In this document: positions 1 to 36,747 of the stretch, in pieces | How positions within the stretch are numbered: the stretch's first letter is position 1 | How the letters are laid out: the number at the start of each line of letters is the position of its first letter | Origin: a virus | IMG/VR virus record: IMGVR_UViG_3300045988_125015 | DNA length: 36,747 nucleotides | Direction: 5' to 3' (one strand) | The notes under the pieces: generated by a model | What the model was told of the DNA's origin: nothing | What the model saw: only the letters and a program-made list of their open reading frames with translations | Databases searched by the model: none | Made by a program: the position numbers and the translations under genes

Positions 1-141
1 TATCCTGATGATGGTGCCGTGAGCACGCCTGGCAGCAATTACTAGGCTGCGAGCAGCACGCCAAAGCCGCCTTTGAGCGGCAGTATCCCGACGCTGTGAT
101 ACACTTGGAAAAGTTCGGGATAATTCACGCCCGGGCTACCA
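1..141. repeat. Terminal direct repeat copy 1 (exact duplicate of 36607..36747); circular-closure overlap
   Basis: Bases 1-141 (tatcctgatgatggtgccgtgagc...cccgggctacca) recur identically at 36607-36747. The unit length is 36606 bp. The repeat contains the 3' end of the recombinase gene. Confidence 0.95.
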
Positions 142-1574
142 CAACTGAGTTTCCCGAACTCTCCATTGGAGGGTTCGGGTTTTTTATTTTCGCAGGTAGG
201 ACGGCATAAAATGAACTGCACCAGCAGGCTCCCGTCCTCATTGACCGTCACTCGGTCGACGAAAGCTGCGACCATCCCGCGAGGGCCGTCCGAGTGGCGC
301 ATTTTGTAAAGCGCGAAAAGGATCATATCTCGGTCGATGAGCGGTGCCCCACGCTTAATCTCATCGAGCTCGGCCTTGAGCGCCGTGAGCTCGTCTTGCA
401 ATCCGTTGATTTTGACCGCCATTCGGTCCGTAGAGCCGAGCTTGCAGGCAAGGTCGATAGCGTTATCAATCTCACGCTCAACGTCCGTTATTCGGTGTCT
501 CAGGGCTTCACGCGCGGCAATCTCCTGTTCGGCGTCTTTGTCCTGACGCGCGAGTACCATATCGACTATACGCTCGTCCAGATCTGGATTCTCGTTTAGC
601 AGGCGCGCGCATGCGCCGATCACCTTGTCCTCAACCTCGTCTCGACGCATCGACACCTTCGTTTTGCGGCAGCGGTAGTAGTGATACTGCTTGCCGTTCT
701 CGCCATACCCGCAATCGCTCTCGAATTGGTTGCCGTTGGCATCATAAATCTTGCCTGACAGCAGATAATCAGCATTCATCTTGCCTCGCCTTTTCCGGCC
801 TCTGGATGCCATATGCGCATGAGCGCTGTCCCAAAGGTCGCGATTGATAATGGACGGCATGCCGTTTTCTTTTCTGAAATCGCCCCAGGTATAGGTGCCG
901 ATGTAGCGCTCGCAATTGAGCAGCCTGCTCACTGCTTCATTGCTAAATTGCCTGCCGGTGACAGTCTTGTAGCCAAGGCCGTTGAGCCTGCGCATGATCT
1001 CGGCTTTTGTCTCGCCGGCAGCGCACATGTCAAACGCCATGCGCACACCTGCCGCCTCGTGTTCATTGATGGCATAGTATCCATCGGCGCCACGGTCATA
1101 CCCAAAAATCGAGACGCCGTTGTGCTTACACTTGATGGCATTTCCCTCCATCCCGCGCTTTACGTTTTGCGCGAGGTTGGCGCTGTAGTATTCAGCCATG
1201 CCCTCAAGCACCGATTCGAGGATGATGCCGTCGGGACCGTCCGGCACCGATTCGGCCGCGGTTACGATCTCAACGCCACACTTACGCAGCTTCGCCTTAT
1301 AGACGGCAGAATCGTAGCGCGAGCGTGCGAAGCGGTCGGTCTTGTAGACGATTACCTTCGTCCAGCGCTGTGCCTGGGCATCGAGAACCATCTTTTGAAA
1401 GCCAGGGCGCCCGGCTGCATTGGTGCCAGATCGCGCCTCGTCCGTATAGGTCTTTACAATCTCAAAGCCATTGGATGTCGCGAATTGGGAGCAGACGCGC
1501 ACTTGGTCCTCAATTGATTCCTCGCGCTGCTTATCTGAACTAAATCTCGCGTAAATTACCGCTTTTTCTGCCAT
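42..1574 (-). CDS. Large serine recombinase (phage integrase type)
   Basis: 510-aa ORF. It has an N-terminal resolvase-type catalytic domain (VIYARFSSDKQ...YKTDRFARS), a recombinase domain, a Cys-rich zinc-ribbon segment (CGYGENGKQYHYYRC) and a long C-terminal coiled coil. It sits next to the repressor genes and the lysis cassette across the circular junction. Confidence 0.9.
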   Translation of the reverse strand: MAEKAVIYARFSSDKQREESIEDQVRVCSQFATSNGFEIVKTYTDEARSGTNAAGRPGFQKMVLDAQAQRWTKVIVYKTDRFARSRYDSAVYKAKLRKCGVEIVTAAESVPDGPDGIILESVLEGMAEYYSANLAQNVKRGMEGNAIKCKHNGVSIFGYDRGADGYYAINEHEAAGVRMAFDMCAAGETKAEIMRRLNGLGYKTVTGRQFSNEAVSRLLNCERYIGTYTWGDFRKENGMPSIINRDLWDSAHAHMASRGRKRRGKMNADYLLSGKIYDANGNQFESDCGYGENGKQYHYYRCRKTKVSMRRDEVEDKVIGACARLLNENPDLDERIVDMVLARQDKDAEQEIAAREALRHRITDVEREIDNAIDLACKLGSTDRMAVKINGLQDELTALKAELDEIKRGAPLIDRDMILFALYKMRHSDGPRGMVAAFVDRVTVNEDGSLLVQFILCRPTCENKKPEPSNGEFGKLSCGSPGVNYPELFQVYHSVGILPLKGGFGVLLAA

Positions 1575-1633
1575 AATGTGATTGTCCGTTCTGCCGTTTG
1601 GGACTGGACTAAAGCTCGCTGAGTCTTGACCAC

Positions 1634-1870
1634 TCAGTGGGCTTTTTTATTAACTTCACTGCTGTCGTACTCAATCTCAATCTGCCTGAATTCTGACGGA
1701 GTCATGCCAAGATTCTCGGCTATATGGACAGCCTTTTCCCATGTTGGGCTTTTCGTTCTGCCACAGACGAGCTTTGAGATGTACTGCACCGTTATCACCT
1801 CGTCGGCAAGGTCAACTGATTTCAGGCCGCGCTCAGCCATCACTCTTTTCAAAGTTTTCCCGAAAGACAT
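1634..1870 (-). CDS. XRE-family helix-turn-helix regulator (repressor paralog 1)
   Basis: 78 aa, MSFGKTLKRVMAERGLKSVDLA...YISKLVCGRTKSPTWEKAVHIAENLGMT, a typical HTH_3/XRE pattern. It is paralogous to the adjacent ORF. Confidence 0.8.
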   Translation of the reverse strand: MSFGKTLKRVMAERGLKSVDLADEVITVQYISKLVCGRTKSPTWEKAVHIAENLGMTPSEFRQIEIEYDSSEVNKKAH

Positions 1871-2094
1871 GATTTATTTGGTTCACCTTCTAATCGAGCT
1901 TCAAGCTCACTGAACTCATCAACGGTCATGCCGAGCGTTTTAATCATCGTCAGAGCCTTTTGCCAAGTTGGATCAGCTATTCGTCCTAAGAGAATCTTTG
2001 ATATATACGATGCGCTTACCTCGTCGCTAACGATATCAGCAGGCTTCAATCCCTTTATCTTAAGAGCTCTATCGAGAGCTTTTGCGAATGACAT
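1849..2094 (-). CDS. XRE-family helix-turn-helix regulator (repressor paralog 2, CI-like position)
   Basis: 81 aa, MSFAKALDRALKIKGLKPADI...YISKILLGRIADPTWQKALTMIKTLGMT. It is the first gene of the leftward operon, has an AAGGAGG RBS, and overlaps the next gene by 22 nt. Confidence 0.8.
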   Translation of the reverse strand: MSFAKALDRALKIKGLKPADIVSDEVSASYISKILLGRIADPTWQKALTMIKTLGMTVDEFSELEARLEGEPNKSCLSGKL

Positions 2095-2229
2095 CCGAGA
2101 CCTCCTTTGCCTAGATATATTTTAGCGCCGAACAAAAAAGTTGCCAATACGACAATTTTCTTATTGAAAAATGTCCAATACGACACTACACTATGTAGTG
2201 TCCAATACGACACTCTGGGAGGTGAGGAC
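2095..2229. promoter_or_regulatory. Divergent early promoter/operator region (genetic switch)
   Basis: Minus strand: TTGGCA (2147..2142), 17 nt, TAAAAT (2124..2119), then RBS AAGGAGG before ATG 2094. Plus strand: TTGAAA (2165..2170), 16 nt, TACACT (2187..2192), then RBS GGGAGG (2217..2222) before ATG 2230. There are three direct copies of CCAATACGACA (2144, 2176, 2202) overlapping the promoter elements, plus the inverted repeat ACACTAC/GTAGTGT at 2183..2201. Confidence 0.65.
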
Positions 2230-2433
2230 ATGGATAGGATTGCTGAAAAGATTGCTGTGTGGCTTCAAAAGACCGGCAATAGCAAGAAGTCGCTCGCAAA
2301 CATGCTCAACATTTCAACAACATCCCTCAACAACAAATTGCGTGGCAAAACGTCTTGGCGTTGGAGGGAGGTCTGCTCGGTCGCTGAAATTGTTGGATGT
2401 GAATTAAGCGACCTTGAGGACGAGGCGGCTTAG
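2230..2433 (+). CDS. Cro-like HTH regulator
   Basis: 67 aa from ATG 2230, which has a good RBS. The sequence MDRIAEKIAVWLQKTGNSKKSLANMLNISTTSLNNKLRGKTSWRWRE fits an HTH. It is divergent from the repressor genes. Confidence 0.75.
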   Translation: MDRIAEKIAVWLQKTGNSKKSLANMLNISTTSLNNKLRGKTSWRWREVCSVAEIVGCELSDLEDEAA

Positions 2434-2442
2434 CCCGCTACC

Positions 2443-2589
2443 TGATCGCCACATCGCGAGGCACGACCTTTTGGCGGTGGTCAGTACGTGTGCCATGTCC
2501 TGCCAATCGCAAGGTGACTCAGCGGCAAGCCGGTTCGCTCCTTTCAACCGGTAGTCAACCTGATGCCGTGCCTCACGATGTGGCGATCA
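2443..2589 (+). repeat. 23-bp inverted repeat pair closing a ~147-nt structured element (candidate ncRNA, put/nut-like element or inverton)
   Basis: tgatcgccacatcgcgaggcacg (2443..2465) is the reverse complement of cgtgcctcacgatgtggcgatca (2567..2589) with one mismatch. Nested helices lie at 2471-2477/2500-2506, 2512-2519/2553-2561 and 2530-2535/2546-2551. The region is non-coding and lies immediately 3' of cro. Confidence 0.85.
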
Positions 2590-2660
2590 ATCTCTAAAAG
2601 AAATGGCCTAGTAGTGCTGCAACACCACCAGGCCGCGGTCAAGGAAAGCTGGTAAGCAAA

Positions 2661-2858
2661 ATGACCAAAGTAATTGTATCATCCGCTGCTTTTTTTGCGC
2701 TTCTGCTCATGGTTGAGCCGATCTGCACGTTCATCGACAGCATGCCGCCTGTGCTCAACATGACTCTCGTCTTTGTCATGGTCGGTGCAATCATGCTCGC
2801 GTTCTATCGCATGATGCGCCGCCAGCTCGAGCTTTGCGAGGGACATTATGAGTGCTGA
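2661..2858 (+). CDS. Small hydrophobic (membrane) protein
   Basis: 65 aa with two hydrophobic stretches (VSSAAFFALLLMV, LVFVMVGAIMLAFY). Confidence 0.5.
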   Translation: MTKVIVSSAAFFALLLMVEPICTFIDSMPPVLNMTLVFVMVGAIMLAFYRMMRRQLELCEGHYEC

Positions 2859-2964
2859 TGAGTTCGCCGAGCGCTTCAAGCGCGAGCTGACCGAGTGGTT
2901 TGCCAAAGACGAGACCCGTAAGGAGTTCGAGCAATGGAAAGCAAGCGGGGAGGTGGCGAGATGA
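2848..2964 (+). CDS. Small hypothetical protein (38 aa)
   Basis: Translated by eye as MSADEFAERFKRELTEWFAKDETRKEFEQWKASGEVAR. It overlaps the upstream stop, and its own stop forms an ATGA overlap with the next start, which indicates translational coupling. Confidence 0.4.
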   Translation: MSADEFAERFKRELTEWFAKDETRKEFEQWKASGEVAR

Positions 2965-3434
2965 GTGAGGATTGCATCCCAGGCTCGTGCAAGCACGAGA
3001 CCTACACGATGCGCACTGTTGCAAATAAGTATCTCTGCAATGGCTGCACTCGTTTGGGTCACGAGATGAGAGTCACGTGCAAAGGCGATGGTTACTGCTT
3101 TTTCGCCGACAAGCGCAACGTTTTCAAGATCACCTCAATCGAGGTCATCGATGAGGGCATGGGCATCTATCGCGAAGCTGTTTTGGCTAACAAGCGAGGC
3201 GATGCCTACCTGATTAAGCATTTCGAGCGTAAGGATGCCATCGAAACGAGGTGGCGCTCTGCCTTTTGCCTCGTATACAGGTACGACTTGGCAAAAGGCC
3301 TTGCGGACACGACTGAGCAGGTGGAGAACGTCAAGAAAATGCCATTCTCCAATTCCGTCGATGAGGTCGTGAGACGGCTTGGAATTAACTACGACAGGCA
3401 CCTGTATAACTATTCGATTCGAGGCGAGCTCTGA
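2961..3434 (+). CDS. Hypothetical protein with Cys-rich N-terminus
   Basis: ATG 2961 is preceded by GGGGAGG. The product is 157 aa, starting MSEDCIPGSCKHETY...CNGCTRLGH. The ORF is in the early operon. Confidence 0.6.
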   Translation: MSEDCIPGSCKHETYTMRTVANKYLCNGCTRLGHEMRVTCKGDGYCFFADKRNVFKITSIEVIDEGMGIYREAVLANKRGDAYLIKHFERKDAIETRWRSAFCLVYRYDLAKGLADTTEQVENVKKMPFSNSVDEVVRRLGINYDRHLYNYSIRGEL

Positions 3435-3658
3435 TGGTTCTCACCGAGAAAGAGCGCAAGGAATTAAAGCTTCAGCTTCGCCCTGTCGTTAAAAGAATGC
3501 TTGATGAGCAGCCTGTTGCAACTGCGATTGCCAATGCGATGCGCAGGAATCCAGATCTGACTTGGTCTGAGCTCGCCAGCGTGTTTTGTGAAGTCATGGG
3601 CTGCTTGCCAATAAATTGCCCCCACTGCGGAAAGAGAATCACAAATGTCGACGAATGA
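3434..3658 (+). CDS. Small zinc-ribbon protein (array member A)
   Basis: 74 aa ending NCPHCGKRITNVDE. It has a TGATG overlap with the upstream gene. Confidence 0.65.
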   Translation: MVLTEKERKELKLQLRPVVKRMLDEQPVATAIANAMRRNPDLTWSELASVFCEVMGCLPINCPHCGKRITNVDE

Positions 3659-3932
3659 TAAGCGAGCGATTGCCAATGAGTTGCGCCGTGTTGCGAATGA
3701 TTCATTGAATGGTGAGAGCTTGCAGCGCGCGCTTGCCAGAATTGCCGATGCCGATGATTCGAGTTGGCGTGGCGTAATGCACCGCCTTGCCGACCTGATT
3801 GAGCCGCCACTCACTTGCAACATCATGGGCGACGACAACTCTTTCATTTGCGAGAAATGCGGTGCCAAGTGGTCTTACGACCTTGGGTTTACGTACTGTC
3901 CGGAATGTGGAGCGGAGGTTACCAATGGCTAG
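3645..3932 (+). CDS. Zinc-ribbon protein (array member B, full three-motif type)
   Basis: 95 aa carrying DKRAIANELRR, RLADLIEPPLTC and CEKCG...YCPECGAEVTNG. Confidence 0.7.
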   Translation: MSTNDKRAIANELRRVANDSLNGESLQRALARIADADDSSWRGVMHRLADLIEPPLTCNIMGDDNSFICEKCGAKWSYDLGFTYCPECGAEVTNG

Positions 3933-4146
3933 TGCTAGAGAACAGCACCTTCCGTATTGCTCGACCGCTGATGTTGTCGTGCTCGATGGTGACGGCAGCA
4001 GGTGGGTGAGAGAGATGACGTGCCATCTCGTCGAGGACGAGGAAGGGCGCACAGCCTGCTCTGAGTGTGGATGCACCGCACTGTACATGCTCGATGCAAC
4101 GTACTGTCCCGACTGCGGATGCAAATTGCAAGGTGGTAGCGAATGA
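3925..4146 (+). CDS. Small zinc-ribbon protein (array member C)
   Basis: ATG 3925 follows GGAGG. The product is 73 aa with CSECG...YCPDCGCKL. The ATG lies inside the Asn-Gly-stop of the upstream gene. Confidence 0.6.
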   Translation: MASAREQHLPYCSTADVVVLDGDGSRWVREMTCHLVEDEEGRTACSECGCTALYMLDATYCPDCGCKLQGGSE

Positions 4147-4412
4147 ACTGCTTTTTCTGCGACGGCCCTCGCGTTGCACCTGTGCACAACATTCCTTTTC
4201 GCAACTCTCCGATTTACTCAATTGGGACTATGACGCTGACGCGCCGCTACGATGGCGAGCTGACTGTCGAGGTCAAAATTGATGACGATGTCGAGTTCGA
4301 TTTTGACAGCGAGTCGGTCGATGGCAGCCTTGCTGCCCATGTAACAGCATCTGGCAGCATCGACCATGTCAAGTACTGCCCGTTTTGCGGAAAGGAGATT
4401 GCCAATGGCTAA
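4143..4412 (+). CDS. Small zinc-ribbon protein (array member D)
   Basis: 89 aa with CFFCDG at the N-terminus and YCPFCGKEIANG at the C-terminus. It has an ATGA overlap with the upstream gene. Confidence 0.6.
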   Translation: MNCFFCDGPRVAPVHNIPFRNSPIYSIGTMTLTRRYDGELTVEVKIDDDVEFDFDSESVDGSLAAHVTASGSIDHVKYCPFCGKEIANG

Positions 4413-4938
4413 CACAGGCAATGGAAGCGAACAGACGTGCGCGACATGCGTCAGTTATGACGGCAGTGCCTGCAAGATTGACGGATTCATTATGGAGACC
4501 AGCGACTTCTCGTGCGAGATGTACAAGGAGCGACCACACTCATCTGACAGTGAGAAGGAGAGCGTTCAACAAGCGATTACCGACAAAGAGCGCCGCGAGA
4601 TCGCCGCGAGTTTGCGCCAAATTCGCAAGAAGATGGACGGCGAGAAGCCTCCACAAATCCCGACTCTTGCCGCAGCTGTCTATCTGGTAAGGATTGCCAA
4701 GGCTGTCAAATGCGGCGAGAGCGGTGCGCTTTTCTATCGCCTGGCCGATTTGATTGACCGACCAACCTGTACCTTTTATGGCACATCCGAGCGGATCAGC
4801 TACGCCTGCTCGAATTGCGGCCAGACCTTCACGCGCAGGCCGCTCATGGCGCACGATTTTGGCAATGTCACTAAGGTTGAGATCCCATTCCGATTCTGTC
4901 CCTACTGCGGTGCAGAGGTGATGACAGATGATGAATGA
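4405..4938 (+). CDS. Zinc-ribbon protein (array member E) fused to an N-terminal Cys4 CxxC..C..CExYKE domain
   Basis: 177 aa. Motifs are TCATC...C...SCEMYKERP, then ERREIAASLRQ, RLADLIDRPTC and CSNCG...FCPYCGAEV. Confidence 0.7.
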   Translation: MANTGNGSEQTCATCVSYDGSACKIDGFIMETSDFSCEMYKERPHSSDSEKESVQQAITDKERREIAASLRQIRKKMDGEKPPQIPTLAAAVYLVRIAKAVKCGESGALFYRLADLIDRPTCTFYGTSERISYACSNCGQTFTRRPLMAHDFGNVTKVEIPFRFCPYCGAEVMTDDE

Positions 4939-5356
4939 TGTGCGCCGCAGGATTGCAGGCAAGTTGCGCGAAAAGTTTGACCTGATTGAAAGTTCGCTTT
5001 TGCATCCTGACGGATCTGAGCCCAACTGGTCTGTCGAAGAACTGTTTGAAGTGCTGGACATCGATTATCCCGAGTGTCTCAGCCCGTGGGAATGCCCTTA
5101 TGACTACATTGCCGACCTCATAGATGTACCTACCTGCAAAGACCTTGTCGAGCACGTACCTGACCCATTCATCCCGACTCAGCGCATGAGGGATGGCTAT
5201 TTCGAGTGCTCGGAATGCGGATGGAATGGACACCTCATGGAGTACATCGGCTTTGGGGACATGGGGGCATTTGAGCCGAAGTATTGCCCGGAATGTGGAA
5301 GGGAGATTTTGAGGAGGGCTAATGGCGCCGAGCGTCGGGCGAGTGACAACCAATGA
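4928..5356 (+). CDS. Zinc-ribbon protein (array member F)
   Basis: 142 aa with VRRRIAGKLRE, YIADLIDVPTC and CSECG...YCPECGREI. Confidence 0.7.
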   Translation: MMNDVRRRIAGKLREKFDLIESSLLHPDGSEPNWSVEELFEVLDIDYPECLSPWECPYDYIADLIDVPTCKDLVEHVPDPFIPTQRMRDGYFECSECGWNGHLMEYIGFGDMGAFEPKYCPECGREILRRANGAERRASDNQ

Positions 5357-5702
5357 GCTTCGCCGAAATGTCGCGGCCAGAATGCGCGAGCTGCTTGATG
5401 AGAACAAATACATCTCGCTTGATGCACTGGTTGTTAGATCAATTGGTGATGACCTGCCAGACGGCATGGGGTATGAGCGGATGCTTGCAGATCTAATCGA
5501 CTCGCCAAAAGCAAGCAGGAAGAGGTTCACGGAAGACGAGCTCCGAGAGCGTCGAAATCGTCAGCATTACGAATCGCTCGTGCGTTGCGGTCACGCATCT
5601 ATTTGCCCAGAGTGTGGCGGCTATACGACTTCCGACAACGGTTATCACATCGGATGCGCCAAGAAAGCTGGCATTCCGATTAAAAGGAGGCACAATGCCT
5701 GA
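5322..5702 (+). CDS. Zinc-ribbon protein (array member G, divergent)
   Basis: 126 aa with TNELRRNVAARMRE, MLADLIDSP and a single ICPECGG knuckle. GAGGAGG RBS. Confidence 0.65.
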   Translation: MAPSVGRVTTNELRRNVAARMRELLDENKYISLDALVVRSIGDDLPDGMGYERMLADLIDSPKASRKRFTEDELRERRNRQHYESLVRCGHASICPECGGYTTSDNGYHIGCAKKAGIPIKRRHNA

Positions 5703-5919
5703 CCCATTCAATCATCCAATCATCTATTTACGCAGGCTCAGGACTCCTACTTGTAAGACGTGCGCCAATTATTCCGTCCGGTTTCTCTAGCCAGCGTGCG
5801 CGTGCGCCAAGTACCTTGAGCACTATAACAGGCTGAATTGCGCGAGCGTGGAATACGCCATTCTCGACGAAGTCCGTGGCACTCGGTTCTGCGAGTACGA
5901 GGAGCGCAAAGATGCTTAG
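5695..5919 (+). pseudogene. Cys4 (CxxC..C..CExYEE) small ORF interrupted by an in-frame TAG at 5788..5790
   Basis: ATG 5695 follows AAAAGGAGG. The frame reads MPDPFNHPIIYLRRLRTPTCKTCANYSVRFL, then TAG, then PACACAKYLEHYNRLNCASVEYAILDEVRGTRFCEYEERKDA, then TAG. Both halves are in one frame and together resemble three other Cys4 ORFs in this genome. Confidence 0.5.
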
Positions 5920-5943
5920 TCACGAGCAGGGCGGTGGTCATCG

Positions 5944-6222
5944 ATGAAGCGGATTAAGTTCGCAAGGCCCGTCGATTGCCCGACGTGCGGCGCGACTCCT
6001 TGCCATCAGAAATGGAAGCCGCGCAAGACGGTGGACGCAAACGAGATGGTCGCGATAGGAGACGCTAACCCCGTCGATGCCGTTCATTGCCGTAGGTGCG
6101 ACCTTGTCTTTCGTGTGGCGCACTTCGAGCACGACGACACATATATCACGAGCTGGGATGAGATTGAGACGATTCCGCGCTACTGCCCGTGGTGCGGCGC
6201 GGAGGTGGTGGACGATGAGTAA
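5944..6222 (+). CDS. Double zinc-ribbon protein (array member H)
   Basis: 92 aa with CPTCG, CRRC and YCPWCGAEVVDDE. Confidence 0.7.
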   Translation: MKRIKFARPVDCPTCGATPCHQKWKPRKTVDANEMVAIGDANPVDAVHCRRCDLVFRVAHFEHDDTYITSWDEIETIPRYCPWCGAEVVDDE

Positions 6223-6466
6223 GCGCAAGGTCGAGCTCTATCTCGTCAACGACTGCGGGGGCGAGTGGGAGGACGCCTGGAATGAGCCGGTCATCGCATT
6301 CGACAATCAGGACGATGCCAAGAAGTGCGCATGCGCTCGTGAGCTGCGCCAAAGTCTCTGTAACTCAGGCTTTGGCTACAGAGACTACTCCGGCTCTTTT
6401 ATCACAGAAATCGATGCCGTCATCGACGATTCAATCTTTGCGCCTAAGGATGTGCGAGATGAATGA
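6215..6466 (+). CDS. Hypothetical acidic protein
   Basis: ATG 6215 overlaps the upstream stop. The product is 83 aa, starting MSKRKVELYLVNDCGGEWEDAWNEPV. Confidence 0.55.
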   Translation: MSKRKVELYLVNDCGGEWEDAWNEPVIAFDNQDDAKKCACARELRQSLCNSGFGYRDYSGSFITEIDAVIDDSIFAPKDVRDE

Positions 6467-6716
6467 CGGGATGGCAATCGAACTGACCGGTGCGAATGGC
6501 GAGAAATGGGAATGCCTTGGCGACATTGCGCCGGCTCAAAGAGCCGATCTGGCTGGATGGCGCGACTGTCAGAAAGATTCCCCAAGCGAAAGCCCGTTCG
6601 CACATGAATCCATCTGGGCTGACAGCGACAGGCCGTGGTATCAGGTGCCTGGACATTCACTGAGCGGCCTGCCGCTTTTATCAGGCAAAACAATCGAAGG
6701 AATTGATTATGAATAA
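6459..6716 (+). CDS. Hypothetical protein
   Basis: ATG 6459 (or 6450) overlaps the upstream stop. The product is about 85 aa, starting MNDGMAIELTGANGEKWECLG. Confidence 0.5.
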   Translation: MNDGMAIELTGANGEKWECLGDIAPAQRADLAGWRDCQKDSPSESPFAHESIWADSDRPWYQVPGHSLSGLPLLSGKTIEGIDYE

Positions 6717-6987
6717 CCAACTGACTCCATGTTACGTGAGCGAGATGCCGGGCGAGCGTGCGCGAGCGCTGCTCATTGACTTTGCGGTTGAGGCCTGGAC
6801 CCATCCGGCCTCGCCTTTTATCAACGGCTTTCCGGCAGGACAAGAGTCTCACCCGCGAGCGATCGTGATGTTTGAGACCGGAGACGTGCGATGCGTTCAC
6901 GTAAATGCCATTCAAGTCATCGGCGCGGAAGGGATTTTCAGTGAGTACGCATTTCCCAAAAACGACGGCTCGACGAGTCCCATTTAA
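6709..6987 (+). CDS. Hypothetical protein
   Basis: ATG 6709 follows GAAGG and forms an ATGAATAA overlap with the upstream stop. The product is 92 aa. Confidence 0.5.
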   Translation: MNNQLTPCYVSEMPGERARALLIDFAVEAWTHPASPFINGFPAGQESHPRAIVMFETGDVRCVHVNAIQVIGAEGIFSEYAFPKNDGSTSPI

Positions 6988-7139
6988 GAGCGAAAGGCCA
7001 GTCGAGACCGATTTCGGCATCGTCAATCTTTTCCTTCACCTAACAGGCAACGACACGATGCCAACGGCTCAAGAGTCCGATTGGCCCAATCACAAGCATC
7101 CATCACCGCCGATGCGCGAGTGGTGGGGATAGGAGATAG

Positions 7140-7433
7140 ATGAAATCTTTAATAGTTGACAGCTTCACATTCGCGTTCGCGACGATTGTCGTTTTGGTCG
7201 TGTTCGCGCTTTATCTAGGCGTGCCGGCAGGCATGCTCTCGATGATTTGCTCGATCGTGAGTGCAGCGGCGGCAGTGACGGCGATGGTTTTTCTTATCGT
7301 GCTCAAAAAGACCCTTGAGCCGATCTACGCGATTGCCGAGACGAGCAGGTACCGAATTATCAAGATGCGCGGAGAGATCGATACGCTCAAGCGCCGAGTC
7401 AATGCATTGGAGGACAAGGTATATGGAGCGTAA
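7140..7433 (+). CDS. Membrane protein with C-terminal coiled coil
   Basis: 97 aa with two hydrophobic helices (FAFATIVVLVVFALYLGV, SIVSAAAAVTAMVFLIVL) followed by EIDTLKRRVNALEDK. AGGAG RBS. Confidence 0.6.
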   Translation: MKSLIVDSFTFAFATIVVLVVFALYLGVPAGMLSMICSIVSAAAAVTAMVFLIVLKKTLEPIYAIAETSRYRIIKMRGEIDTLKRRVNALEDKVYGA

Positions 7434-7812
7434 AAAGCGCATCATGTCTTTGCCTGACTATGGACCGACCAACGGCTCGCCCGATGTGATCCTTTTCATG
7501 GGCGAAAGCTACGAGAAAGCCGGCGCCAGCAAGGACGTACTGACCGATTCAAACACTAAGATAGCGGCTTATTCGCCAACTCGTGTGACAAATGCCCTCG
7601 CCGTCTCGCATTGCGGTTACAGGGAGGCGCACGAAGCCCCTGACATCATCCAGTACGAGGGCGCGAGCTACGTAAAGGCCGACCTCGATGCGCTCGAAAA
7701 GCTCGTGGGCGACCTGTCGGCGCTCGGGGATATCCCAGAGCCCGTAGCGACCGGCGCGAGCTGCGCCCTGATTGCCGAGAGGATCAAGCGAGCGATTGGG
7801 GCATGGGAATGA
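7423..7812 (+). CDS. Hypothetical protein with an internal duplicated motif
   Basis: About 129 aa. The motif PD[VI]I.[FY].G.SY.KA occurs twice (SPDVILFMGESYEKAG and APDIIQYEGASYVKAD). Confidence 0.5.
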   Translation: MERKKRIMSLPDYGPTNGSPDVILFMGESYEKAGASKDVLTDSNTKIAAYSPTRVTNALAVSHCGYREAHEAPDIIQYEGASYVKADLDALEKLVGDLSALGDIPEPVATGASCALIAERIKRAIGAWE

Positions 7813-8048
7813 CGGATGACGAGATTAAGCAGGCGCTGGACGATGCCGAGCTCTCAATTGAAATCGATTGCCAGCGCGACCCTGACTTTATCAAAGTCAG
7901 CAGTGGAAAGGTCTATAGACCTGAGCGCCCGGCGCACAAGATGCTTGAGCCATGTGGAGGCTACCAGATGTTCTTGTGCAGCGAGTGCAACTATGAGGTG
8001 TTTGGCACCTCGGTCTACTGCTTTCACTGCGGATCGCGATTCGTATGA
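7803..8048 (+). CDS. Small zinc-ribbon protein (outlying array member I)
   Basis: 81 aa ending LCSECNYEVFGTSVYCFHCGSRFV. Confidence 0.6.
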   Translation: MGMTDDEIKQALDDAELSIEIDCQRDPDFIKVSSGKVYRPERPAHKMLEPCGGYQMFLCSECNYEVFGTSVYCFHCGSRFV

Positions 8049-8563
8049 GGCCGCTCGAGTTCTTCGTGCCGTCAAACCGGCTCAGTCCCAAAGGCGAGCG
8101 TACTCACGTTGACGGCCGGAATGAGTACATAAAGGCCGTCAACACGTCCCGCCTGGTCGGTGCGCGGCGTGAGCGTGAGAACGTGACCCTCGTTGCCGAC
8201 TATGCGGCGCTCGCCATGCGGCAGGCGGCTTGGAGACCGCCTGAGACCCATTGTCTCGTCTACGTCACCTTCATCGAGCGTGACCGGCGCCGTGACATTC
8301 CCAATGTCTACGGCGGGCTCAAATGGGTTCTGGACGGCCTGAGCCGACCGCGCGGCAGCAAGAGCGTGGGAGCCGGCGCCATCGTCGACGATTCGCAAAA
8401 GTGGCTGACCGTTATACCCATGGTCGCCATCGACAGGCAAAACCCCGGTGTCCATATCAAGATCGTGCCGGTCGACAACCCGGCAGAAATCGAGACCGTT
8501 CAGGTCATGGGAACAAACGTTCCCATTCTAGCAAACATAAACAAAGGATTTATCACATTATGA
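8045..8563 (+). CDS. RusA-like Holliday-junction resolvase (tentative)
   Basis: 172 aa. ERDRRRDIPNVYGGLKWVLDGL...IVDDSQKW resembles the RusA core (RRRRDLDN...DAL...DD), but the second Asp of the DxD pair is Pro here. Confidence 0.45.
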   Translation: MRPLEFFVPSNRLSPKGERTHVDGRNEYIKAVNTSRLVGARRERENVTLVADYAALAMRQAAWRPPETHCLVYVTFIERDRRRDIPNVYGGLKWVLDGLSRPRGSKSVGAGAIVDDSQKWLTVIPMVAIDRQNPGVHIKIVPVDNPAEIETVQVMGTNVPILANINKGFITL

Positions 8564-8907
8564 CTCTCACGACTGACTACATCCTGGGACTGATTCTCAC
8601 GGTAGGTGCCGATGCCTGCCTGTGCATGCCGTCAATCAAGGCCGAGGACGGCAAGCCGGTAAAGTATCCCGAGATCGCCTACGCCGTCGCCTCGACCTGC
8701 GATGCCCTGTGCAAGGAGATTGCCGGCGTCATGATGGGTGACGCGCCGCGCGATTCGCGCGAGCTCGTCTGCGGCATTGTCGAAAATACCTTCAAGGCCT
8801 CAATTGAGAATATGAATCGCGATCAGGCGCTCGACATTGAGACCATCCCGACAATCATCCGCGGCCTGCGCGTCGGCAAAATCGAGGTGAGCGATGATGA
8901 CTGCTAG
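8560..8907 (+). CDS. Hypothetical protein (paralog pair with 8894..9166)
   Basis: 115 aa. It shares a [AE]STCD[AT]L.K box with the next ORF and overlaps its neighbours. Confidence 0.5.
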   Translation: MTLTTDYILGLILTVGADACLCMPSIKAEDGKPVKYPEIAYAVASTCDALCKEIAGVMMGDAPRDSRELVCGIVENTFKASIENMNRDQALDIETIPTIIRGLRVGKIEVSDDDC

Positions 8908-9166
8908 CAGCGAGCTCTTTATTGCGAATTGCAATACGATTGCCGTCACCGCAAGGGATCTAGCGGCAGATTATCGACCGCCTTTGAAAGACGCTGCCGC
9001 CGCCATTAAATGCGGCATGTGCTACAGCCTTATTGCCGAGACGTGCGACACACTTGCCAAACTCAGCAAAAAGAATATCGACATCGCCAACTGTGAATTT
9101 GACCCGTTGGTGTGCGTGGCAAGCATTCTTATCCACGGCACGACTGGCCCCAAGACCGAGGGCTGA
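8894..9166 (+). CDS. Hypothetical protein (paralog pair with 8560..8907)
   Basis: 90 aa containing ...CYSLIAETCDTLAKLSKK... Confidence 0.5.
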   Translation: MMTASSELFIANCNTIAVTARDLAADYRPPLKDAAAAIKCGMCYSLIAETCDTLAKLSKKNIDIANCEFDPLVCVASILIHGTTGPKTEG

Positions 9167-9168
9167 CC

Positions 9169-10344
9169 ATGGCGGCAACGGTCCCAGTCAAGCAGGATTC
9201 AAGGGGAATCTGGTACAGCAGAATATATCTTGGCAAGGATTCCAAGGGCAAGAAGATTCAGGCTTACCGCTCTTTTCCAGAGGCAACTAGTGAGGCCGAT
9301 GCTCGAGTCGCCGCGGCAATCTGGGCATCAGATCTCACGGCAGACGGCCGCGTGCGCTCAACGGTGCTCACCGACATGCTCGCCGACTATATCGAGATGC
9401 GCGAGATCAACGGCGCGAGCCCCAACTCGGTCAAGCAGTGGCGCCAATTCCTGCGCTGCTACATCAGCCGGTTCCTGCGCGGCAAGCGCGCCGACGAGCT
9501 CACGGCGCTCGACTTCACGCGATTCAACGGAGTGCTGCTACGCCACGGCTCGCGCGACGGCAAGCAGCTGAGCCCCAACACGGTCAACGCGGTCTACCAA
9601 TTCCTACGAGGTGCCTATAGGTACTTCGTGAGCGTAGGCCTCGTGGAGACCAACCCGCTGCTCGCCGCCGTCAAGCCATACCGCGACCAGGACGAGGCGA
9701 TCGCGCTTGAGGAGGACGATGTTGCAATCCTCAACGCCTACCTCGACCCGATCGTGAGCTTTGATGTGGAGGTGGGCGACATCGAGCGCCGGAATGCCTT
9801 TGCAGCCTGGCTCGCGCTCCACACCGGCGCGCGCTGCGGCGAGGTGTGCGCCGTGCGACCTAAGGACGTGTACCCAAAGCGCGGATATATCCACATCGGC
9901 GGCACGGTCGTGGAGCCCGGCAACGAGCAGCCATACCGCAAGGAGAAGCCAAAGAGCTCCACGTCCAGGCGCAACATCTCGCTCGTACCGGAGGAGCTGG
10001 AGGTCATCGCGAGATTCATGGCGTGGCACGAGACAAAGAAGGGGAGTGCCCGGGACATGGGCATCGCGAGCGTCGACGGCACGTGGGCGAGACCTTCGAC
10101 CTTGAGCAGCTGGTTCAAGCGGCTCGTCGAAAAGCTCGACCTCGACCGCCAAGCGACATTTCACACGCTTCGCCACACGCACGCCAGTTGGTGCCTGGCA
10201 CACGGTATCGACGTGGTGACGCTCAGCGAGCGCCTTGGACACTCATCGCCGGCAATCACGATCCGAATCTACGGTCACATGCTGCAGGGCCGCGACATGG
10301 CGGCAGCTGAAACTTTCTACAAGGCGATTCAAGGAGGTGTTTAG
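9169..10344 (+). CDS. Tyrosine recombinase / lambda-type phage integrase with arm-binding N-terminus
   Basis: 391 aa from ATG 9169. The N-terminus GIWYSRIYLGKDSKGKKIQAYRSF looks like an arm-type DNA-binding domain. Catalytic signature: HTGARCGEV (Arg), HTLRHTHAS (HxxR), LGHSS (His), IYGHM (Tyr). Confidence 0.85.
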   Translation: MAATVPVKQDSRGIWYSRIYLGKDSKGKKIQAYRSFPEATSEADARVAAAIWASDLTADGRVRSTVLTDMLADYIEMREINGASPNSVKQWRQFLRCYISRFLRGKRADELTALDFTRFNGVLLRHGSRDGKQLSPNTVNAVYQFLRGAYRYFVSVGLVETNPLLAAVKPYRDQDEAIALEEDDVAILNAYLDPIVSFDVEVGDIERRNAFAAWLALHTGARCGEVCAVRPKDVYPKRGYIHIGGTVVEPGNEQPYRKEKPKSSTSRRNISLVPEELEVIARFMAWHETKKGSARDMGIASVDGTWARPSTLSSWFKRLVEKLDLDRQATFHTLRHTHASWCLAHGIDVVTLSERLGHSSPAITIRIYGHMLQGRDMAAAETFYKAIQGGV

Positions 10345-10539
10345 TTGAAGCCCACACAGCTCACCAAGAAAGAGAGCGACCTAATAGTTATGTACCGAAA
10401 GTTATCTGCCATCCATCAGGACGATGTGCGGACTTATGCGGCACTGAGAGTGCAGCTCGAGCAGTCCGAGAAAAGGATCAGGGACGGTCTCACGGCATGG
10501 GACAAGGCTGTTGAAAACTCCCAAAACAGCCAGAAATAG
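10345..10539 (+). CDS. Small hypothetical protein (TTG start)
   Basis: 64-aa ORF directly abutting the integrase stop. Helical and charged, with no recognisable family. Confidence 0.4.
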   Translation: MKPTQLTKKESDLIVMYRKLSAIHQDDVRTYAALRVQLEQSEKRIRDGLTAWDKAVENSQNSQK

Positions 10540-10684
10540 CGGTTGCAATGGAGTTGCAATGACCTAGTTTTCAACAATTCAACAATCTGGAAAAACCACA
10601 GTTAGACATACGAAAAACACGTAAAGCAACAGCACACAAGCAAATAAGAACGAGTTATTTGCTTACACCCAGAAAGAGGACGAA
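10540..10684. promoter_or_regulatory. AT-richer intergenic region with short phased repeats (candidate attP arm sites, promoter or iterons)
   Basis: GTTGCAATG occurs at 10542 and 10553 (11-bp phasing). TCAACAAT occurs in tandem at 10571 and 10579. GTTTTCAAC at 10567 is the inverse of GTTGAAAAC at 10510. There is a hairpin caaataa/ttatttg at 10641..10661. Confidence 0.4.
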
Positions 10685-11071
10685 ATGGACGAATTCGACG
10701 AGCTGTCGGATGCCGAAATCGAGGCGCTTACCGAGTTTGACGAGATGGGCAAAGGCTTTCCTCCCAACCCGCTCCCGCAGCTGACCCCAGAGGAGCGCTT
10801 CGCCGCATCGCAGAAAGCAAGCGAGACCCGCAAGGCGAGGATGCGACTCAAGCGTGAGATGAAGGATGGAGAGCTTTCCGTTGCCGCGGCAATCGAGCTG
10901 CCCGTGATGCAGCGCATGAAGGTTTTCGAGTTCATCCGCGCCATTCCCGGCATCGGTATCAGCCGAGCCAGGGAGTTTATGCTCGCCAACTCCATCGCCG
11001 ACAACCGCCGAGTCGGTGGCTTGAGTAAGCATCGCCGCGCACAGGTTATCGCCCTGGGAGGTGAGCGCTAA
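10685..11071 (+). CDS. Actinobacterial-type integration host factor (mIHF-like) with acidic N-terminal extension
   Basis: 128 aa. LPQLTPEERFAASQKASETRKARMRLKREMKDGELS...QRMKVFEFIRAIPGIGISRAREFMLANSIADNRRVGGLSKHRRAQV matches from memory the mycobacterial mIHF pattern (LPQLTDEQRAAALEKAAAARRARAELK...KMKVSALLEALP..GKVKAQEIM..IA.TRRLRGLGDRQRKAL). Confidence 0.75.
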   Translation: MDEFDELSDAEIEALTEFDEMGKGFPPNPLPQLTPEERFAASQKASETRKARMRLKREMKDGELSVAAAIELPVMQRMKVFEFIRAIPGIGISRAREFMLANSIADNRRVGGLSKHRRAQVIALGGER

Positions 11072-11319
11072 TGAGACCCGAGTGCCGACGTAACTTCGAG
11101 CGCCTTGCCAAGTTGCTGTGCATCCTGGCAGCGCTACTCGGCTCGATCGTCATGCTCATCGCCATCACGGTCATCACCGCGGTTGTCTGCTATTTCGCGC
11201 ATCTGGCATTCCTTTGGTACGTGCCGGTCATCATCACGGCATTCGCCCTGGGCTTCGCCGGACTCGCCCTTTTGCTCGTGAACGTCAAATCGCGCGACGA
11301 TGACGAGGGCTACGAGTGA
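11071..11319 (+). CDS. Small membrane protein
   Basis: 82 aa with two long hydrophobic helices. It has a TAATG overlap with the upstream gene. Confidence 0.55.
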   Translation: MRPECRRNFERLAKLLCILAALLGSIVMLIAITVITAVVCYFAHLAFLWYVPVIITAFALGFAGLALLLVNVKSRDDDEGYE

Positions 11320-11813
11320 TGAAGCGCATCATGAGCGCGCGCGAGCTGAGCAGGTGCCTCGTCGAGCGATTCAGGCGCGATGGCGTTTTCAGTGGACCTC
11401 GTTGGCTTGACAAGGGCGAGCTGATTCTGCCGATGCGTCCAGAGTTTCGGCGGCTTTTCGAAAACGCCCTGCAACTGCGACAGAGCTGCGACAGAGCTGC
11501 GACATCGTCGCGCGATTTTGCCGATGCTGTCGCGAGCATGTATGAGGATGCGATTTTATACGGCTCGCCAATTGACTCAGCTGCCGACATGATTGTCGGC
11601 CTGATTCCAAAACAACATGGTCCTCGCGCGACCTTTGTGCCCGTTGACTTTGCCACATTCGCCAACCCGCTCAACCGCAGTGATGACGATTGGCACGAGC
11701 TGTCTGAAATCGCCGTGAATGCCGAGCGCAAGGCCAACCGAGCGCGAGAGAGGGCACTCAAGCGATCGCGCCGAAATGCCAAGAACCCCAAGAAGAAAGG
11801 CAAATGCCGATGA
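11319..11813 (+). CDS. Hypothetical protein with basic C-terminus
   Basis: About 164 aa with C-terminal RKANRARERALKRSRRNAKNPKKKGK. It contains an 11-bp tandem repeat at 11474..11503. Confidence 0.5.
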   Translation: MKRIMSARELSRCLVERFRRDGVFSGPRWLDKGELILPMRPEFRRLFENALQLRQSCDRAATSSRDFADAVASMYEDAILYGSPIDSAADMIVGLIPKQHGPRATFVPVDFATFANPLNRSDDDWHELSEIAVNAERKANRARERALKRSRRNAKNPKKKGKCR

Positions 11814-12004
11814 GTGATGAGGAAACCACAGAGACCGAGGCGCCAAAGACGTGCGCGGAGTGCCGTTTTGCAGCGCCGTATACATTCACGCCGCCAGCCA
11901 ATCCCGACAGTCCCGGCAACCTCTACTGTTCTGTCGACAAGGCCGTAATGAGCGTCAACCCGTCCCATACCTGCGACAAATACAAGGAGCCCGACCGTGC
12001 CTAG
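11804..12004 (+). CDS. Small Cys4 protein (CxxC..C..CDKYKE family)
   Basis: 66 aa with TCAECRF...YCSVD...HTCDKYKEPD. Confidence 0.55.
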   Translation: MPMSDEETTETEAPKTCAECRFAAPYTFTPPANPDSPGNLYCSVDKAVMSVNPSHTCDKYKEPDRA

Positions 12005-12428
12005 ATTCATTACCAAGACCGAGCGCGACACTCTCAAGTGCGCACTTGGTGGCATCAATTCCTACCTCAACTTCGTCGACGAGGCCGAGGACCGCTCTGA
12101 TGGCAACGTGTCCGTACCTGAGCGTGCCATGCACGCCTGGGTTACGACCATCAACGGCGTCATCGAGAGCATTGACCACAGGAACAAGGAGTGGCTTGAG
12201 AGCATTCCCGAGCACTACCGCGGCGACGGCTTCATTACCTGCGACATGGCACTTGCAGCCATGCTTGCCAGGGCGACCCGTATGGCGATGCCTCCGATGG
12301 TCATTTTCTGGTGGGCCAATGCGTTCAAATACCTCTGGCGCTGGGCATACAAGGGCGATTGCAAGGGCGACCTCAACAAGGCCATCGATTGCATCGAGCA
12401 TGTCCGCGACTGGCAGAAAACCCGGTAA
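11997..12428 (+). CDS. DUF3310-like protein (tentative)
   Basis: 143 aa. The C-terminal ANAFKYLWRWAYKGDCKGDLNKAIDCIEHV resembles the DUF3310 signature (KYl.R...K....DL.KA..y). GTG start. Confidence 0.4.
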   Translation: MPRFITKTERDTLKCALGGINSYLNFVDEAEDRSDGNVSVPERAMHAWVTTINGVIESIDHRNKEWLESIPEHYRGDGFITCDMALAAMLARATRMAMPPMVIFWWANAFKYLWRWAYKGDCKGDLNKAIDCIEHVRDWQKTR

Positions 12429-12619
12429 TGCTCCCGCCTGCGCCCTGCTGCGAGACTTGCCGTTGGTGGCGCGAGAGATACGACAGGTCTTGGTGCAAGC
12501 ATCCCGATCCGTATCTCCGCGCCGTCCGCGACACCACCATCTGCGAGGACTACCAAGAGCGCCGAGGCGAGGACTGGTGCTCGCTCGTCTACGGCAACCT
12601 CGCCATCAAGCACCACTAA
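12428..12619 (+). CDS. Small Cys4 protein (CxxC..C..CEDYQE family)
   Basis: 63 aa from ATG 12428: MLPPAPCCETCRWW...WCKH...TICEDYQERR. Confidence 0.5.
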   Translation: MLPPAPCCETCRWWRERYDRSWCKHPDPYLRAVRDTTICEDYQERRGEDWCSLVYGNLAIKHH

Positions 12620-12649
12620 CCATCAACTCCACGAGATAGGACAACATTT

Positions 12650-12868
12650 ATGTCAATGGACATCAACGCGCCCCTTTTCCGCCAACTCGAGCGTCTTGAG
12701 AACATCGACCCGTCCGACACCGACGCGCTCAAGGCCGAGATTGAGCGCGCCAAGGCGGTCAAGGACATCGCCGAGACCATCATCGACTCCGGACACCTGA
12801 CCGCCGACGTCATCAAGCTCAAGCATCAACTCGGTGCCACCGCGACCATCCCCAAGGGACTGCTCTAA
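12650..12868 (+). CDS. Small acidic hypothetical protein
   Basis: 72 aa, helical. It has a TAATG overlap with the next gene. Confidence 0.5.
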   Translation: MSMDINAPLFRQLERLENIDPSDTDALKAEIERAKAVKDIAETIIDSGHLTADVIKLKHQLGATATIPKGLL

Positions 12869-13872
12869 TGGGAGGTCGAGTCTGGACGGACGAAGAGATC
12901 GAGTATATACGCGAGAACTACTCCAAGGAGCACGTCCCGCATCTGCTCGACCAATTCGAGAAGCGTTTCGGTCGGCGTCCGACTGCCGGCGCATTTGCGC
13001 AAAAGGCCTATAAGCTCGGGCTCAGGCATTCGCGCGAGAAAGCGCCCGACACCGTGACCAAGCGCATCATCTGGGCGCGCGAGCCCGCCTACAACGCCTG
13101 GATGGACGAGCATGATGTGGGACAGGCCGTGCCAGCGCTGTCAGAGCAATTCGAGGCTGAGTTTGGCTTTCCACTCTCGCGCGGACAGGTCAACGTGTGG
13201 CGCGCCAACAACGGACGGCAGATGCGGCCTCGTCGCCCTGGTGGCGGCAGGCCGCGAAAGCCCATCGGATTCGAGCGGCGCACCAAGGGCGGCATCTTGG
13301 TCAAGGTACGCGAAGAACCGGTTGTACCGATGTCAAAAGACAACTGGGAGTTCAAGCACTGCATCGTCTACCGAGAGGTGCACGGCTCGATTCCAGATGG
13401 ATACGACATCGTGTGCGCCGACAAGAACCCGTTCAACTGCTCGCCTGAAAACCTCGTCGCCGTACCGCATCGGCTCATGGCTCGCATCAATTCTGCCGAC
13501 ACGCCGGACTGGCACGATGCCGAATCGCTCAGGCAGTGCGTGGCGCTTTGCGAGCTCGCATCAGGCATCCACAAGGCCGAGCTGTCGGTGCCTAGGACAT
13601 GTGGCGTCTGCGGCAAGACATTCCTGCCGGATCCGAGCCGCGGCGCCGATTACCAGAATCGCTATCGAAAGACGTGCCCGGAATGCCGAGCGCAGGGACT
13701 CAAGGCGCACGGCGTGCGCACTACAAAGCTGATCGCCACCTGTTGTGTCTGCGGCAAGCAGTTTGCCGCTCGCGCCAAAAACCAGAAGCGCTGTCCCGAG
13801 TGCATCGCCATCCATCCGAAATGGGGAGCCAAGAGACACGCACATCTAGAGGAAAGAAAACGTAAGGACTAG
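12868..13872 (+). CDS. HNH_3-like DNA-binding protein with degenerate HNH core and two C-terminal zinc ribbons
   Basis: 334 aa. WEFKHCIVYREVHGSIPDGYDIVCADKNPFNCSPENLVAV resembles the HNH_3 homing-endonuclease core, but a Cys-Ala replaces the usual His-His. The C-terminus carries CGVCGK...CPEC and CCVCGK...CPEC. Confidence 0.5.
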   Translation: MGGRVWTDEEIEYIRENYSKEHVPHLLDQFEKRFGRRPTAGAFAQKAYKLGLRHSREKAPDTVTKRIIWAREPAYNAWMDEHDVGQAVPALSEQFEAEFGFPLSRGQVNVWRANNGRQMRPRRPGGGRPRKPIGFERRTKGGILVKVREEPVVPMSKDNWEFKHCIVYREVHGSIPDGYDIVCADKNPFNCSPENLVAVPHRLMARINSADTPDWHDAESLRQCVALCELASGIHKAELSVPRTCGVCGKTFLPDPSRGADYQNRYRKTCPECRAQGLKAHGVRTTKLIATCCVCGKQFAARAKNQKRCPECIAIHPKWGAKRHAHLEERKRKD

Positions 13873-13883
13873 GAGTTTTCCCG

Positions 13884-14312
13884 ATGGCAAGGAGAAAGGT
13901 CACACAGGTTGACATCGAGGCGGCTGCCGCAGCTCCGCTCAAGTATTTCAGCCACGACGCGCACCTCGCCGACTCGACCGCCTGCCGTCGCTTTATCAGG
14001 CGTTGCGGTCCAGATGGATACGGCAGATACATGCGCTTGCTTGAGCGCCTTGCCACTGAGGAAGGTCACGTAATCGATGCGCTTGACACCGAAAGTCAGT
14101 ACCTCCTTGCCGACGAGCTCTGGTTTGGAGACAACCTGAGCGCCCTGGGGCAATTCCTCAAGGATCTGTCCGAATGTGGACTCATACAGATGTTCGGGGA
14201 CGGTGCAATAAAATCGCCTGTGGTGGACGAGGCAGCACTGTATTTCGGTAAGTGCAGAGCCAGTGCGGCACTCGGCGGCAGGGCGCGAAAAGAGGGGAGT
14301 GAAAATGCCTAA
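13884..14312 (+). CDS. DUF4373 (Lin1244/Lin1753 N-terminal, replisome-organizer-like) protein
   Basis: 142 aa. LKYFSHDAHLADSTACRRFIRRCGPDGYGRYMRLLERLATEEGHVI fits the yFxhD...G..GyG.y..Lle pattern. Confidence 0.55.
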   Translation: MARRKVTQVDIEAAAAAPLKYFSHDAHLADSTACRRFIRRCGPDGYGRYMRLLERLATEEGHVIDALDTESQYLLADELWFGDNLSALGQFLKDLSECGLIQMFGDGAIKSPVVDEAALYFGKCRASAALGGRARKEGSENA

Positions 14313-14543
14313 TCTACCTGGGGAAACTTTCAACAAAGCATCGCTTAAGCGATGCTTTAGCGATGCTTGTAATAAAATAAAAGAAAAGAAAATAAAAGAA
14401 ACGCCGACGCACGGCTCGTTATTAACGAGACGTGCCGGGCGTCGGGAGTCAACCTCACAAGGAAGTCCTCTCTTTGGTTCTTTCTCTGTTGAAAACTTTT
14501 TTGGGCTGTTGAAAACTCGCGACATTTGCAAAGGAGCCGGGCT
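14313..14543. promoter_or_regulatory. Highly structured intergenic region (candidate origin or late regulatory region)
   Basis: A perfect 24-bp palindrome aaagcatcgctt/aagcgatgcttt lies at 14335..14358, with a third agcgatgctt copy at 14359..14368. An A-tract block runs about 14369..14401. A nested hairpin lies at about 14402..14447. GTTGAAAAC occurs twice (14488, 14508). Confidence 0.45.
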
Positions 14544-15068
14544 GTGCTAGACGATTTCAAGGATGCTCACGAGTTGTTCGAGGCCGCGCGATCTGCCGCC
14601 ATCGAGCGCGACCATGCGGCCAAGCAGCTCGAGCGCATGCGTCACCGCACGCTTGGCGGCTCGTCATCAATCTCGGGCGGCGGTCGTGGAGCGACCAAGG
14701 ACGTCAACGGAACGGCTGCGTCAATCGCGATCGTGGATTACGAATCGATGATGCGTACCCGTCTCGTTGAGGACACCAAGCTCCTTAACCTCTGTGCGGC
14801 TCTCATTTACGGCAGGAACGGGCGAGAAGGAGTCTCTGCGGTACTTGGTAGCGAATACGCAGATGTGCTGTTCTGGCGCTATCTGAACGCCGAGACGTGG
14901 GTTAGATGCGGTGTCTTGTGCCACGTCTCGCCGGCGACTGCCAAGCGCCACGCCATGACCGCGCTCGACACCATCGACAGCATCGGCCTACACCACGCTA
15001 TCGACGGCGTGGGCCTCGGCTCAATGTCAGGAAGCATCGGGCTCAATGCCGACTACCTTAAAAGTTGA
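14544..15068 (+). CDS. Putative late-gene transcriptional activator (sigma-70 region-4 / RinA-ArpU-like)
   Basis: GTG 14544 lies 7 nt after AAGGAG. ADVLFWRYLNAETWVRCGVLCHVSPATAKRHAMTALDTI resembles a region-4-type HTH. It sits just upstream of the packaging module. Confidence 0.45.
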   Translation: MLDDFKDAHELFEAARSAAIERDHAAKQLERMRHRTLGGSSSISGGGRGATKDVNGTAASIAIVDYESMMRTRLVEDTKLLNLCAALIYGRNGREGVSAVLGSEYADVLFWRYLNAETWVRCGVLCHVSPATAKRHAMTALDTIDSIGLHHAIDGVGLGSMSGSIGLNADYLKS

Positions 15069-15222
15069 GCCGATGTGAGCCACTTTGAGCTGCTGTGAGC
15101 CGATGTGACCGGGCTTTGAAGTGATATAGATATCATTGCGATTCGCGCATTGAGACAGTCCAACCCTGCTCGATGCGCAAACACAGCGCGGGGGCGCGCT
15201 GGTGAGGATCGTGGTAGTTGAG

Positions 15223-15261
15223 GGACCGATGGGCGACAGCAGCCATCGGTCCTTTTCTTTT
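15223..15261 (+). terminator. Rho-independent terminator
   Basis: ggaccgatgg (15223..15232) pairs with ccatcggtcc (15243..15252), followed by ttttctttt. Confidence 0.7.
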
Positions 15262-15277
15262 GTCTTAGAGGTGCGCC

Positions 15278-15649
15278 GTGCATGTCCCGAGCGACAGGCC
15301 GCTCGCGTCATGGATTCGCGAGCTCTATGCCGATGACAAGATCTATGTCTTTTACAACTCGCCTGAGTGGAAAGCACTGAGGCATGAGGTCCTTGAGGAC
15401 CACGGCTTTGAGTGCGAGGAGTGCGCGGACCACGGCGTCTACGTGAGAGCCGACACAGTGCATCACGAGTACCACGTGCATTCGCATCCGGGCATGGCGC
15501 TCACTCGATTCATTGAGCTGCCTGATGGGACGAGGCGAGAGGTGCTGCATCCTCTGTGCAACTCGTGTCACAACGCCGCTCATGGTCGCTTCGACGGTCC
15601 GCGACGCAAGCCAAAGGGCAAGCCCGTGACCAAGGAGCGCTGGGACTGA
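15278..15649 (+). CDS. HNH endonuclease (terminase-associated type)
   Basis: 123 aa, GTG start. Motifs are CEECADHG...ADTVHHEYH...LCNSCHNAAHG. It lies immediately upstream of terS/terL, as in HK97-like cos phages. Confidence 0.8.
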   Translation: MHVPSDRPLASWIRELYADDKIYVFYNSPEWKALRHEVLEDHGFECEECADHGVYVRADTVHHEYHVHSHPGMALTRFIELPDGTRREVLHPLCNSCHNAAHGRFDGPRRKPKGKPVTKERWD

Positions 15650-15770
15650 GGCATAGCAGGCCCCCAGCTCCCCATAGCCCCTAATTCCGTAGGGGGCGAA
15701 CAACGGGGGGGTGTATAAGACAGAGGATTTTAAATTCCGTTTTTGAAAATCAGCGATAGGGGGTGTGCGG
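15650..15770. other. Candidate cos/packaging-initiation region
   Basis: Non-coding gap between the HNH and terS genes. It holds a hairpin ccccta/tagggg (15678..15695), a G7 run (15705..15711), a direct repeat AATTCCGT (15683 and 15733), and the inverted repeat gatttt/aaaatc. Confidence 0.35.
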
Positions 15771-16229
15771 ATGGCCGGACGAAACAAGCAGCCGGTCGAC
15801 GTGCTGACCGCGCGCGGCAAGTCGCATCTGACCAAGGCCGAGAAGGAGCGCCGCAAGGCGACCGAGTCGGTCGTGCCGGTCGCGCTTCGCGGCGTGTCGC
15901 CGCCGGGCTACCTTGACAAGTGGCCTGATATCCGTCGTGAGTTCGAGCGCTACGCCGAGATGCTGACGGCGCTCATGCCCGACAATTTCGGGCAACCAGA
16001 TGCCGACTGCCTCGCGCGCTACGTTGTCTCCGAATCGCTCTATGAGCGCTACACCTCCGACTTGATGGACGAGCACGACCCGCTCAACATCAAGAATTTG
16101 CAGATCGCCCAGGACCGTGCCTTTAAGCAGGCGCAGGCGTGCGCGTCCTCGCTCGGTCTCACTGTGACCGCGCGTTGCAAGCTCGTCGTTCCCGAGCGCC
16201 GTGAGGATGATGGCGAGGGTGAGTTCTAG
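15771..16229 (+). CDS. Terminase small subunit (P27-family-like)
   Basis: 152 aa, MAGRNKQPVDVLTARGKSHLTKAEKERR.... It sits directly before the large terminase. Confidence 0.7.
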   Translation: MAGRNKQPVDVLTARGKSHLTKAEKERRKATESVVPVALRGVSPPGYLDKWPDIRREFERYAEMLTALMPDNFGQPDADCLARYVVSESLYERYTSDLMDEHDPLNIKNLQIAQDRAFKQAQACASSLGLTVTARCKLVVPERREDDGEGEF

Positions 16230-17886
16230 CGCACGTGCGCGGCGGCACAAGCGCATCAACTGTCCCGAGATCACGACCTACATGCGCATGGTCGAGACCG
16301 GAAAGGTCAGGGCATGCGCCGAGCAGCATCAGCTCATGGCGCACCTCCGGCGAGTTTTCGCCGACGAGGAACTGATAATCGACACCGACCGCCTTGCCGA
16401 ATACAGGCATTACGAGAAGTATTTCCCGTTCGAGCTTTTCGCCTGGGAGCTTTTCGCATTCGCGCTGTTCATGTGCGTGTTCAACAAGGACGGCACGCCT
16501 CGCTGGTCCCAGGAATTAGCCTACATGGGGCGAGGTGGCGGCAAGAACGGCTTCTGTAGCTTCATCGCATTCTGCTCGACCACCAAGGTCAACGGCATTC
16601 GCGACTACGATGTCGATATCTGCGCCAACTCCGAGGAACAGGCAAAGACCTCATTTGACGACATCTGGAACATCCTCGAGAACTCCGGTCAGCGCCGGCG
16701 ATTCCAAAAAGGTTTCCATTGGAACAAAGAGGAAATCGTCTGCCGGTCGACCAACTCTCGCATCAAGTATCGCACCGATAACCCCAGATCGAAGGACGGC
16801 CTGCGTTCCGGCATGGTCATCTTCGACGAGGTCCATGCCTATCAGAACTTCGACAACATCAAGGTCTTTACGACCGGTCTCGGCAAGAAGCCGCATCCGC
16901 GCCGCCTGTACATCACGACCGATGGCGATGTGCGTGACGGCGTGCTCGACAGTCTGCTTGATAAGTCGCGTCGCATCCTCTCTGGCGAGATTCCAGACAA
17001 CGGGTTTCTGCCGCTGATCTTCAAGCTCGACACCGCCGACGAGGTCTCGGACAAGCGCAACTGGGTCAAGGCAAACCCGAGCCTGCCGTACCTTCCCGTT
17101 TTGGTGAGCCAGATCGAGCAGGAGTATCAGGACTTCCTCGACAACCCTGCCGGCAACGCCGATTTCATGACCAAGCGCATGAATCTCCCGGCGGGCAACC
17201 CCGACTACCAGCTCACCGATTACGACAACCTCAAGGCCGCATCGCGCGAGCTGCCGGACCTCTCCGGCATGACCTGTGTTTTCGGCATCGACTTCGCGAA
17301 AACCCAGGACTTCGTCGCAGCAGCGCTGCTTTTCCGCGACGGTGACGAGTATTTCGCGATCCAGCACTCTTGGGTCTGCCGAGCGTCAAAGGACTTGGCG
17401 CGCATCAAGGCGCCGCTCGATGAGTGGGAGCGTCGCGGCCTGCTCGAGTACGTCGATGATGTCGAGATTCACGCGAGCCTCGTTACCGATTGGCTCTACG
17501 AGCAGATGGGGACCTACGACATCCAAGAGGGCGCCATCGACTCATACCGGCATGCGACCTTTATGCGCGAGCTCGATTCAATCGGCTTTTCCGCAAAGGA
17601 AAAGACCGTCAAGCTCGTGCGACCGTCCGACCTGATGCAGATTCAGCCCATCGTCAATTCTGCGCTCATCAACCACCGCATCGCCTGGGGAGACGATCCG
17701 ATGATGCGCTGGTATGCGAACAACGTAAAGCTCACAGCCGCCGCGCATGGAAATTATTGCTACGACAAGATCGAGCCGAAGTCGCGTAAGACCGATGGCT
17801 TCATGGCGCTCGCCGCTGCATTCACGGTGGCCGACCGCCTGCCTGATACCTCGGAAATCGAAATCATCCCGACCATGACCTTCTAG
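16207..17886 (+). CDS. Terminase large subunit
   Basis: About 559 aa. It has a Walker-A-like GRGGGKNG, a following DE (VIFDEVH), and a C-terminal nuclease-like region. Size and position are typical. The exact start (16201-16219) is uncertain. Confidence 0.85.
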   Translation: MMARVSSSARARRHKRINCPEITTYMRMVETGKVRACAEQHQLMAHLRRVFADEELIIDTDRLAEYRHYEKYFPFELFAWELFAFALFMCVFNKDGTPRWSQELAYMGRGGGKNGFCSFIAFCSTTKVNGIRDYDVDICANSEEQAKTSFDDIWNILENSGQRRRFQKGFHWNKEEIVCRSTNSRIKYRTDNPRSKDGLRSGMVIFDEVHAYQNFDNIKVFTTGLGKKPHPRRLYITTDGDVRDGVLDSLLDKSRRILSGEIPDNGFLPLIFKLDTADEVSDKRNWVKANPSLPYLPVLVSQIEQEYQDFLDNPAGNADFMTKRMNLPAGNPDYQLTDYDNLKAASRELPDLSGMTCVFGIDFAKTQDFVAAALLFRDGDEYFAIQHSWVCRASKDLARIKAPLDEWERRGLLEYVDDVEIHASLVTDWLYEQMGTYDIQEGAIDSYRHATFMRELDSIGFSAKEKTVKLVRPSDLMQIQPIVNSALINHRIAWGDDPMMRWYANNVKLTAAAHGNYCYDKIEPKSRKTDGFMALAAAFTVADRLPDTSEIEIIPTMTF

Positions 17887-17898
17887 AGGGGAGGCCGT

Positions 17899-19053
17899 TT
17901 GAAAGCTATCGATTTTCTCGGCTTGCGCGTGACGCAGGCTGAGATTGAGCCTGCCGCCGGCAGCGGCGTCGAGTCTGAGCTTGCCGCCGCCACCTATTTC
18001 AAGGCGATCGCGCTTGCGACCGCCATCTCGTACAAGGCCAACGCGCTCGCGATGTGCCTTTTTCGCGTCTACGAGAACGGCAAGGAGGTCAACGATGACC
18101 TCTGGTATCGCCTGAACGTCGAGCCAAACAACAATCAGAATGCCGCACAGTTTTGGTGCGAGCTCGTCGAGCGCCTCTGTATGCGCGGCGATGCGCTCGT
18201 CGTGCCTGTCGGCGACAGCTTCTATGTCGCAGATTCTTACAGCCGCGAGGAGCATCCACTAGAACAGGATATTTTCAGCGGCATCGTCGTCGGCAACGCC
18301 AACCTGATCAGGAAGTACCGCGCGAACGAATGTATGTTCTTCAAGCTCGCCGACAAGAACATCTCGTGCTACGTCGAGAGCATGCTCGATTCGTACTCGA
18401 CGCTGATGGCGGCGGCGATGGCGGCATACAAGGCGACATCAGGCCAGAAATACAAGCTCGTTATGGAGCGCGGTCTGACCGGTAGCCTCAAGGACGAGGA
18501 CAAGGCCGAGGCCATGCTTAAGCGCAATCTCAAGACCTTTATCGAAAATGCCAACTCAGTATATTTCGAGACTAAGGGCTCACACCTTGAGCCGGTCAAG
18601 GTCGAGAACGCAGTCGAGCCCACCGATATCTCAGACCTACGTAAAGAGATTTACGACAGCGCCGCCATCGCATTTAAGGTCCCGAAATCGATTATGTATG
18701 GCGACATGACCAACATGGGCGACCTCGTGAACACCATGCTCACGTTCTCGGTCGACCCTGAGGCGAAGATGATTTCCGACGAGGTCACGCGAAAGAATTT
18801 CGAGCCCGACGAAATCATGGCCGGCTCAAAGGTCAAGGTCGACACGACCACCATCAAACACATCGACATCTTCGATGCCGCTGGACCGGCTTCGCAGCTG
18901 ATGTCCTATGGCGTTTTCTGCATCAACGACGTGCTCAAGGCACTCGGTTATGAGCCTATCAGCGACCCGATCGCCGACAAGCGCTTTATCACCAAGAACC
19001 TTGGCGCCGTTGAGGATGTACTCCGCGACGCGAATCAAGGGGGTGAAATGTAG
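17899..19053 (+). CDS. Portal protein (HK97-family-like)
   Basis: 384 aa (TTG start), located between terL and the prohead protease. Confidence 0.75.
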   Translation: MKAIDFLGLRVTQAEIEPAAGSGVESELAAATYFKAIALATAISYKANALAMCLFRVYENGKEVNDDLWYRLNVEPNNNQNAAQFWCELVERLCMRGDALVVPVGDSFYVADSYSREEHPLEQDIFSGIVVGNANLIRKYRANECMFFKLADKNISCYVESMLDSYSTLMAAAMAAYKATSGQKYKLVMERGLTGSLKDEDKAEAMLKRNLKTFIENANSVYFETKGSHLEPVKVENAVEPTDISDLRKEIYDSAAIAFKVPKSIMYGDMTNMGDLVNTMLTFSVDPEAKMISDEVTRKNFEPDEIMAGSKVKVDTTTIKHIDIFDAAGPASQLMSYGVFCINDVLKALGYEPISDPIADKRFITKNLGAVEDVLRDANQGGEM

Positions 19054-19904
19054 TGAAGAAATACTTTCAGCTCACAACGTCCGAGGACGGCACGACCGCC
19101 GACCTCGACATCTATGGCGACATCAGCTCTTGCTGGTGGGACGATGACGCCATGAGCGCACCGAAGCTGTCCAAGCAGCTCGACGAGCTCGGCGACGTGT
19201 CCCAGATCAACGTGCACATCAATTCCTACGGCGGCGAGGTCGCCGAGGGCCTTGCCATCTACTCGGCGCTCCGACGACACAAGGCGCGCGTGCGCACCAC
19301 CTGTGACGGCTTCGCCTGCTCGATCGCGTCCGTGATTTTCATGGCCGGTGACGAGCGCCTTATGTCGGATGCATCGCTCTTGATGATTCACAACGCCTGG
19401 ACGAGCGCATGGGGCGTCAACGCTGCCGGGCTGCGTAAGCTTGCCGACGATATGGACACCATCACGAGCGCGTCCAAGTCGGCATACATGGCGCGCGTCT
19501 CCATCACCGAGGACGAGCTCACCGAGCTCATGGACGCCGAGACGTGGATCAGCCCGGCAGACGCCGTCGATATGGGTTTTGCCACCGCCATCGAGACATT
19601 CGAGAGCGGCGACAAGGCGTCCCAGGGCGCGCGCGATTCGCTCATGGCACTCGTCATGGCATCCGTCGAGCATCGTGCCGCCACCAAGGATGACGATGAT
19701 GACCCGGACGATACCGATGACGATGACGGCGACGATTCCGGTGCCGATGACGGCAATTCCGATTCGGATGATGACGATGGCGACGATGACGGCGACGATG
19801 ACGCCGAGCCCGATGACGAGCCCGAGGACCCTGAGAAGGACCCCGACAAGAAGCAGGCTTTTGCCGGCGGCATTGCCGCATTCGCAAGCATTTTCGCCAA
19901 TTAG
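19053..19904 (+). CDS. ClpP-like (S14) prohead maturation protease with poly-Asp C-terminal tail
   Basis: INSYGGEVAEGLAIYSAL...GFACSIASVIFMAG...LLMIHNAW matches the ClpP Ser/His context. The C-terminal roughly 55 residues are almost entirely D/E/G (19690..19853). Confidence 0.8.
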   Translation: MKKYFQLTTSEDGTTADLDIYGDISSCWWDDDAMSAPKLSKQLDELGDVSQINVHINSYGGEVAEGLAIYSALRRHKARVRTTCDGFACSIASVIFMAGDERLMSDASLLMIHNAWTSAWGVNAAGLRKLADDMDTITSASKSAYMARVSITEDELTELMDAETWISPADAVDMGFATAIETFESGDKASQGARDSLMALVMASVEHRAATKDDDDDPDDTDDDDGDDSGADDGNSDSDDDDGDDDGDDDAEPDDEPEDPEKDPDKKQAFAGGIAAFASIFAN

Positions 19905-19926
19905 AACGAAATAGATAGGAGACTCA

Positions 19927-21189
19927 ATGAGCCTTATCAAGACCACCAAGAGCGCGTCCAAGATCGCCGAGGCCTTCCAGTCCGGCGACGCAAAGCAGAT
20001 GGAGAGCGCTTGGGATGCCTTCGGCAACGAGATCGCCGAGTCCATCCGCTCCGACTTCGACCTTTACAGCCAGTCCAAGGACGATCAGGTCCTGGCGAAC
20101 CGTGGCTACCGCACGCTGACCGCCAAGGAGTCCGCTTGGTACACCGGCATCGCCCAGGCGCTCAAGGGTGCCGAGTCCAAGCAGTCCTTCATCGACATCC
20201 TCAAAGATGAGAACGTCGACGACCTGATGCCCGAGACCGTCATCGAGGACGTCCTGCGCTATCTCATCGAGACCCGTCCGCTGCTCAGCAAGATACGATT
20301 CGCCAACGCCGGCTACTCGACCAAGTGGATCATCAACGATTCCACCGTCCAGAAGGGCTCCTGGGGCCCCATCGACTCCAAGGTCACCGACGAGATCAAG
20401 GGCGCGCTCAAGGTCCTCGACATCACCCAGGCTAAGTACACCGCTTTCTGCATCATCCCGCTTGACCTTCTCGACATGGGACCGGTATTCCTTGATGCCT
20501 TTATCCGCGCCGTCATGGCGGAGGCGCTCGGCTACGGCCTTGAGGATGCCATCGTCAACGGCACCGGCGTCAACATGCCCATCGGCATGACCAAGAATCC
20601 CAACGGCGACTTCAATCAGTCTACCGGCTACCCGGACAAGGAGAAGGTCGCCGTAACCTCCTTCGCTCCCGTCGATTACGGCAAGCTCGTCGCCAAGGTT
20701 GCTCGCACCGAGAAGGGCAAGATGCGCGACATCAAGGGTGTCGTGCTGCTCGTCAACACGATTGACTACCTGACCAAGGTTATGCCTGCGACCACCGTGC
20801 TCGCTCCCGAGGTCGGCGGTTACGTCCGAGATCTGTTCCCGTTCCCGACCGAGGTCATTGAGTCCAACGTGGTCAAGACCGGCACCGCCGTGCTCGGCGT
20901 CATCGATGACTACACGCTCGCCGTCGGCGGCAAGCGCAACGGCGCCATCATCTTCGATGACTCCGTCCATTTCCTCGACGATGCCCGAACCTTCAAGCTC
21001 GTCCAGCATGCTGCCGGTCGCGCATACGACAACACCAGCTTCGCGGTGCTTGATATCTCTAACCTCGACCCGGCCTATGTGACAGTGAAGAACGTCGGCG
21101 CCGCTGCCGCCGCAAATGTCGTTGCCCTGTCCGACACCTCTGCCGATCGTGCCGTTGACGATGTTGCCGAGGACCTGCCCGTAGCCTAA
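19927..21189 (+). CDS. Major capsid protein (HK97 fold, with N-terminal delta-like domain)
   Basis: 420 aa, AGGAG RBS, located after the protease. The N-terminal roughly 100 aa are helical and charged. Confidence 0.8.
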   Translation: MSLIKTTKSASKIAEAFQSGDAKQMESAWDAFGNEIAESIRSDFDLYSQSKDDQVLANRGYRTLTAKESAWYTGIAQALKGAESKQSFIDILKDENVDDLMPETVIEDVLRYLIETRPLLSKIRFANAGYSTKWIINDSTVQKGSWGPIDSKVTDEIKGALKVLDITQAKYTAFCIIPLDLLDMGPVFLDAFIRAVMAEALGYGLEDAIVNGTGVNMPIGMTKNPNGDFNQSTGYPDKEKVAVTSFAPVDYGKLVAKVARTEKGKMRDIKGVVLLVNTIDYLTKVMPATTVLAPEVGGYVRDLFPFPTEVIESNVVKTGTAVLGVIDDYTLAVGGKRNGAIIFDDSVHFLDDARTFKLVQHAAGRAYDNTSFAVLDISNLDPAYVTVKNVGAAAAANVVALSDTSADRAVDDVAEDLPVA

Positions 21190-21201
21190 AGGAGGTGGCG
21201 C

Positions 21202-21504
21202 ATGGCGCTTGTCGACAAGGTACGGCGCAAGCTGCGCGTGACCTACCGAGACGATGAGATCGATGAGCGCATAGACGAGATCATGGAGCAGGCCGACGCC
21301 GACCTCCGCTCCATGCTCGCCATCACCGAGCGCTCATTTACCTTTGAGAATGGCGGCACCGAGCAGGCGCTTTTTCTTGCGTACTGTTTTTACGAGTGGA
21401 ATGACGCACTCGACGATTTCGAAGTCAACTATACCGAGAAGATCGCCAAGTGCCGAGACCGGTGGCTGGCGGTGGAATATGCTCAAAAAGCGACCTCTGC
21501 CTAG
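21202..21504 (+). CDS. Head-tail connector (gp6-like)
   Basis: 100 aa, acidic, with AGGAGG RBS. It is the first gene after the capsid gene. Confidence 0.55.
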   Translation: MALVDKVRRKLRVTYRDDEIDERIDEIMEQADADLRSMLAITERSFTFENGGTEQALFLAYCFYEWNDALDDFEVNYTEKIAKCRDRWLAVEYAQKATSA

Positions 21505-21835
21505 CTATAGCGACGGCGTTGTGGGAATCTACACCGAGACCCGCGCGCCGTCATCTTTCGGCGCGAAGCGCAACCCGAGTGTCCCATACGACCTCGATGC
21601 GCTCGTGCGCCTTTTCTTCCGCTCATGTTCAGTCCGTGATCAGGATTACGAGGTCTCAGAGCGCCTTGGCTTCACGTGCAGTGCAAAGGTCTGCACACAC
21701 AACATTCCGGCGGTAAAGCCTGGGATGAAAGCAGTCATCGGCGCCACGATTTACGGCATCGCCCACATCGACAGGACCAATACGGAGATGTATCTCTACC
21801 TTGAGGGAGGCGTGCCGTATGTCGACGCCCGATAG
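21479..21835 (+). CDS. Head closure / head-tail adaptor protein
   Basis: 118 aa from ATG 21479. VGIYTET...RDQDYEVSERLGFTCSAKV...IYGIAHIDRTNTEMYLYLE fits the SPP1 gp16-type adaptor pattern. Confidence 0.5.
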   Translation: MLKKRPLPSYSDGVVGIYTETRAPSSFGAKRNPSVPYDLDALVRLFFRSCSVRDQDYEVSERLGFTCSAKVCTHNIPAVKPGMKAVIGATIYGIAHIDRTNTEMYLYLEGGVPYVDAR

Positions 21836-22187
21836 CACGCTTGACCGCATCCGCGATGCGCTCGCCACTGTCGACGATGTCGTTTTCTACGGCACCGCCG
21901 CCGGACTTAAGGAGAGCGAGCCGTGGGACTACACGGTCTTTTCCCGCGAGGAAACACGCGCAAAGGACAATCTGACCGGCTTCACGAACGTGTATTCGGT
22001 CGCGATGGTGCGTGAGAGCTATGTGCCCGATGGTGCCGCCGCCGAGGTAATCGCCGCAATGACAGCAATTCCCGGCATGCGCCTGGACCACGGCACTGCC
22101 ATCGGTTACTACTACACGACCAAGCCCGGCACAAAGGACGTCGTTGAGATGATGACGCTCCGATTTGTCAAGGCGGTCAAGTCGTGA
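21819..22187 (+). CDS. Neck / tail-completion protein
   Basis: 122 aa. The call rests on position and size only. Confidence 0.4.
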   Translation: MSTPDSTLDRIRDALATVDDVVFYGTAAGLKESEPWDYTVFSREETRAKDNLTGFTNVYSVAMVRESYVPDGAAAEVIAAMTAIPGMRLDHGTAIGYYYTTKPGTKDVVEMMTLRFVKAVKS

Positions 22188-22588
22188 GCGGCTGGGCGTT
22201 TATCGGCGAGGCCGATTTCGCCGCCGTCACCGTGGCGGCTCAGCAGTATCCCGATAATGCAGAGCGAGCCATCAACGAGGTATTGCATAACGAGGCGGGA
22301 CCTGTCATCTACCGGGGAATCAACCCGCTCATCCATGCATCAGGCAGGACTTTTAAAGGGCACAAGGCATCGGCTAAGGTGTCCGATTGGCCCGAATACC
22401 GCACGAATGAGAATCTTGCCGTGACGGTTGCCGCCAAAGGCAACTACCAGTACCTCTACTTTCCAGATGACGGCAGCAACACCAACAGGCACGCCGGCAA
22501 CCAGCAATTTTTCAAGCGCGGAGCCGAGTCGGTAATCCCGAGGATTGTCGAGCGCTGCGTGCAGGCAATTACAAGTGAATGGAGTTGA
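22184..22588 (+). CDS. HK97 gp10-like neck / tail terminator protein
   Basis: 134 aa, GTG start overlapping the upstream stop. It lies directly before the major tail protein. Confidence 0.4.
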   Translation: MSGWAFIGEADFAAVTVAAQQYPDNAERAINEVLHNEAGPVIYRGINPLIHASGRTFKGHKASAKVSDWPEYRTNENLAVTVAAKGNYQYLYFPDDGSNTNRHAGNQQFFKRGAESVIPRIVERCVQAITSEWS

Positions 22589-22589
22589 G

Positions 22590-23150
22590 ATGGCGATTAA
22601 AACGACCGTCTTTTCTGAGTATGAAGTGCGCGAGCTCGTCGTGAAGCTCGGCACCGAGACGTGCCCGATCGGGTGCATCGGCTCCCTTGAAGAGGAGACC
22701 GAGGTCATCCAGATCACGAAGAAGTGCCGAGGCGTGGTTGCAAAGAAGCGCACGCGCGGTACCGGTAGCGGCACGCTCAAGCTGACCGCGCACATGCCCC
22801 GAGACCTCTACAACCGCCTTATGGCCATGAAGTCCGACAAGCTCAAGCCCGGCGTAACCGCCTATGGCCGCTCGTCTGTGCACCCGGAATTCGTGCTGAC
22901 CGGTCGAGTCTTTGACGAGGACGAAAAAGAGAAGCTCAAGGCATGGCCAGTCTGCGTGATGAACACCGGCCCCGCATCCAAGGTCGAGAACGGTGCCGAG
23001 GAGGTTGCCGAGCTCGAGGTCGAGATCGGATTCTCGCCGGATGAGAACGGTTTCGGCCATTACGAGTGCGACCTCGAAGATGCCACCGAGGACGTAAAGA
23101 ACGCCTGGATGGAAAGCTTCACCCCGGAGCTTGTCAAGGCGGCTGAGTAG
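22590..23150 (+). CDS. Major tail protein
   Basis: 186 aa from ATG 22590. It precedes the chaperone pair and the tape measure gene. Confidence 0.65.
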   Translation: MAIKTTVFSEYEVRELVVKLGTETCPIGCIGSLEEETEVIQITKKCRGVVAKKRTRGTGSGTLKLTAHMPRDLYNRLMAMKSDKLKPGVTAYGRSSVHPEFVLTGRVFDEDEKEKLKAWPVCVMNTGPASKVENGAEEVAELEVEIGFSPDENGFGHYECDLEDATEDVKNAWMESFTPELVKAAE

Positions 23151-23152
23151 CC

Positions 23153-23308
23153 ATGGCGACCAAAAAGGTGAAAGTCCAGGTTCTAAAGGCCTTTATCGAC
23201 CGTCGCTCGAAGCGCGTGCACGCCGTCGGCGATGTGCTCAACATCACCGAGAACCGCCTTGCCGAGATTCGCAAGGCCGACCCTGACCTCGTCCAGGAGA
23301 TTAACTAG
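23153..23308 (+). CDS. Small hypothetical protein (51 aa)
   Basis: Translated by eye as MATKKVKVQVLKAFIDRRSKRVHAVGDVLNITENRLAEIRKADPDLVQEIN. It is too short to appear in the ORF track. Confidence 0.4.
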   Translation: MATKKVKVQVLKAFIDRRSKRVHAVGDVLNITENRLAEIRKADPDLVQEIN

Positions 23309-23313
23309 CCGAT

Positions 23314-23337
23314 GCCGGGGCGCTTTTGCGCCCCGGC
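23314..23337 (+). terminator. GC hairpin (attenuator-like, no clear U-tract)
   Basis: gccggggcgc tttt gcgccccggc, located after the major tail module. Confidence 0.35.
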
Positions 23338-23355
23338 CATTATGGAGGACGCGAA

Positions 23356-23733
23356 ATGCCCAAGCCCAAGCGCAACATCAATGCCTCGACCGAGATCGAG
23401 ATGAGTGACGGCACAAAGCTCAAGCTCACGATCACGTGGGGACTGCTCATCAAGCTCCGAGCGCTCAACAAACAGCTCTATTCCCAATTTAGCCATGTGG
23501 TCATGGCTGGTGCCGCCGATGACGTACTCAAGATGCTTGACATCGTGTATTGCGGATACCTATGCCAGTACATCGAGGACAACGGCACGCTCGCCGATGC
23601 GCTCACGCAGGATGAGTTCATCTCCGTGGCGCCGGCCGACGTCAATGCGGTCACGATGGCGGCGATGGCGTTGATCTCCCCAAAAGAGATGGCGCGTTTT
23701 CGGAACCGTTCAGAAAGCGCGCAAGGGAATTAG
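23356..23733 (+). CDS. Tail assembly chaperone (gpG-like)
   Basis: 125 aa from ATG 23356, GGAGGA RBS. It lies immediately upstream of the tape measure gene. Confidence 0.65.
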   Translation: MPKPKRNINASTEIEMSDGTKLKLTITWGLLIKLRALNKQLYSQFSHVVMAGAADDVLKMLDIVYCGYLCQYIEDNGTLADALTQDEFISVAPADVNAVTMAAMALISPKEMARFRNRSESAQGN

Positions 23734-23954
23734 GCGCCAGGGAGAAATCCAAGCTGGTCGCGCGACCTCCGAAATTTGAAATCACCGACGTGGAAGATGC
23801 CTACGCCTTTTACGTCCTCGTCCTCGGCATGTCCGAGGACATTTTTTTTAACGCAGACATCCCATTTCTGCTGAGCGTCATGGCGAACAAAAACGCCTAT
23901 GACCTTTGGCAATCGTCTGTCGAGAACAAGCTCCGAGAGGAGGCGAAGAGGTAG
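23356..23954 (+). CDS. Tail assembly chaperone -1 frameshift product (gpGT-like)
   Basis: The -1 frame is open from 23679 to the TAG at 23952..23954. It has no start codon of its own and ends exactly where the tape measure GTG starts. Confidence 0.55.
23679..23685 (+). promoter_or_regulatory. Candidate -1 programmed frameshift slippery heptamer C CCA AAA
   Basis: The zero-frame codons are tcc|cca|aaa|gag, so the X XXY YYZ pattern lies at 23679..23685. Confidence 0.5.
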
Positions 23955-26788
23955 TGGCGAGCAAGAATACGGTCGAAATCAAATTTAAGGCCGAAACAGA
24001 GCAATTCCGTGCCGCCATCAAGTCGGCCAACTCGACCATGACCACGCTCCGCGGCGAACTCAAGCTCAATGCTGCGCAGATGAAGAACACCGGCGCATCG
24101 GTCGAGGCGCTGACGCGCAAGAAGAAACTGCTCGAGCAGCAGGACGAGACGCTACAGCAGAAGATCAACGCGCTCGCCTCACAGCTCGAGGCGTCCAACG
24201 CCGCCTTTGGTGAGAACTCAGTATCGTCCCAGAAGCTCACCAACCAACTCAACCAGGCTAAAGCCGCGCAGCAGAACGTCCGCGCCGCCATCAGCCAGAC
24301 GAGCACCGAGATCGAGAAGCAGGCCGACGCCGAGCAGCAGGCCGAGAGCGCCTACACGCAGCTGTCCAACAAAATCAACGAGCAGCGCTCAAAGCTCAAG
24401 CAGTTGCAGACGGCATATGCCGACGCCGTCATCGCAAAGGGCAAGGACTCGACCGAGGCCAAGGAGCTCGAGGGCAACATCCGCGAGCTCAATTCCGAGC
24501 TTCGCCAAAACGAGTCCAAGATGCGCGCTGCCGAGGATGCAGCGGCAGAGCTCGCGCGCGAGGAGGATAACCTCGCAGATTCAGCCGACCGCGCAAACGA
24601 CGGCTTCACGATCGCCAAGGGCGTGCTGTCCAATCTCGCGAGCGATGCGCTCTCGCGCGTCGCCCAGGGTGCCAAGGACACCGCCAAGGAGGTCATCGAC
24701 CTCGGCAAAACCTTCGAGCTGTCGCTGTCCAACGTTCAGGCGCTCTCAGGCGCGAGCGCCGATGACATGGAGCGCCTTGAGGCGAAGTCGCGTGAGCTCG
24801 GTGGCACGACCACTTTCTCGGCGGCTCAGGTAGCCGACGCATTCGGCTACATGGCGCTCGCCGGCTGGGATACCGAGCAATCGCTCGACGGCATCAACGG
24901 CGTGCTCACGCTCGCACAGGCGGGCTCAATGGACCTCGCGTCGGCATCAGACCTGCTCACCGACTACCTGTCGGCATTCTCGATGCAGGCAAGTGACGCC
25001 GCTACGATGACAGATGTGTTGGCTTATGCTCAGGGCAACGCCAACACCAACGTCGAGCAGCTTGGCGCCGCATTTAAGAATTGCGCGGCAAACTGCAACG
25101 CCGCCGGCATGGACGTCCAGACAACGACGGCATTTATCTCCGAGCTGTCCAATCAGGGACTCAAGGGCTCCGAGGCCGGTACTGCACTAAACGCCGTCAT
25201 GCGAGACATGACGGCGAAGATGTCCGATGGTGCCATCAAGATCGGCAACGCGAGCGTTGCCGTGATGGACGCGAACGGCAACTACCGCGACATGGTCGAC
25301 ATCATGCGCGATGTCGAGAGTGCGACGAATGGCATGGGCGACGCTGAAAAGGCGAGCGCTTTGCAATCGACCTTTACGGCTGACTCCATCAAGGGCCTCA
25401 ACCTCATCCTCAATGCCGGCACCGACGAGCTCGGCAGTTTCCGCGACGAGCTGTATAACTCCAAGGGCGCGGCTCAGGACATGGCCGCGACCATGACCGA
25501 CAACCTTGCCGGCGACCTGAGCAACCTCGACTCTGCGCTCGAGGAAGTCGGTCTCAAGCTCTATGACAAGTTCAAGGAGCCATTGCGCGAGGGTGTCCAG
25601 GTCATCAGCAATGACGTTGTCCCGGCGGTCGGCAATCTTATCGACAACTTCGACAAGATCGCGCCCGCCGTGGCTGGCGGTGCCGCCGGCATCGCGGCCT
25701 TTGCCATCGGCGCAAATATCGTGCCGATTCTTACCGCCGTTTCCGGTGGCGTGACCGCGCTCGGCGGTGCGGTCAGTTTCCTGCTATCGCCGATCGGGCT
25801 TGTCGCAATCGCGATCGCCGCGGCGACAGCCGCACTCGTCTATCTGTGGAATACCAACGACAGCTTCCGTAATACGGTCATGGGGATTTGGCAGCAGATT
25901 TGCGACACGATTTCTCAGGCTGTCGCGCAGATCCAGCCGGTGCTTGATGCGCTGTCGGTATTTTTCACGACTGGATTGCTGCCGGCCCTTCAATCTCTGG
26001 TTGATGGATACATCACCGGATTCGGCTTCATTGTCTCCGGCGCCATGGCTTTCGCATCTGGATTGCTTCAGGTCATAACCGGCGGGATGGCCGTTGTCCA
26101 AGGTGTAATTGATACCGTTCTTGGCGTAATTGTCGGTATTTTTACCAAAAATTTCACGATGGCGCAAAATGGCGTGCAGACGATTTTAAATGGCCTGTCC
26201 TCGATCGCGTCTGGAATTTTAAATGGCCTTGCCGGTGCGATCAGCGGAATTCTCGGCTCCGTGGTTTCCGTTTTTTCCGGCCAGTTTAATGCGATCACCT
26301 CAATCGTGGGCGGAGCCCTACAGGGGGTCGTTACTTTCTTTTCCGACAAGCTCGGTGCTGCGAAATCTACGGTGTCCGGCGCGCTAAATGCGATTTCCGG
26401 CTTTTTCAGCGGATGCAGGCTGCAACTGCCACACATCAACCTGCCGCACTTTTCAATCAGCGGTGATTTCTCGATCGTCCCGCCGAGGACGCCCAAGATC
26501 AGCGTCGAGTGGTATGCCAAGGGCGGCATTCTGAACAGGCCTACGCTTTTCGGCTTCAACGGCGACCGCGCTATGGTCGGCGGCGAGGCAGGCCCCGAGG
26601 CCGTGTTGCCGCTCTCGATCCTCCGAGGCTTCATCGAGGACACCTTTGAGCGCCACGCTGCCACATCTTCGACCAACAACTTGCAGATTACCGTCTACGC
26701 CGACGGCGACGCCGATGAGATCGCGAATACGGTCGCATACAAGGTTTTCGGTGCCATCGACCAGGCGATGACAGCGAATGGGAGGTAG
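23954..26788 (+). CDS. Tail tape measure protein
   Basis: 944 aa from GTG 23954. It has an N-terminal coiled coil, a TP901-type core (ELGGTTTFSAAQVADAFGYMALAGWDTEQS...) and Gly/Ala-rich hydrophobic repeats. Confidence 0.85.
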   Translation: MASKNTVEIKFKAETEQFRAAIKSANSTMTTLRGELKLNAAQMKNTGASVEALTRKKKLLEQQDETLQQKINALASQLEASNAAFGENSVSSQKLTNQLNQAKAAQQNVRAAISQTSTEIEKQADAEQQAESAYTQLSNKINEQRSKLKQLQTAYADAVIAKGKDSTEAKELEGNIRELNSELRQNESKMRAAEDAAAELAREEDNLADSADRANDGFTIAKGVLSNLASDALSRVAQGAKDTAKEVIDLGKTFELSLSNVQALSGASADDMERLEAKSRELGGTTTFSAAQVADAFGYMALAGWDTEQSLDGINGVLTLAQAGSMDLASASDLLTDYLSAFSMQASDAATMTDVLAYAQGNANTNVEQLGAAFKNCAANCNAAGMDVQTTTAFISELSNQGLKGSEAGTALNAVMRDMTAKMSDGAIKIGNASVAVMDANGNYRDMVDIMRDVESATNGMGDAEKASALQSTFTADSIKGLNLILNAGTDELGSFRDELYNSKGAAQDMAATMTDNLAGDLSNLDSALEEVGLKLYDKFKEPLREGVQVISNDVVPAVGNLIDNFDKIAPAVAGGAAGIAAFAIGANIVPILTAVSGGVTALGGAVSFLLSPIGLVAIAIAAATAALVYLWNTNDSFRNTVMGIWQQICDTISQAVAQIQPVLDALSVFFTTGLLPALQSLVDGYITGFGFIVSGAMAFASGLLQVITGGMAVVQGVIDTVLGVIVGIFTKNFTMAQNGVQTILNGLSSIASGILNGLAGAISGILGSVVSVFSGQFNAITSIVGGALQGVVTFFSDKLGAAKSTVSGALNAISGFFSGCRLQLPHINLPHFSISGDFSIVPPRTPKISVEWYAKGGILNRPTLFGFNGDRAMVGGEAGPEAVLPLSILRGFIEDTFERHAATSSTNNLQITVYADGDADEIANTVAYKVFGAIDQAMTANGR

Positions 26789-26791
26789 CGC

Positions 26792-28948
26792 ATGGCTTAT
26801 CATGCCGGCAACTGGGCTGGCCCGGCGGCGCTTTTCCGCGTGGTCGTCGCCTACAGCTTCGAGAACTACCGCGATGACGTTGTCAATCTCAAGGCTCGTT
26901 ACTATGTCGAGGTCTCTGCCAACTCGTCATTCAACGGCACCATCCTTAAGACGAGTTGGGGTCAGACCGTCAGGCTTTACGGTCAGGGCGTATACGCCGA
27001 TACCGGGTGGTGCGACTGGGGTGATGTCGGATACGGCCACACGGCTCGCGCGAGCATCTCCGCGGACTACACCTCATATTCTGGCGCTTACCACAAATCG
27101 TCTGTCGAGGGCGTCGAGACGGTCGGCGCACCTGAATGGCAACCGTACAACATCTCTGGCCTCAAGGTCGAGCGCCAATCCGACAGCTCCGCGAAACTGT
27201 CGTGGGGAAACAATGCACACGCCGCCCGTCCGTACCGACACATCTACATCGACCAGCGCATCGACGGTGGTGCATGGTCGAATGTCGCTGACCTCACCAA
27301 CTCGCCGACGTCCTGGACGGCATCGACCGCACCTGACCACTCGTATGAGTGGCGCGTCATACCCAACAACTACAACAGCTCGGCGCCCGATTACCAGTAC
27401 GCCGGGCCAATCTACAACACGCCTGCGCCTCCGAGATTCGTCTCGGTCGCGCGCAAGAGCAACACGATCGTCACGGCTGTGCTTGAAAACAGCTCGAACA
27501 CTGCCACCTCGCTCGAGTATCAGACGTGCAAGCAGGGGAGCACGGGATGGGGGGAATGGGGCGAGTCGACCTATGTCGACGGCCTCGTAAAGACCTTCGA
27601 TGTCGACCTCGGCGGCGGCACCTTCAAGCTGCGCGCTCGAAACAAACGCCTGCACCTCGACAGCGAATGGGCCGAGTCCGATTCGGTCGTGACAATCTGC
27701 CCGCCGATGGCTCCGACACTCGTGACGCCGGCATCGTCTGGTGTCATCGCGTCCAACGAGTCTACGGTCGCATACCAGTGGCGCCATAACCCGTATGACG
27801 GCTCAGATCAGCAAAAGGCAGAGCTCGCCATCAGTACAGACGGCGGCAGCAGCTGGACGGTCGATGAAGTCACCGGCAATCAGAGCACAATCGTCAAGGC
27901 AAACGTATATGGCGTTAATCAGCGGGTCGTTTGGCGCGTCCGCACAAAGGGTGCGGATGACAATTTTGGACCCTGGTCGGCCAACCGCACCTTTAGCGTG
28001 CGACAGCGCCCGACTGTTGTCATCGAGCAGCCCGCGGACGGCTTTGTCATCACCGACGTGCCGATCTCGCTAAAGCTGACGTATATCGACCAGTCCGGCA
28101 CCGTGCAGGCATCGACGCTCACGATCACGCGCGGCGACGAGGTGGTCTTTACAAAGTCGCTCGGCAAGTCCCTCACGACCACCATCACGACCGACGAGTG
28201 GGTGCCGGTTGATGGCGAGACCTACGTGATCAACGTCATGTCCCGATCGACCTCGTCGCTCACGGCGACCACGAAACGCACCGTCAAGACCAAGTTTCGC
28301 CTGCCTCAGCGCGGAAACATCTTCGTTGAGACGGACCCGGTCACCGGATGCGCGACTGTACAGGTCAGGCTCTCGCGCGACAGCGAGCTCGCCACTGCCG
28401 TGTGCCTCGACCTCTACCGCGTGACCGAGACCGGACGCATCAAGATCGGCTCCGACATGAGCGACGGTGCCGAGGTCATCGACCGCTTCGCTCCGCTCAA
28501 CATCGAGTACACCTACGAGGCCGTCACGACCTCCGGCACCGGCGCCGTCAACACCTCGACCGCCACCGGTATCATCGAGACGCCGTGGTGGTTCATTATT
28601 TACGATGGTGGTATAGCTCAGGCGATGTGGGAGCCATCCGGCTCACGCACGCCCACGCGCCCGTCCGATGAGATCGTTGAGCTCGATGGCAGGACGTGGC
28701 CCCTGCTCGTCCAATCGCGTCAACGCTCGCTCAAGATTGATTTTTCCGGGTGGGTCGAGTCCCGAGAGCAGGCGCGCGCATTCGAGAGTATGACCTTCGC
28801 CTCGGGTGACAAGATCTACAAGGGCCTGTCGGGTGACGTTTTCCATTGCTCCGCATCGGCGAAAATCGATGAGGAATACGACGGATTCGAGGACTACAGC
28901 GCATCGGTCTCAGTATCCATTACGAGAGTCGACGGCGGTGAGGTCTGA
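26792..28948 (+). CDS. Distal tail (Dit-like) protein with multiple FN3-like repeats
   Basis: 718 aa. It has repeated roughly 90-aa modules ending W..W.......(F/V) (e.g. SYEWRVIPNN, VVWRVRTKGADDNFGPWS). The C-terminal part looks like a siphovirus tail protein. It is the first gene after the tape measure. Confidence 0.55.
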   Translation: MAYHAGNWAGPAALFRVVVAYSFENYRDDVVNLKARYYVEVSANSSFNGTILKTSWGQTVRLYGQGVYADTGWCDWGDVGYGHTARASISADYTSYSGAYHKSSVEGVETVGAPEWQPYNISGLKVERQSDSSAKLSWGNNAHAARPYRHIYIDQRIDGGAWSNVADLTNSPTSWTASTAPDHSYEWRVIPNNYNSSAPDYQYAGPIYNTPAPPRFVSVARKSNTIVTAVLENSSNTATSLEYQTCKQGSTGWGEWGESTYVDGLVKTFDVDLGGGTFKLRARNKRLHLDSEWAESDSVVTICPPMAPTLVTPASSGVIASNESTVAYQWRHNPYDGSDQQKAELAISTDGGSSWTVDEVTGNQSTIVKANVYGVNQRVVWRVRTKGADDNFGPWSANRTFSVRQRPTVVIEQPADGFVITDVPISLKLTYIDQSGTVQASTLTITRGDEVVFTKSLGKSLTTTITTDEWVPVDGETYVINVMSRSTSSLTATTKRTVKTKFRLPQRGNIFVETDPVTGCATVQVRLSRDSELATAVCLDLYRVTETGRIKIGSDMSDGAEVIDRFAPLNIEYTYEAVTTSGTGAVNTSTATGIIETPWWFIIYDGGIAQAMWEPSGSRTPTRPSDEIVELDGRTWPLLVQSRQRSLKIDFSGWVESREQARAFESMTFASGDKIYKGLSGDVFHCSASAKIDEEYDGFEDYSASVSVSITRVDGGEV

Positions 28949-30069
28949 TGGCCGACTGGAAGGGCGCTCGCTACGATGCAGGATGGCTCTACCGTCGAAT
29001 CAAATGGGGGACGTGGGACGAGCTCGGACTTTACGACAACATCGAGAGCGCGAGCATCAACCGCTCGGCATTCGACACGCTCAAGACGTCCGGTTCGCTC
29101 AAGTATTTCGGCGCCGCGCCCGATGAGGTGGACGCGCTCGCGCTCATCTACACGTTCCGCGACCGAAACGGCGTGACGGTCGAGCAGAGACGCGCGACCG
29201 TCCTCGTGGAATCTGATGAGCCGGACTACACCTCGCTCGACGGCGGTGGAGTCCGGCAATCCGGTAGCTCTAAGCTCTACTCGCTGCTCAAAGTCCTGTC
29301 CGATACAAAGCTCAAGGTGCCCTACACGGTCACGGCTGGCACCAACGCCATCGCCGCCGCCAACAAGATCATCACCGGCACCGGCCTGCGAACTAACTGC
29401 CAATCATCCAGCTATCTGTTGAGTTGCGACCACACTTTCGCACCTGACGATACTCTGCTCGATGTTGTCAACTACCTGCTCGATGCCGCGGGGTACGGTT
29501 CTGCCGATACAGATGCCTACGGCACGGTCATCCTCAAGCCCTACATCGAGCCGACCGCCCGCGAGCTCGCCTGGACTTTTGCCAACGATGAGACCTCGAC
29601 GCTCATGCCCGGAATCGAGTCTGAGAACGATTGGCGCAATACGCCCAACATCGTCGTGCTCACCTATGAGACAGATGATGAGACGTATATCGCCCAGGCT
29701 CGCAACATCGACCCCGAGAGCAGGGCGTCGCTGCCATCGCGCTCGTGGCGCGAGAATTCCACGGTCGAGCAGGTCAGCGAACTTGACGGTGAGACCAAGG
29801 AGGAACGGCTTGAAAACCTCAAGACGCTCGCGCGAAAGAAGCTGCTCGATGGCAGCTCCGAAATCCAGTACACCAAGGTCAAGACGCTGCTCGTGCCGGT
29901 AGAAATCAATGACGCCGTCGGTGTGCTCTACTCAGGGCTCAAGCGCCAGGGCGCGATCACCTCAATTGATACCTCGTGCACGCCGACAGCCGAGTCGAAT
30001 GTCAAGATTCGAGAATTCATCAGGCGCGACCTGCTCGTCGATGTGATCGGTCAGGTTATCGCCGCATAA
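28948..30069 (+). CDS. Tail-associated / baseplate protein
   Basis: 373 aa with an ATGA-type overlap. It is the second gene after the tape measure. Confidence 0.45.
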   Translation: MADWKGARYDAGWLYRRIKWGTWDELGLYDNIESASINRSAFDTLKTSGSLKYFGAAPDEVDALALIYTFRDRNGVTVEQRRATVLVESDEPDYTSLDGGGVRQSGSSKLYSLLKVLSDTKLKVPYTVTAGTNAIAAANKIITGTGLRTNCQSSSYLLSCDHTFAPDDTLLDVVNYLLDAAGYGSADTDAYGTVILKPYIEPTARELAWTFANDETSTLMPGIESENDWRNTPNIVVLTYETDDETYIAQARNIDPESRASLPSRSWRENSTVEQVSELDGETKEERLENLKTLARKKLLDGSSEIQYTKVKTLLVPVEINDAVGVLYSGLKRQGAITSIDTSCTPTAESNVKIREFIRRDLLVDVIGQVIAA

Positions 30070-30082
30070 AGGGGGTCAAACC

Positions 30083-30328
30083 ATGGCTGACAGCATGGTC
30101 CGCGAGGCCGAGCGCGCCTTGCGGCTCAGTCAGGCACCGCGCTCGCCAGATTATCACGTGCGAGGCAAGGTCATGGCGGTGAAGGACGGCGCATATCAGG
30201 TGCGTCTTTCCGCTGCCGAGAACTTGACCGCCTGTTCGCGGTACTGCGACGCAAAGGTCGGTGACACCGTACTGGTCCTGGTCATGTCGAGCGGCCAATG
30301 CGCCGCCATCGCAAAGCTAATCAAGTAA
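30083..30328 (+). CDS. Small tail/baseplate protein
   Basis: 81 aa, located within the tail module. Confidence 0.4.
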   Translation: MADSMVREAERALRLSQAPRSPDYHVRGKVMAVKDGAYQVRLSAAENLTACSRYCDAKVGDTVLVLVMSSGQCAAIAKLIK

Positions 30329-30341
30329 AGAGAGGGGCGTT

Positions 30342-31166
30342 ATGGCTCAAGAACTAACGTTCGATACAAAAAAGCCCGAGAATGCCTTTAGGGAGCAGCG
30401 AATCGACCCGCTTCGCCGAGGCGAGCGCGGAAACCGCGAGCTCACGGTGAGCATCGCCTACAAGGGCATCCCTTACGACCTCACCGGCTGCACCGTGCGA
30501 TTCGTCGGCACCACCGGCACCGGTCAGCTCGTGGGTCCGATCGAGATCGAGGTCGCCAACGCGCCCGCCGGCATGGTCCGCCATGTTCTGCCGGCTGAGA
30601 TGTCGACCGATGCTGGACTCGCGCATTGGTACTACGAGATTTACAAGGGAGAGGACTATCTCGACACGACCGAGTCATGCTCGGTAAAGGTCCTGCAAAA
30701 TGCCGATATCGGCGGTCAGCAGGCGACGGTCTATATCTCGATTTTGGAACAGGCGAAAATCGATGAGCAGGCACGTACCGTTGCCGAGACCAAGCGCGCC
30801 GAGGCCGAGAAACAGCGCGTTGCCAACGAGACAGAGCGCGAGACTTCCTTTATAGAGATGTCGAACAAGCTCTCTGCTGCGACCGCAGCTGCCAAAGCCG
30901 CTCGCGATGATGCGACCGCATCTGCCATCGCTGCCAAGGAGTCCGAGGATGCTGCCGCGGCTAGTGCCTTGAGCGCCGGTAAATCGGCAGACAGCGCCGC
31001 CGCCGCCATCAAGGAGACGGCTGATGCCGCCGCCGATGCGCGACTCGCGGCAGAGGAGGCGCGAGGCTCCATTTCTGCCGACAAGAGCATGTATTTCAAG
31101 CGCATTACCGATGAGAACGGCGACACATGGCCTGTCATCGTCGATACGACCGTTAAGGGGGACTAA
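30342..31166 (+). CDS. BppU-like baseplate upper protein with Ala-rich coiled coil
   Basis: 274 aa. The N-terminal Ig-like segment (ELTVSIAYKGIPYDLTGCTVRFVG...) is followed by an Ala/Glu-rich coiled coil. Confidence 0.5.
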   Translation: MAQELTFDTKKPENAFREQRIDPLRRGERGNRELTVSIAYKGIPYDLTGCTVRFVGTTGTGQLVGPIEIEVANAPAGMVRHVLPAEMSTDAGLAHWYYEIYKGEDYLDTTESCSVKVLQNADIGGQQATVYISILEQAKIDEQARTVAETKRAEAEKQRVANETERETSFIEMSNKLSAATAAAKAARDDATASAIAAKESEDAAAASALSAGKSADSAAAAIKETADAAADARLAAEEARGSISADKSMYFKRITDENGDTWPVIVDTTVKGD

Positions 31167-32759
31167 ATGGATCATATCTTTCCAGTAAATGACACGTTTG
31201 AAAAGGGCTTTGGCACTATCACCGATGCCATCCTGAGCCTGAATGTCGCACCTGCGCCCTATCCGGAATGGGATGCCGCCAAGGGCGAATTCACCGTCAA
31301 GTCCATCCTGCGATGGCTGAGCTCGGAAAGCGACGGCAAGATCTACGCCGTCGACCAGACGCTCGATGCCGTTCAGACGCCCACCAAGAGCCTCGCAAAC
31401 GCCGACATCGCCAACCCGGTGCCGTCCACGCTGCTCAAGCCAGGCACCGACCCTTACATGGGTGTCGGTCCGTTCCGCTATGAGCACGTCAACGGCTACA
31501 AGGACAATGCCGGTACCTGGCACATCACCGGCATGCGCTCCTTTGGCAACTTCTCCTATACGGACGGTCGAGACGTTTTCGCCCTCGCGCCCGTGCGCTA
31601 TGTGTTCCATGGCATCGTCGATGGCAAGTATCGTGTCGCCTGTTCCGACCGTCCCCATGTTGGCTACGTTCCCGAGGACCGCTCGATCCGTATTGACGGC
31701 ACGCTCGAGCCATTCATGTGCCGCGCGGCTTTTGGCGCATCCAAGGATTCAGCCGGAAAGCCCTGCTCGGTCGCCGGCGCCAAGCTCTGGACCCGTAGCT
31801 GCTCGCACAATTCGATGAATGATGCAGCCAAGAAGAAGGGCACCGAGTACAGCGGCTATACCGCAGCGGACTACGATTATCTTTACGAGATGAACCTGCT
31901 CAAGTATGCCAACAAGTCGAGTCAGGCCAATTTCGCCGGCTGCTCGAACCATACCGAGCAGACGCCCGTCACGGTGGCAGGCACCGGTGCGCCCACCGTC
32001 ACCATCGCCAAGACCGTCGCCGACAAGTGGCCCATCGGCTCTGCCGTCATGGTCGGCACCACCAAGGTCGCCGGTCGAGACCGAGGCAATGCCGATGCCT
32101 TCGACATCGCTGATCAGGCCAACATCGTCAAAAAGACCGTCGCCGGCGACAACGTCGTGCTGACGCTCGACTGCGGCAACATCTCGACCGAGGTCGGTCA
32201 GCTTGTCTCCACGGCTCCGTGGAATCCCGGCGCGACCGTCGGCATCGTCGGCGACGGCTCGCCCTACGATAATAAGTCCGGTCGCGAGCCCTTCACCATC
32301 CAGGGCATCGAGGTCATGCTTGGCGCCTGGGAGATTCTCGGCGATCAGCTCGTCAAGGGCGAGGATGACGGCTATGGCTACTACCTTGTCGAGGACACGT
32401 CCAAGTCTGCCACCTCCGTGACCTCCGACTACACCAAGATTTTCACTTTGCCGATCAAGTCCGCCGATGGCGAGATGTACCCGTCGGCAATGGTCAAGGG
32501 CAAGGGCTCTCTGGTGCCATATGGCACCGGCGGCTCAACCGGCGCAGGTGTCGGTGACGGCATTTGGTATTACGGTGGGAAAAAGACCGATACGTATGAA
32601 GTCCGGGTGTTCGGCATCCTCTGGTATGGCTCTAGCGCTGGCTTGCGCCGCGCGGACCTTGACAGCTGGCCGGCCTGGGCGTGGTGGGGCTACGCTTCGC
32701 GCGTCTCGCCAAATGGTCGAAACAGGGTGAATGCCGACGTGCCGCCGCAGGCGGCGTAA
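31167..32759 (+). CDS. Tail fibre / receptor-binding protein; DGR target with C-terminal variable region
   Basis: 530 aa, the last structural gene before the lysis region. The C-terminal VRVFGILWYGSSAGLRRADLDSWPAWAWWGYASRV is encoded by the VR. Confidence 0.8.
   Translation: MDHIFPVNDTFEKGFGTITDAILSLNVAPAPYPEWDAAKGEFTVKSILRWLSSESDGKIYAVDQTLDAVQTPTKSLANADIANPVPSTLLKPGTDPYMGVGPFRYEHVNGYKDNAGTWHITGMRSFGNFSYTDGRDVFALAPVRYVFHGIVDGKYRVACSDRPHVGYVPEDRSIRIDGTLEPFMCRAAFGASKDSAGKPCSVAGAKLWTRSCSHNSMNDAAKKKGTEYSGYTAADYDYLYEMNLLKYANKSSQANFAGCSNHTEQTPVTVAGTGAPTVTIAKTVADKWPIGSAVMVGTTKVAGRDRGNADAFDIADQANIVKKTVAGDNVVLTLDCGNISTEVGQLVSTAPWNPGATVGIVGDGSPYDNKSGREPFTIQGIEVMLGAWEILGDQLVKGEDDGYGYYLVEDTSKSATSVTSDYTKIFTLPIKSADGEMYPSAMVKGKGSLVPYGTGGSTGAGVGDGIWYYGGKKTDTYEVRVFGILWYGSSAGLRRADLDSWPAWAWWGYASRVSPNGRNRVNADVPPQAA
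32601..32707 (+). repeat. DGR variable region (VR)
   Basis: 107-bp ungapped match to 32832..32938. All 16 mismatches are at template adenines. Confidence 0.9.
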
Positions 32760-32831
32760 GTCGGCAGAGGGGCGGCGCCCCTGAAAAACGACCCAGGGAC
32801 CTGCCGTGCATGCAGGTGGAATTCCTTTTTC

Positions 32832-32938
32832 GTCCAGGTGTTCGGCAACCTCAGGAATGGCTCTAACGCTGGCTTGCGCCGCGCGAACCTTAACAACTGG
32901 CCGGACAGGGCGAGGTGGAACAACGCTTCGCGCGAATC
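32832..32938 (+). repeat. DGR template region (TR)
   Basis: Non-coding copy of the VR containing 23 adenines. Read in the VR frame it contains six AAC codons and one AAT codon. Confidence 0.9.
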
Positions 32939-33067
32939 TGATTGATAGCTCCCATATAAAACCCGCACGGCAGAGTACCCGGTGGAAGCATCGGGCACGC
33001 CTGGCTTAACCAAGTGAAATGGCATATAAGACCACCGGGCCAGTAGGCATTTTGCCGACCACTCGGA

Positions 33068-34165
33068 ATGCAATCAGAGAGCTTATTTGGTCGAATGAAA
33101 AGTTACTGCAAAGGCCTTGCCGTCGATACCGATCTTGTCGGCAGGGCCTATGGAAATTGGCGGTCCGGCGAATCAGGCCGGACCAATGAATGGCGTGTGT
33201 ACAAGGAATATGGCTCGCCCGATGCCCTTATCGCCGAGATCGTAGCCGAGGCAAATGCCGGCACGCTGCGATTCGAACCGCTGCACACGAGGCCGAGACA
33301 AGACGGAGGCAAGCTGCGCAATATCGGCGTCGAAGGTGTCAAGCAGCAGATCTGCGGCTACACCGTCGACCTCGCCGTCGATGCGCTCATGCGCGCGAAA
33401 ACCGGTTACTGGCAGGTCAACAGGCCAGGCATGGGCCAGTTCCGCGCGGCGCCCACGGTGCAGAAGTGGGTCAACCAGTGCGCCTATCACGTGCATCTCG
33501 ACGTCAAATCCTGCTATGAGTCCGTGAGGTGCGCCGACGTCATGCGAGTGCTCGAGAAGTACGTGCGCTCGGGCGTTGTACTCGGTATCGCCAAGGCAAT
33601 CATGGACTCGTACCCAGACGGTCACCTGATGATCGGTAGCTATTTCTCACTCAGGATGGCGCTGCTCATCCTGAGCTTTGGCTACCACCATGTCGAGGAC
33701 ATGTACAAGGTTCGCCGTGGCAAGCGTGTCGCGCTTGTCGAGCACCAGGCATGGTACGTCGATGATATCTGGCTGTTCGGCGGCGACAAGAGAAATCTCA
33801 AGTGCGCAGCGCGTGACCTCGCAAAGTACCTCAAGGCCGAGTTTGGGCTCCGGCTCAAGCCCTGGAAGGTATGCAGGGCCACAGACGATGAGCCGACGGA
33901 CATCGCCGGCCCCGTCGTTAGGCGCAAGCGGATCACCATCCGCGACAAGACCTTTCGCAAAGGCCGTCGAGCGTTATTCCGATGCCGTCGAAAACCGACG
34001 AATCTGAGGCTGGCGCGTCGCCTGATCGCCTACTGCGGATGGTTCAAACACACCGACAGCCAGAGATTCTGCGATGACAACGGCCTCTATCCGGCACGCC
34101 GTCAAGCCAAAAAGGTAATCGCTAGACACGACAGATTTAGGAGTTCTCATGCAATTCGAGCTTGA
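33068..34165 (+). CDS. DGR-type reverse transcriptase
   Basis: 365 aa with RT motifs, including the catalytic YVDD (QAWYVDDIWLFGG) and an upstream LDVKSCYES-type motif. Small size, no maturase or endonuclease domains, and immediately 3' of the TR. Confidence 0.85.
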   Translation: MQSESLFGRMKSYCKGLAVDTDLVGRAYGNWRSGESGRTNEWRVYKEYGSPDALIAEIVAEANAGTLRFEPLHTRPRQDGGKLRNIGVEGVKQQICGYTVDLAVDALMRAKTGYWQVNRPGMGQFRAAPTVQKWVNQCAYHVHLDVKSCYESVRCADVMRVLEKYVRSGVVLGIAKAIMDSYPDGHLMIGSYFSLRMALLILSFGYHHVEDMYKVRRGKRVALVEHQAWYVDDIWLFGGDKRNLKCAARDLAKYLKAEFGLRLKPWKVCRATDDEPTDIAGPVVRRKRITIRDKTFRKGRRALFRCRRKPTNLRLARRLIAYCGWFKHTDSQRFCDDNGLYPARRQAKKVIARHDRFRSSHAIRA

Positions 34166-34523
34166 GTTTTGCGACCGCGAGCCCGCAAAGGTGACGGTCA
34201 TCCAAGACGGTCCCATCGCCAACATCTGGCTCCGCAAGGACATCACCGAGGACACCGTCGATAACGGTCCTGACGGCACACCTTACAAGATTTGGCGATG
34301 CAACACGTTGTTTTTCCAGCGCATCGGTACGCCGAGCGTCGAGGAAATCGAAGCCGACTTCGATGCAATCGCCGAGCAGCAGATCGCAGGCGGTCGCACG
34401 GTCGACGAGCGCATCGGTGCGACCGAGCAGGCTGTCGCCGACAACGGCAAGCAGCTTGAGACTGCGTTTCAGGCGCTCGCCGAACTTGGCGACATGATCG
34501 CAACGGCGGGAGGTGAAGTCTAA
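34149..34523 (+). CDS. Hypothetical acidic protein (XkdW-like position)
   Basis: 124 aa, AGGAG RBS. It overlaps the RT stop by 17 nt and lies between the fibre/DGR and an XkdX-like ORF. Confidence 0.5.
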   Translation: MQFELEFCDREPAKVTVIQDGPIANIWLRKDITEDTVDNGPDGTPYKIWRCNTLFFQRIGTPSVEEIEADFDAIAEQQIAGGRTVDERIGATEQAVADNGKQLETAFQALAELGDMIATAGGEV

Positions 34524-34648
34524 TGGCAGCAATCTACGCGACCCTCATCAAGGATGGGGCGATCAATCCCAAGACCGGTGAGCCTTGGAAGATTGAGGAC
34601 GTGAACGTCCTTTGGCGCGCGTCCGTCAAAAAGATTCTCGACAAGTAG
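34523..34648 (+). CDS. XkdX-like small protein (41 aa)
   Basis: Translated by eye as MAAIYATLIKDGAINPKTGEPWKIEDVNVLWRASVKKILDK. It has a TAATG overlap and is followed by a terminator. Confidence 0.45.
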   Translation: MAAIYATLIKDGAINPKTGEPWKIEDVNVLWRASVKKILDK

Positions 34649-34652
34649 GACT

Positions 34653-34677
34653 GGCCCCGAAAGGGGCCTTTTCTTTT
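34653..34677 (+). terminator. Rho-independent terminator
   Basis: ggcccc gaaa ggggcc followed by ttttctttt. Confidence 0.75.
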
Positions 34678-34727
34678 GCGCTGGCTGATGGCGGCTAGCG
34701 CTGGGATGGGGCAAAGGGGGTGAATGA

Positions 34728-35141
34728 ATGGAAATTCTAAAGCTCTTCGTACCATATGGCCCGGCGTGGCTTGGCGGCGTACTGCTTGCACTCATCGCCT
34801 TTTATTTCGGCAAACAGTTTCTTGAAGAGTACAAGCTGCAAAACGAACGCAAGAGCGCACTCGATATCAAGCGCGAGGAGCGAAAGCAAGACGAAGTCAA
34901 CGAGCGCGCCCAGCGCGACCGCGAGCGGTCGGAGATGGAGGGGCGCATTGCAGCGCAGATGGAGCGCAGTAACAGCCTCATGGAGGCGATGAAAACGCTG
35001 ATGGAGTCGGTTGTGGCGTCAAACGACGTCCTTCATGCGGATCTGGTCCACAGCCAGACACGCAGCCAGGGCATGGCTCAAAAGGTCGACCACATCTGCG
35101 ACCGGGTCGATCTGCTCTACGACAAAGAATCAACAAGATAG
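34728..35141 (+). CDS. Membrane-anchored coiled-coil protein (lysis-cassette accessory)
   Basis: 137 aa. An N-terminal TM segment (PAWLGGVLLALIAFYFG) is followed by a charged coiled coil. It lies just upstream of the holin. Confidence 0.5.
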   Translation: MEILKLFVPYGPAWLGGVLLALIAFYFGKQFLEEYKLQNERKSALDIKREERKQDEVNERAQRDRERSEMEGRIAAQMERSNSLMEAMKTLMESVVASNDVLHADLVHSQTRSQGMAQKVDHICDRVDLLYDKESTR

Positions 35142-35150
35142 GGATTCAAA

Positions 35151-35456
35151 ATGACAGAGATTCAGGCTGGTCTCACAGTAGCCACGGTGCTTGTGGTGCC
35201 ATACATCGTGCAGGCCATCAAGACCAAGGCAATGACCGGTAACGCCGCTCGCTGGACTGCGATCGCCGTATCGGTTCTGTGTGGCGCCCTCACAGCCATG
35301 GCAAGCGGGATGCCGACTGACCCAGGCGCCTGGGTGACATCAATCTTTGCTTGCGTCGGAGGCGTACAGGTAGCCTACGCAGCTTTCAAGAGCGTCGGAA
35401 TCACCGACAAATGGCTCGATGCGCTGCTCGCGCTCGGCGATATTAAGGCGAACTAG
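35151..35456 (+). CDS. Holin (three predicted TM segments)
   Basis: 101 aa with hydrophobic segments GLTVATVLVVPYIVQAI, WTAIAVSVLCGALTAMA and WVTSIFACVGGVQVAYAAF. It lies directly upstream of the endolysin. Confidence 0.7.
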   Translation: MTEIQAGLTVATVLVVPYIVQAIKTKAMTGNAARWTAIAVSVLCGALTAMASGMPTDPGAWVTSIFACVGGVQVAYAAFKSVGITDKWLDALLALGDIKAN

Positions 35457-35458
35457 CC

Positions 35459-36418
35459 ATGGCAATCACCCAGCGCGAGGCATTCGCGCAGGTCATGGAA
35501 CATCTTGTCACCCATGACGGCGGCTCCGGTCATGGTTACTCGCAATACAATCGCATGGGCGACGGCACCACCGAGACGATCAGGCTTTCTGATGGCACGA
35601 CCGTGACCATTGCCGGCGGCGACCGTGATTGCTCGTCTGCCGTCATTACGGCACTTCGCGCCGTCGGTATCAACACCTTCGGCGCCACATATACCGGCAA
35701 CATGGTCGAACAGCTGCTCAAGACCGGGTTGTTCGGATGGCGCAAAATGGGCGTCAAGTCCGCTCAGCGCGGAGACATCTATGTCAACAAGCGCTGTCAC
35801 ACCGCCGTGTGCATCTCGCCTTACGGATCCATGCGCGGAGACCTCTTGGCGCAATTCTCTATCTCCGAGAAGGGCACCATCACTGGCACCAAGGGCGACC
35901 AAAACAGCCGCGAGTCCAACATTAAGGCGTACTACTCCTATCCGTGGGACGGCACGCTCTACTGGCTCAACGATGGCAAGACGCTTTCAGGCTCCAATAC
36001 CGAGGTCGCCGACAACACCGATGCCGATCTCGGCGATGTGCGTTACTGGGGCCCCAAGTTCACGCGCGCGCTTCAAAAGCAGCTCGGCACTACCGTCGAT
36101 GGCGTTATTTCCGGTCAGTGGGATTGCAACAAGCGATATTTCTGGGCTGTCGAAAATTGCGTCAATTGGACAAAGACCGGCAAGGGCGTCGGCTCTGACA
36201 TGGTGCTCGCGCTACAAAAGAAAATCGGCTGCAAGATTTACCCGATCGTCGGCGGTGTCCAGGCTCGACAGATGACCAATGGCACCATCTACAGGCACCA
36301 GCAGTGGCTCATCGCCAACGGTATTTCGGTCGGATCGTGTGGTGCCGATGGCTTTCATGGTCACGACACCAACCGAGCGGTCGCGCAGGCAATCAAGCGC
36401 AAGCTCTATGCAGCTTAG
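35459..36418 (+). CDS. Endolysin: Amidase_5 (Pal-like) catalytic domain plus C-terminal wall-binding repeats
   Basis: 319 aa. YSQYNRMGDG...GGDRDCSSAVITALRAVG...AQRGDIYVNKRCHTAVC parallels the Dp-1 Pal amidase (YSMDFRDGPDSYDCSSSMYYALRSAG...AKRGDIFIWG...GHTGMF). The C-terminal repeats look like ALQKQLG..VDGVISG. Confidence 0.75.
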   Translation: MAITQREAFAQVMEHLVTHDGGSGHGYSQYNRMGDGTTETIRLSDGTTVTIAGGDRDCSSAVITALRAVGINTFGATYTGNMVEQLLKTGLFGWRKMGVKSAQRGDIYVNKRCHTAVCISPYGSMRGDLLAQFSISEKGTITGTKGDQNSRESNIKAYYSYPWDGTLYWLNDGKTLSGSNTEVADNTDADLGDVRYWGPKFTRALQKQLGTTVDGVISGQWDCNKRYFWAVENCVNWTKTGKGVGSDMVLALQKKIGCKIYPIVGGVQARQMTNGTIYRHQQWLIANGISVGSCGADGFHGHDTNRAVAQAIKRKLYAA

Positions 36419-36430
36419 TCAGGAGCTTAT

Positions 36431-36523
36431 ATGTTAGGCAACATCCTCATGGTGCTTTTGGGCGCACAGCTGGGAGCAACCGTCGGCGTGCTCGCCATGT
36501 GCCTCTTCATCAATCGCAAATAA
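36431..36523 (+). CDS. 30-aa single-TM peptide
   Basis: AGGAGC RBS, product MLGNILMVLLGAQLGATVGVLAMCLFINRK, followed by a strong terminator. It is too short to appear in the ORF track. Confidence 0.4.
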   Translation: MLGNILMVLLGAQLGATVGVLAMCLFINRK

Positions 36524-36529
36524 CGCTTC

Positions 36530-36564
36530 GCCCACTCCGGCCCTGCCGGGGTGGGCATTTTTTT
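36530..36564 (+). terminator. Rho-independent terminator closing the late operon
   Basis: gcccactccgg / ccggggtgggc stem (one G-U pair), loop ccctg, then a T7 run (36558..36564). Confidence 0.8.
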
Positions 36565-36606
36565 GGCCAAAAAGACCAATATAATACTTGCGTACTGCTA
36601 CTCCGC

Positions 36607-36747
36607 TATCCTGATGATGGTGCCGTGAGCACGCCTGGCAGCAATTACTAGGCTGCGAGCAGCACGCCAAAGCCGCCTTTGAGCGGCAGTATCCCGACGC
36701 TGTGATACACTTGGAAAAGTTCGGGATAATTCACGCCCGGGCTACCA
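36607..36747. repeat. Terminal direct repeat copy 2 (exact duplicate of 1..141)
   Basis: See copy 1. Confidence 0.95.

Follow-up and report, generated by a model that had tools for sequence, protein, structure and literature searches.

The window, i.e., the whole stretch of DNA analysed (36,747 nucleotides), is a complete temperate phage genome of ~36.6 kb, and sister prophages of this phage are located in Collinsella chromosomes. Between the immunity switch and RusA, the genome carries a "nin-like" set of small genes, most with a zinc-ribbon knuckle. The features are as follows (H, R and N denote modules described below).

1634..2094, - strand: repressor-like HTH genes, left of the promoter-like sites
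2119..2192, no strand: divergent promoter-like sites (promoter scan) between the repressor-like HTH genes and a cro-like gene
right of the sites at 2119..2192, + strand: cro-like gene
2934..3434, + strand: g166, conserved 166-aa Cys-rich protein directly upstream of Z1
3434..3658, + strand: Z1, 74 aa, single CPHCG knuckle and Cx4C; ends in the knuckle
3645..3932, + strand: Z2, 95 aa, minimal H+R member; ends in the knuckle
3925..4146, + strand: Z3, 73 aa, stand-alone ribbon (CSECG…CPDCG); ends in the knuckle
4143..4412, + strand: Z4, 89 aa, N-terminal CFFC and C-terminal CPFCGKEI knuckle
4405..4938, + strand: Z5, 177 aa, three modules (N+H+R); ends in the knuckle
4928..5356, + strand: Z6, 142 aa, H+R, long insert, knuckle followed by a 14-aa tail
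5322..5702, + strand: Z7, 126 aa, basic (pI 9.0), H module and degenerate single-knuckle C-terminus (CGHASICPECGG)
5695..5919, + strand: psi-F18, pseudogenised stand-alone N-module gene overlapping the Z7 stop by 8 nt
5944..6222, + strand: Z8, 92 aa, three CxxC motifs (CPTCG, CRRC, CPWCGAEV); ends in the knuckle
6215..6987, + strand: gA, gB and gC (83, 85 and 92 aa), non-ribbon genes closing the variable block
7803..8048, + strand: Z9, 81 aa, outlier ribbon (CSEC…CFHCGSRF); ends in the knuckle, overlaps RusA by 4 nt
8045..8563, + strand: RusA-like Holliday-junction resolvase (phrog_34, 5.8e-12), marking the end of the nin-like block
11804..12004, + strand: stand-alone N-module gene, 66 aa (KTCAECRF…CSVDK…CDKYKE); sister loci have an orthologous gene call of 64-66 aa
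12428..12619, + strand: stand-alone N-module gene, 63 aa (CCETCRWW…WCKH…ICEDYQER), weak match to the N part of the family profile; sister loci have an orthologous gene call of 63 aa

The zinc-ribbon block is part of one translationally coupled operon and lies between the immunity switch and RusA. The sites at 2119..2192, which are consensus matches only and do not exceed shuffle expectation, are the probable start of this early rightward operon, and the scan detected no + strand terminator-like site between them and position 8600. The coupled run described in the sequence-only reading is real and non-random, but coupling is not special to the zinc-ribbon genes, as it spans the whole operon from 2934 to 8563, others included. 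Judged by position, the block genes are likely expressed early. The stop of g166 overlaps the Z1 start (TGATG); this gene has no PHROG, Pfam or NCBIfam match and is kept in the sister phages examined (the L004 sequence begins inside it), with a dN/dS of 0.12-0.23. A Pfam search with gA, gB and gC returned no match.

All nine ribbon ORFs initially proposed exist and start with ATG; Z1-Z5, Z8 and Z9 end in the knuckle and Z6 and Z7 are tailed, as had been quoted. The basic N-terminal helix and LADLI[DE] box were likewise recovered in Z2, Z5, Z6 and Z7 (three of them with TC directly after the box), and the neighbour overlaps, given as 4-35 nt, measured 14, 8, 4, 8, 11 and 35 nt. An upstream CxxC 15-60 residues before the knuckle was also reported for most members, from which Z1 (Cx4C), Z4 (76 residues) and Z7 (no upstream CxxC) deviate. 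Across six frames of the 36.7-kb window, C[PF]xCG occurs 10 times, always on the + strand, between 3617 and 8019 and within the nine ORFs; CxxCG was seen 15 times in the + frames of 3434..8048, compared with a mean of 0.31 and a maximum of 3 in 500 shuffles. The 241-nt "gap" between Z7 and Z8 (5703..5943) was rejected as intergenic, being the pseudogenised member psi-F18. DNA alignment to L006:3863-4090 and to L009 identified psi-F18 as homologous over its full length to a 75-aa gene of a sister phage, interrupted by a single in-frame TAG at 5788-5790 (CAA in a sister phage) and otherwise in frame. Intact 73-79-aa copies are present in L006, L008, L009, L010, L022-L024, L026 and L027.

At least ten operon genes encode predicted Cys4 zinc-binding proteins assembled from three modules, i.e., H (three-helix, RRxIAxxLR … LADLIDxPTC), R (CPxCG-type zinc ribbon with variable loop length) and N (Cys module, CxxC…C…C[ED]xY), defined from alignments, profile scores and AF2 models; the family profile was built without window sequences. 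Z2 and Z6 are H+R, Z7 is H with a degenerate R, Z5 is N+H+R and psi-F18 is N alone. In Z2, a three-helix module ending in LADLIEPPLTC precedes a CEKCG…CPECGAEV ribbon, and its AF2 model (mean pLDDT 74.7) has helices at 3-18, 26-33 and 41-52, then beta strands. The N module of Z5 covers residues ~10-42 (KTCATC…C…CEMYKER) and is followed by H and the ribbon (AF2 mean pLDDT 63.7). The two models are thus of moderate confidence (pLDDT 75 and 64). End-to-end matches to phrog_21525 were obtained for Z5 (1.8e-16), Z2 (7.3e-11) and Z6 (2.6e-7), with family profile scores of 9e-70, 9e-17 and 2e-35, respectively, and Z5 has 97 close homologues. Z7, whose knuckle precedes a 27-aa tail, matches the family profile at 2e-6 over its helical half, is found in sister phage L027 and belongs to a 90% cluster of 66 members, most of them on contigs of ~30-37 kb (range 7-109 kb).

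Z3, Z4, Z8 and Z9 are other ribbons, and Z1 probably is as well. Z1 matches the H-module profile only weakly and in part (2e-4), and Z3 (E 0.55) and Z4 (0.045) have only the knuckle in common with the family. The homology of Z8 is confined to its last ~17 residues (profile 9e-6; hhalign probability 96%, over 17 columns only), and Z9 does not match the family profile and is not a family member. The nine genes had been called paralogous; this is demonstrable for Z2, Z5, Z6 and Z7, which are homologous over ~60 residues outside the knuckle, but not for all nine.

At 50% identity (E<=1e-3) the H+R family falls into 1,613 clusters, and at 90% identity (E<=1e-5) into at least 5,249. Its members occur in prophages of both Coriobacteriia and gut Clostridia, where they are frequently arranged in tandem. 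A CPxCGAEVV consensus is kept in thousands of homologues in unrelated contexts. Among the H+R clusters listed, the source gave only one stray name (JGI: "transcription elongation factor Elf1"). Pfam and NCBIfam returned no significant match, with only sub-threshold generic zinc-ribbon scores for the ribbon ORFs, and neither PDB sequence nor fold searches (Foldseek for both AF2 models) gave a significant match for the family, so that members match no characterised protein by sequence or fold. The earlier statement that the ORFs belong to no described family holds insofar as no characterised family claims them, but the core family has already been clustered as phrog_21525 ("unknown function"), the sole entry in the libraries searched, none of which assigns a function.

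The last codons of the ribbons are dual-coding. The CG-[A/K/R]-E-[V/I] codons (GGAGCGGAGGT or AAGGAGAT) supply the Shine-Dalgarno sequence of the next gene, with GAGG or AGGAG located inside these tail codons, 4-9 nt ahead of each following ATG, which itself falls within the NG or DDE tail (AATGGC or GATGAx). The Z2 tail (TNG-stop) holds the ATG of Z3, that of Z4 (IANG-stop) the ATG of Z5, and the Z6 tail carries RANG, in which the ATG of Z7 is embedded. Every cassette thus carries its neighbour's translation-initiation region. Repeats in the junction DNA share 64-86% identity, and the Z2/Z3 and Z4/Z5 junctions form a 39-nt direct repeat with 77% identity (3893-3931 and 4373-4411). Three reused junction strings had been read as a footprint of cassette duplication; all three are present, but the shared tail and junction reflect at least partly a dual-coding constraint besides duplication. 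As a counterpoint, CGAEV conservation over thousands of members could reflect protein function and not the downstream Shine-Dalgarno sequence.

The short junction repeats double as recombination sites at which cassettes are deleted, fused and made chimeric. The outcome is a collinear pan-array of ~18 cassettes, with 5-15 retained per phage. Copy-number variation was evident across 17 sister Collinsella phages, in which the flanks are conserved, block order is collinear and the gene number of the block ranges from 5 to 15; the lowest number of ribbon genes is three (L007). In L009, Z3 was deleted via knuckle-to-knuckle recombination. Chimeras include Z2/Z3 (L009 and L010), Z2/Z5 (P0078) and Z5/Z8 (P0138), and fusions include Lar+H (156 aa; L002 and L025, from different samples), an H module followed by the gA domain (149-180 aa) and Z4+F15; psi-F18 is the one pseudogenised member in the window. 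The paralogues are at most 32% identical, and Z2 shares more identity (44%) with a gene on L012, a MAG contig of a Coriobacteriaceae bacterium, than with Z5 or Z6. Given this divergence and the collinear gene order in the 17 sister phages, the paralogues are old and not recently duplicated. The proposed rapid local expansion is therefore not borne out, as sister phages differ by presence/absence, fusion and chimerism and not by new duplicates.

Low dN/dS values against sister phages indicate that these are real proteins under selection, in line with the expectation that members are translated. Values of 0.02-0.26 were obtained for five of the eight members tested, i.e., Z1 (0.02-0.22), Z2 (0.11-0.26), Z3 (0.10-0.22), Z6 (0.08-0.20) and Z8 (0.16-0.17), and all members with orthologues were below 1. 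Z4 is fast-evolving (0.48-0.59; 46-59% amino acid identity with sister copies). Z9 (0.48-0.86) sits in the conserved part of the operon and was found in 8 of 10 sister loci, i.e., every one reaching this position, with ~71% identity. Z1 is the most conserved member, its exact sequence occurring on 137 contigs, and may be a core regulator and not an accessory gene, given that it is near-invariant and present in 17/17 phages. Purifying selection and old paralogy suit an arms race and a stable housekeeping function equally well.

Lar (Lar_restr_allev; PF14354, TIGR03655), the restriction alleviation protein of the Rac prophage, has a true family member in the same block of some sister phages (51.2 bits; cut-off, 28.6), and Lar and H+R genes are one gene apart in two unrelated phages. 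No window gene reached the Lar family cut-off (Pfam; TIGR03655, 19.7 against 39.6). Z8 was rejected as a member (17.0 bits against 28.6; hhalign probability of 48% with a Lar alignment, over the knuckle only), as was Z4 (10.9 bits against 28.6), for which the GenBank label "restriction alleviation protein" (DAL44333.1) is unsupported. The Lar link is guilt by association, and Lar-family genes are common in phage small-gene regions.

We tentatively propose, with a probability of roughly 0.4, that this is an early, dispensable accessory block encoding acidic, protein-binding modulators of host or defence proteins that act in a Lar-type pathway. The products would be early-expressed, individually dispensable and mostly acidic small proteins that bind and modulate host or defence proteins, not DNA. 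Protein binding is favoured over DNA binding because seven of the nine proteins have a pI of 4.4-5.5. The conserved H module may serve as a common scaffold or docking domain, with the variable ribbons and inserts conferring target specificity. Action in the pathway of the Lar-type restriction-alleviation protein is suggested because Lar shares the block in sister phages, sometimes fused to the H module. A counter-defence role for the block is plausible, while the host-takeover or counter-defence function suggested by the sequence-only reading stays putative.

It is possible, if rather unlikely, that the genes instead encode nin-region-type factors of DNA metabolism or regulation, whose zinc ribbons would bind nucleic acid of the phage or the host, e.g., in accessory roles during replication, recombination or transcription of a phage without recognisable replication genes. 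Nucleic-acid binding is common among zinc ribbons, the whole genome shows no recognisable replication initiator, helicase or primase, and the block, between immunity switch and RusA, occupies the lambda nin position with the same overlapping-ORF style. The nearest, weak PDB sequence matches (E 0.005-0.2) are RNA polymerase subunit P/Rpo12 and HVO_2753-type and Zn-ribbon RNA-binding proteins. The ubiquity of Z1, with dN/dS down to 0.02, and the basic or neutral charge of Z7 and Z1 fit as well. The acidity of seven of the nine proteins argues against this, as do the dispensability of most members, as in L007, and the lack of an HTH, other known DNA-binding domain or fold match among them.

It is doubtful that the knuckle is a convergent by-product of dual coding and junction gene conversion over unrelated small ORFs, some of them non-functional. 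The Shine-Dalgarno sequences and ATGs inside the tail codons, the similar junction repeats, the knuckle-only alignments of Z3, Z4, Z8 and Z9 and the pseudogene would be expected, whereas the homology outside the knuckle in Z2, Z5, Z6 and Z7, a Cys pair not explicable by Shine-Dalgarno constraint, dN/dS below 1 (mostly <=0.26) and the consensus retained across unrelated contexts would not. This reading is accordingly kept as a contributing cause within the favoured explanation and not as a replacement for it. TraR/DksA-like binding to the secondary channel of RNA polymerase, with an acidic-tipped N-terminal helix and a C4 zinc finger reprogramming early host transcription, is very improbable: TraR-like genes occur within phage small-gene regions and the alignments show a grossly similar layout (short protein, N-terminal helix beginning M-x-S-D-x-E, DxxD box, C-terminal C4 zinc motif), but the DksA/TraR zinc-finger Pfam family was unmatched even at E<=1, no TraR or DksA structure was among the top 50 Foldseek matches of either model, and the predicted fold is a compact three-helix bundle with no long coiled coil.

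The block is a decent though unexceptional lead for counter-defence genes, and it can be compared with several known systems. phrog_21525 (PHROGs v4) is the H+R family itself, an automatic cluster without function, domain dissection or literature; Z1, Z3, Z4, Z7 and Z9 have no significant match to it. The small CPxCG proteins (archaeal HVO_2753-like, RNA polymerase subunit P/Rpo12) share the knuckle signature in the ribbon half, but the matches (8q5b "Small CPxCG-related zinc finger protein", 9fhl and 4qiw; E 0.005-0.02) are sub-significant and cover ~35-45 ribbon residues, and the H and N modules have no counterpart. The lambda nin region (ren, ninA-ninI) lies between the replication genes and Q and holds recombination genes, and rusA in relatives. 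Like the present block, it sits in an early rightward operon, directly ahead of a RusA-type resolvase, with ~10 small ORFs with overlapping stops and starts that are individually dispensable and vary between related phages. In contrast, the genes here have no sequence relation to any nin gene, encode mostly Cys4 zinc proteins of three recurring modules and have no recognisable replication genes upstream. Lar proteins are similarly small CPFCG-type zinc-ribbon phage proteins, with a true member in the sister-phage block that is H-fused in two, but the profile-profile alignment of Z8 with the Lar alignment is limited to the knuckle. High-turnover regions of short unannotated genes in near-identical phages have been mined for anti-defence genes, and a 52-aa zinc-ribbon phage protein ("Enki") inhibits AbiH and a retron (bioRxiv 10.1101/2024.06.14.598830). 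The paralogues here differ in being old, under purifying selection and not obviously diversifying; the likeness lies in the short unannotated genes that vary between syntenic close relatives and in the zinc-ribbon precedent of Enki.

Inspection of the early operon showed that the nine small ORFs (Z1–Z9), their C-terminal motifs, the overlaps between neighbours and the three junction strings were all present as the sequence-only reading described them. All 10 occurrences of C[PF]xCG across the window's six reading frames fell within the nine ORFs, and CxxCG was found 15 times in the plus frames of 3434..8048 versus a shuffle mean of 0.31. The Z2/Z3 and Z4/Z5 junctions form a 39-nt repeat with 77% identity. 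An upstream CxxC 15–60 residues from the terminal knuckle, proposed for most members, failed for Z1 (Cx4C), Z4 (76 residues) and Z7 (none). The stop/start overlaps that had suggested a coupled array are real but not specific to the array, as the whole operon (2934..8563) has them. Overall, the observation was real and well drawn, and its interpretation partly right.

Membership of the nine ORFs in one family was evaluated with a profile built without window sequences, with which all-against-all BLASTP agrees. The family core combines a three-helix module (H) and a CPxCG-type ribbon (R), and the earlier view of nine paralogues was too broad: only Z2, Z5 and Z6 matched the core fully, and Z7 matched in its helical half.

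Table. The nine ORFs, their matches to the H+R family profile, and dN/dS where estimated.
Z1: 3434..3658, plus strand; profile E 2e-4, partial; dN/dS 0.02-0.22
Z2: 3645..3932, plus strand; profile E 9e-17, whole core; dN/dS 0.11-0.26
Z3: 3925..4146, plus strand; profile E 0.55, below significance; dN/dS 0.10-0.22
Z4: 4143..4412, plus strand; profile E 0.045, below significance; dN/dS 0.48-0.59
Z5: 4405..4938, plus strand; profile E 9e-70, whole core; dN/dS 0.22-0.55
Z6: 4928..5356, plus strand; profile E 2e-35, whole core; dN/dS 0.08-0.20
Z7: 5322..5702, plus strand; profile E 2e-6, helical half only
Z8: 5944..6222, plus strand; profile E 9e-6, last ~17 residues only (hhalign); dN/dS 0.16-0.17
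Z9: 7803..8048, plus strand; no profile match; dN/dS 0.48-0.86

The phrog_21525 HMM gave significant full-length matches to Z5 (1.8e-16), Z2 (7.3e-11) and Z6 (2.6e-7), and Z1, Z3, Z4 and Z9 fell outside this PHROG. Members of the H+R family were recognised by A-D-L-I-[DE]-x-P-T-C ending helix 3, followed by CxxCG and CPxCG. Positions A49, L51, I52, T57, C58, C69, C72, C85, P86 and C88 are invariant in 63 aligned sequences, and all are present in Z2, Z5 and Z6; Z7 has ADLID without TC and without the first knuckle. The family is very large: the profile matched 1,613 clusters at 50% identity (E ≤ 1e-3) among 1.84 billion representatives, 316 at E ≤ 1e-10, and no fewer than 5,249 at 90% identity (E ≤ 1e-5). 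A typical member has 105–125 aa, and only one of those listed had a source-given name (JGI: "transcription elongation factor Elf1"). The PHROGs entry, phrog_21525, is annotated "unknown function". No Pfam or NCBIfam match was above cut-off, in line with the earlier statement that no described family could be assigned; searches of Pfam, NCBIfam and PHROGs with Z1–Z9, the additional cassettes of the sister phages and remote family members returned only sub-threshold ribbons and PHROGs of unknown function. A literature text search on the motif or phrog_21525 found no paper, and the published account of polyvalent proteins does not mention the domains of the block.

The alignments revealed a modular build, in which H, R and a Cys module (N; CxxC…C…C[ED]xY) occur in varying combinations. 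H corresponds to helices at residues 3–18, 26–33 and 41–52 in the AF2 model of Z2 (mean pLDDT 74.7; 63.7 for the Z5 model), with near-invariant ERRxIAxxLR and ADLIDRPTC. R, a ribbon of the CPxCG type, has loops of highly variable length; knuckle pairs are found in Z2, Z3, Z5, Z6, Z8 and Z9, with beta strands predicted around the knuckles. N forms the N-terminus of Z5 and stands alone in a pseudogene between Z7 and Z8, and in two genes outside the block (11804..12004, 66 aa; 12428..12619, 63 aa). Genes with this pattern (the Z5 N-terminus, the sister-phage gene F18 and the two outside genes) make up a second family of Cys4 paralogues encoded by the phage. Sister phages add H-only (71 aa), H+gA fusion (149–180 aa) and Lar+H fusion (156 aa) architectures. 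All scores against generic zinc-ribbon Pfam models (Zn_Ribbon_1, DZR, Zn_ribbon_3) were below cut-off, the best being 21.2 bits for Zn_ribbon_RRN7 (cut-off 27.1). Foldseek searches of the PDB with the Z5 and Z2 models, and of BFVD with Z5, gave no match at E ≤ 1e-3; only the ribbon part was matched, with no fold beyond generic zinc fingers, and a PDB sequence-profile search likewise returned generic zinc fingers only. A DksA/TraR C4 zinc finger was rejected, since zf-dskA_traR had no Pfam match at E ≤ 1 and no such chain was among the top 50 Foldseek PDB matches of either model.

The names given to three of these proteins in GenBank are "restriction alleviation protein" for Z4 (DAL44333.1), "ISL3 zinc-finger of transposase…" for Z7 (DAL44336.1) and "E3 ubiquitin-protein ligase" for Z9 (DAL44272.1). 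No above-threshold match supports any of them; they are artefacts of zinc-knuckle similarity, and the block warns against trusting them. Membership of the Lar family requires 28.6 bits (PF14354) or 39.6 bits (TIGR03655); Z8 scored 17.0 (Pfam) and 19.7 (NCBIfam) bits and Z4 10.9 bits. Z8 was rejected as a Lar homologue, its hhalign comparison with the Lar alignment covering 16 columns at a probability of 48%. True Lar genes occur in sister phages (L001:5333-5548, 51.2 bits; L002:5117-5587, 45.2 bits) and are absent from the window. The Lar+H fusion was found at two loci, L002 and L025, from different samples, and two unrelated phages have a Lar gene and an H+R gene one gene apart.

Comparison with 17 sister phages showed where the variation lies. 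The flanking genes g166, Z1, gC, g97, g129, Z9 and RusA are 70–98% identical, and the block between Z1 and gC has 5–15 genes, 3–9 of them with a CPxCG knuckle. Gene order is constant: Z1 Z2 Z3 Z4 (F15) Z5 Z6 (Z7 or F16) (F17) F18 Z8 Lar H91 H-only gA gB gC, where F15–F18 and H91 are sister-phage cassettes and gA, gB and gC (6215..6987) close the variable block. The phages differ by presence/absence, fusion/fission and chimera, and new duplicates are not among the differences. The paralogues are mutually at most 32% identical, indicating that they are old; the rapid duplication proposed earlier did not hold, and recent tandem duplication was rejected given this divergence and the collinear sister blocks. 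A gene on a Coriobacteriaceae bacterium MAG contig shares 44% identity with Z2, the H-only genes of two unrelated prophages pair as closest relatives, and tandem H-family sets occur in an Acutalibacteraceae contig and a Coriobacteriaceae contig among the matches listed.

The C-terminal tails also serve the next gene. The CG-A-E-V codons (GGAGCGGAGGT in Z2, GGTGCAGAGGT in Z5, GGCGCGGAGGT in Z8) and K/R-E-I codons (AAGGAGAT in Z4, AGGGAGAT in Z6) provide a GAGG or AGGAG Shine-Dalgarno 4–9 nt ahead of the next ATG, which is itself embedded in tail codons as AAT-GGC (NG) or GAT-GAx (D-D/E). The conservation of the tails is thus partly imposed by the neighbouring gene. Rearrangements fall at the same short junction repeats: one sister phage (L009) lost Z3 via knuckle-to-knuckle recombination, so that the Z2 body now has the Z3 tail, another (L010) has the first 11 residues of Z2 joined to Z3, and two further proteins are Z2/Z5 (P0078) and Z5/Z8 (P0138) chimeras. 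Neighbours are also fused, namely Lar+H (L002:5117-5587 and L025:11780-12250), H+gA(+gB) (L001:5795-6337) and Z4+F15 (L010:3584-4072). Fusion is expected from a single indel that removes an overlapping stop/start junction. These fusions hint that the products of neighbouring cassettes act together.

The 241-nt "gap" that separates Z7 from Z8 is taken up by a full-length homologue (5695..5919) of F18, a 75-aa Cys-module gene of the sister phages. It has one in-frame TAG (5788-5790), CAA in the sister phage L006, and is otherwise in frame; it is close to the L006 copy (mean column identity of 80% in a three-sequence alignment). By these sequence features it is a recent pseudogene. Recoding of TAG to Gln is unlikely, because Z2 and the pseudogene themselves terminate at TAG.

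Selection was purifying for most of the ORFs (Table). Z7 has an orthologue at 1 of 16 sister loci (L027) and belongs to a 66-member cluster at 90% identity, mostly on contigs of ~30–37 kb. The dN/dS values of most members and the Z7 cluster indicate that the ORFs encode real proteins and are translated, a point on which the earlier note had left its reading open to refutation. With the anatomy, modules, dual-coding junction and turnover as described here we are confident.

The genomic setting of the block is defined by the following features.
1..141 and 36607..36747: exact 141-nt direct repeat at the window ends
42..1574, minus strand: large serine integrase, at the genome end
Minus strand: two HTH repressor-like genes
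Plus strand: cro-like gene, then the long operon
2934..3434: g166, conserved and Cys-rich, upstream of Z1
7140..7433: gene for a 97-aa protein
8045..8563, plus strand: RusA-like resolvase
9112..10344, plus strand: tyrosine recombinase (phrog_1, 3.6e-56)
12868..13872 and 15278..15649: a pair of HNH-type endonuclease genes, preceding those for the small and large terminase
Further landmarks: large terminase subunit and portal genes

The terminal repeat indicates a complete genome, either circularly assembled or terminally redundant, with a unique length of 36,606 bp. The HNH-terminase order is a common arrangement of cos phages. The tyrosine recombinase, a second recombinase besides the serine integrase, sits midway through the early/late transition region and is kept in all sister phages. 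The 97-aa protein, with a hydrophobic, membrane-like N-terminal half and a coiled-coil-like C-terminal tail, had no family match; its gene follows a 152-nt gap midway along the early operon and is highly conserved (dN/dS 0.07–0.16). No library searched matched g166, and INPHARED phages gave no nucleotide or protein match to the early and structural regions, the Z2 protein being among the queries. The GenBank entries for window proteins are DAL44330-DAL44339 ("MAG TPA_asm: Caudoviricetes sp."). Sister prophages (L022–L027, locus coordinates ~5500–8400) are integrated beside a 119-aa arsenate-reductase/Spx-family gene, and the host proteins encoded on their flanks are identical to those of Collinsella (e.g., WP_349107612.1 of Collinsella sp. 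CLA-AA-H302), indicating that the host is Collinsella (Coriobacteriia), a common genus of the human gut. The exact Z1 protein was present on 137 contigs and turned up in 250 index blocks, and the prophage group is widespread.

Regarding function, we tentatively suggest that the products may be small modulators that bind proteins and have an accessory role, probably in counter-defence or in modulating the host. This is favoured by the position of the block just downstream of the immunity switch, with no plus-strand terminator-like site between them, by the dispensability of individual members across sister phages, and by the acidity of seven of the nine proteins (pI 4.4–5.5). A true Lar gene in the same block of sister phages, fused to H at two loci and adjoining H+R at one gene's distance in two unrelated phages, points the same way. 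There are also published precedents: high-turnover phage regions have already been mined for anti-defence genes, and a 52-aa zinc-ribbon protein inhibits AbiH and a retron (bioRxiv 10.1101/2024.06.14.598830). Against the modulator role, no homology of any sort was found, whether functional or structural; the old paralogy and purifying selection, and the near invariance of Z1, also count against it. A serious rival is a nin-like role, in DNA metabolism or in regulation, since no replication initiator, helicase, primase or polymerase was recognisable from the immunity region up to the terminase (2100..16200).

If the modulator role is extended to the whole family, the LADLIDxPTC three-helix module would mark out a very large and undescribed family of modular proteins with which phages counter defence, comprising at least 5,000 sequence clusters and occurring mainly in gut Coriobacteriia and Clostridia prophages. 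Conserved H would dock onto a conserved host target or onto a Lar-type protein encoded alongside it, specificity would come from exchangeable zinc ribbons, N modules or gA domains, and the dual-coding knuckle junction would serve as a built-in recombination site for reshuffling the set. We consider this full reading unlikely, at a probability of roughly 0.2. If H+R does act in counter-defence, it would give a function to thousands of proteins without functional annotation and be the first example from Coriobacteriia, whose phage-host biology is, to our knowledge, almost unstudied. Even without a counter-defence role, the block shows that dual-coding junctions couple translation and drive cassette shuffling, and at least 17 near-isogenic phages differing mainly in which of ~18 cassettes they kept offer a natural experiment.

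Compared with known systems, the block is a known kind of feature, i.e., a variable accessory small-gene block in the early operon of a temperate phage, populated here with members of a very large, modular family of zinc-ribbon proteins to which no library searched gives a function. Of the marks of a phage anti-defence island, high turnover between close relatives was observed, and the only neighbour of a known type is the Lar-family gene of the sister phages. The architecture is nin-like, with overlaps of 1–35 nt across 2934..8563, RusA at 8045..8563 and 5–15 genes variable in 17 sister phages, a nin-like accessory block being an architectural class and not a homology family.

Follow-up and report, generated by a model that had tools for sequence, protein, structure and literature searches.

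A diversity-generating retroelement with conserved template-flanking RNA and no avd gene found in a probable Collinsella phage

The sequence analysed here, referred to as the window, is a 36,747-nt stretch of viral DNA (IMG/VR record IMGVR_UViG_3300045988_125015), and the features around the element of interest are listed in Table 1. A baseplate gene of the BppU_N type precedes a tail-fibre gene that holds a VR at its 3' end, and this is followed on the same strand by a TR, a reverse transcriptase (RT) gene and a small gene of 124 aa (p124). A preliminary description made from the sequence alone had proposed that these features form a diversity-generating retroelement (DGR) diversifying the C-terminus of the fibre protein, and this proposal is supported by the mismatches between the repeats, the placement of the RT, the fold of the fibre and the variation between genomes.

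Table 1. Location of the genes, repeats and RNA or DNA elements of the cassette in the window
Feature	Position	Strand	Remarks
DGR target, tail fibre / receptor-binding protein, 530 aa	31167..32759	+	ORF, phrog_17147, fold matches
VR (aligned repeat), 107 bp	32601-32707	+	ungapped alignment to TR at offset 231
VR	32601..32703	+	mutagenised sites 32605-32691; encodes fibre aa 479-514
GC-rich VR 3' end CGCTTCGCGCG	32693-32703	+	same in TR; IMH-like
Two GC-rich hairpins	32732..32782	+	DNA fold; first begins 25 bp past VR
TR RNA 5' flank	32796..32809	+	conserved GGGA, then helix 5' strand CTGCCGTGC (32801-32809)
TR	32832..32938	+	non-coding; 23 adenines, 21 within mutagenic part 32832-32934
TR 3'-boundary strand TCTGATTG	32937..32944	+	long-range duplex with 33071-33078
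3' strand GCACGGCAG of TR-bracketing helix	32965..32973	+	pairs with 32801-32809
Conserved structured RNA, hairpins P2-P6	32975..33083	+	between TR and RT; covariation
DGR RT, 356 aa	33095..34165	+	YVDD motif; motif 4 = IGSYFSL
p124, 124-aa gene	34149..34523	+	start overlaps RT stop by 17 nt

The two repeats align without gaps as first described, with the homology ending on both sides where claimed, and the translations quoted for TR and VR as well as the 72 nt between the fibre stop codon and the TR were reproduced. Every one of the 16 mismatches along the 107 sites falls on a TR adenine (16 of the 23 adenines; 7 A>G, 7 A>T and 2 A>C, in agreement with the earlier count), and no non-adenine mismatch was found inside the repeat; the probability of this distribution by chance is 5.7e-14. 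When the whole window was searched with a pattern allowing N at each TR adenine, the VR and TR were the only matches (0 expected). In the VR reading frame, 22 of the 23 TR adenines occupy codon position 1 or 2. The number of mismatches stands, but the final two (32704-32705, AA>TC), which had been included in that count, are probably fixed differences of the IMH/IMH* type: they are identical in the VRs of two close relatives, L001 and L002, and the codon altered by them is V in 16/16 near-identical fibre proteins. Since these two sites are probably fixed differences, the adenines actually mutagenised are 14 of 21. The VR and TR share a GC-rich end, followed by the probably fixed VR/TR differences, and Bordetella BPP-1 likewise has a GC-rich element at the VR/TR 3' end and hairpins after the VR.

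In the window, the first of the two hairpins past the VR (32732-32766) spans the fibre stop codon, and the second (32768-32782) follows directly. Both are kept with covarying stems in all related loci, and they are a candidate target-recognition hairpin or cruciform, a terminator, or both. Hairpins after the VR of DGRs have been reported with stems of 7-10 bp at 4-34 bp past the VR (Guo et al. 2011), and those of the window are located 25-75 bp past it. Their loops, 3 nt in the window and GTAA or GCAA in the relatives, do not match the published 5'-GRNA loop consensus, and the MFE of the DNA fold is unremarkable (z-score -1.6).

Polymorphism was judged by comparison between near-identical genomes. 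L001 and L002 are ~93% identical to the window and have TRs identical to each other, and their VRs differ at 14 sites, all 14 of which are TR adenines; elsewhere in the fibre genes of these two loci ~9% of sites differ, mostly at third-codon positions as judged by spacing. The VRs of the window, L001 and L002 differ from one another only at TR-adenine sites, and the 6 non-adenine differences between the TR of the window and that of L001/L002 are each mirrored in the VR of the same locus. An alignment of 16 fibre proteins from a single 90%-identity cluster has 12 columns with at least 4 residues, 10 of them at aa 484-509, and the hypervariable columns cluster on TR-adenine codons; these 16 near-identical fibres carry 16 different VRs. 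A constant TR accompanied by VRs varying at adenines, as expected of ongoing directional diversification, is therefore found between genomes, and sequence comparison shows an adenine-specific, directional flow of information from TR to VR that is still ongoing in natural populations. The fibre-TR-RT layout recurs in >35 Coriobacteriia prophages, with VR-TR offsets of 209-267 nt and TR-to-RT gaps of 131-182 nt, and 35 distinct TR/VR pairs from Coriobacteriia loci have 502 mismatches in total, 91% of which are at TR adenines. A blastn search of a phage collection with the cassette DNA returned nothing, and relatives there were found at the protein level only, among them homologous fibre-RT pairs in five faecal phage records.

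The 530-aa ORF holding the VR is present as described, and its product matches phrog_17147 (E 2.6e-63). An AF2 model of the fibre (pLDDT 91.9) was compared with solved structures, and the sole significant match was TaqVP of Thermus aquaticus (PDB 5vf4; E 1e-6, probability 1.0, ~460 aligned columns), which is likewise a prophage DGR variable protein with a C-terminal VR. Since TaqVP has the C-type-lectin fold, this bears out the fold that had been suggested for the fibre C-terminus, although the identity between the two is only 13%, the TM-score is 0.34-0.45 and the domain arrangement is different. The model also matches many viral structures annotated as tail fiber and tail collar fiber. Mtd domains, which are present in the Bordetella BPP-1 target, are absent from the fibre of the window.

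For the RT, the ORF and its YVDD motif were confirmed, and the start was revised from 33068, an upstream alternative ATG, to the conserved ATG at 33095 (MKSYCK). The best solved-structure match of the RT family profile is Bordetella bRT (8ub7, E 1.6e-16), with retron-type and group II RTs ranked next at ~1e-7, nine orders weaker. Comparison with bRT by hhalign gave E 1.3e-14 with a probability of 98.3%, the alignment of 288 columns taking in the N-terminal extension and thumb, so that both methods place the RT with DGRs among the DGR, group II intron and retron clades proposed for comparison. Identification as a group II intron or retron RT was rejected on the weaker profile matches and because no Rfam intron or retron RNA was found. 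Residues aligned with R74 and I181 of bRT are conserved in the family, and the protein is of ordinary length (356 aa; bRT has 328 aa) and carries no fused domain. Homology thus shows that the RT is of the bRT lineage and that the variable protein is of the DGR type. The RT of the window scores 20.6 bits against Pfam RVT_1 (cut-off 29.6) and 23.7 bits against TIGR04416 (E 2.3e-5, cut-off 300), and a sequence look-up found no record of its exact sequence.

The signature of motif 4 in DGR RTs is [LIV]GxxxSQ. This motif is IGSLTSQ in bRT, where Q187 contacts the incoming nucleotide, and IGFYSSQ in Lactobacillus phage LBR48, which thus retains the SQ, unlike the RT of the window, where the glutamine is missing (IGSYFSL). 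Motif 4 was located in 117 of 120 relatives, and S[L/M] was found in 117/117 (IGSYFS[L/M]). Because the variant is common to all of these relatives, it is a family trait and not decay; it is a lineage-specific substitution, and the adenine-specific mutagenesis apparent from the repeats is observed nevertheless.

A conserved structured RNA lies between the TR and the RT. In its alignment, 89.4% of cells are paired, compared with 28-44% in slid controls, and 14 pairs are changed on both sides; 0 of 500 shuffles matched its paired percentage, number of double-change cells or covariation score. In 6 family loci left out of its training set, a covariance model detected the RNA immediately before the RT (E <=1.7e-18), and it gave no detection in the loci of Butyrivibrio phage Arawn, LBR48 and faecal phage MT835477. 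No Rfam family matched it. The RNA ends with CAATCAGA (33071-33078) and then GAG, and this end is the partner of the boundary sequence TCTGATTG, which is missing from the VR copy. Of 17 distinct loci, 13 can form this duplex over 6-8 uninterrupted bp, and its positions 5, 6 and 8 covary. The helix that brackets the TR was found in five variants with compensatory changes among loci. In this GC-rich sequence, RNAduplex z-scores of the TR flanks against shuffles fall short of significance, and the helices are therefore argued from covariation and not from energy; the MFE of the RNA is also unremarkable (z-score -1.24). RNAalifold applied to the full VR-to-RT alignment confounded VR with RNA elements and misaligned the group of the window in the spacer, so anchored analyses and a sub-alignment were used. 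A promoter scan found no sigma-70-like promoter upstream of the TR on the + strand.

In Bordetella BPP-1, the TR RNA is likewise flanked by structured segments; its upstream and downstream flanks pair with each other, and the TR 3' end takes part in a further duplex. The TR-bracketing duplex of the window resembles the "cPRT Stop" duplex of Bordetella, and the pairing of the TR 3' boundary with the CAGA|GAG element ahead of the RT resembles its template:primer duplex, so that A33078 would be the cis-priming nucleotide. Because the order of the long-range strands differs (in the window, the stop-like strand precedes the primer-like strand), we only infer these functional analogies. Another difference is that the Avd-binding stem-loop present after the TR in Bordetella has no counterpart at that position in the window, where the stretch after the TR is A/U-rich and has no stable stem-loop: a 53-nt segment that covers this stretch together with the end of the TR and the 3' strand of the helix has a folding energy of only -5.7 kcal/mol, compared with -18.4 kcal/mol for the first 40 nt of the Bordetella spacer. 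One relative, L046, has a stem-loop directly after the TR.

An avd gene (bAvd-like, PF22296 / PF05635) was not found in the cassette. The preliminary description had seen no Avd ORF nearby, and a Pfam scan of 165 six-frame ORFs of 70-230 aa in the window gave no bAvd-like match. The positive control, Bordetella Avd, was detected at E 7e-36; the scan was complete to E 0.1 from 25.8 kb on, and elsewhere matches below ~0.008 were visible. Because the gaps on either side of the TR are 72 nt and ~156 nt, there is no room for an avd gene in the cassette. Pfam searches found neither an HRDC nor a MutS-like match in the genes between 28948 and 36418. The suggestion that an Avd-less cassette is unusual was, however, overstated, since this is a catalogued class and the layout also occurs in isolated phages. 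In the catalogue of Wu et al. (2018, PMC5758913), DGRs without avd account for 26% and Architecture A for 29%, and avd is absent throughout Lineage 3; the Avd-less phage layout is thus not new, about one quarter of catalogued DGRs lacking avd. The cassette of the window belongs to Architecture A1 (target-TR-RT on one strand), p124 having been compared with the CH1 proteins of that literature by description only. Architecture A1 / Lineage 3 elements (PMC5758913) likewise have a TR-RT core without an accessory gene and a single adjacent target, are phage-associated, and have few substitutions off adenines. We know of no description of an RNA structure or mechanism for this class, our literature search found no study of the mechanism of Avd-less DGRs, and Roux et al. 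2021 and a 2024 survey contain nothing on Avd or Coriobacteriia. The sole DGR paper naming Collinsella that was found concerns the CspRecT recombinase only. What is added here is the conserved TR-flanking RNA with two covarying long-range helices and the RT motif IGSYFS[L/M].

Among known phages, Arawn and MT835477 have the same fibre-TR-RT layout with no room for avd, consisting of a fibre of ~510-525 aa, a gap of 70-130 nt, the TR, ~160-185 nt and an RT of ~380 aa. In Arawn, 9/9 mismatches are on TR adenines, and the phage has its own TR-bracketing helix. The RT of LBR48 matches the family profile (E 1e-26), and the TR and target of this phage were not located. The RTs of LBR48, Butyrivibrio Arawn/Idris and MT835477 have only ~27-29% identity to that of the window, and what follows the RT in this group is a gene without homology to p124. 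Small tail-module ORFs, holin and lysin follow the RT in Arawn and LBR48. In Bordetella BPP-1 (mtd-avd-TR-brt), too, adenine-specific transfer from TR to VR alters the 3' end of a gene for a receptor-binding tail protein, and its RT is homologous to that of the window over the full length, whereas its cassette carries avd and that of the window does not.

The question of how this element operates without avd leads to p124, which is kept beside the RT throughout the Coriobacteriia RT family. It might serve as a dedicated non-Avd accessory analogous to the small acidic "CH1" of Avd-less Bacteroides DGRs: a homologue directly follows the RT in nearly all related loci where other neighbours vary, its start overlaps the RT stop codon, and it is acidic (pI 4.13), as are CH1 proteins, which have an average pI of 4.7 and are found only in DGRs without avd. 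We consider this role unlikely. Longer members of the p124 family have a C-terminal CBM_5_12 carbohydrate-binding module (E 8.9e-10), consistent with a role at the virion surface, and p124 is predicted to fold into a beta-sheet domain and a coiled coil instead of a helical bundle, its hhalign probability against bAvd being 0.08%. Tblastn found no p124 homologues in the phage collection, despite the five homologous fibre-RT records there; the overlapping ORF downstream of the RT in LBR48 is unrelated, and the RT of Arawn is succeeded by a 71-aa ORF, also unrelated, with a gene of the XkdX family after it. The slot of p124 lies between the fibre and an XkdX-like gene in a fibre-to-holin-to-lysin module, and we judge that it belongs to the phage tail module and is no part of the DGR. 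Its identification as an Avd or XkdW analogue was rejected, since no similarity to Pfam families, solved structures, folds or bAvd was found; the "XkdW-like" label given earlier rests on position only, and the "XkdX-like" label of the 41-aa ORF, which is mainly positional, has weak matches to NCBIfam CD1375 and phrog_1382 (E ~2e-4). The gene contexts retrieved for the long form of p124 were copies of one prophage only.

Still less probable is that a helper, whether of the Avd type or not, comes in trans from a gene on the host chromosome or otherwise beyond the window. In Bordetella, avd, TR and brt do function when given in trans, but the window seems to hold almost an entire prophage, from integrase to endolysin, without an Avd-like ORF, its RNA has no stem-loop at the Avd-binding position, and the same cassette works in hosts from several families; in addition, a profile search found no remote avd in genomes with Avd-less DGRs (Wu et al. 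2018, PMC5758913). That the cassette is a fossil, with the TR/VR pattern recording past activity of an element now dead, is the least probable of these explanations. The RVT_1 score under the cut-off, the absence of the canonical glutamine and eroded TRs in some relatives would fit it, whereas the VRs of genomes with identical TRs differ at adenine sites while their fibre genes are otherwise ~9% different, the near-identical fibres all have different VRs, and the RT ORF is intact with YVDD and a motif 4 variant common to all 117 relatives.

We therefore read the locus as an active DGR in a temperate siphophage of the gut bacterium Collinsella (Coriobacteriia), with a probability of about 85%. 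In the proposed mechanism, a transcript of ~32796-33083 would carry the TR between structured flanks, and the RT would make a cDNA of the TR, with errors opposite adenines only. This cDNA would replace the VR at the 3' end of the fibre gene and re-randomise ~14 codons on the C-type-lectin-like fibre tip, which would change receptor specificity. The TR adenines are proposed to be retained because the flanking RNA elements and the TCTGATTG boundary are only on the TR copy. The cassette would consist of target, TR RNA and RT only, and, from absence of evidence for Avd together with the RNA anatomy, we lean towards an element that needs no Avd. A further and more speculative idea, which we put forward only tentatively, is that the clade is a natural minimal two-component DGR (RT plus structured RNA), in which an RNA scaffold does the job of Avd and adenine infidelity arises without the motif-4 glutamine. 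The scaffold would be the TR-bracketing helix and the duplex of the TR 3' boundary with the pre-RT CAGA, placing the cis-priming adenosine.

A DGR on a phage tail fibre is in itself ordinary, and gut phages are rich in DGRs. The present family provides many natural variants of a compact cassette of ~1.4 kb (TR RNA plus RT), and the covariation maps of the two long-range helices open Avd-free DGR function to specific mutational tests. That the whole family has lost the motif-4 glutamine and still shows the pattern of adenine mutagenesis bears on how adenine infidelity arises. If RT and RNA suffice, the family would give programmable in vivo mutagenesis a simpler chassis than the bRT + Avd systems that are currently being engineered.

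The direct repeat that defines the diversity-generating retroelement (DGR) was found independently by a repeat finder, which reported 32601-32703 and 32832-32934 as 86% identical. Base-by-base alignment of the full 107 nt of the variable repeat (VR, 32601-32707) and the template repeat (TR, 32832-32938) gave 16 mismatches, all on TR adenines (16 of 23 adenines changed; seven A>G, seven A>T and two A>C), reproducing exactly the ungapped, adenine-only count of the preliminary description, whose VR and TR translations were also correct. The probability that 16 mismatches all fall on 23 adenines by chance is 5.7e-14, and similarity collapses on both sides of the repeat. A pattern with N at every TR adenine matches the window only at the VR and the TR (0 matches expected), and 22 of the 23 TR adenines occupy codon position 1 or 2. 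Since no third copy of the shared 3' end was found in the window, the element has a single target there. The last two mismatches (32704-32705) are invariant across all relatives and look, by this conservation, like a fixed IMH/IMH*-type difference.

The target is the 530-aa fibre, whose predicted structure (pLDDT 91.9, pTM 0.90) has TaqVP, the DGR variable protein of Thermus aquaticus, as its sole significant match among solved structures; dozens of models of viral tail fibres, including some of crAss-like phages, are similar to it as well. The reverse transcriptase (RT) matches Pfam RVT_1 weakly (E 4e-4, below the cut-off) and phrog_1423 "reverse transcriptase" with E 2.5e-30, and has 194 relatives in a large protein collection. 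When a profile of 29 relatives was searched against solved structures, the Bordetella DGR enzyme, bRT (8ub7), ranked first with E 1.6e-16, and retron-type and group II RTs trailed it by nine orders of magnitude, which places the enzyme with DGRs. By hhalign, residues 28-331 including the thumb motif are aligned with bRT (98.3% probability, E 1.3e-14), and the alignment reveals no extra domain. Residues aligned with bRT R74 and I181 are retained in the family. Motif 4 differs, being IGSYFS[L/M] in all 117 relatives in which it was found (of 120) and IGSLTSQ in bRT, where Q187 touches the incoming nucleotide according to the Bordetella ribonucleoprotein literature. The RT ORF described at 33068-34165 is present; its start, however, lies 27 nt 5' of position 33095, which we regard as the true start because MK[ST]YCK begins all relatives. 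The 27 nt at 33068-33094 overlap a conserved RNA element (...CAATCAGAGAG), and in one relative (P0043) the gene call extends the RT back through the TR, creating an N-rich N-terminal extension.

Scanning a single genome of each species yielded 43 related loci, almost all of them from Collinsella or other members of the Coriobacteriia, and the RT of one of them (L005) is 94% identical to that of the window. Forty loci had 120 nt or more of sequence before the RT, and in 36 of them this search recovered a TR/VR pair, always in the order VR, TR, RT, with the TR starting 209-267 nt after the VR start and the RT 131-182 nt past the TR end; 91% of the 502 mismatches in 35 distinct pairs are on TR adenines. 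One 103-kb contig (CAVCHM010000002.1) carries two copies of the locus about 50 kb apart (L037 and L039), with equal TR/VR coordinates and mismatch counts, which may represent a tandem prophage or an assembly concatemer.

Comparison of close relatives indicates that the DGR is active. Two collinear loci about 93% identical to the window, L001 and L002, share one TR sequence, and each has 16 adenine-only TR/VR mismatches. Their VRs differ from each other at 14 sites, all 14 of which are TR adenines. The window TR differs from theirs at eight sites, and all six of the non-adenine differences are repeated in the VR of the respective locus. The window fibre falls in a cluster of 784 sequences at 90% identity. 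In 16 full-length sequences, its own and those of 15 cluster members, 12 columns hold at least four residues, and 10 of these columns lie at aa 484-509, on adenine-bearing TR codons. Adenines have been lost from some TRs: at four sites, the TR of L037 (7738-7837) departs from that of its sister locus L038 (7738-7837), and all four are A in L038 and equal to the own VR base in L037; the L007 TR (7731-7843), compared with L011 and L027, has five such sites, grouped in its 5' part, and four equal its own VR. This pattern resembles that of occasional conversion from VR to TR, or of mutagenised cDNA having homed to the TR. If TRs do take VR bases, directionality would be leaky and the template would erode.

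The preliminary description saw no accessory Avd gene near the cassette, and this is borne out. We scanned all 165 six-frame ORFs of 70-230 aa against Pfam; from 25.8 kb to the window end there was no Avd-like match, the complete list to E 0.1 comprising eight unrelated families, and none was among the matches listed (to about E 0.008) for the rest of the window. As a positive control, Bordetella Avd (bAvd) matched PF22296 with E 7e-36. The non-coding gaps, of 72 nt and, from TR end to conserved RT start, about 156 nt, leave no room for an avd gene in the cassette. The absence had been called unusual, a judgement that cannot be kept: avd is missing from 26% of 372 curated DGRs, "Architecture A" (TR-RT only) accounts for 29% of DGRs, "Lineage 3" is wholly without avd, and genomes with avd-less DGRs had no remote avd by profile search (Wu et al. 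2018, PMC5758913). The compact layout recurs in faecal phage MT835477 and in Butyrivibrio phage Arawn (L050, NC_048848), where the VR and TR are 111 nt each, all nine mismatches are on TR adenines, and a 71-aa ORF, an XkdX gene, holin and lysin come after the RT. Thus, the absence of Avd is a family trait, and the element belongs to a known Avd-less, phage-borne class of DGRs. Arawn is an isolated rumen phage with an intact DGR; its original paper suggested a possible role in prophage immunity for the RT, with no mention of a DGR. In Lactobacillus phage LBR48, an overlapping ORF, small ORFs, holin and lysin lie downstream of the RT (E 1e-26 against the family profile; motif 4 IGFYSSQ, unlike that of the family).

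Across the family loci, only the fibre, the RT and a 124-aa ORF are conserved. Since the 124-aa gene is kept directly 3' of the RT, its start overlapping the RT stop codon, we examined it as a possible DGR accessory. That role is improbable despite the conserved position: the protein has an acidic pI of 4.13 (RT, 9.98; bAvd, 9.55), its model, a beta-sheet domain with helices, has no match among solved structures, its alignment with bAvd has 0.08% probability by hhalign, and longer homologues carry a C-terminal CBM_5_12 carbohydrate-binding module. Moreover, no homologue was found in the phage collection, although this includes phages with homologous fibre-RT pairs. Most simply, it is a tail-module gene. 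An abundant 238-aa form with C-terminal CBM_5_12 is listed in the table; one exact protein of this form (P0198) is on 641 contigs, and a database entry for one copy bears the erroneous name "chitin oligosaccharide deacetylase".

The window is a temperate siphophage of 52-63% G+C encoding a serine integrase, large terminase, portal, protease, major capsid protein and a 960-aa tape-measure protein, followed in order by tail proteins, a BppU_N baseplate protein, the fibre, TR, RT, ORFs of 124, 41 and 137 aa, holin and endolysin. The prophage has two integrases, the serine recombinase at the left end and a tyrosine integrase midway through the early region. The sole strong intrinsic-terminator-like site on the plus strand of the cassette region (GGCCCC-GAAA-GGGGCC, then a T-run) lies 3' of the 41-aa ORF, and a scan found no sigma-70-like promoter before the TR; the terminator position suggests that one transcript may span the fibre, TR, RT and the 124- and 41-aa genes. 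Public assemblies annotate a gene of 111-151 aa on the minus strand over the TR and the adjoining sequence; this ORF is most likely a spurious by-product of the GC-rich non-coding RNA region.

Locations of features in the window and in related loci
Feature	Location	Strand	Remark
Serine recombinase, 510 aa	window 42-1574	-	
Tyrosine integrase, 410 aa	window 9112-10344	+	
Minus-strand ORF over TR	window 32690-33073; L001 5596-5931; L002 3839-4294	-	
Terminator-like site	window 34653-34668	+	
Arawn VR	L050 2653-2763		
Arawn TR	L050 2895-3005		
Arawn RT	L050 3162-4307		
DGR locus copies, CAVCHM010000002.1	L037, 41830-58867; L039, 91966-103436		
238-aa form of 124-aa family	L034-L036, L040-L042, L047, L052-L059		gene directly after RT

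The non-coding sequence flanking the TR is conserved among family loci, and its RNA anatomy is newly described here. A helix brackets the TR, 32801-32809 (CTGCCGTGC) pairing with 32965-32973 (GCACGGCAG), and is present in the minimum-free-energy fold of the window. Its variants in other loci (TCGCGGCG/CGCCGCGA, CGTGGCG/CGCCACG, TCGCGGA/TCCGCGA and CCGCCGTGC/GCACGGCGG) differ on both strands and yet pair, so that the changes are compensatory. In a second long-range duplex, the TR 3' boundary (32937-32944, TCTGATTG) pairs with 33071-33078 (CAATCAGA), about 140 nt downstream, with 6-8 contiguous base pairs in 13 of 17 distinct loci and A-U/G-C and U-A/A-U swaps at positions 5, 6 and 8. Between the two long-range helices, hairpins P2-P6 have 89.4% of cells paired (28-44% in slid controls) and 14 pairs changed on both sides; in 500 shuffles, the percentage paired, the number of double-change cells and the covariation score all stayed below the observed values. 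A covariance model detected the RNA just upstream of the RT in six further family loci (E <= 1.7e-18), and no Rfam family matches the TR-RT element.

The Bordetella ribonucleoprotein contains an upstream:downstream "cPRT Stop" duplex, a TR:spacer template:primer duplex ending at the priming adenosine, and an Avd-binding stem-loop directly 3' of the TR. The two duplexes have plausible counterparts in the window RNA, in a different order, whereas the Avd-binding stem-loop is missing: no stable stem-loop follows the TR in the window, where an A/U-rich stretch of approximately 26 nt separates the TR-boundary strand from the 3' strand of the bracketing helix. By this analogy, the anatomy would fit an Avd-independent mechanism. 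The element is of value for its RNA model, which can be tested, and because it may offer a minimal diversifier consisting of an RT plus RNA.
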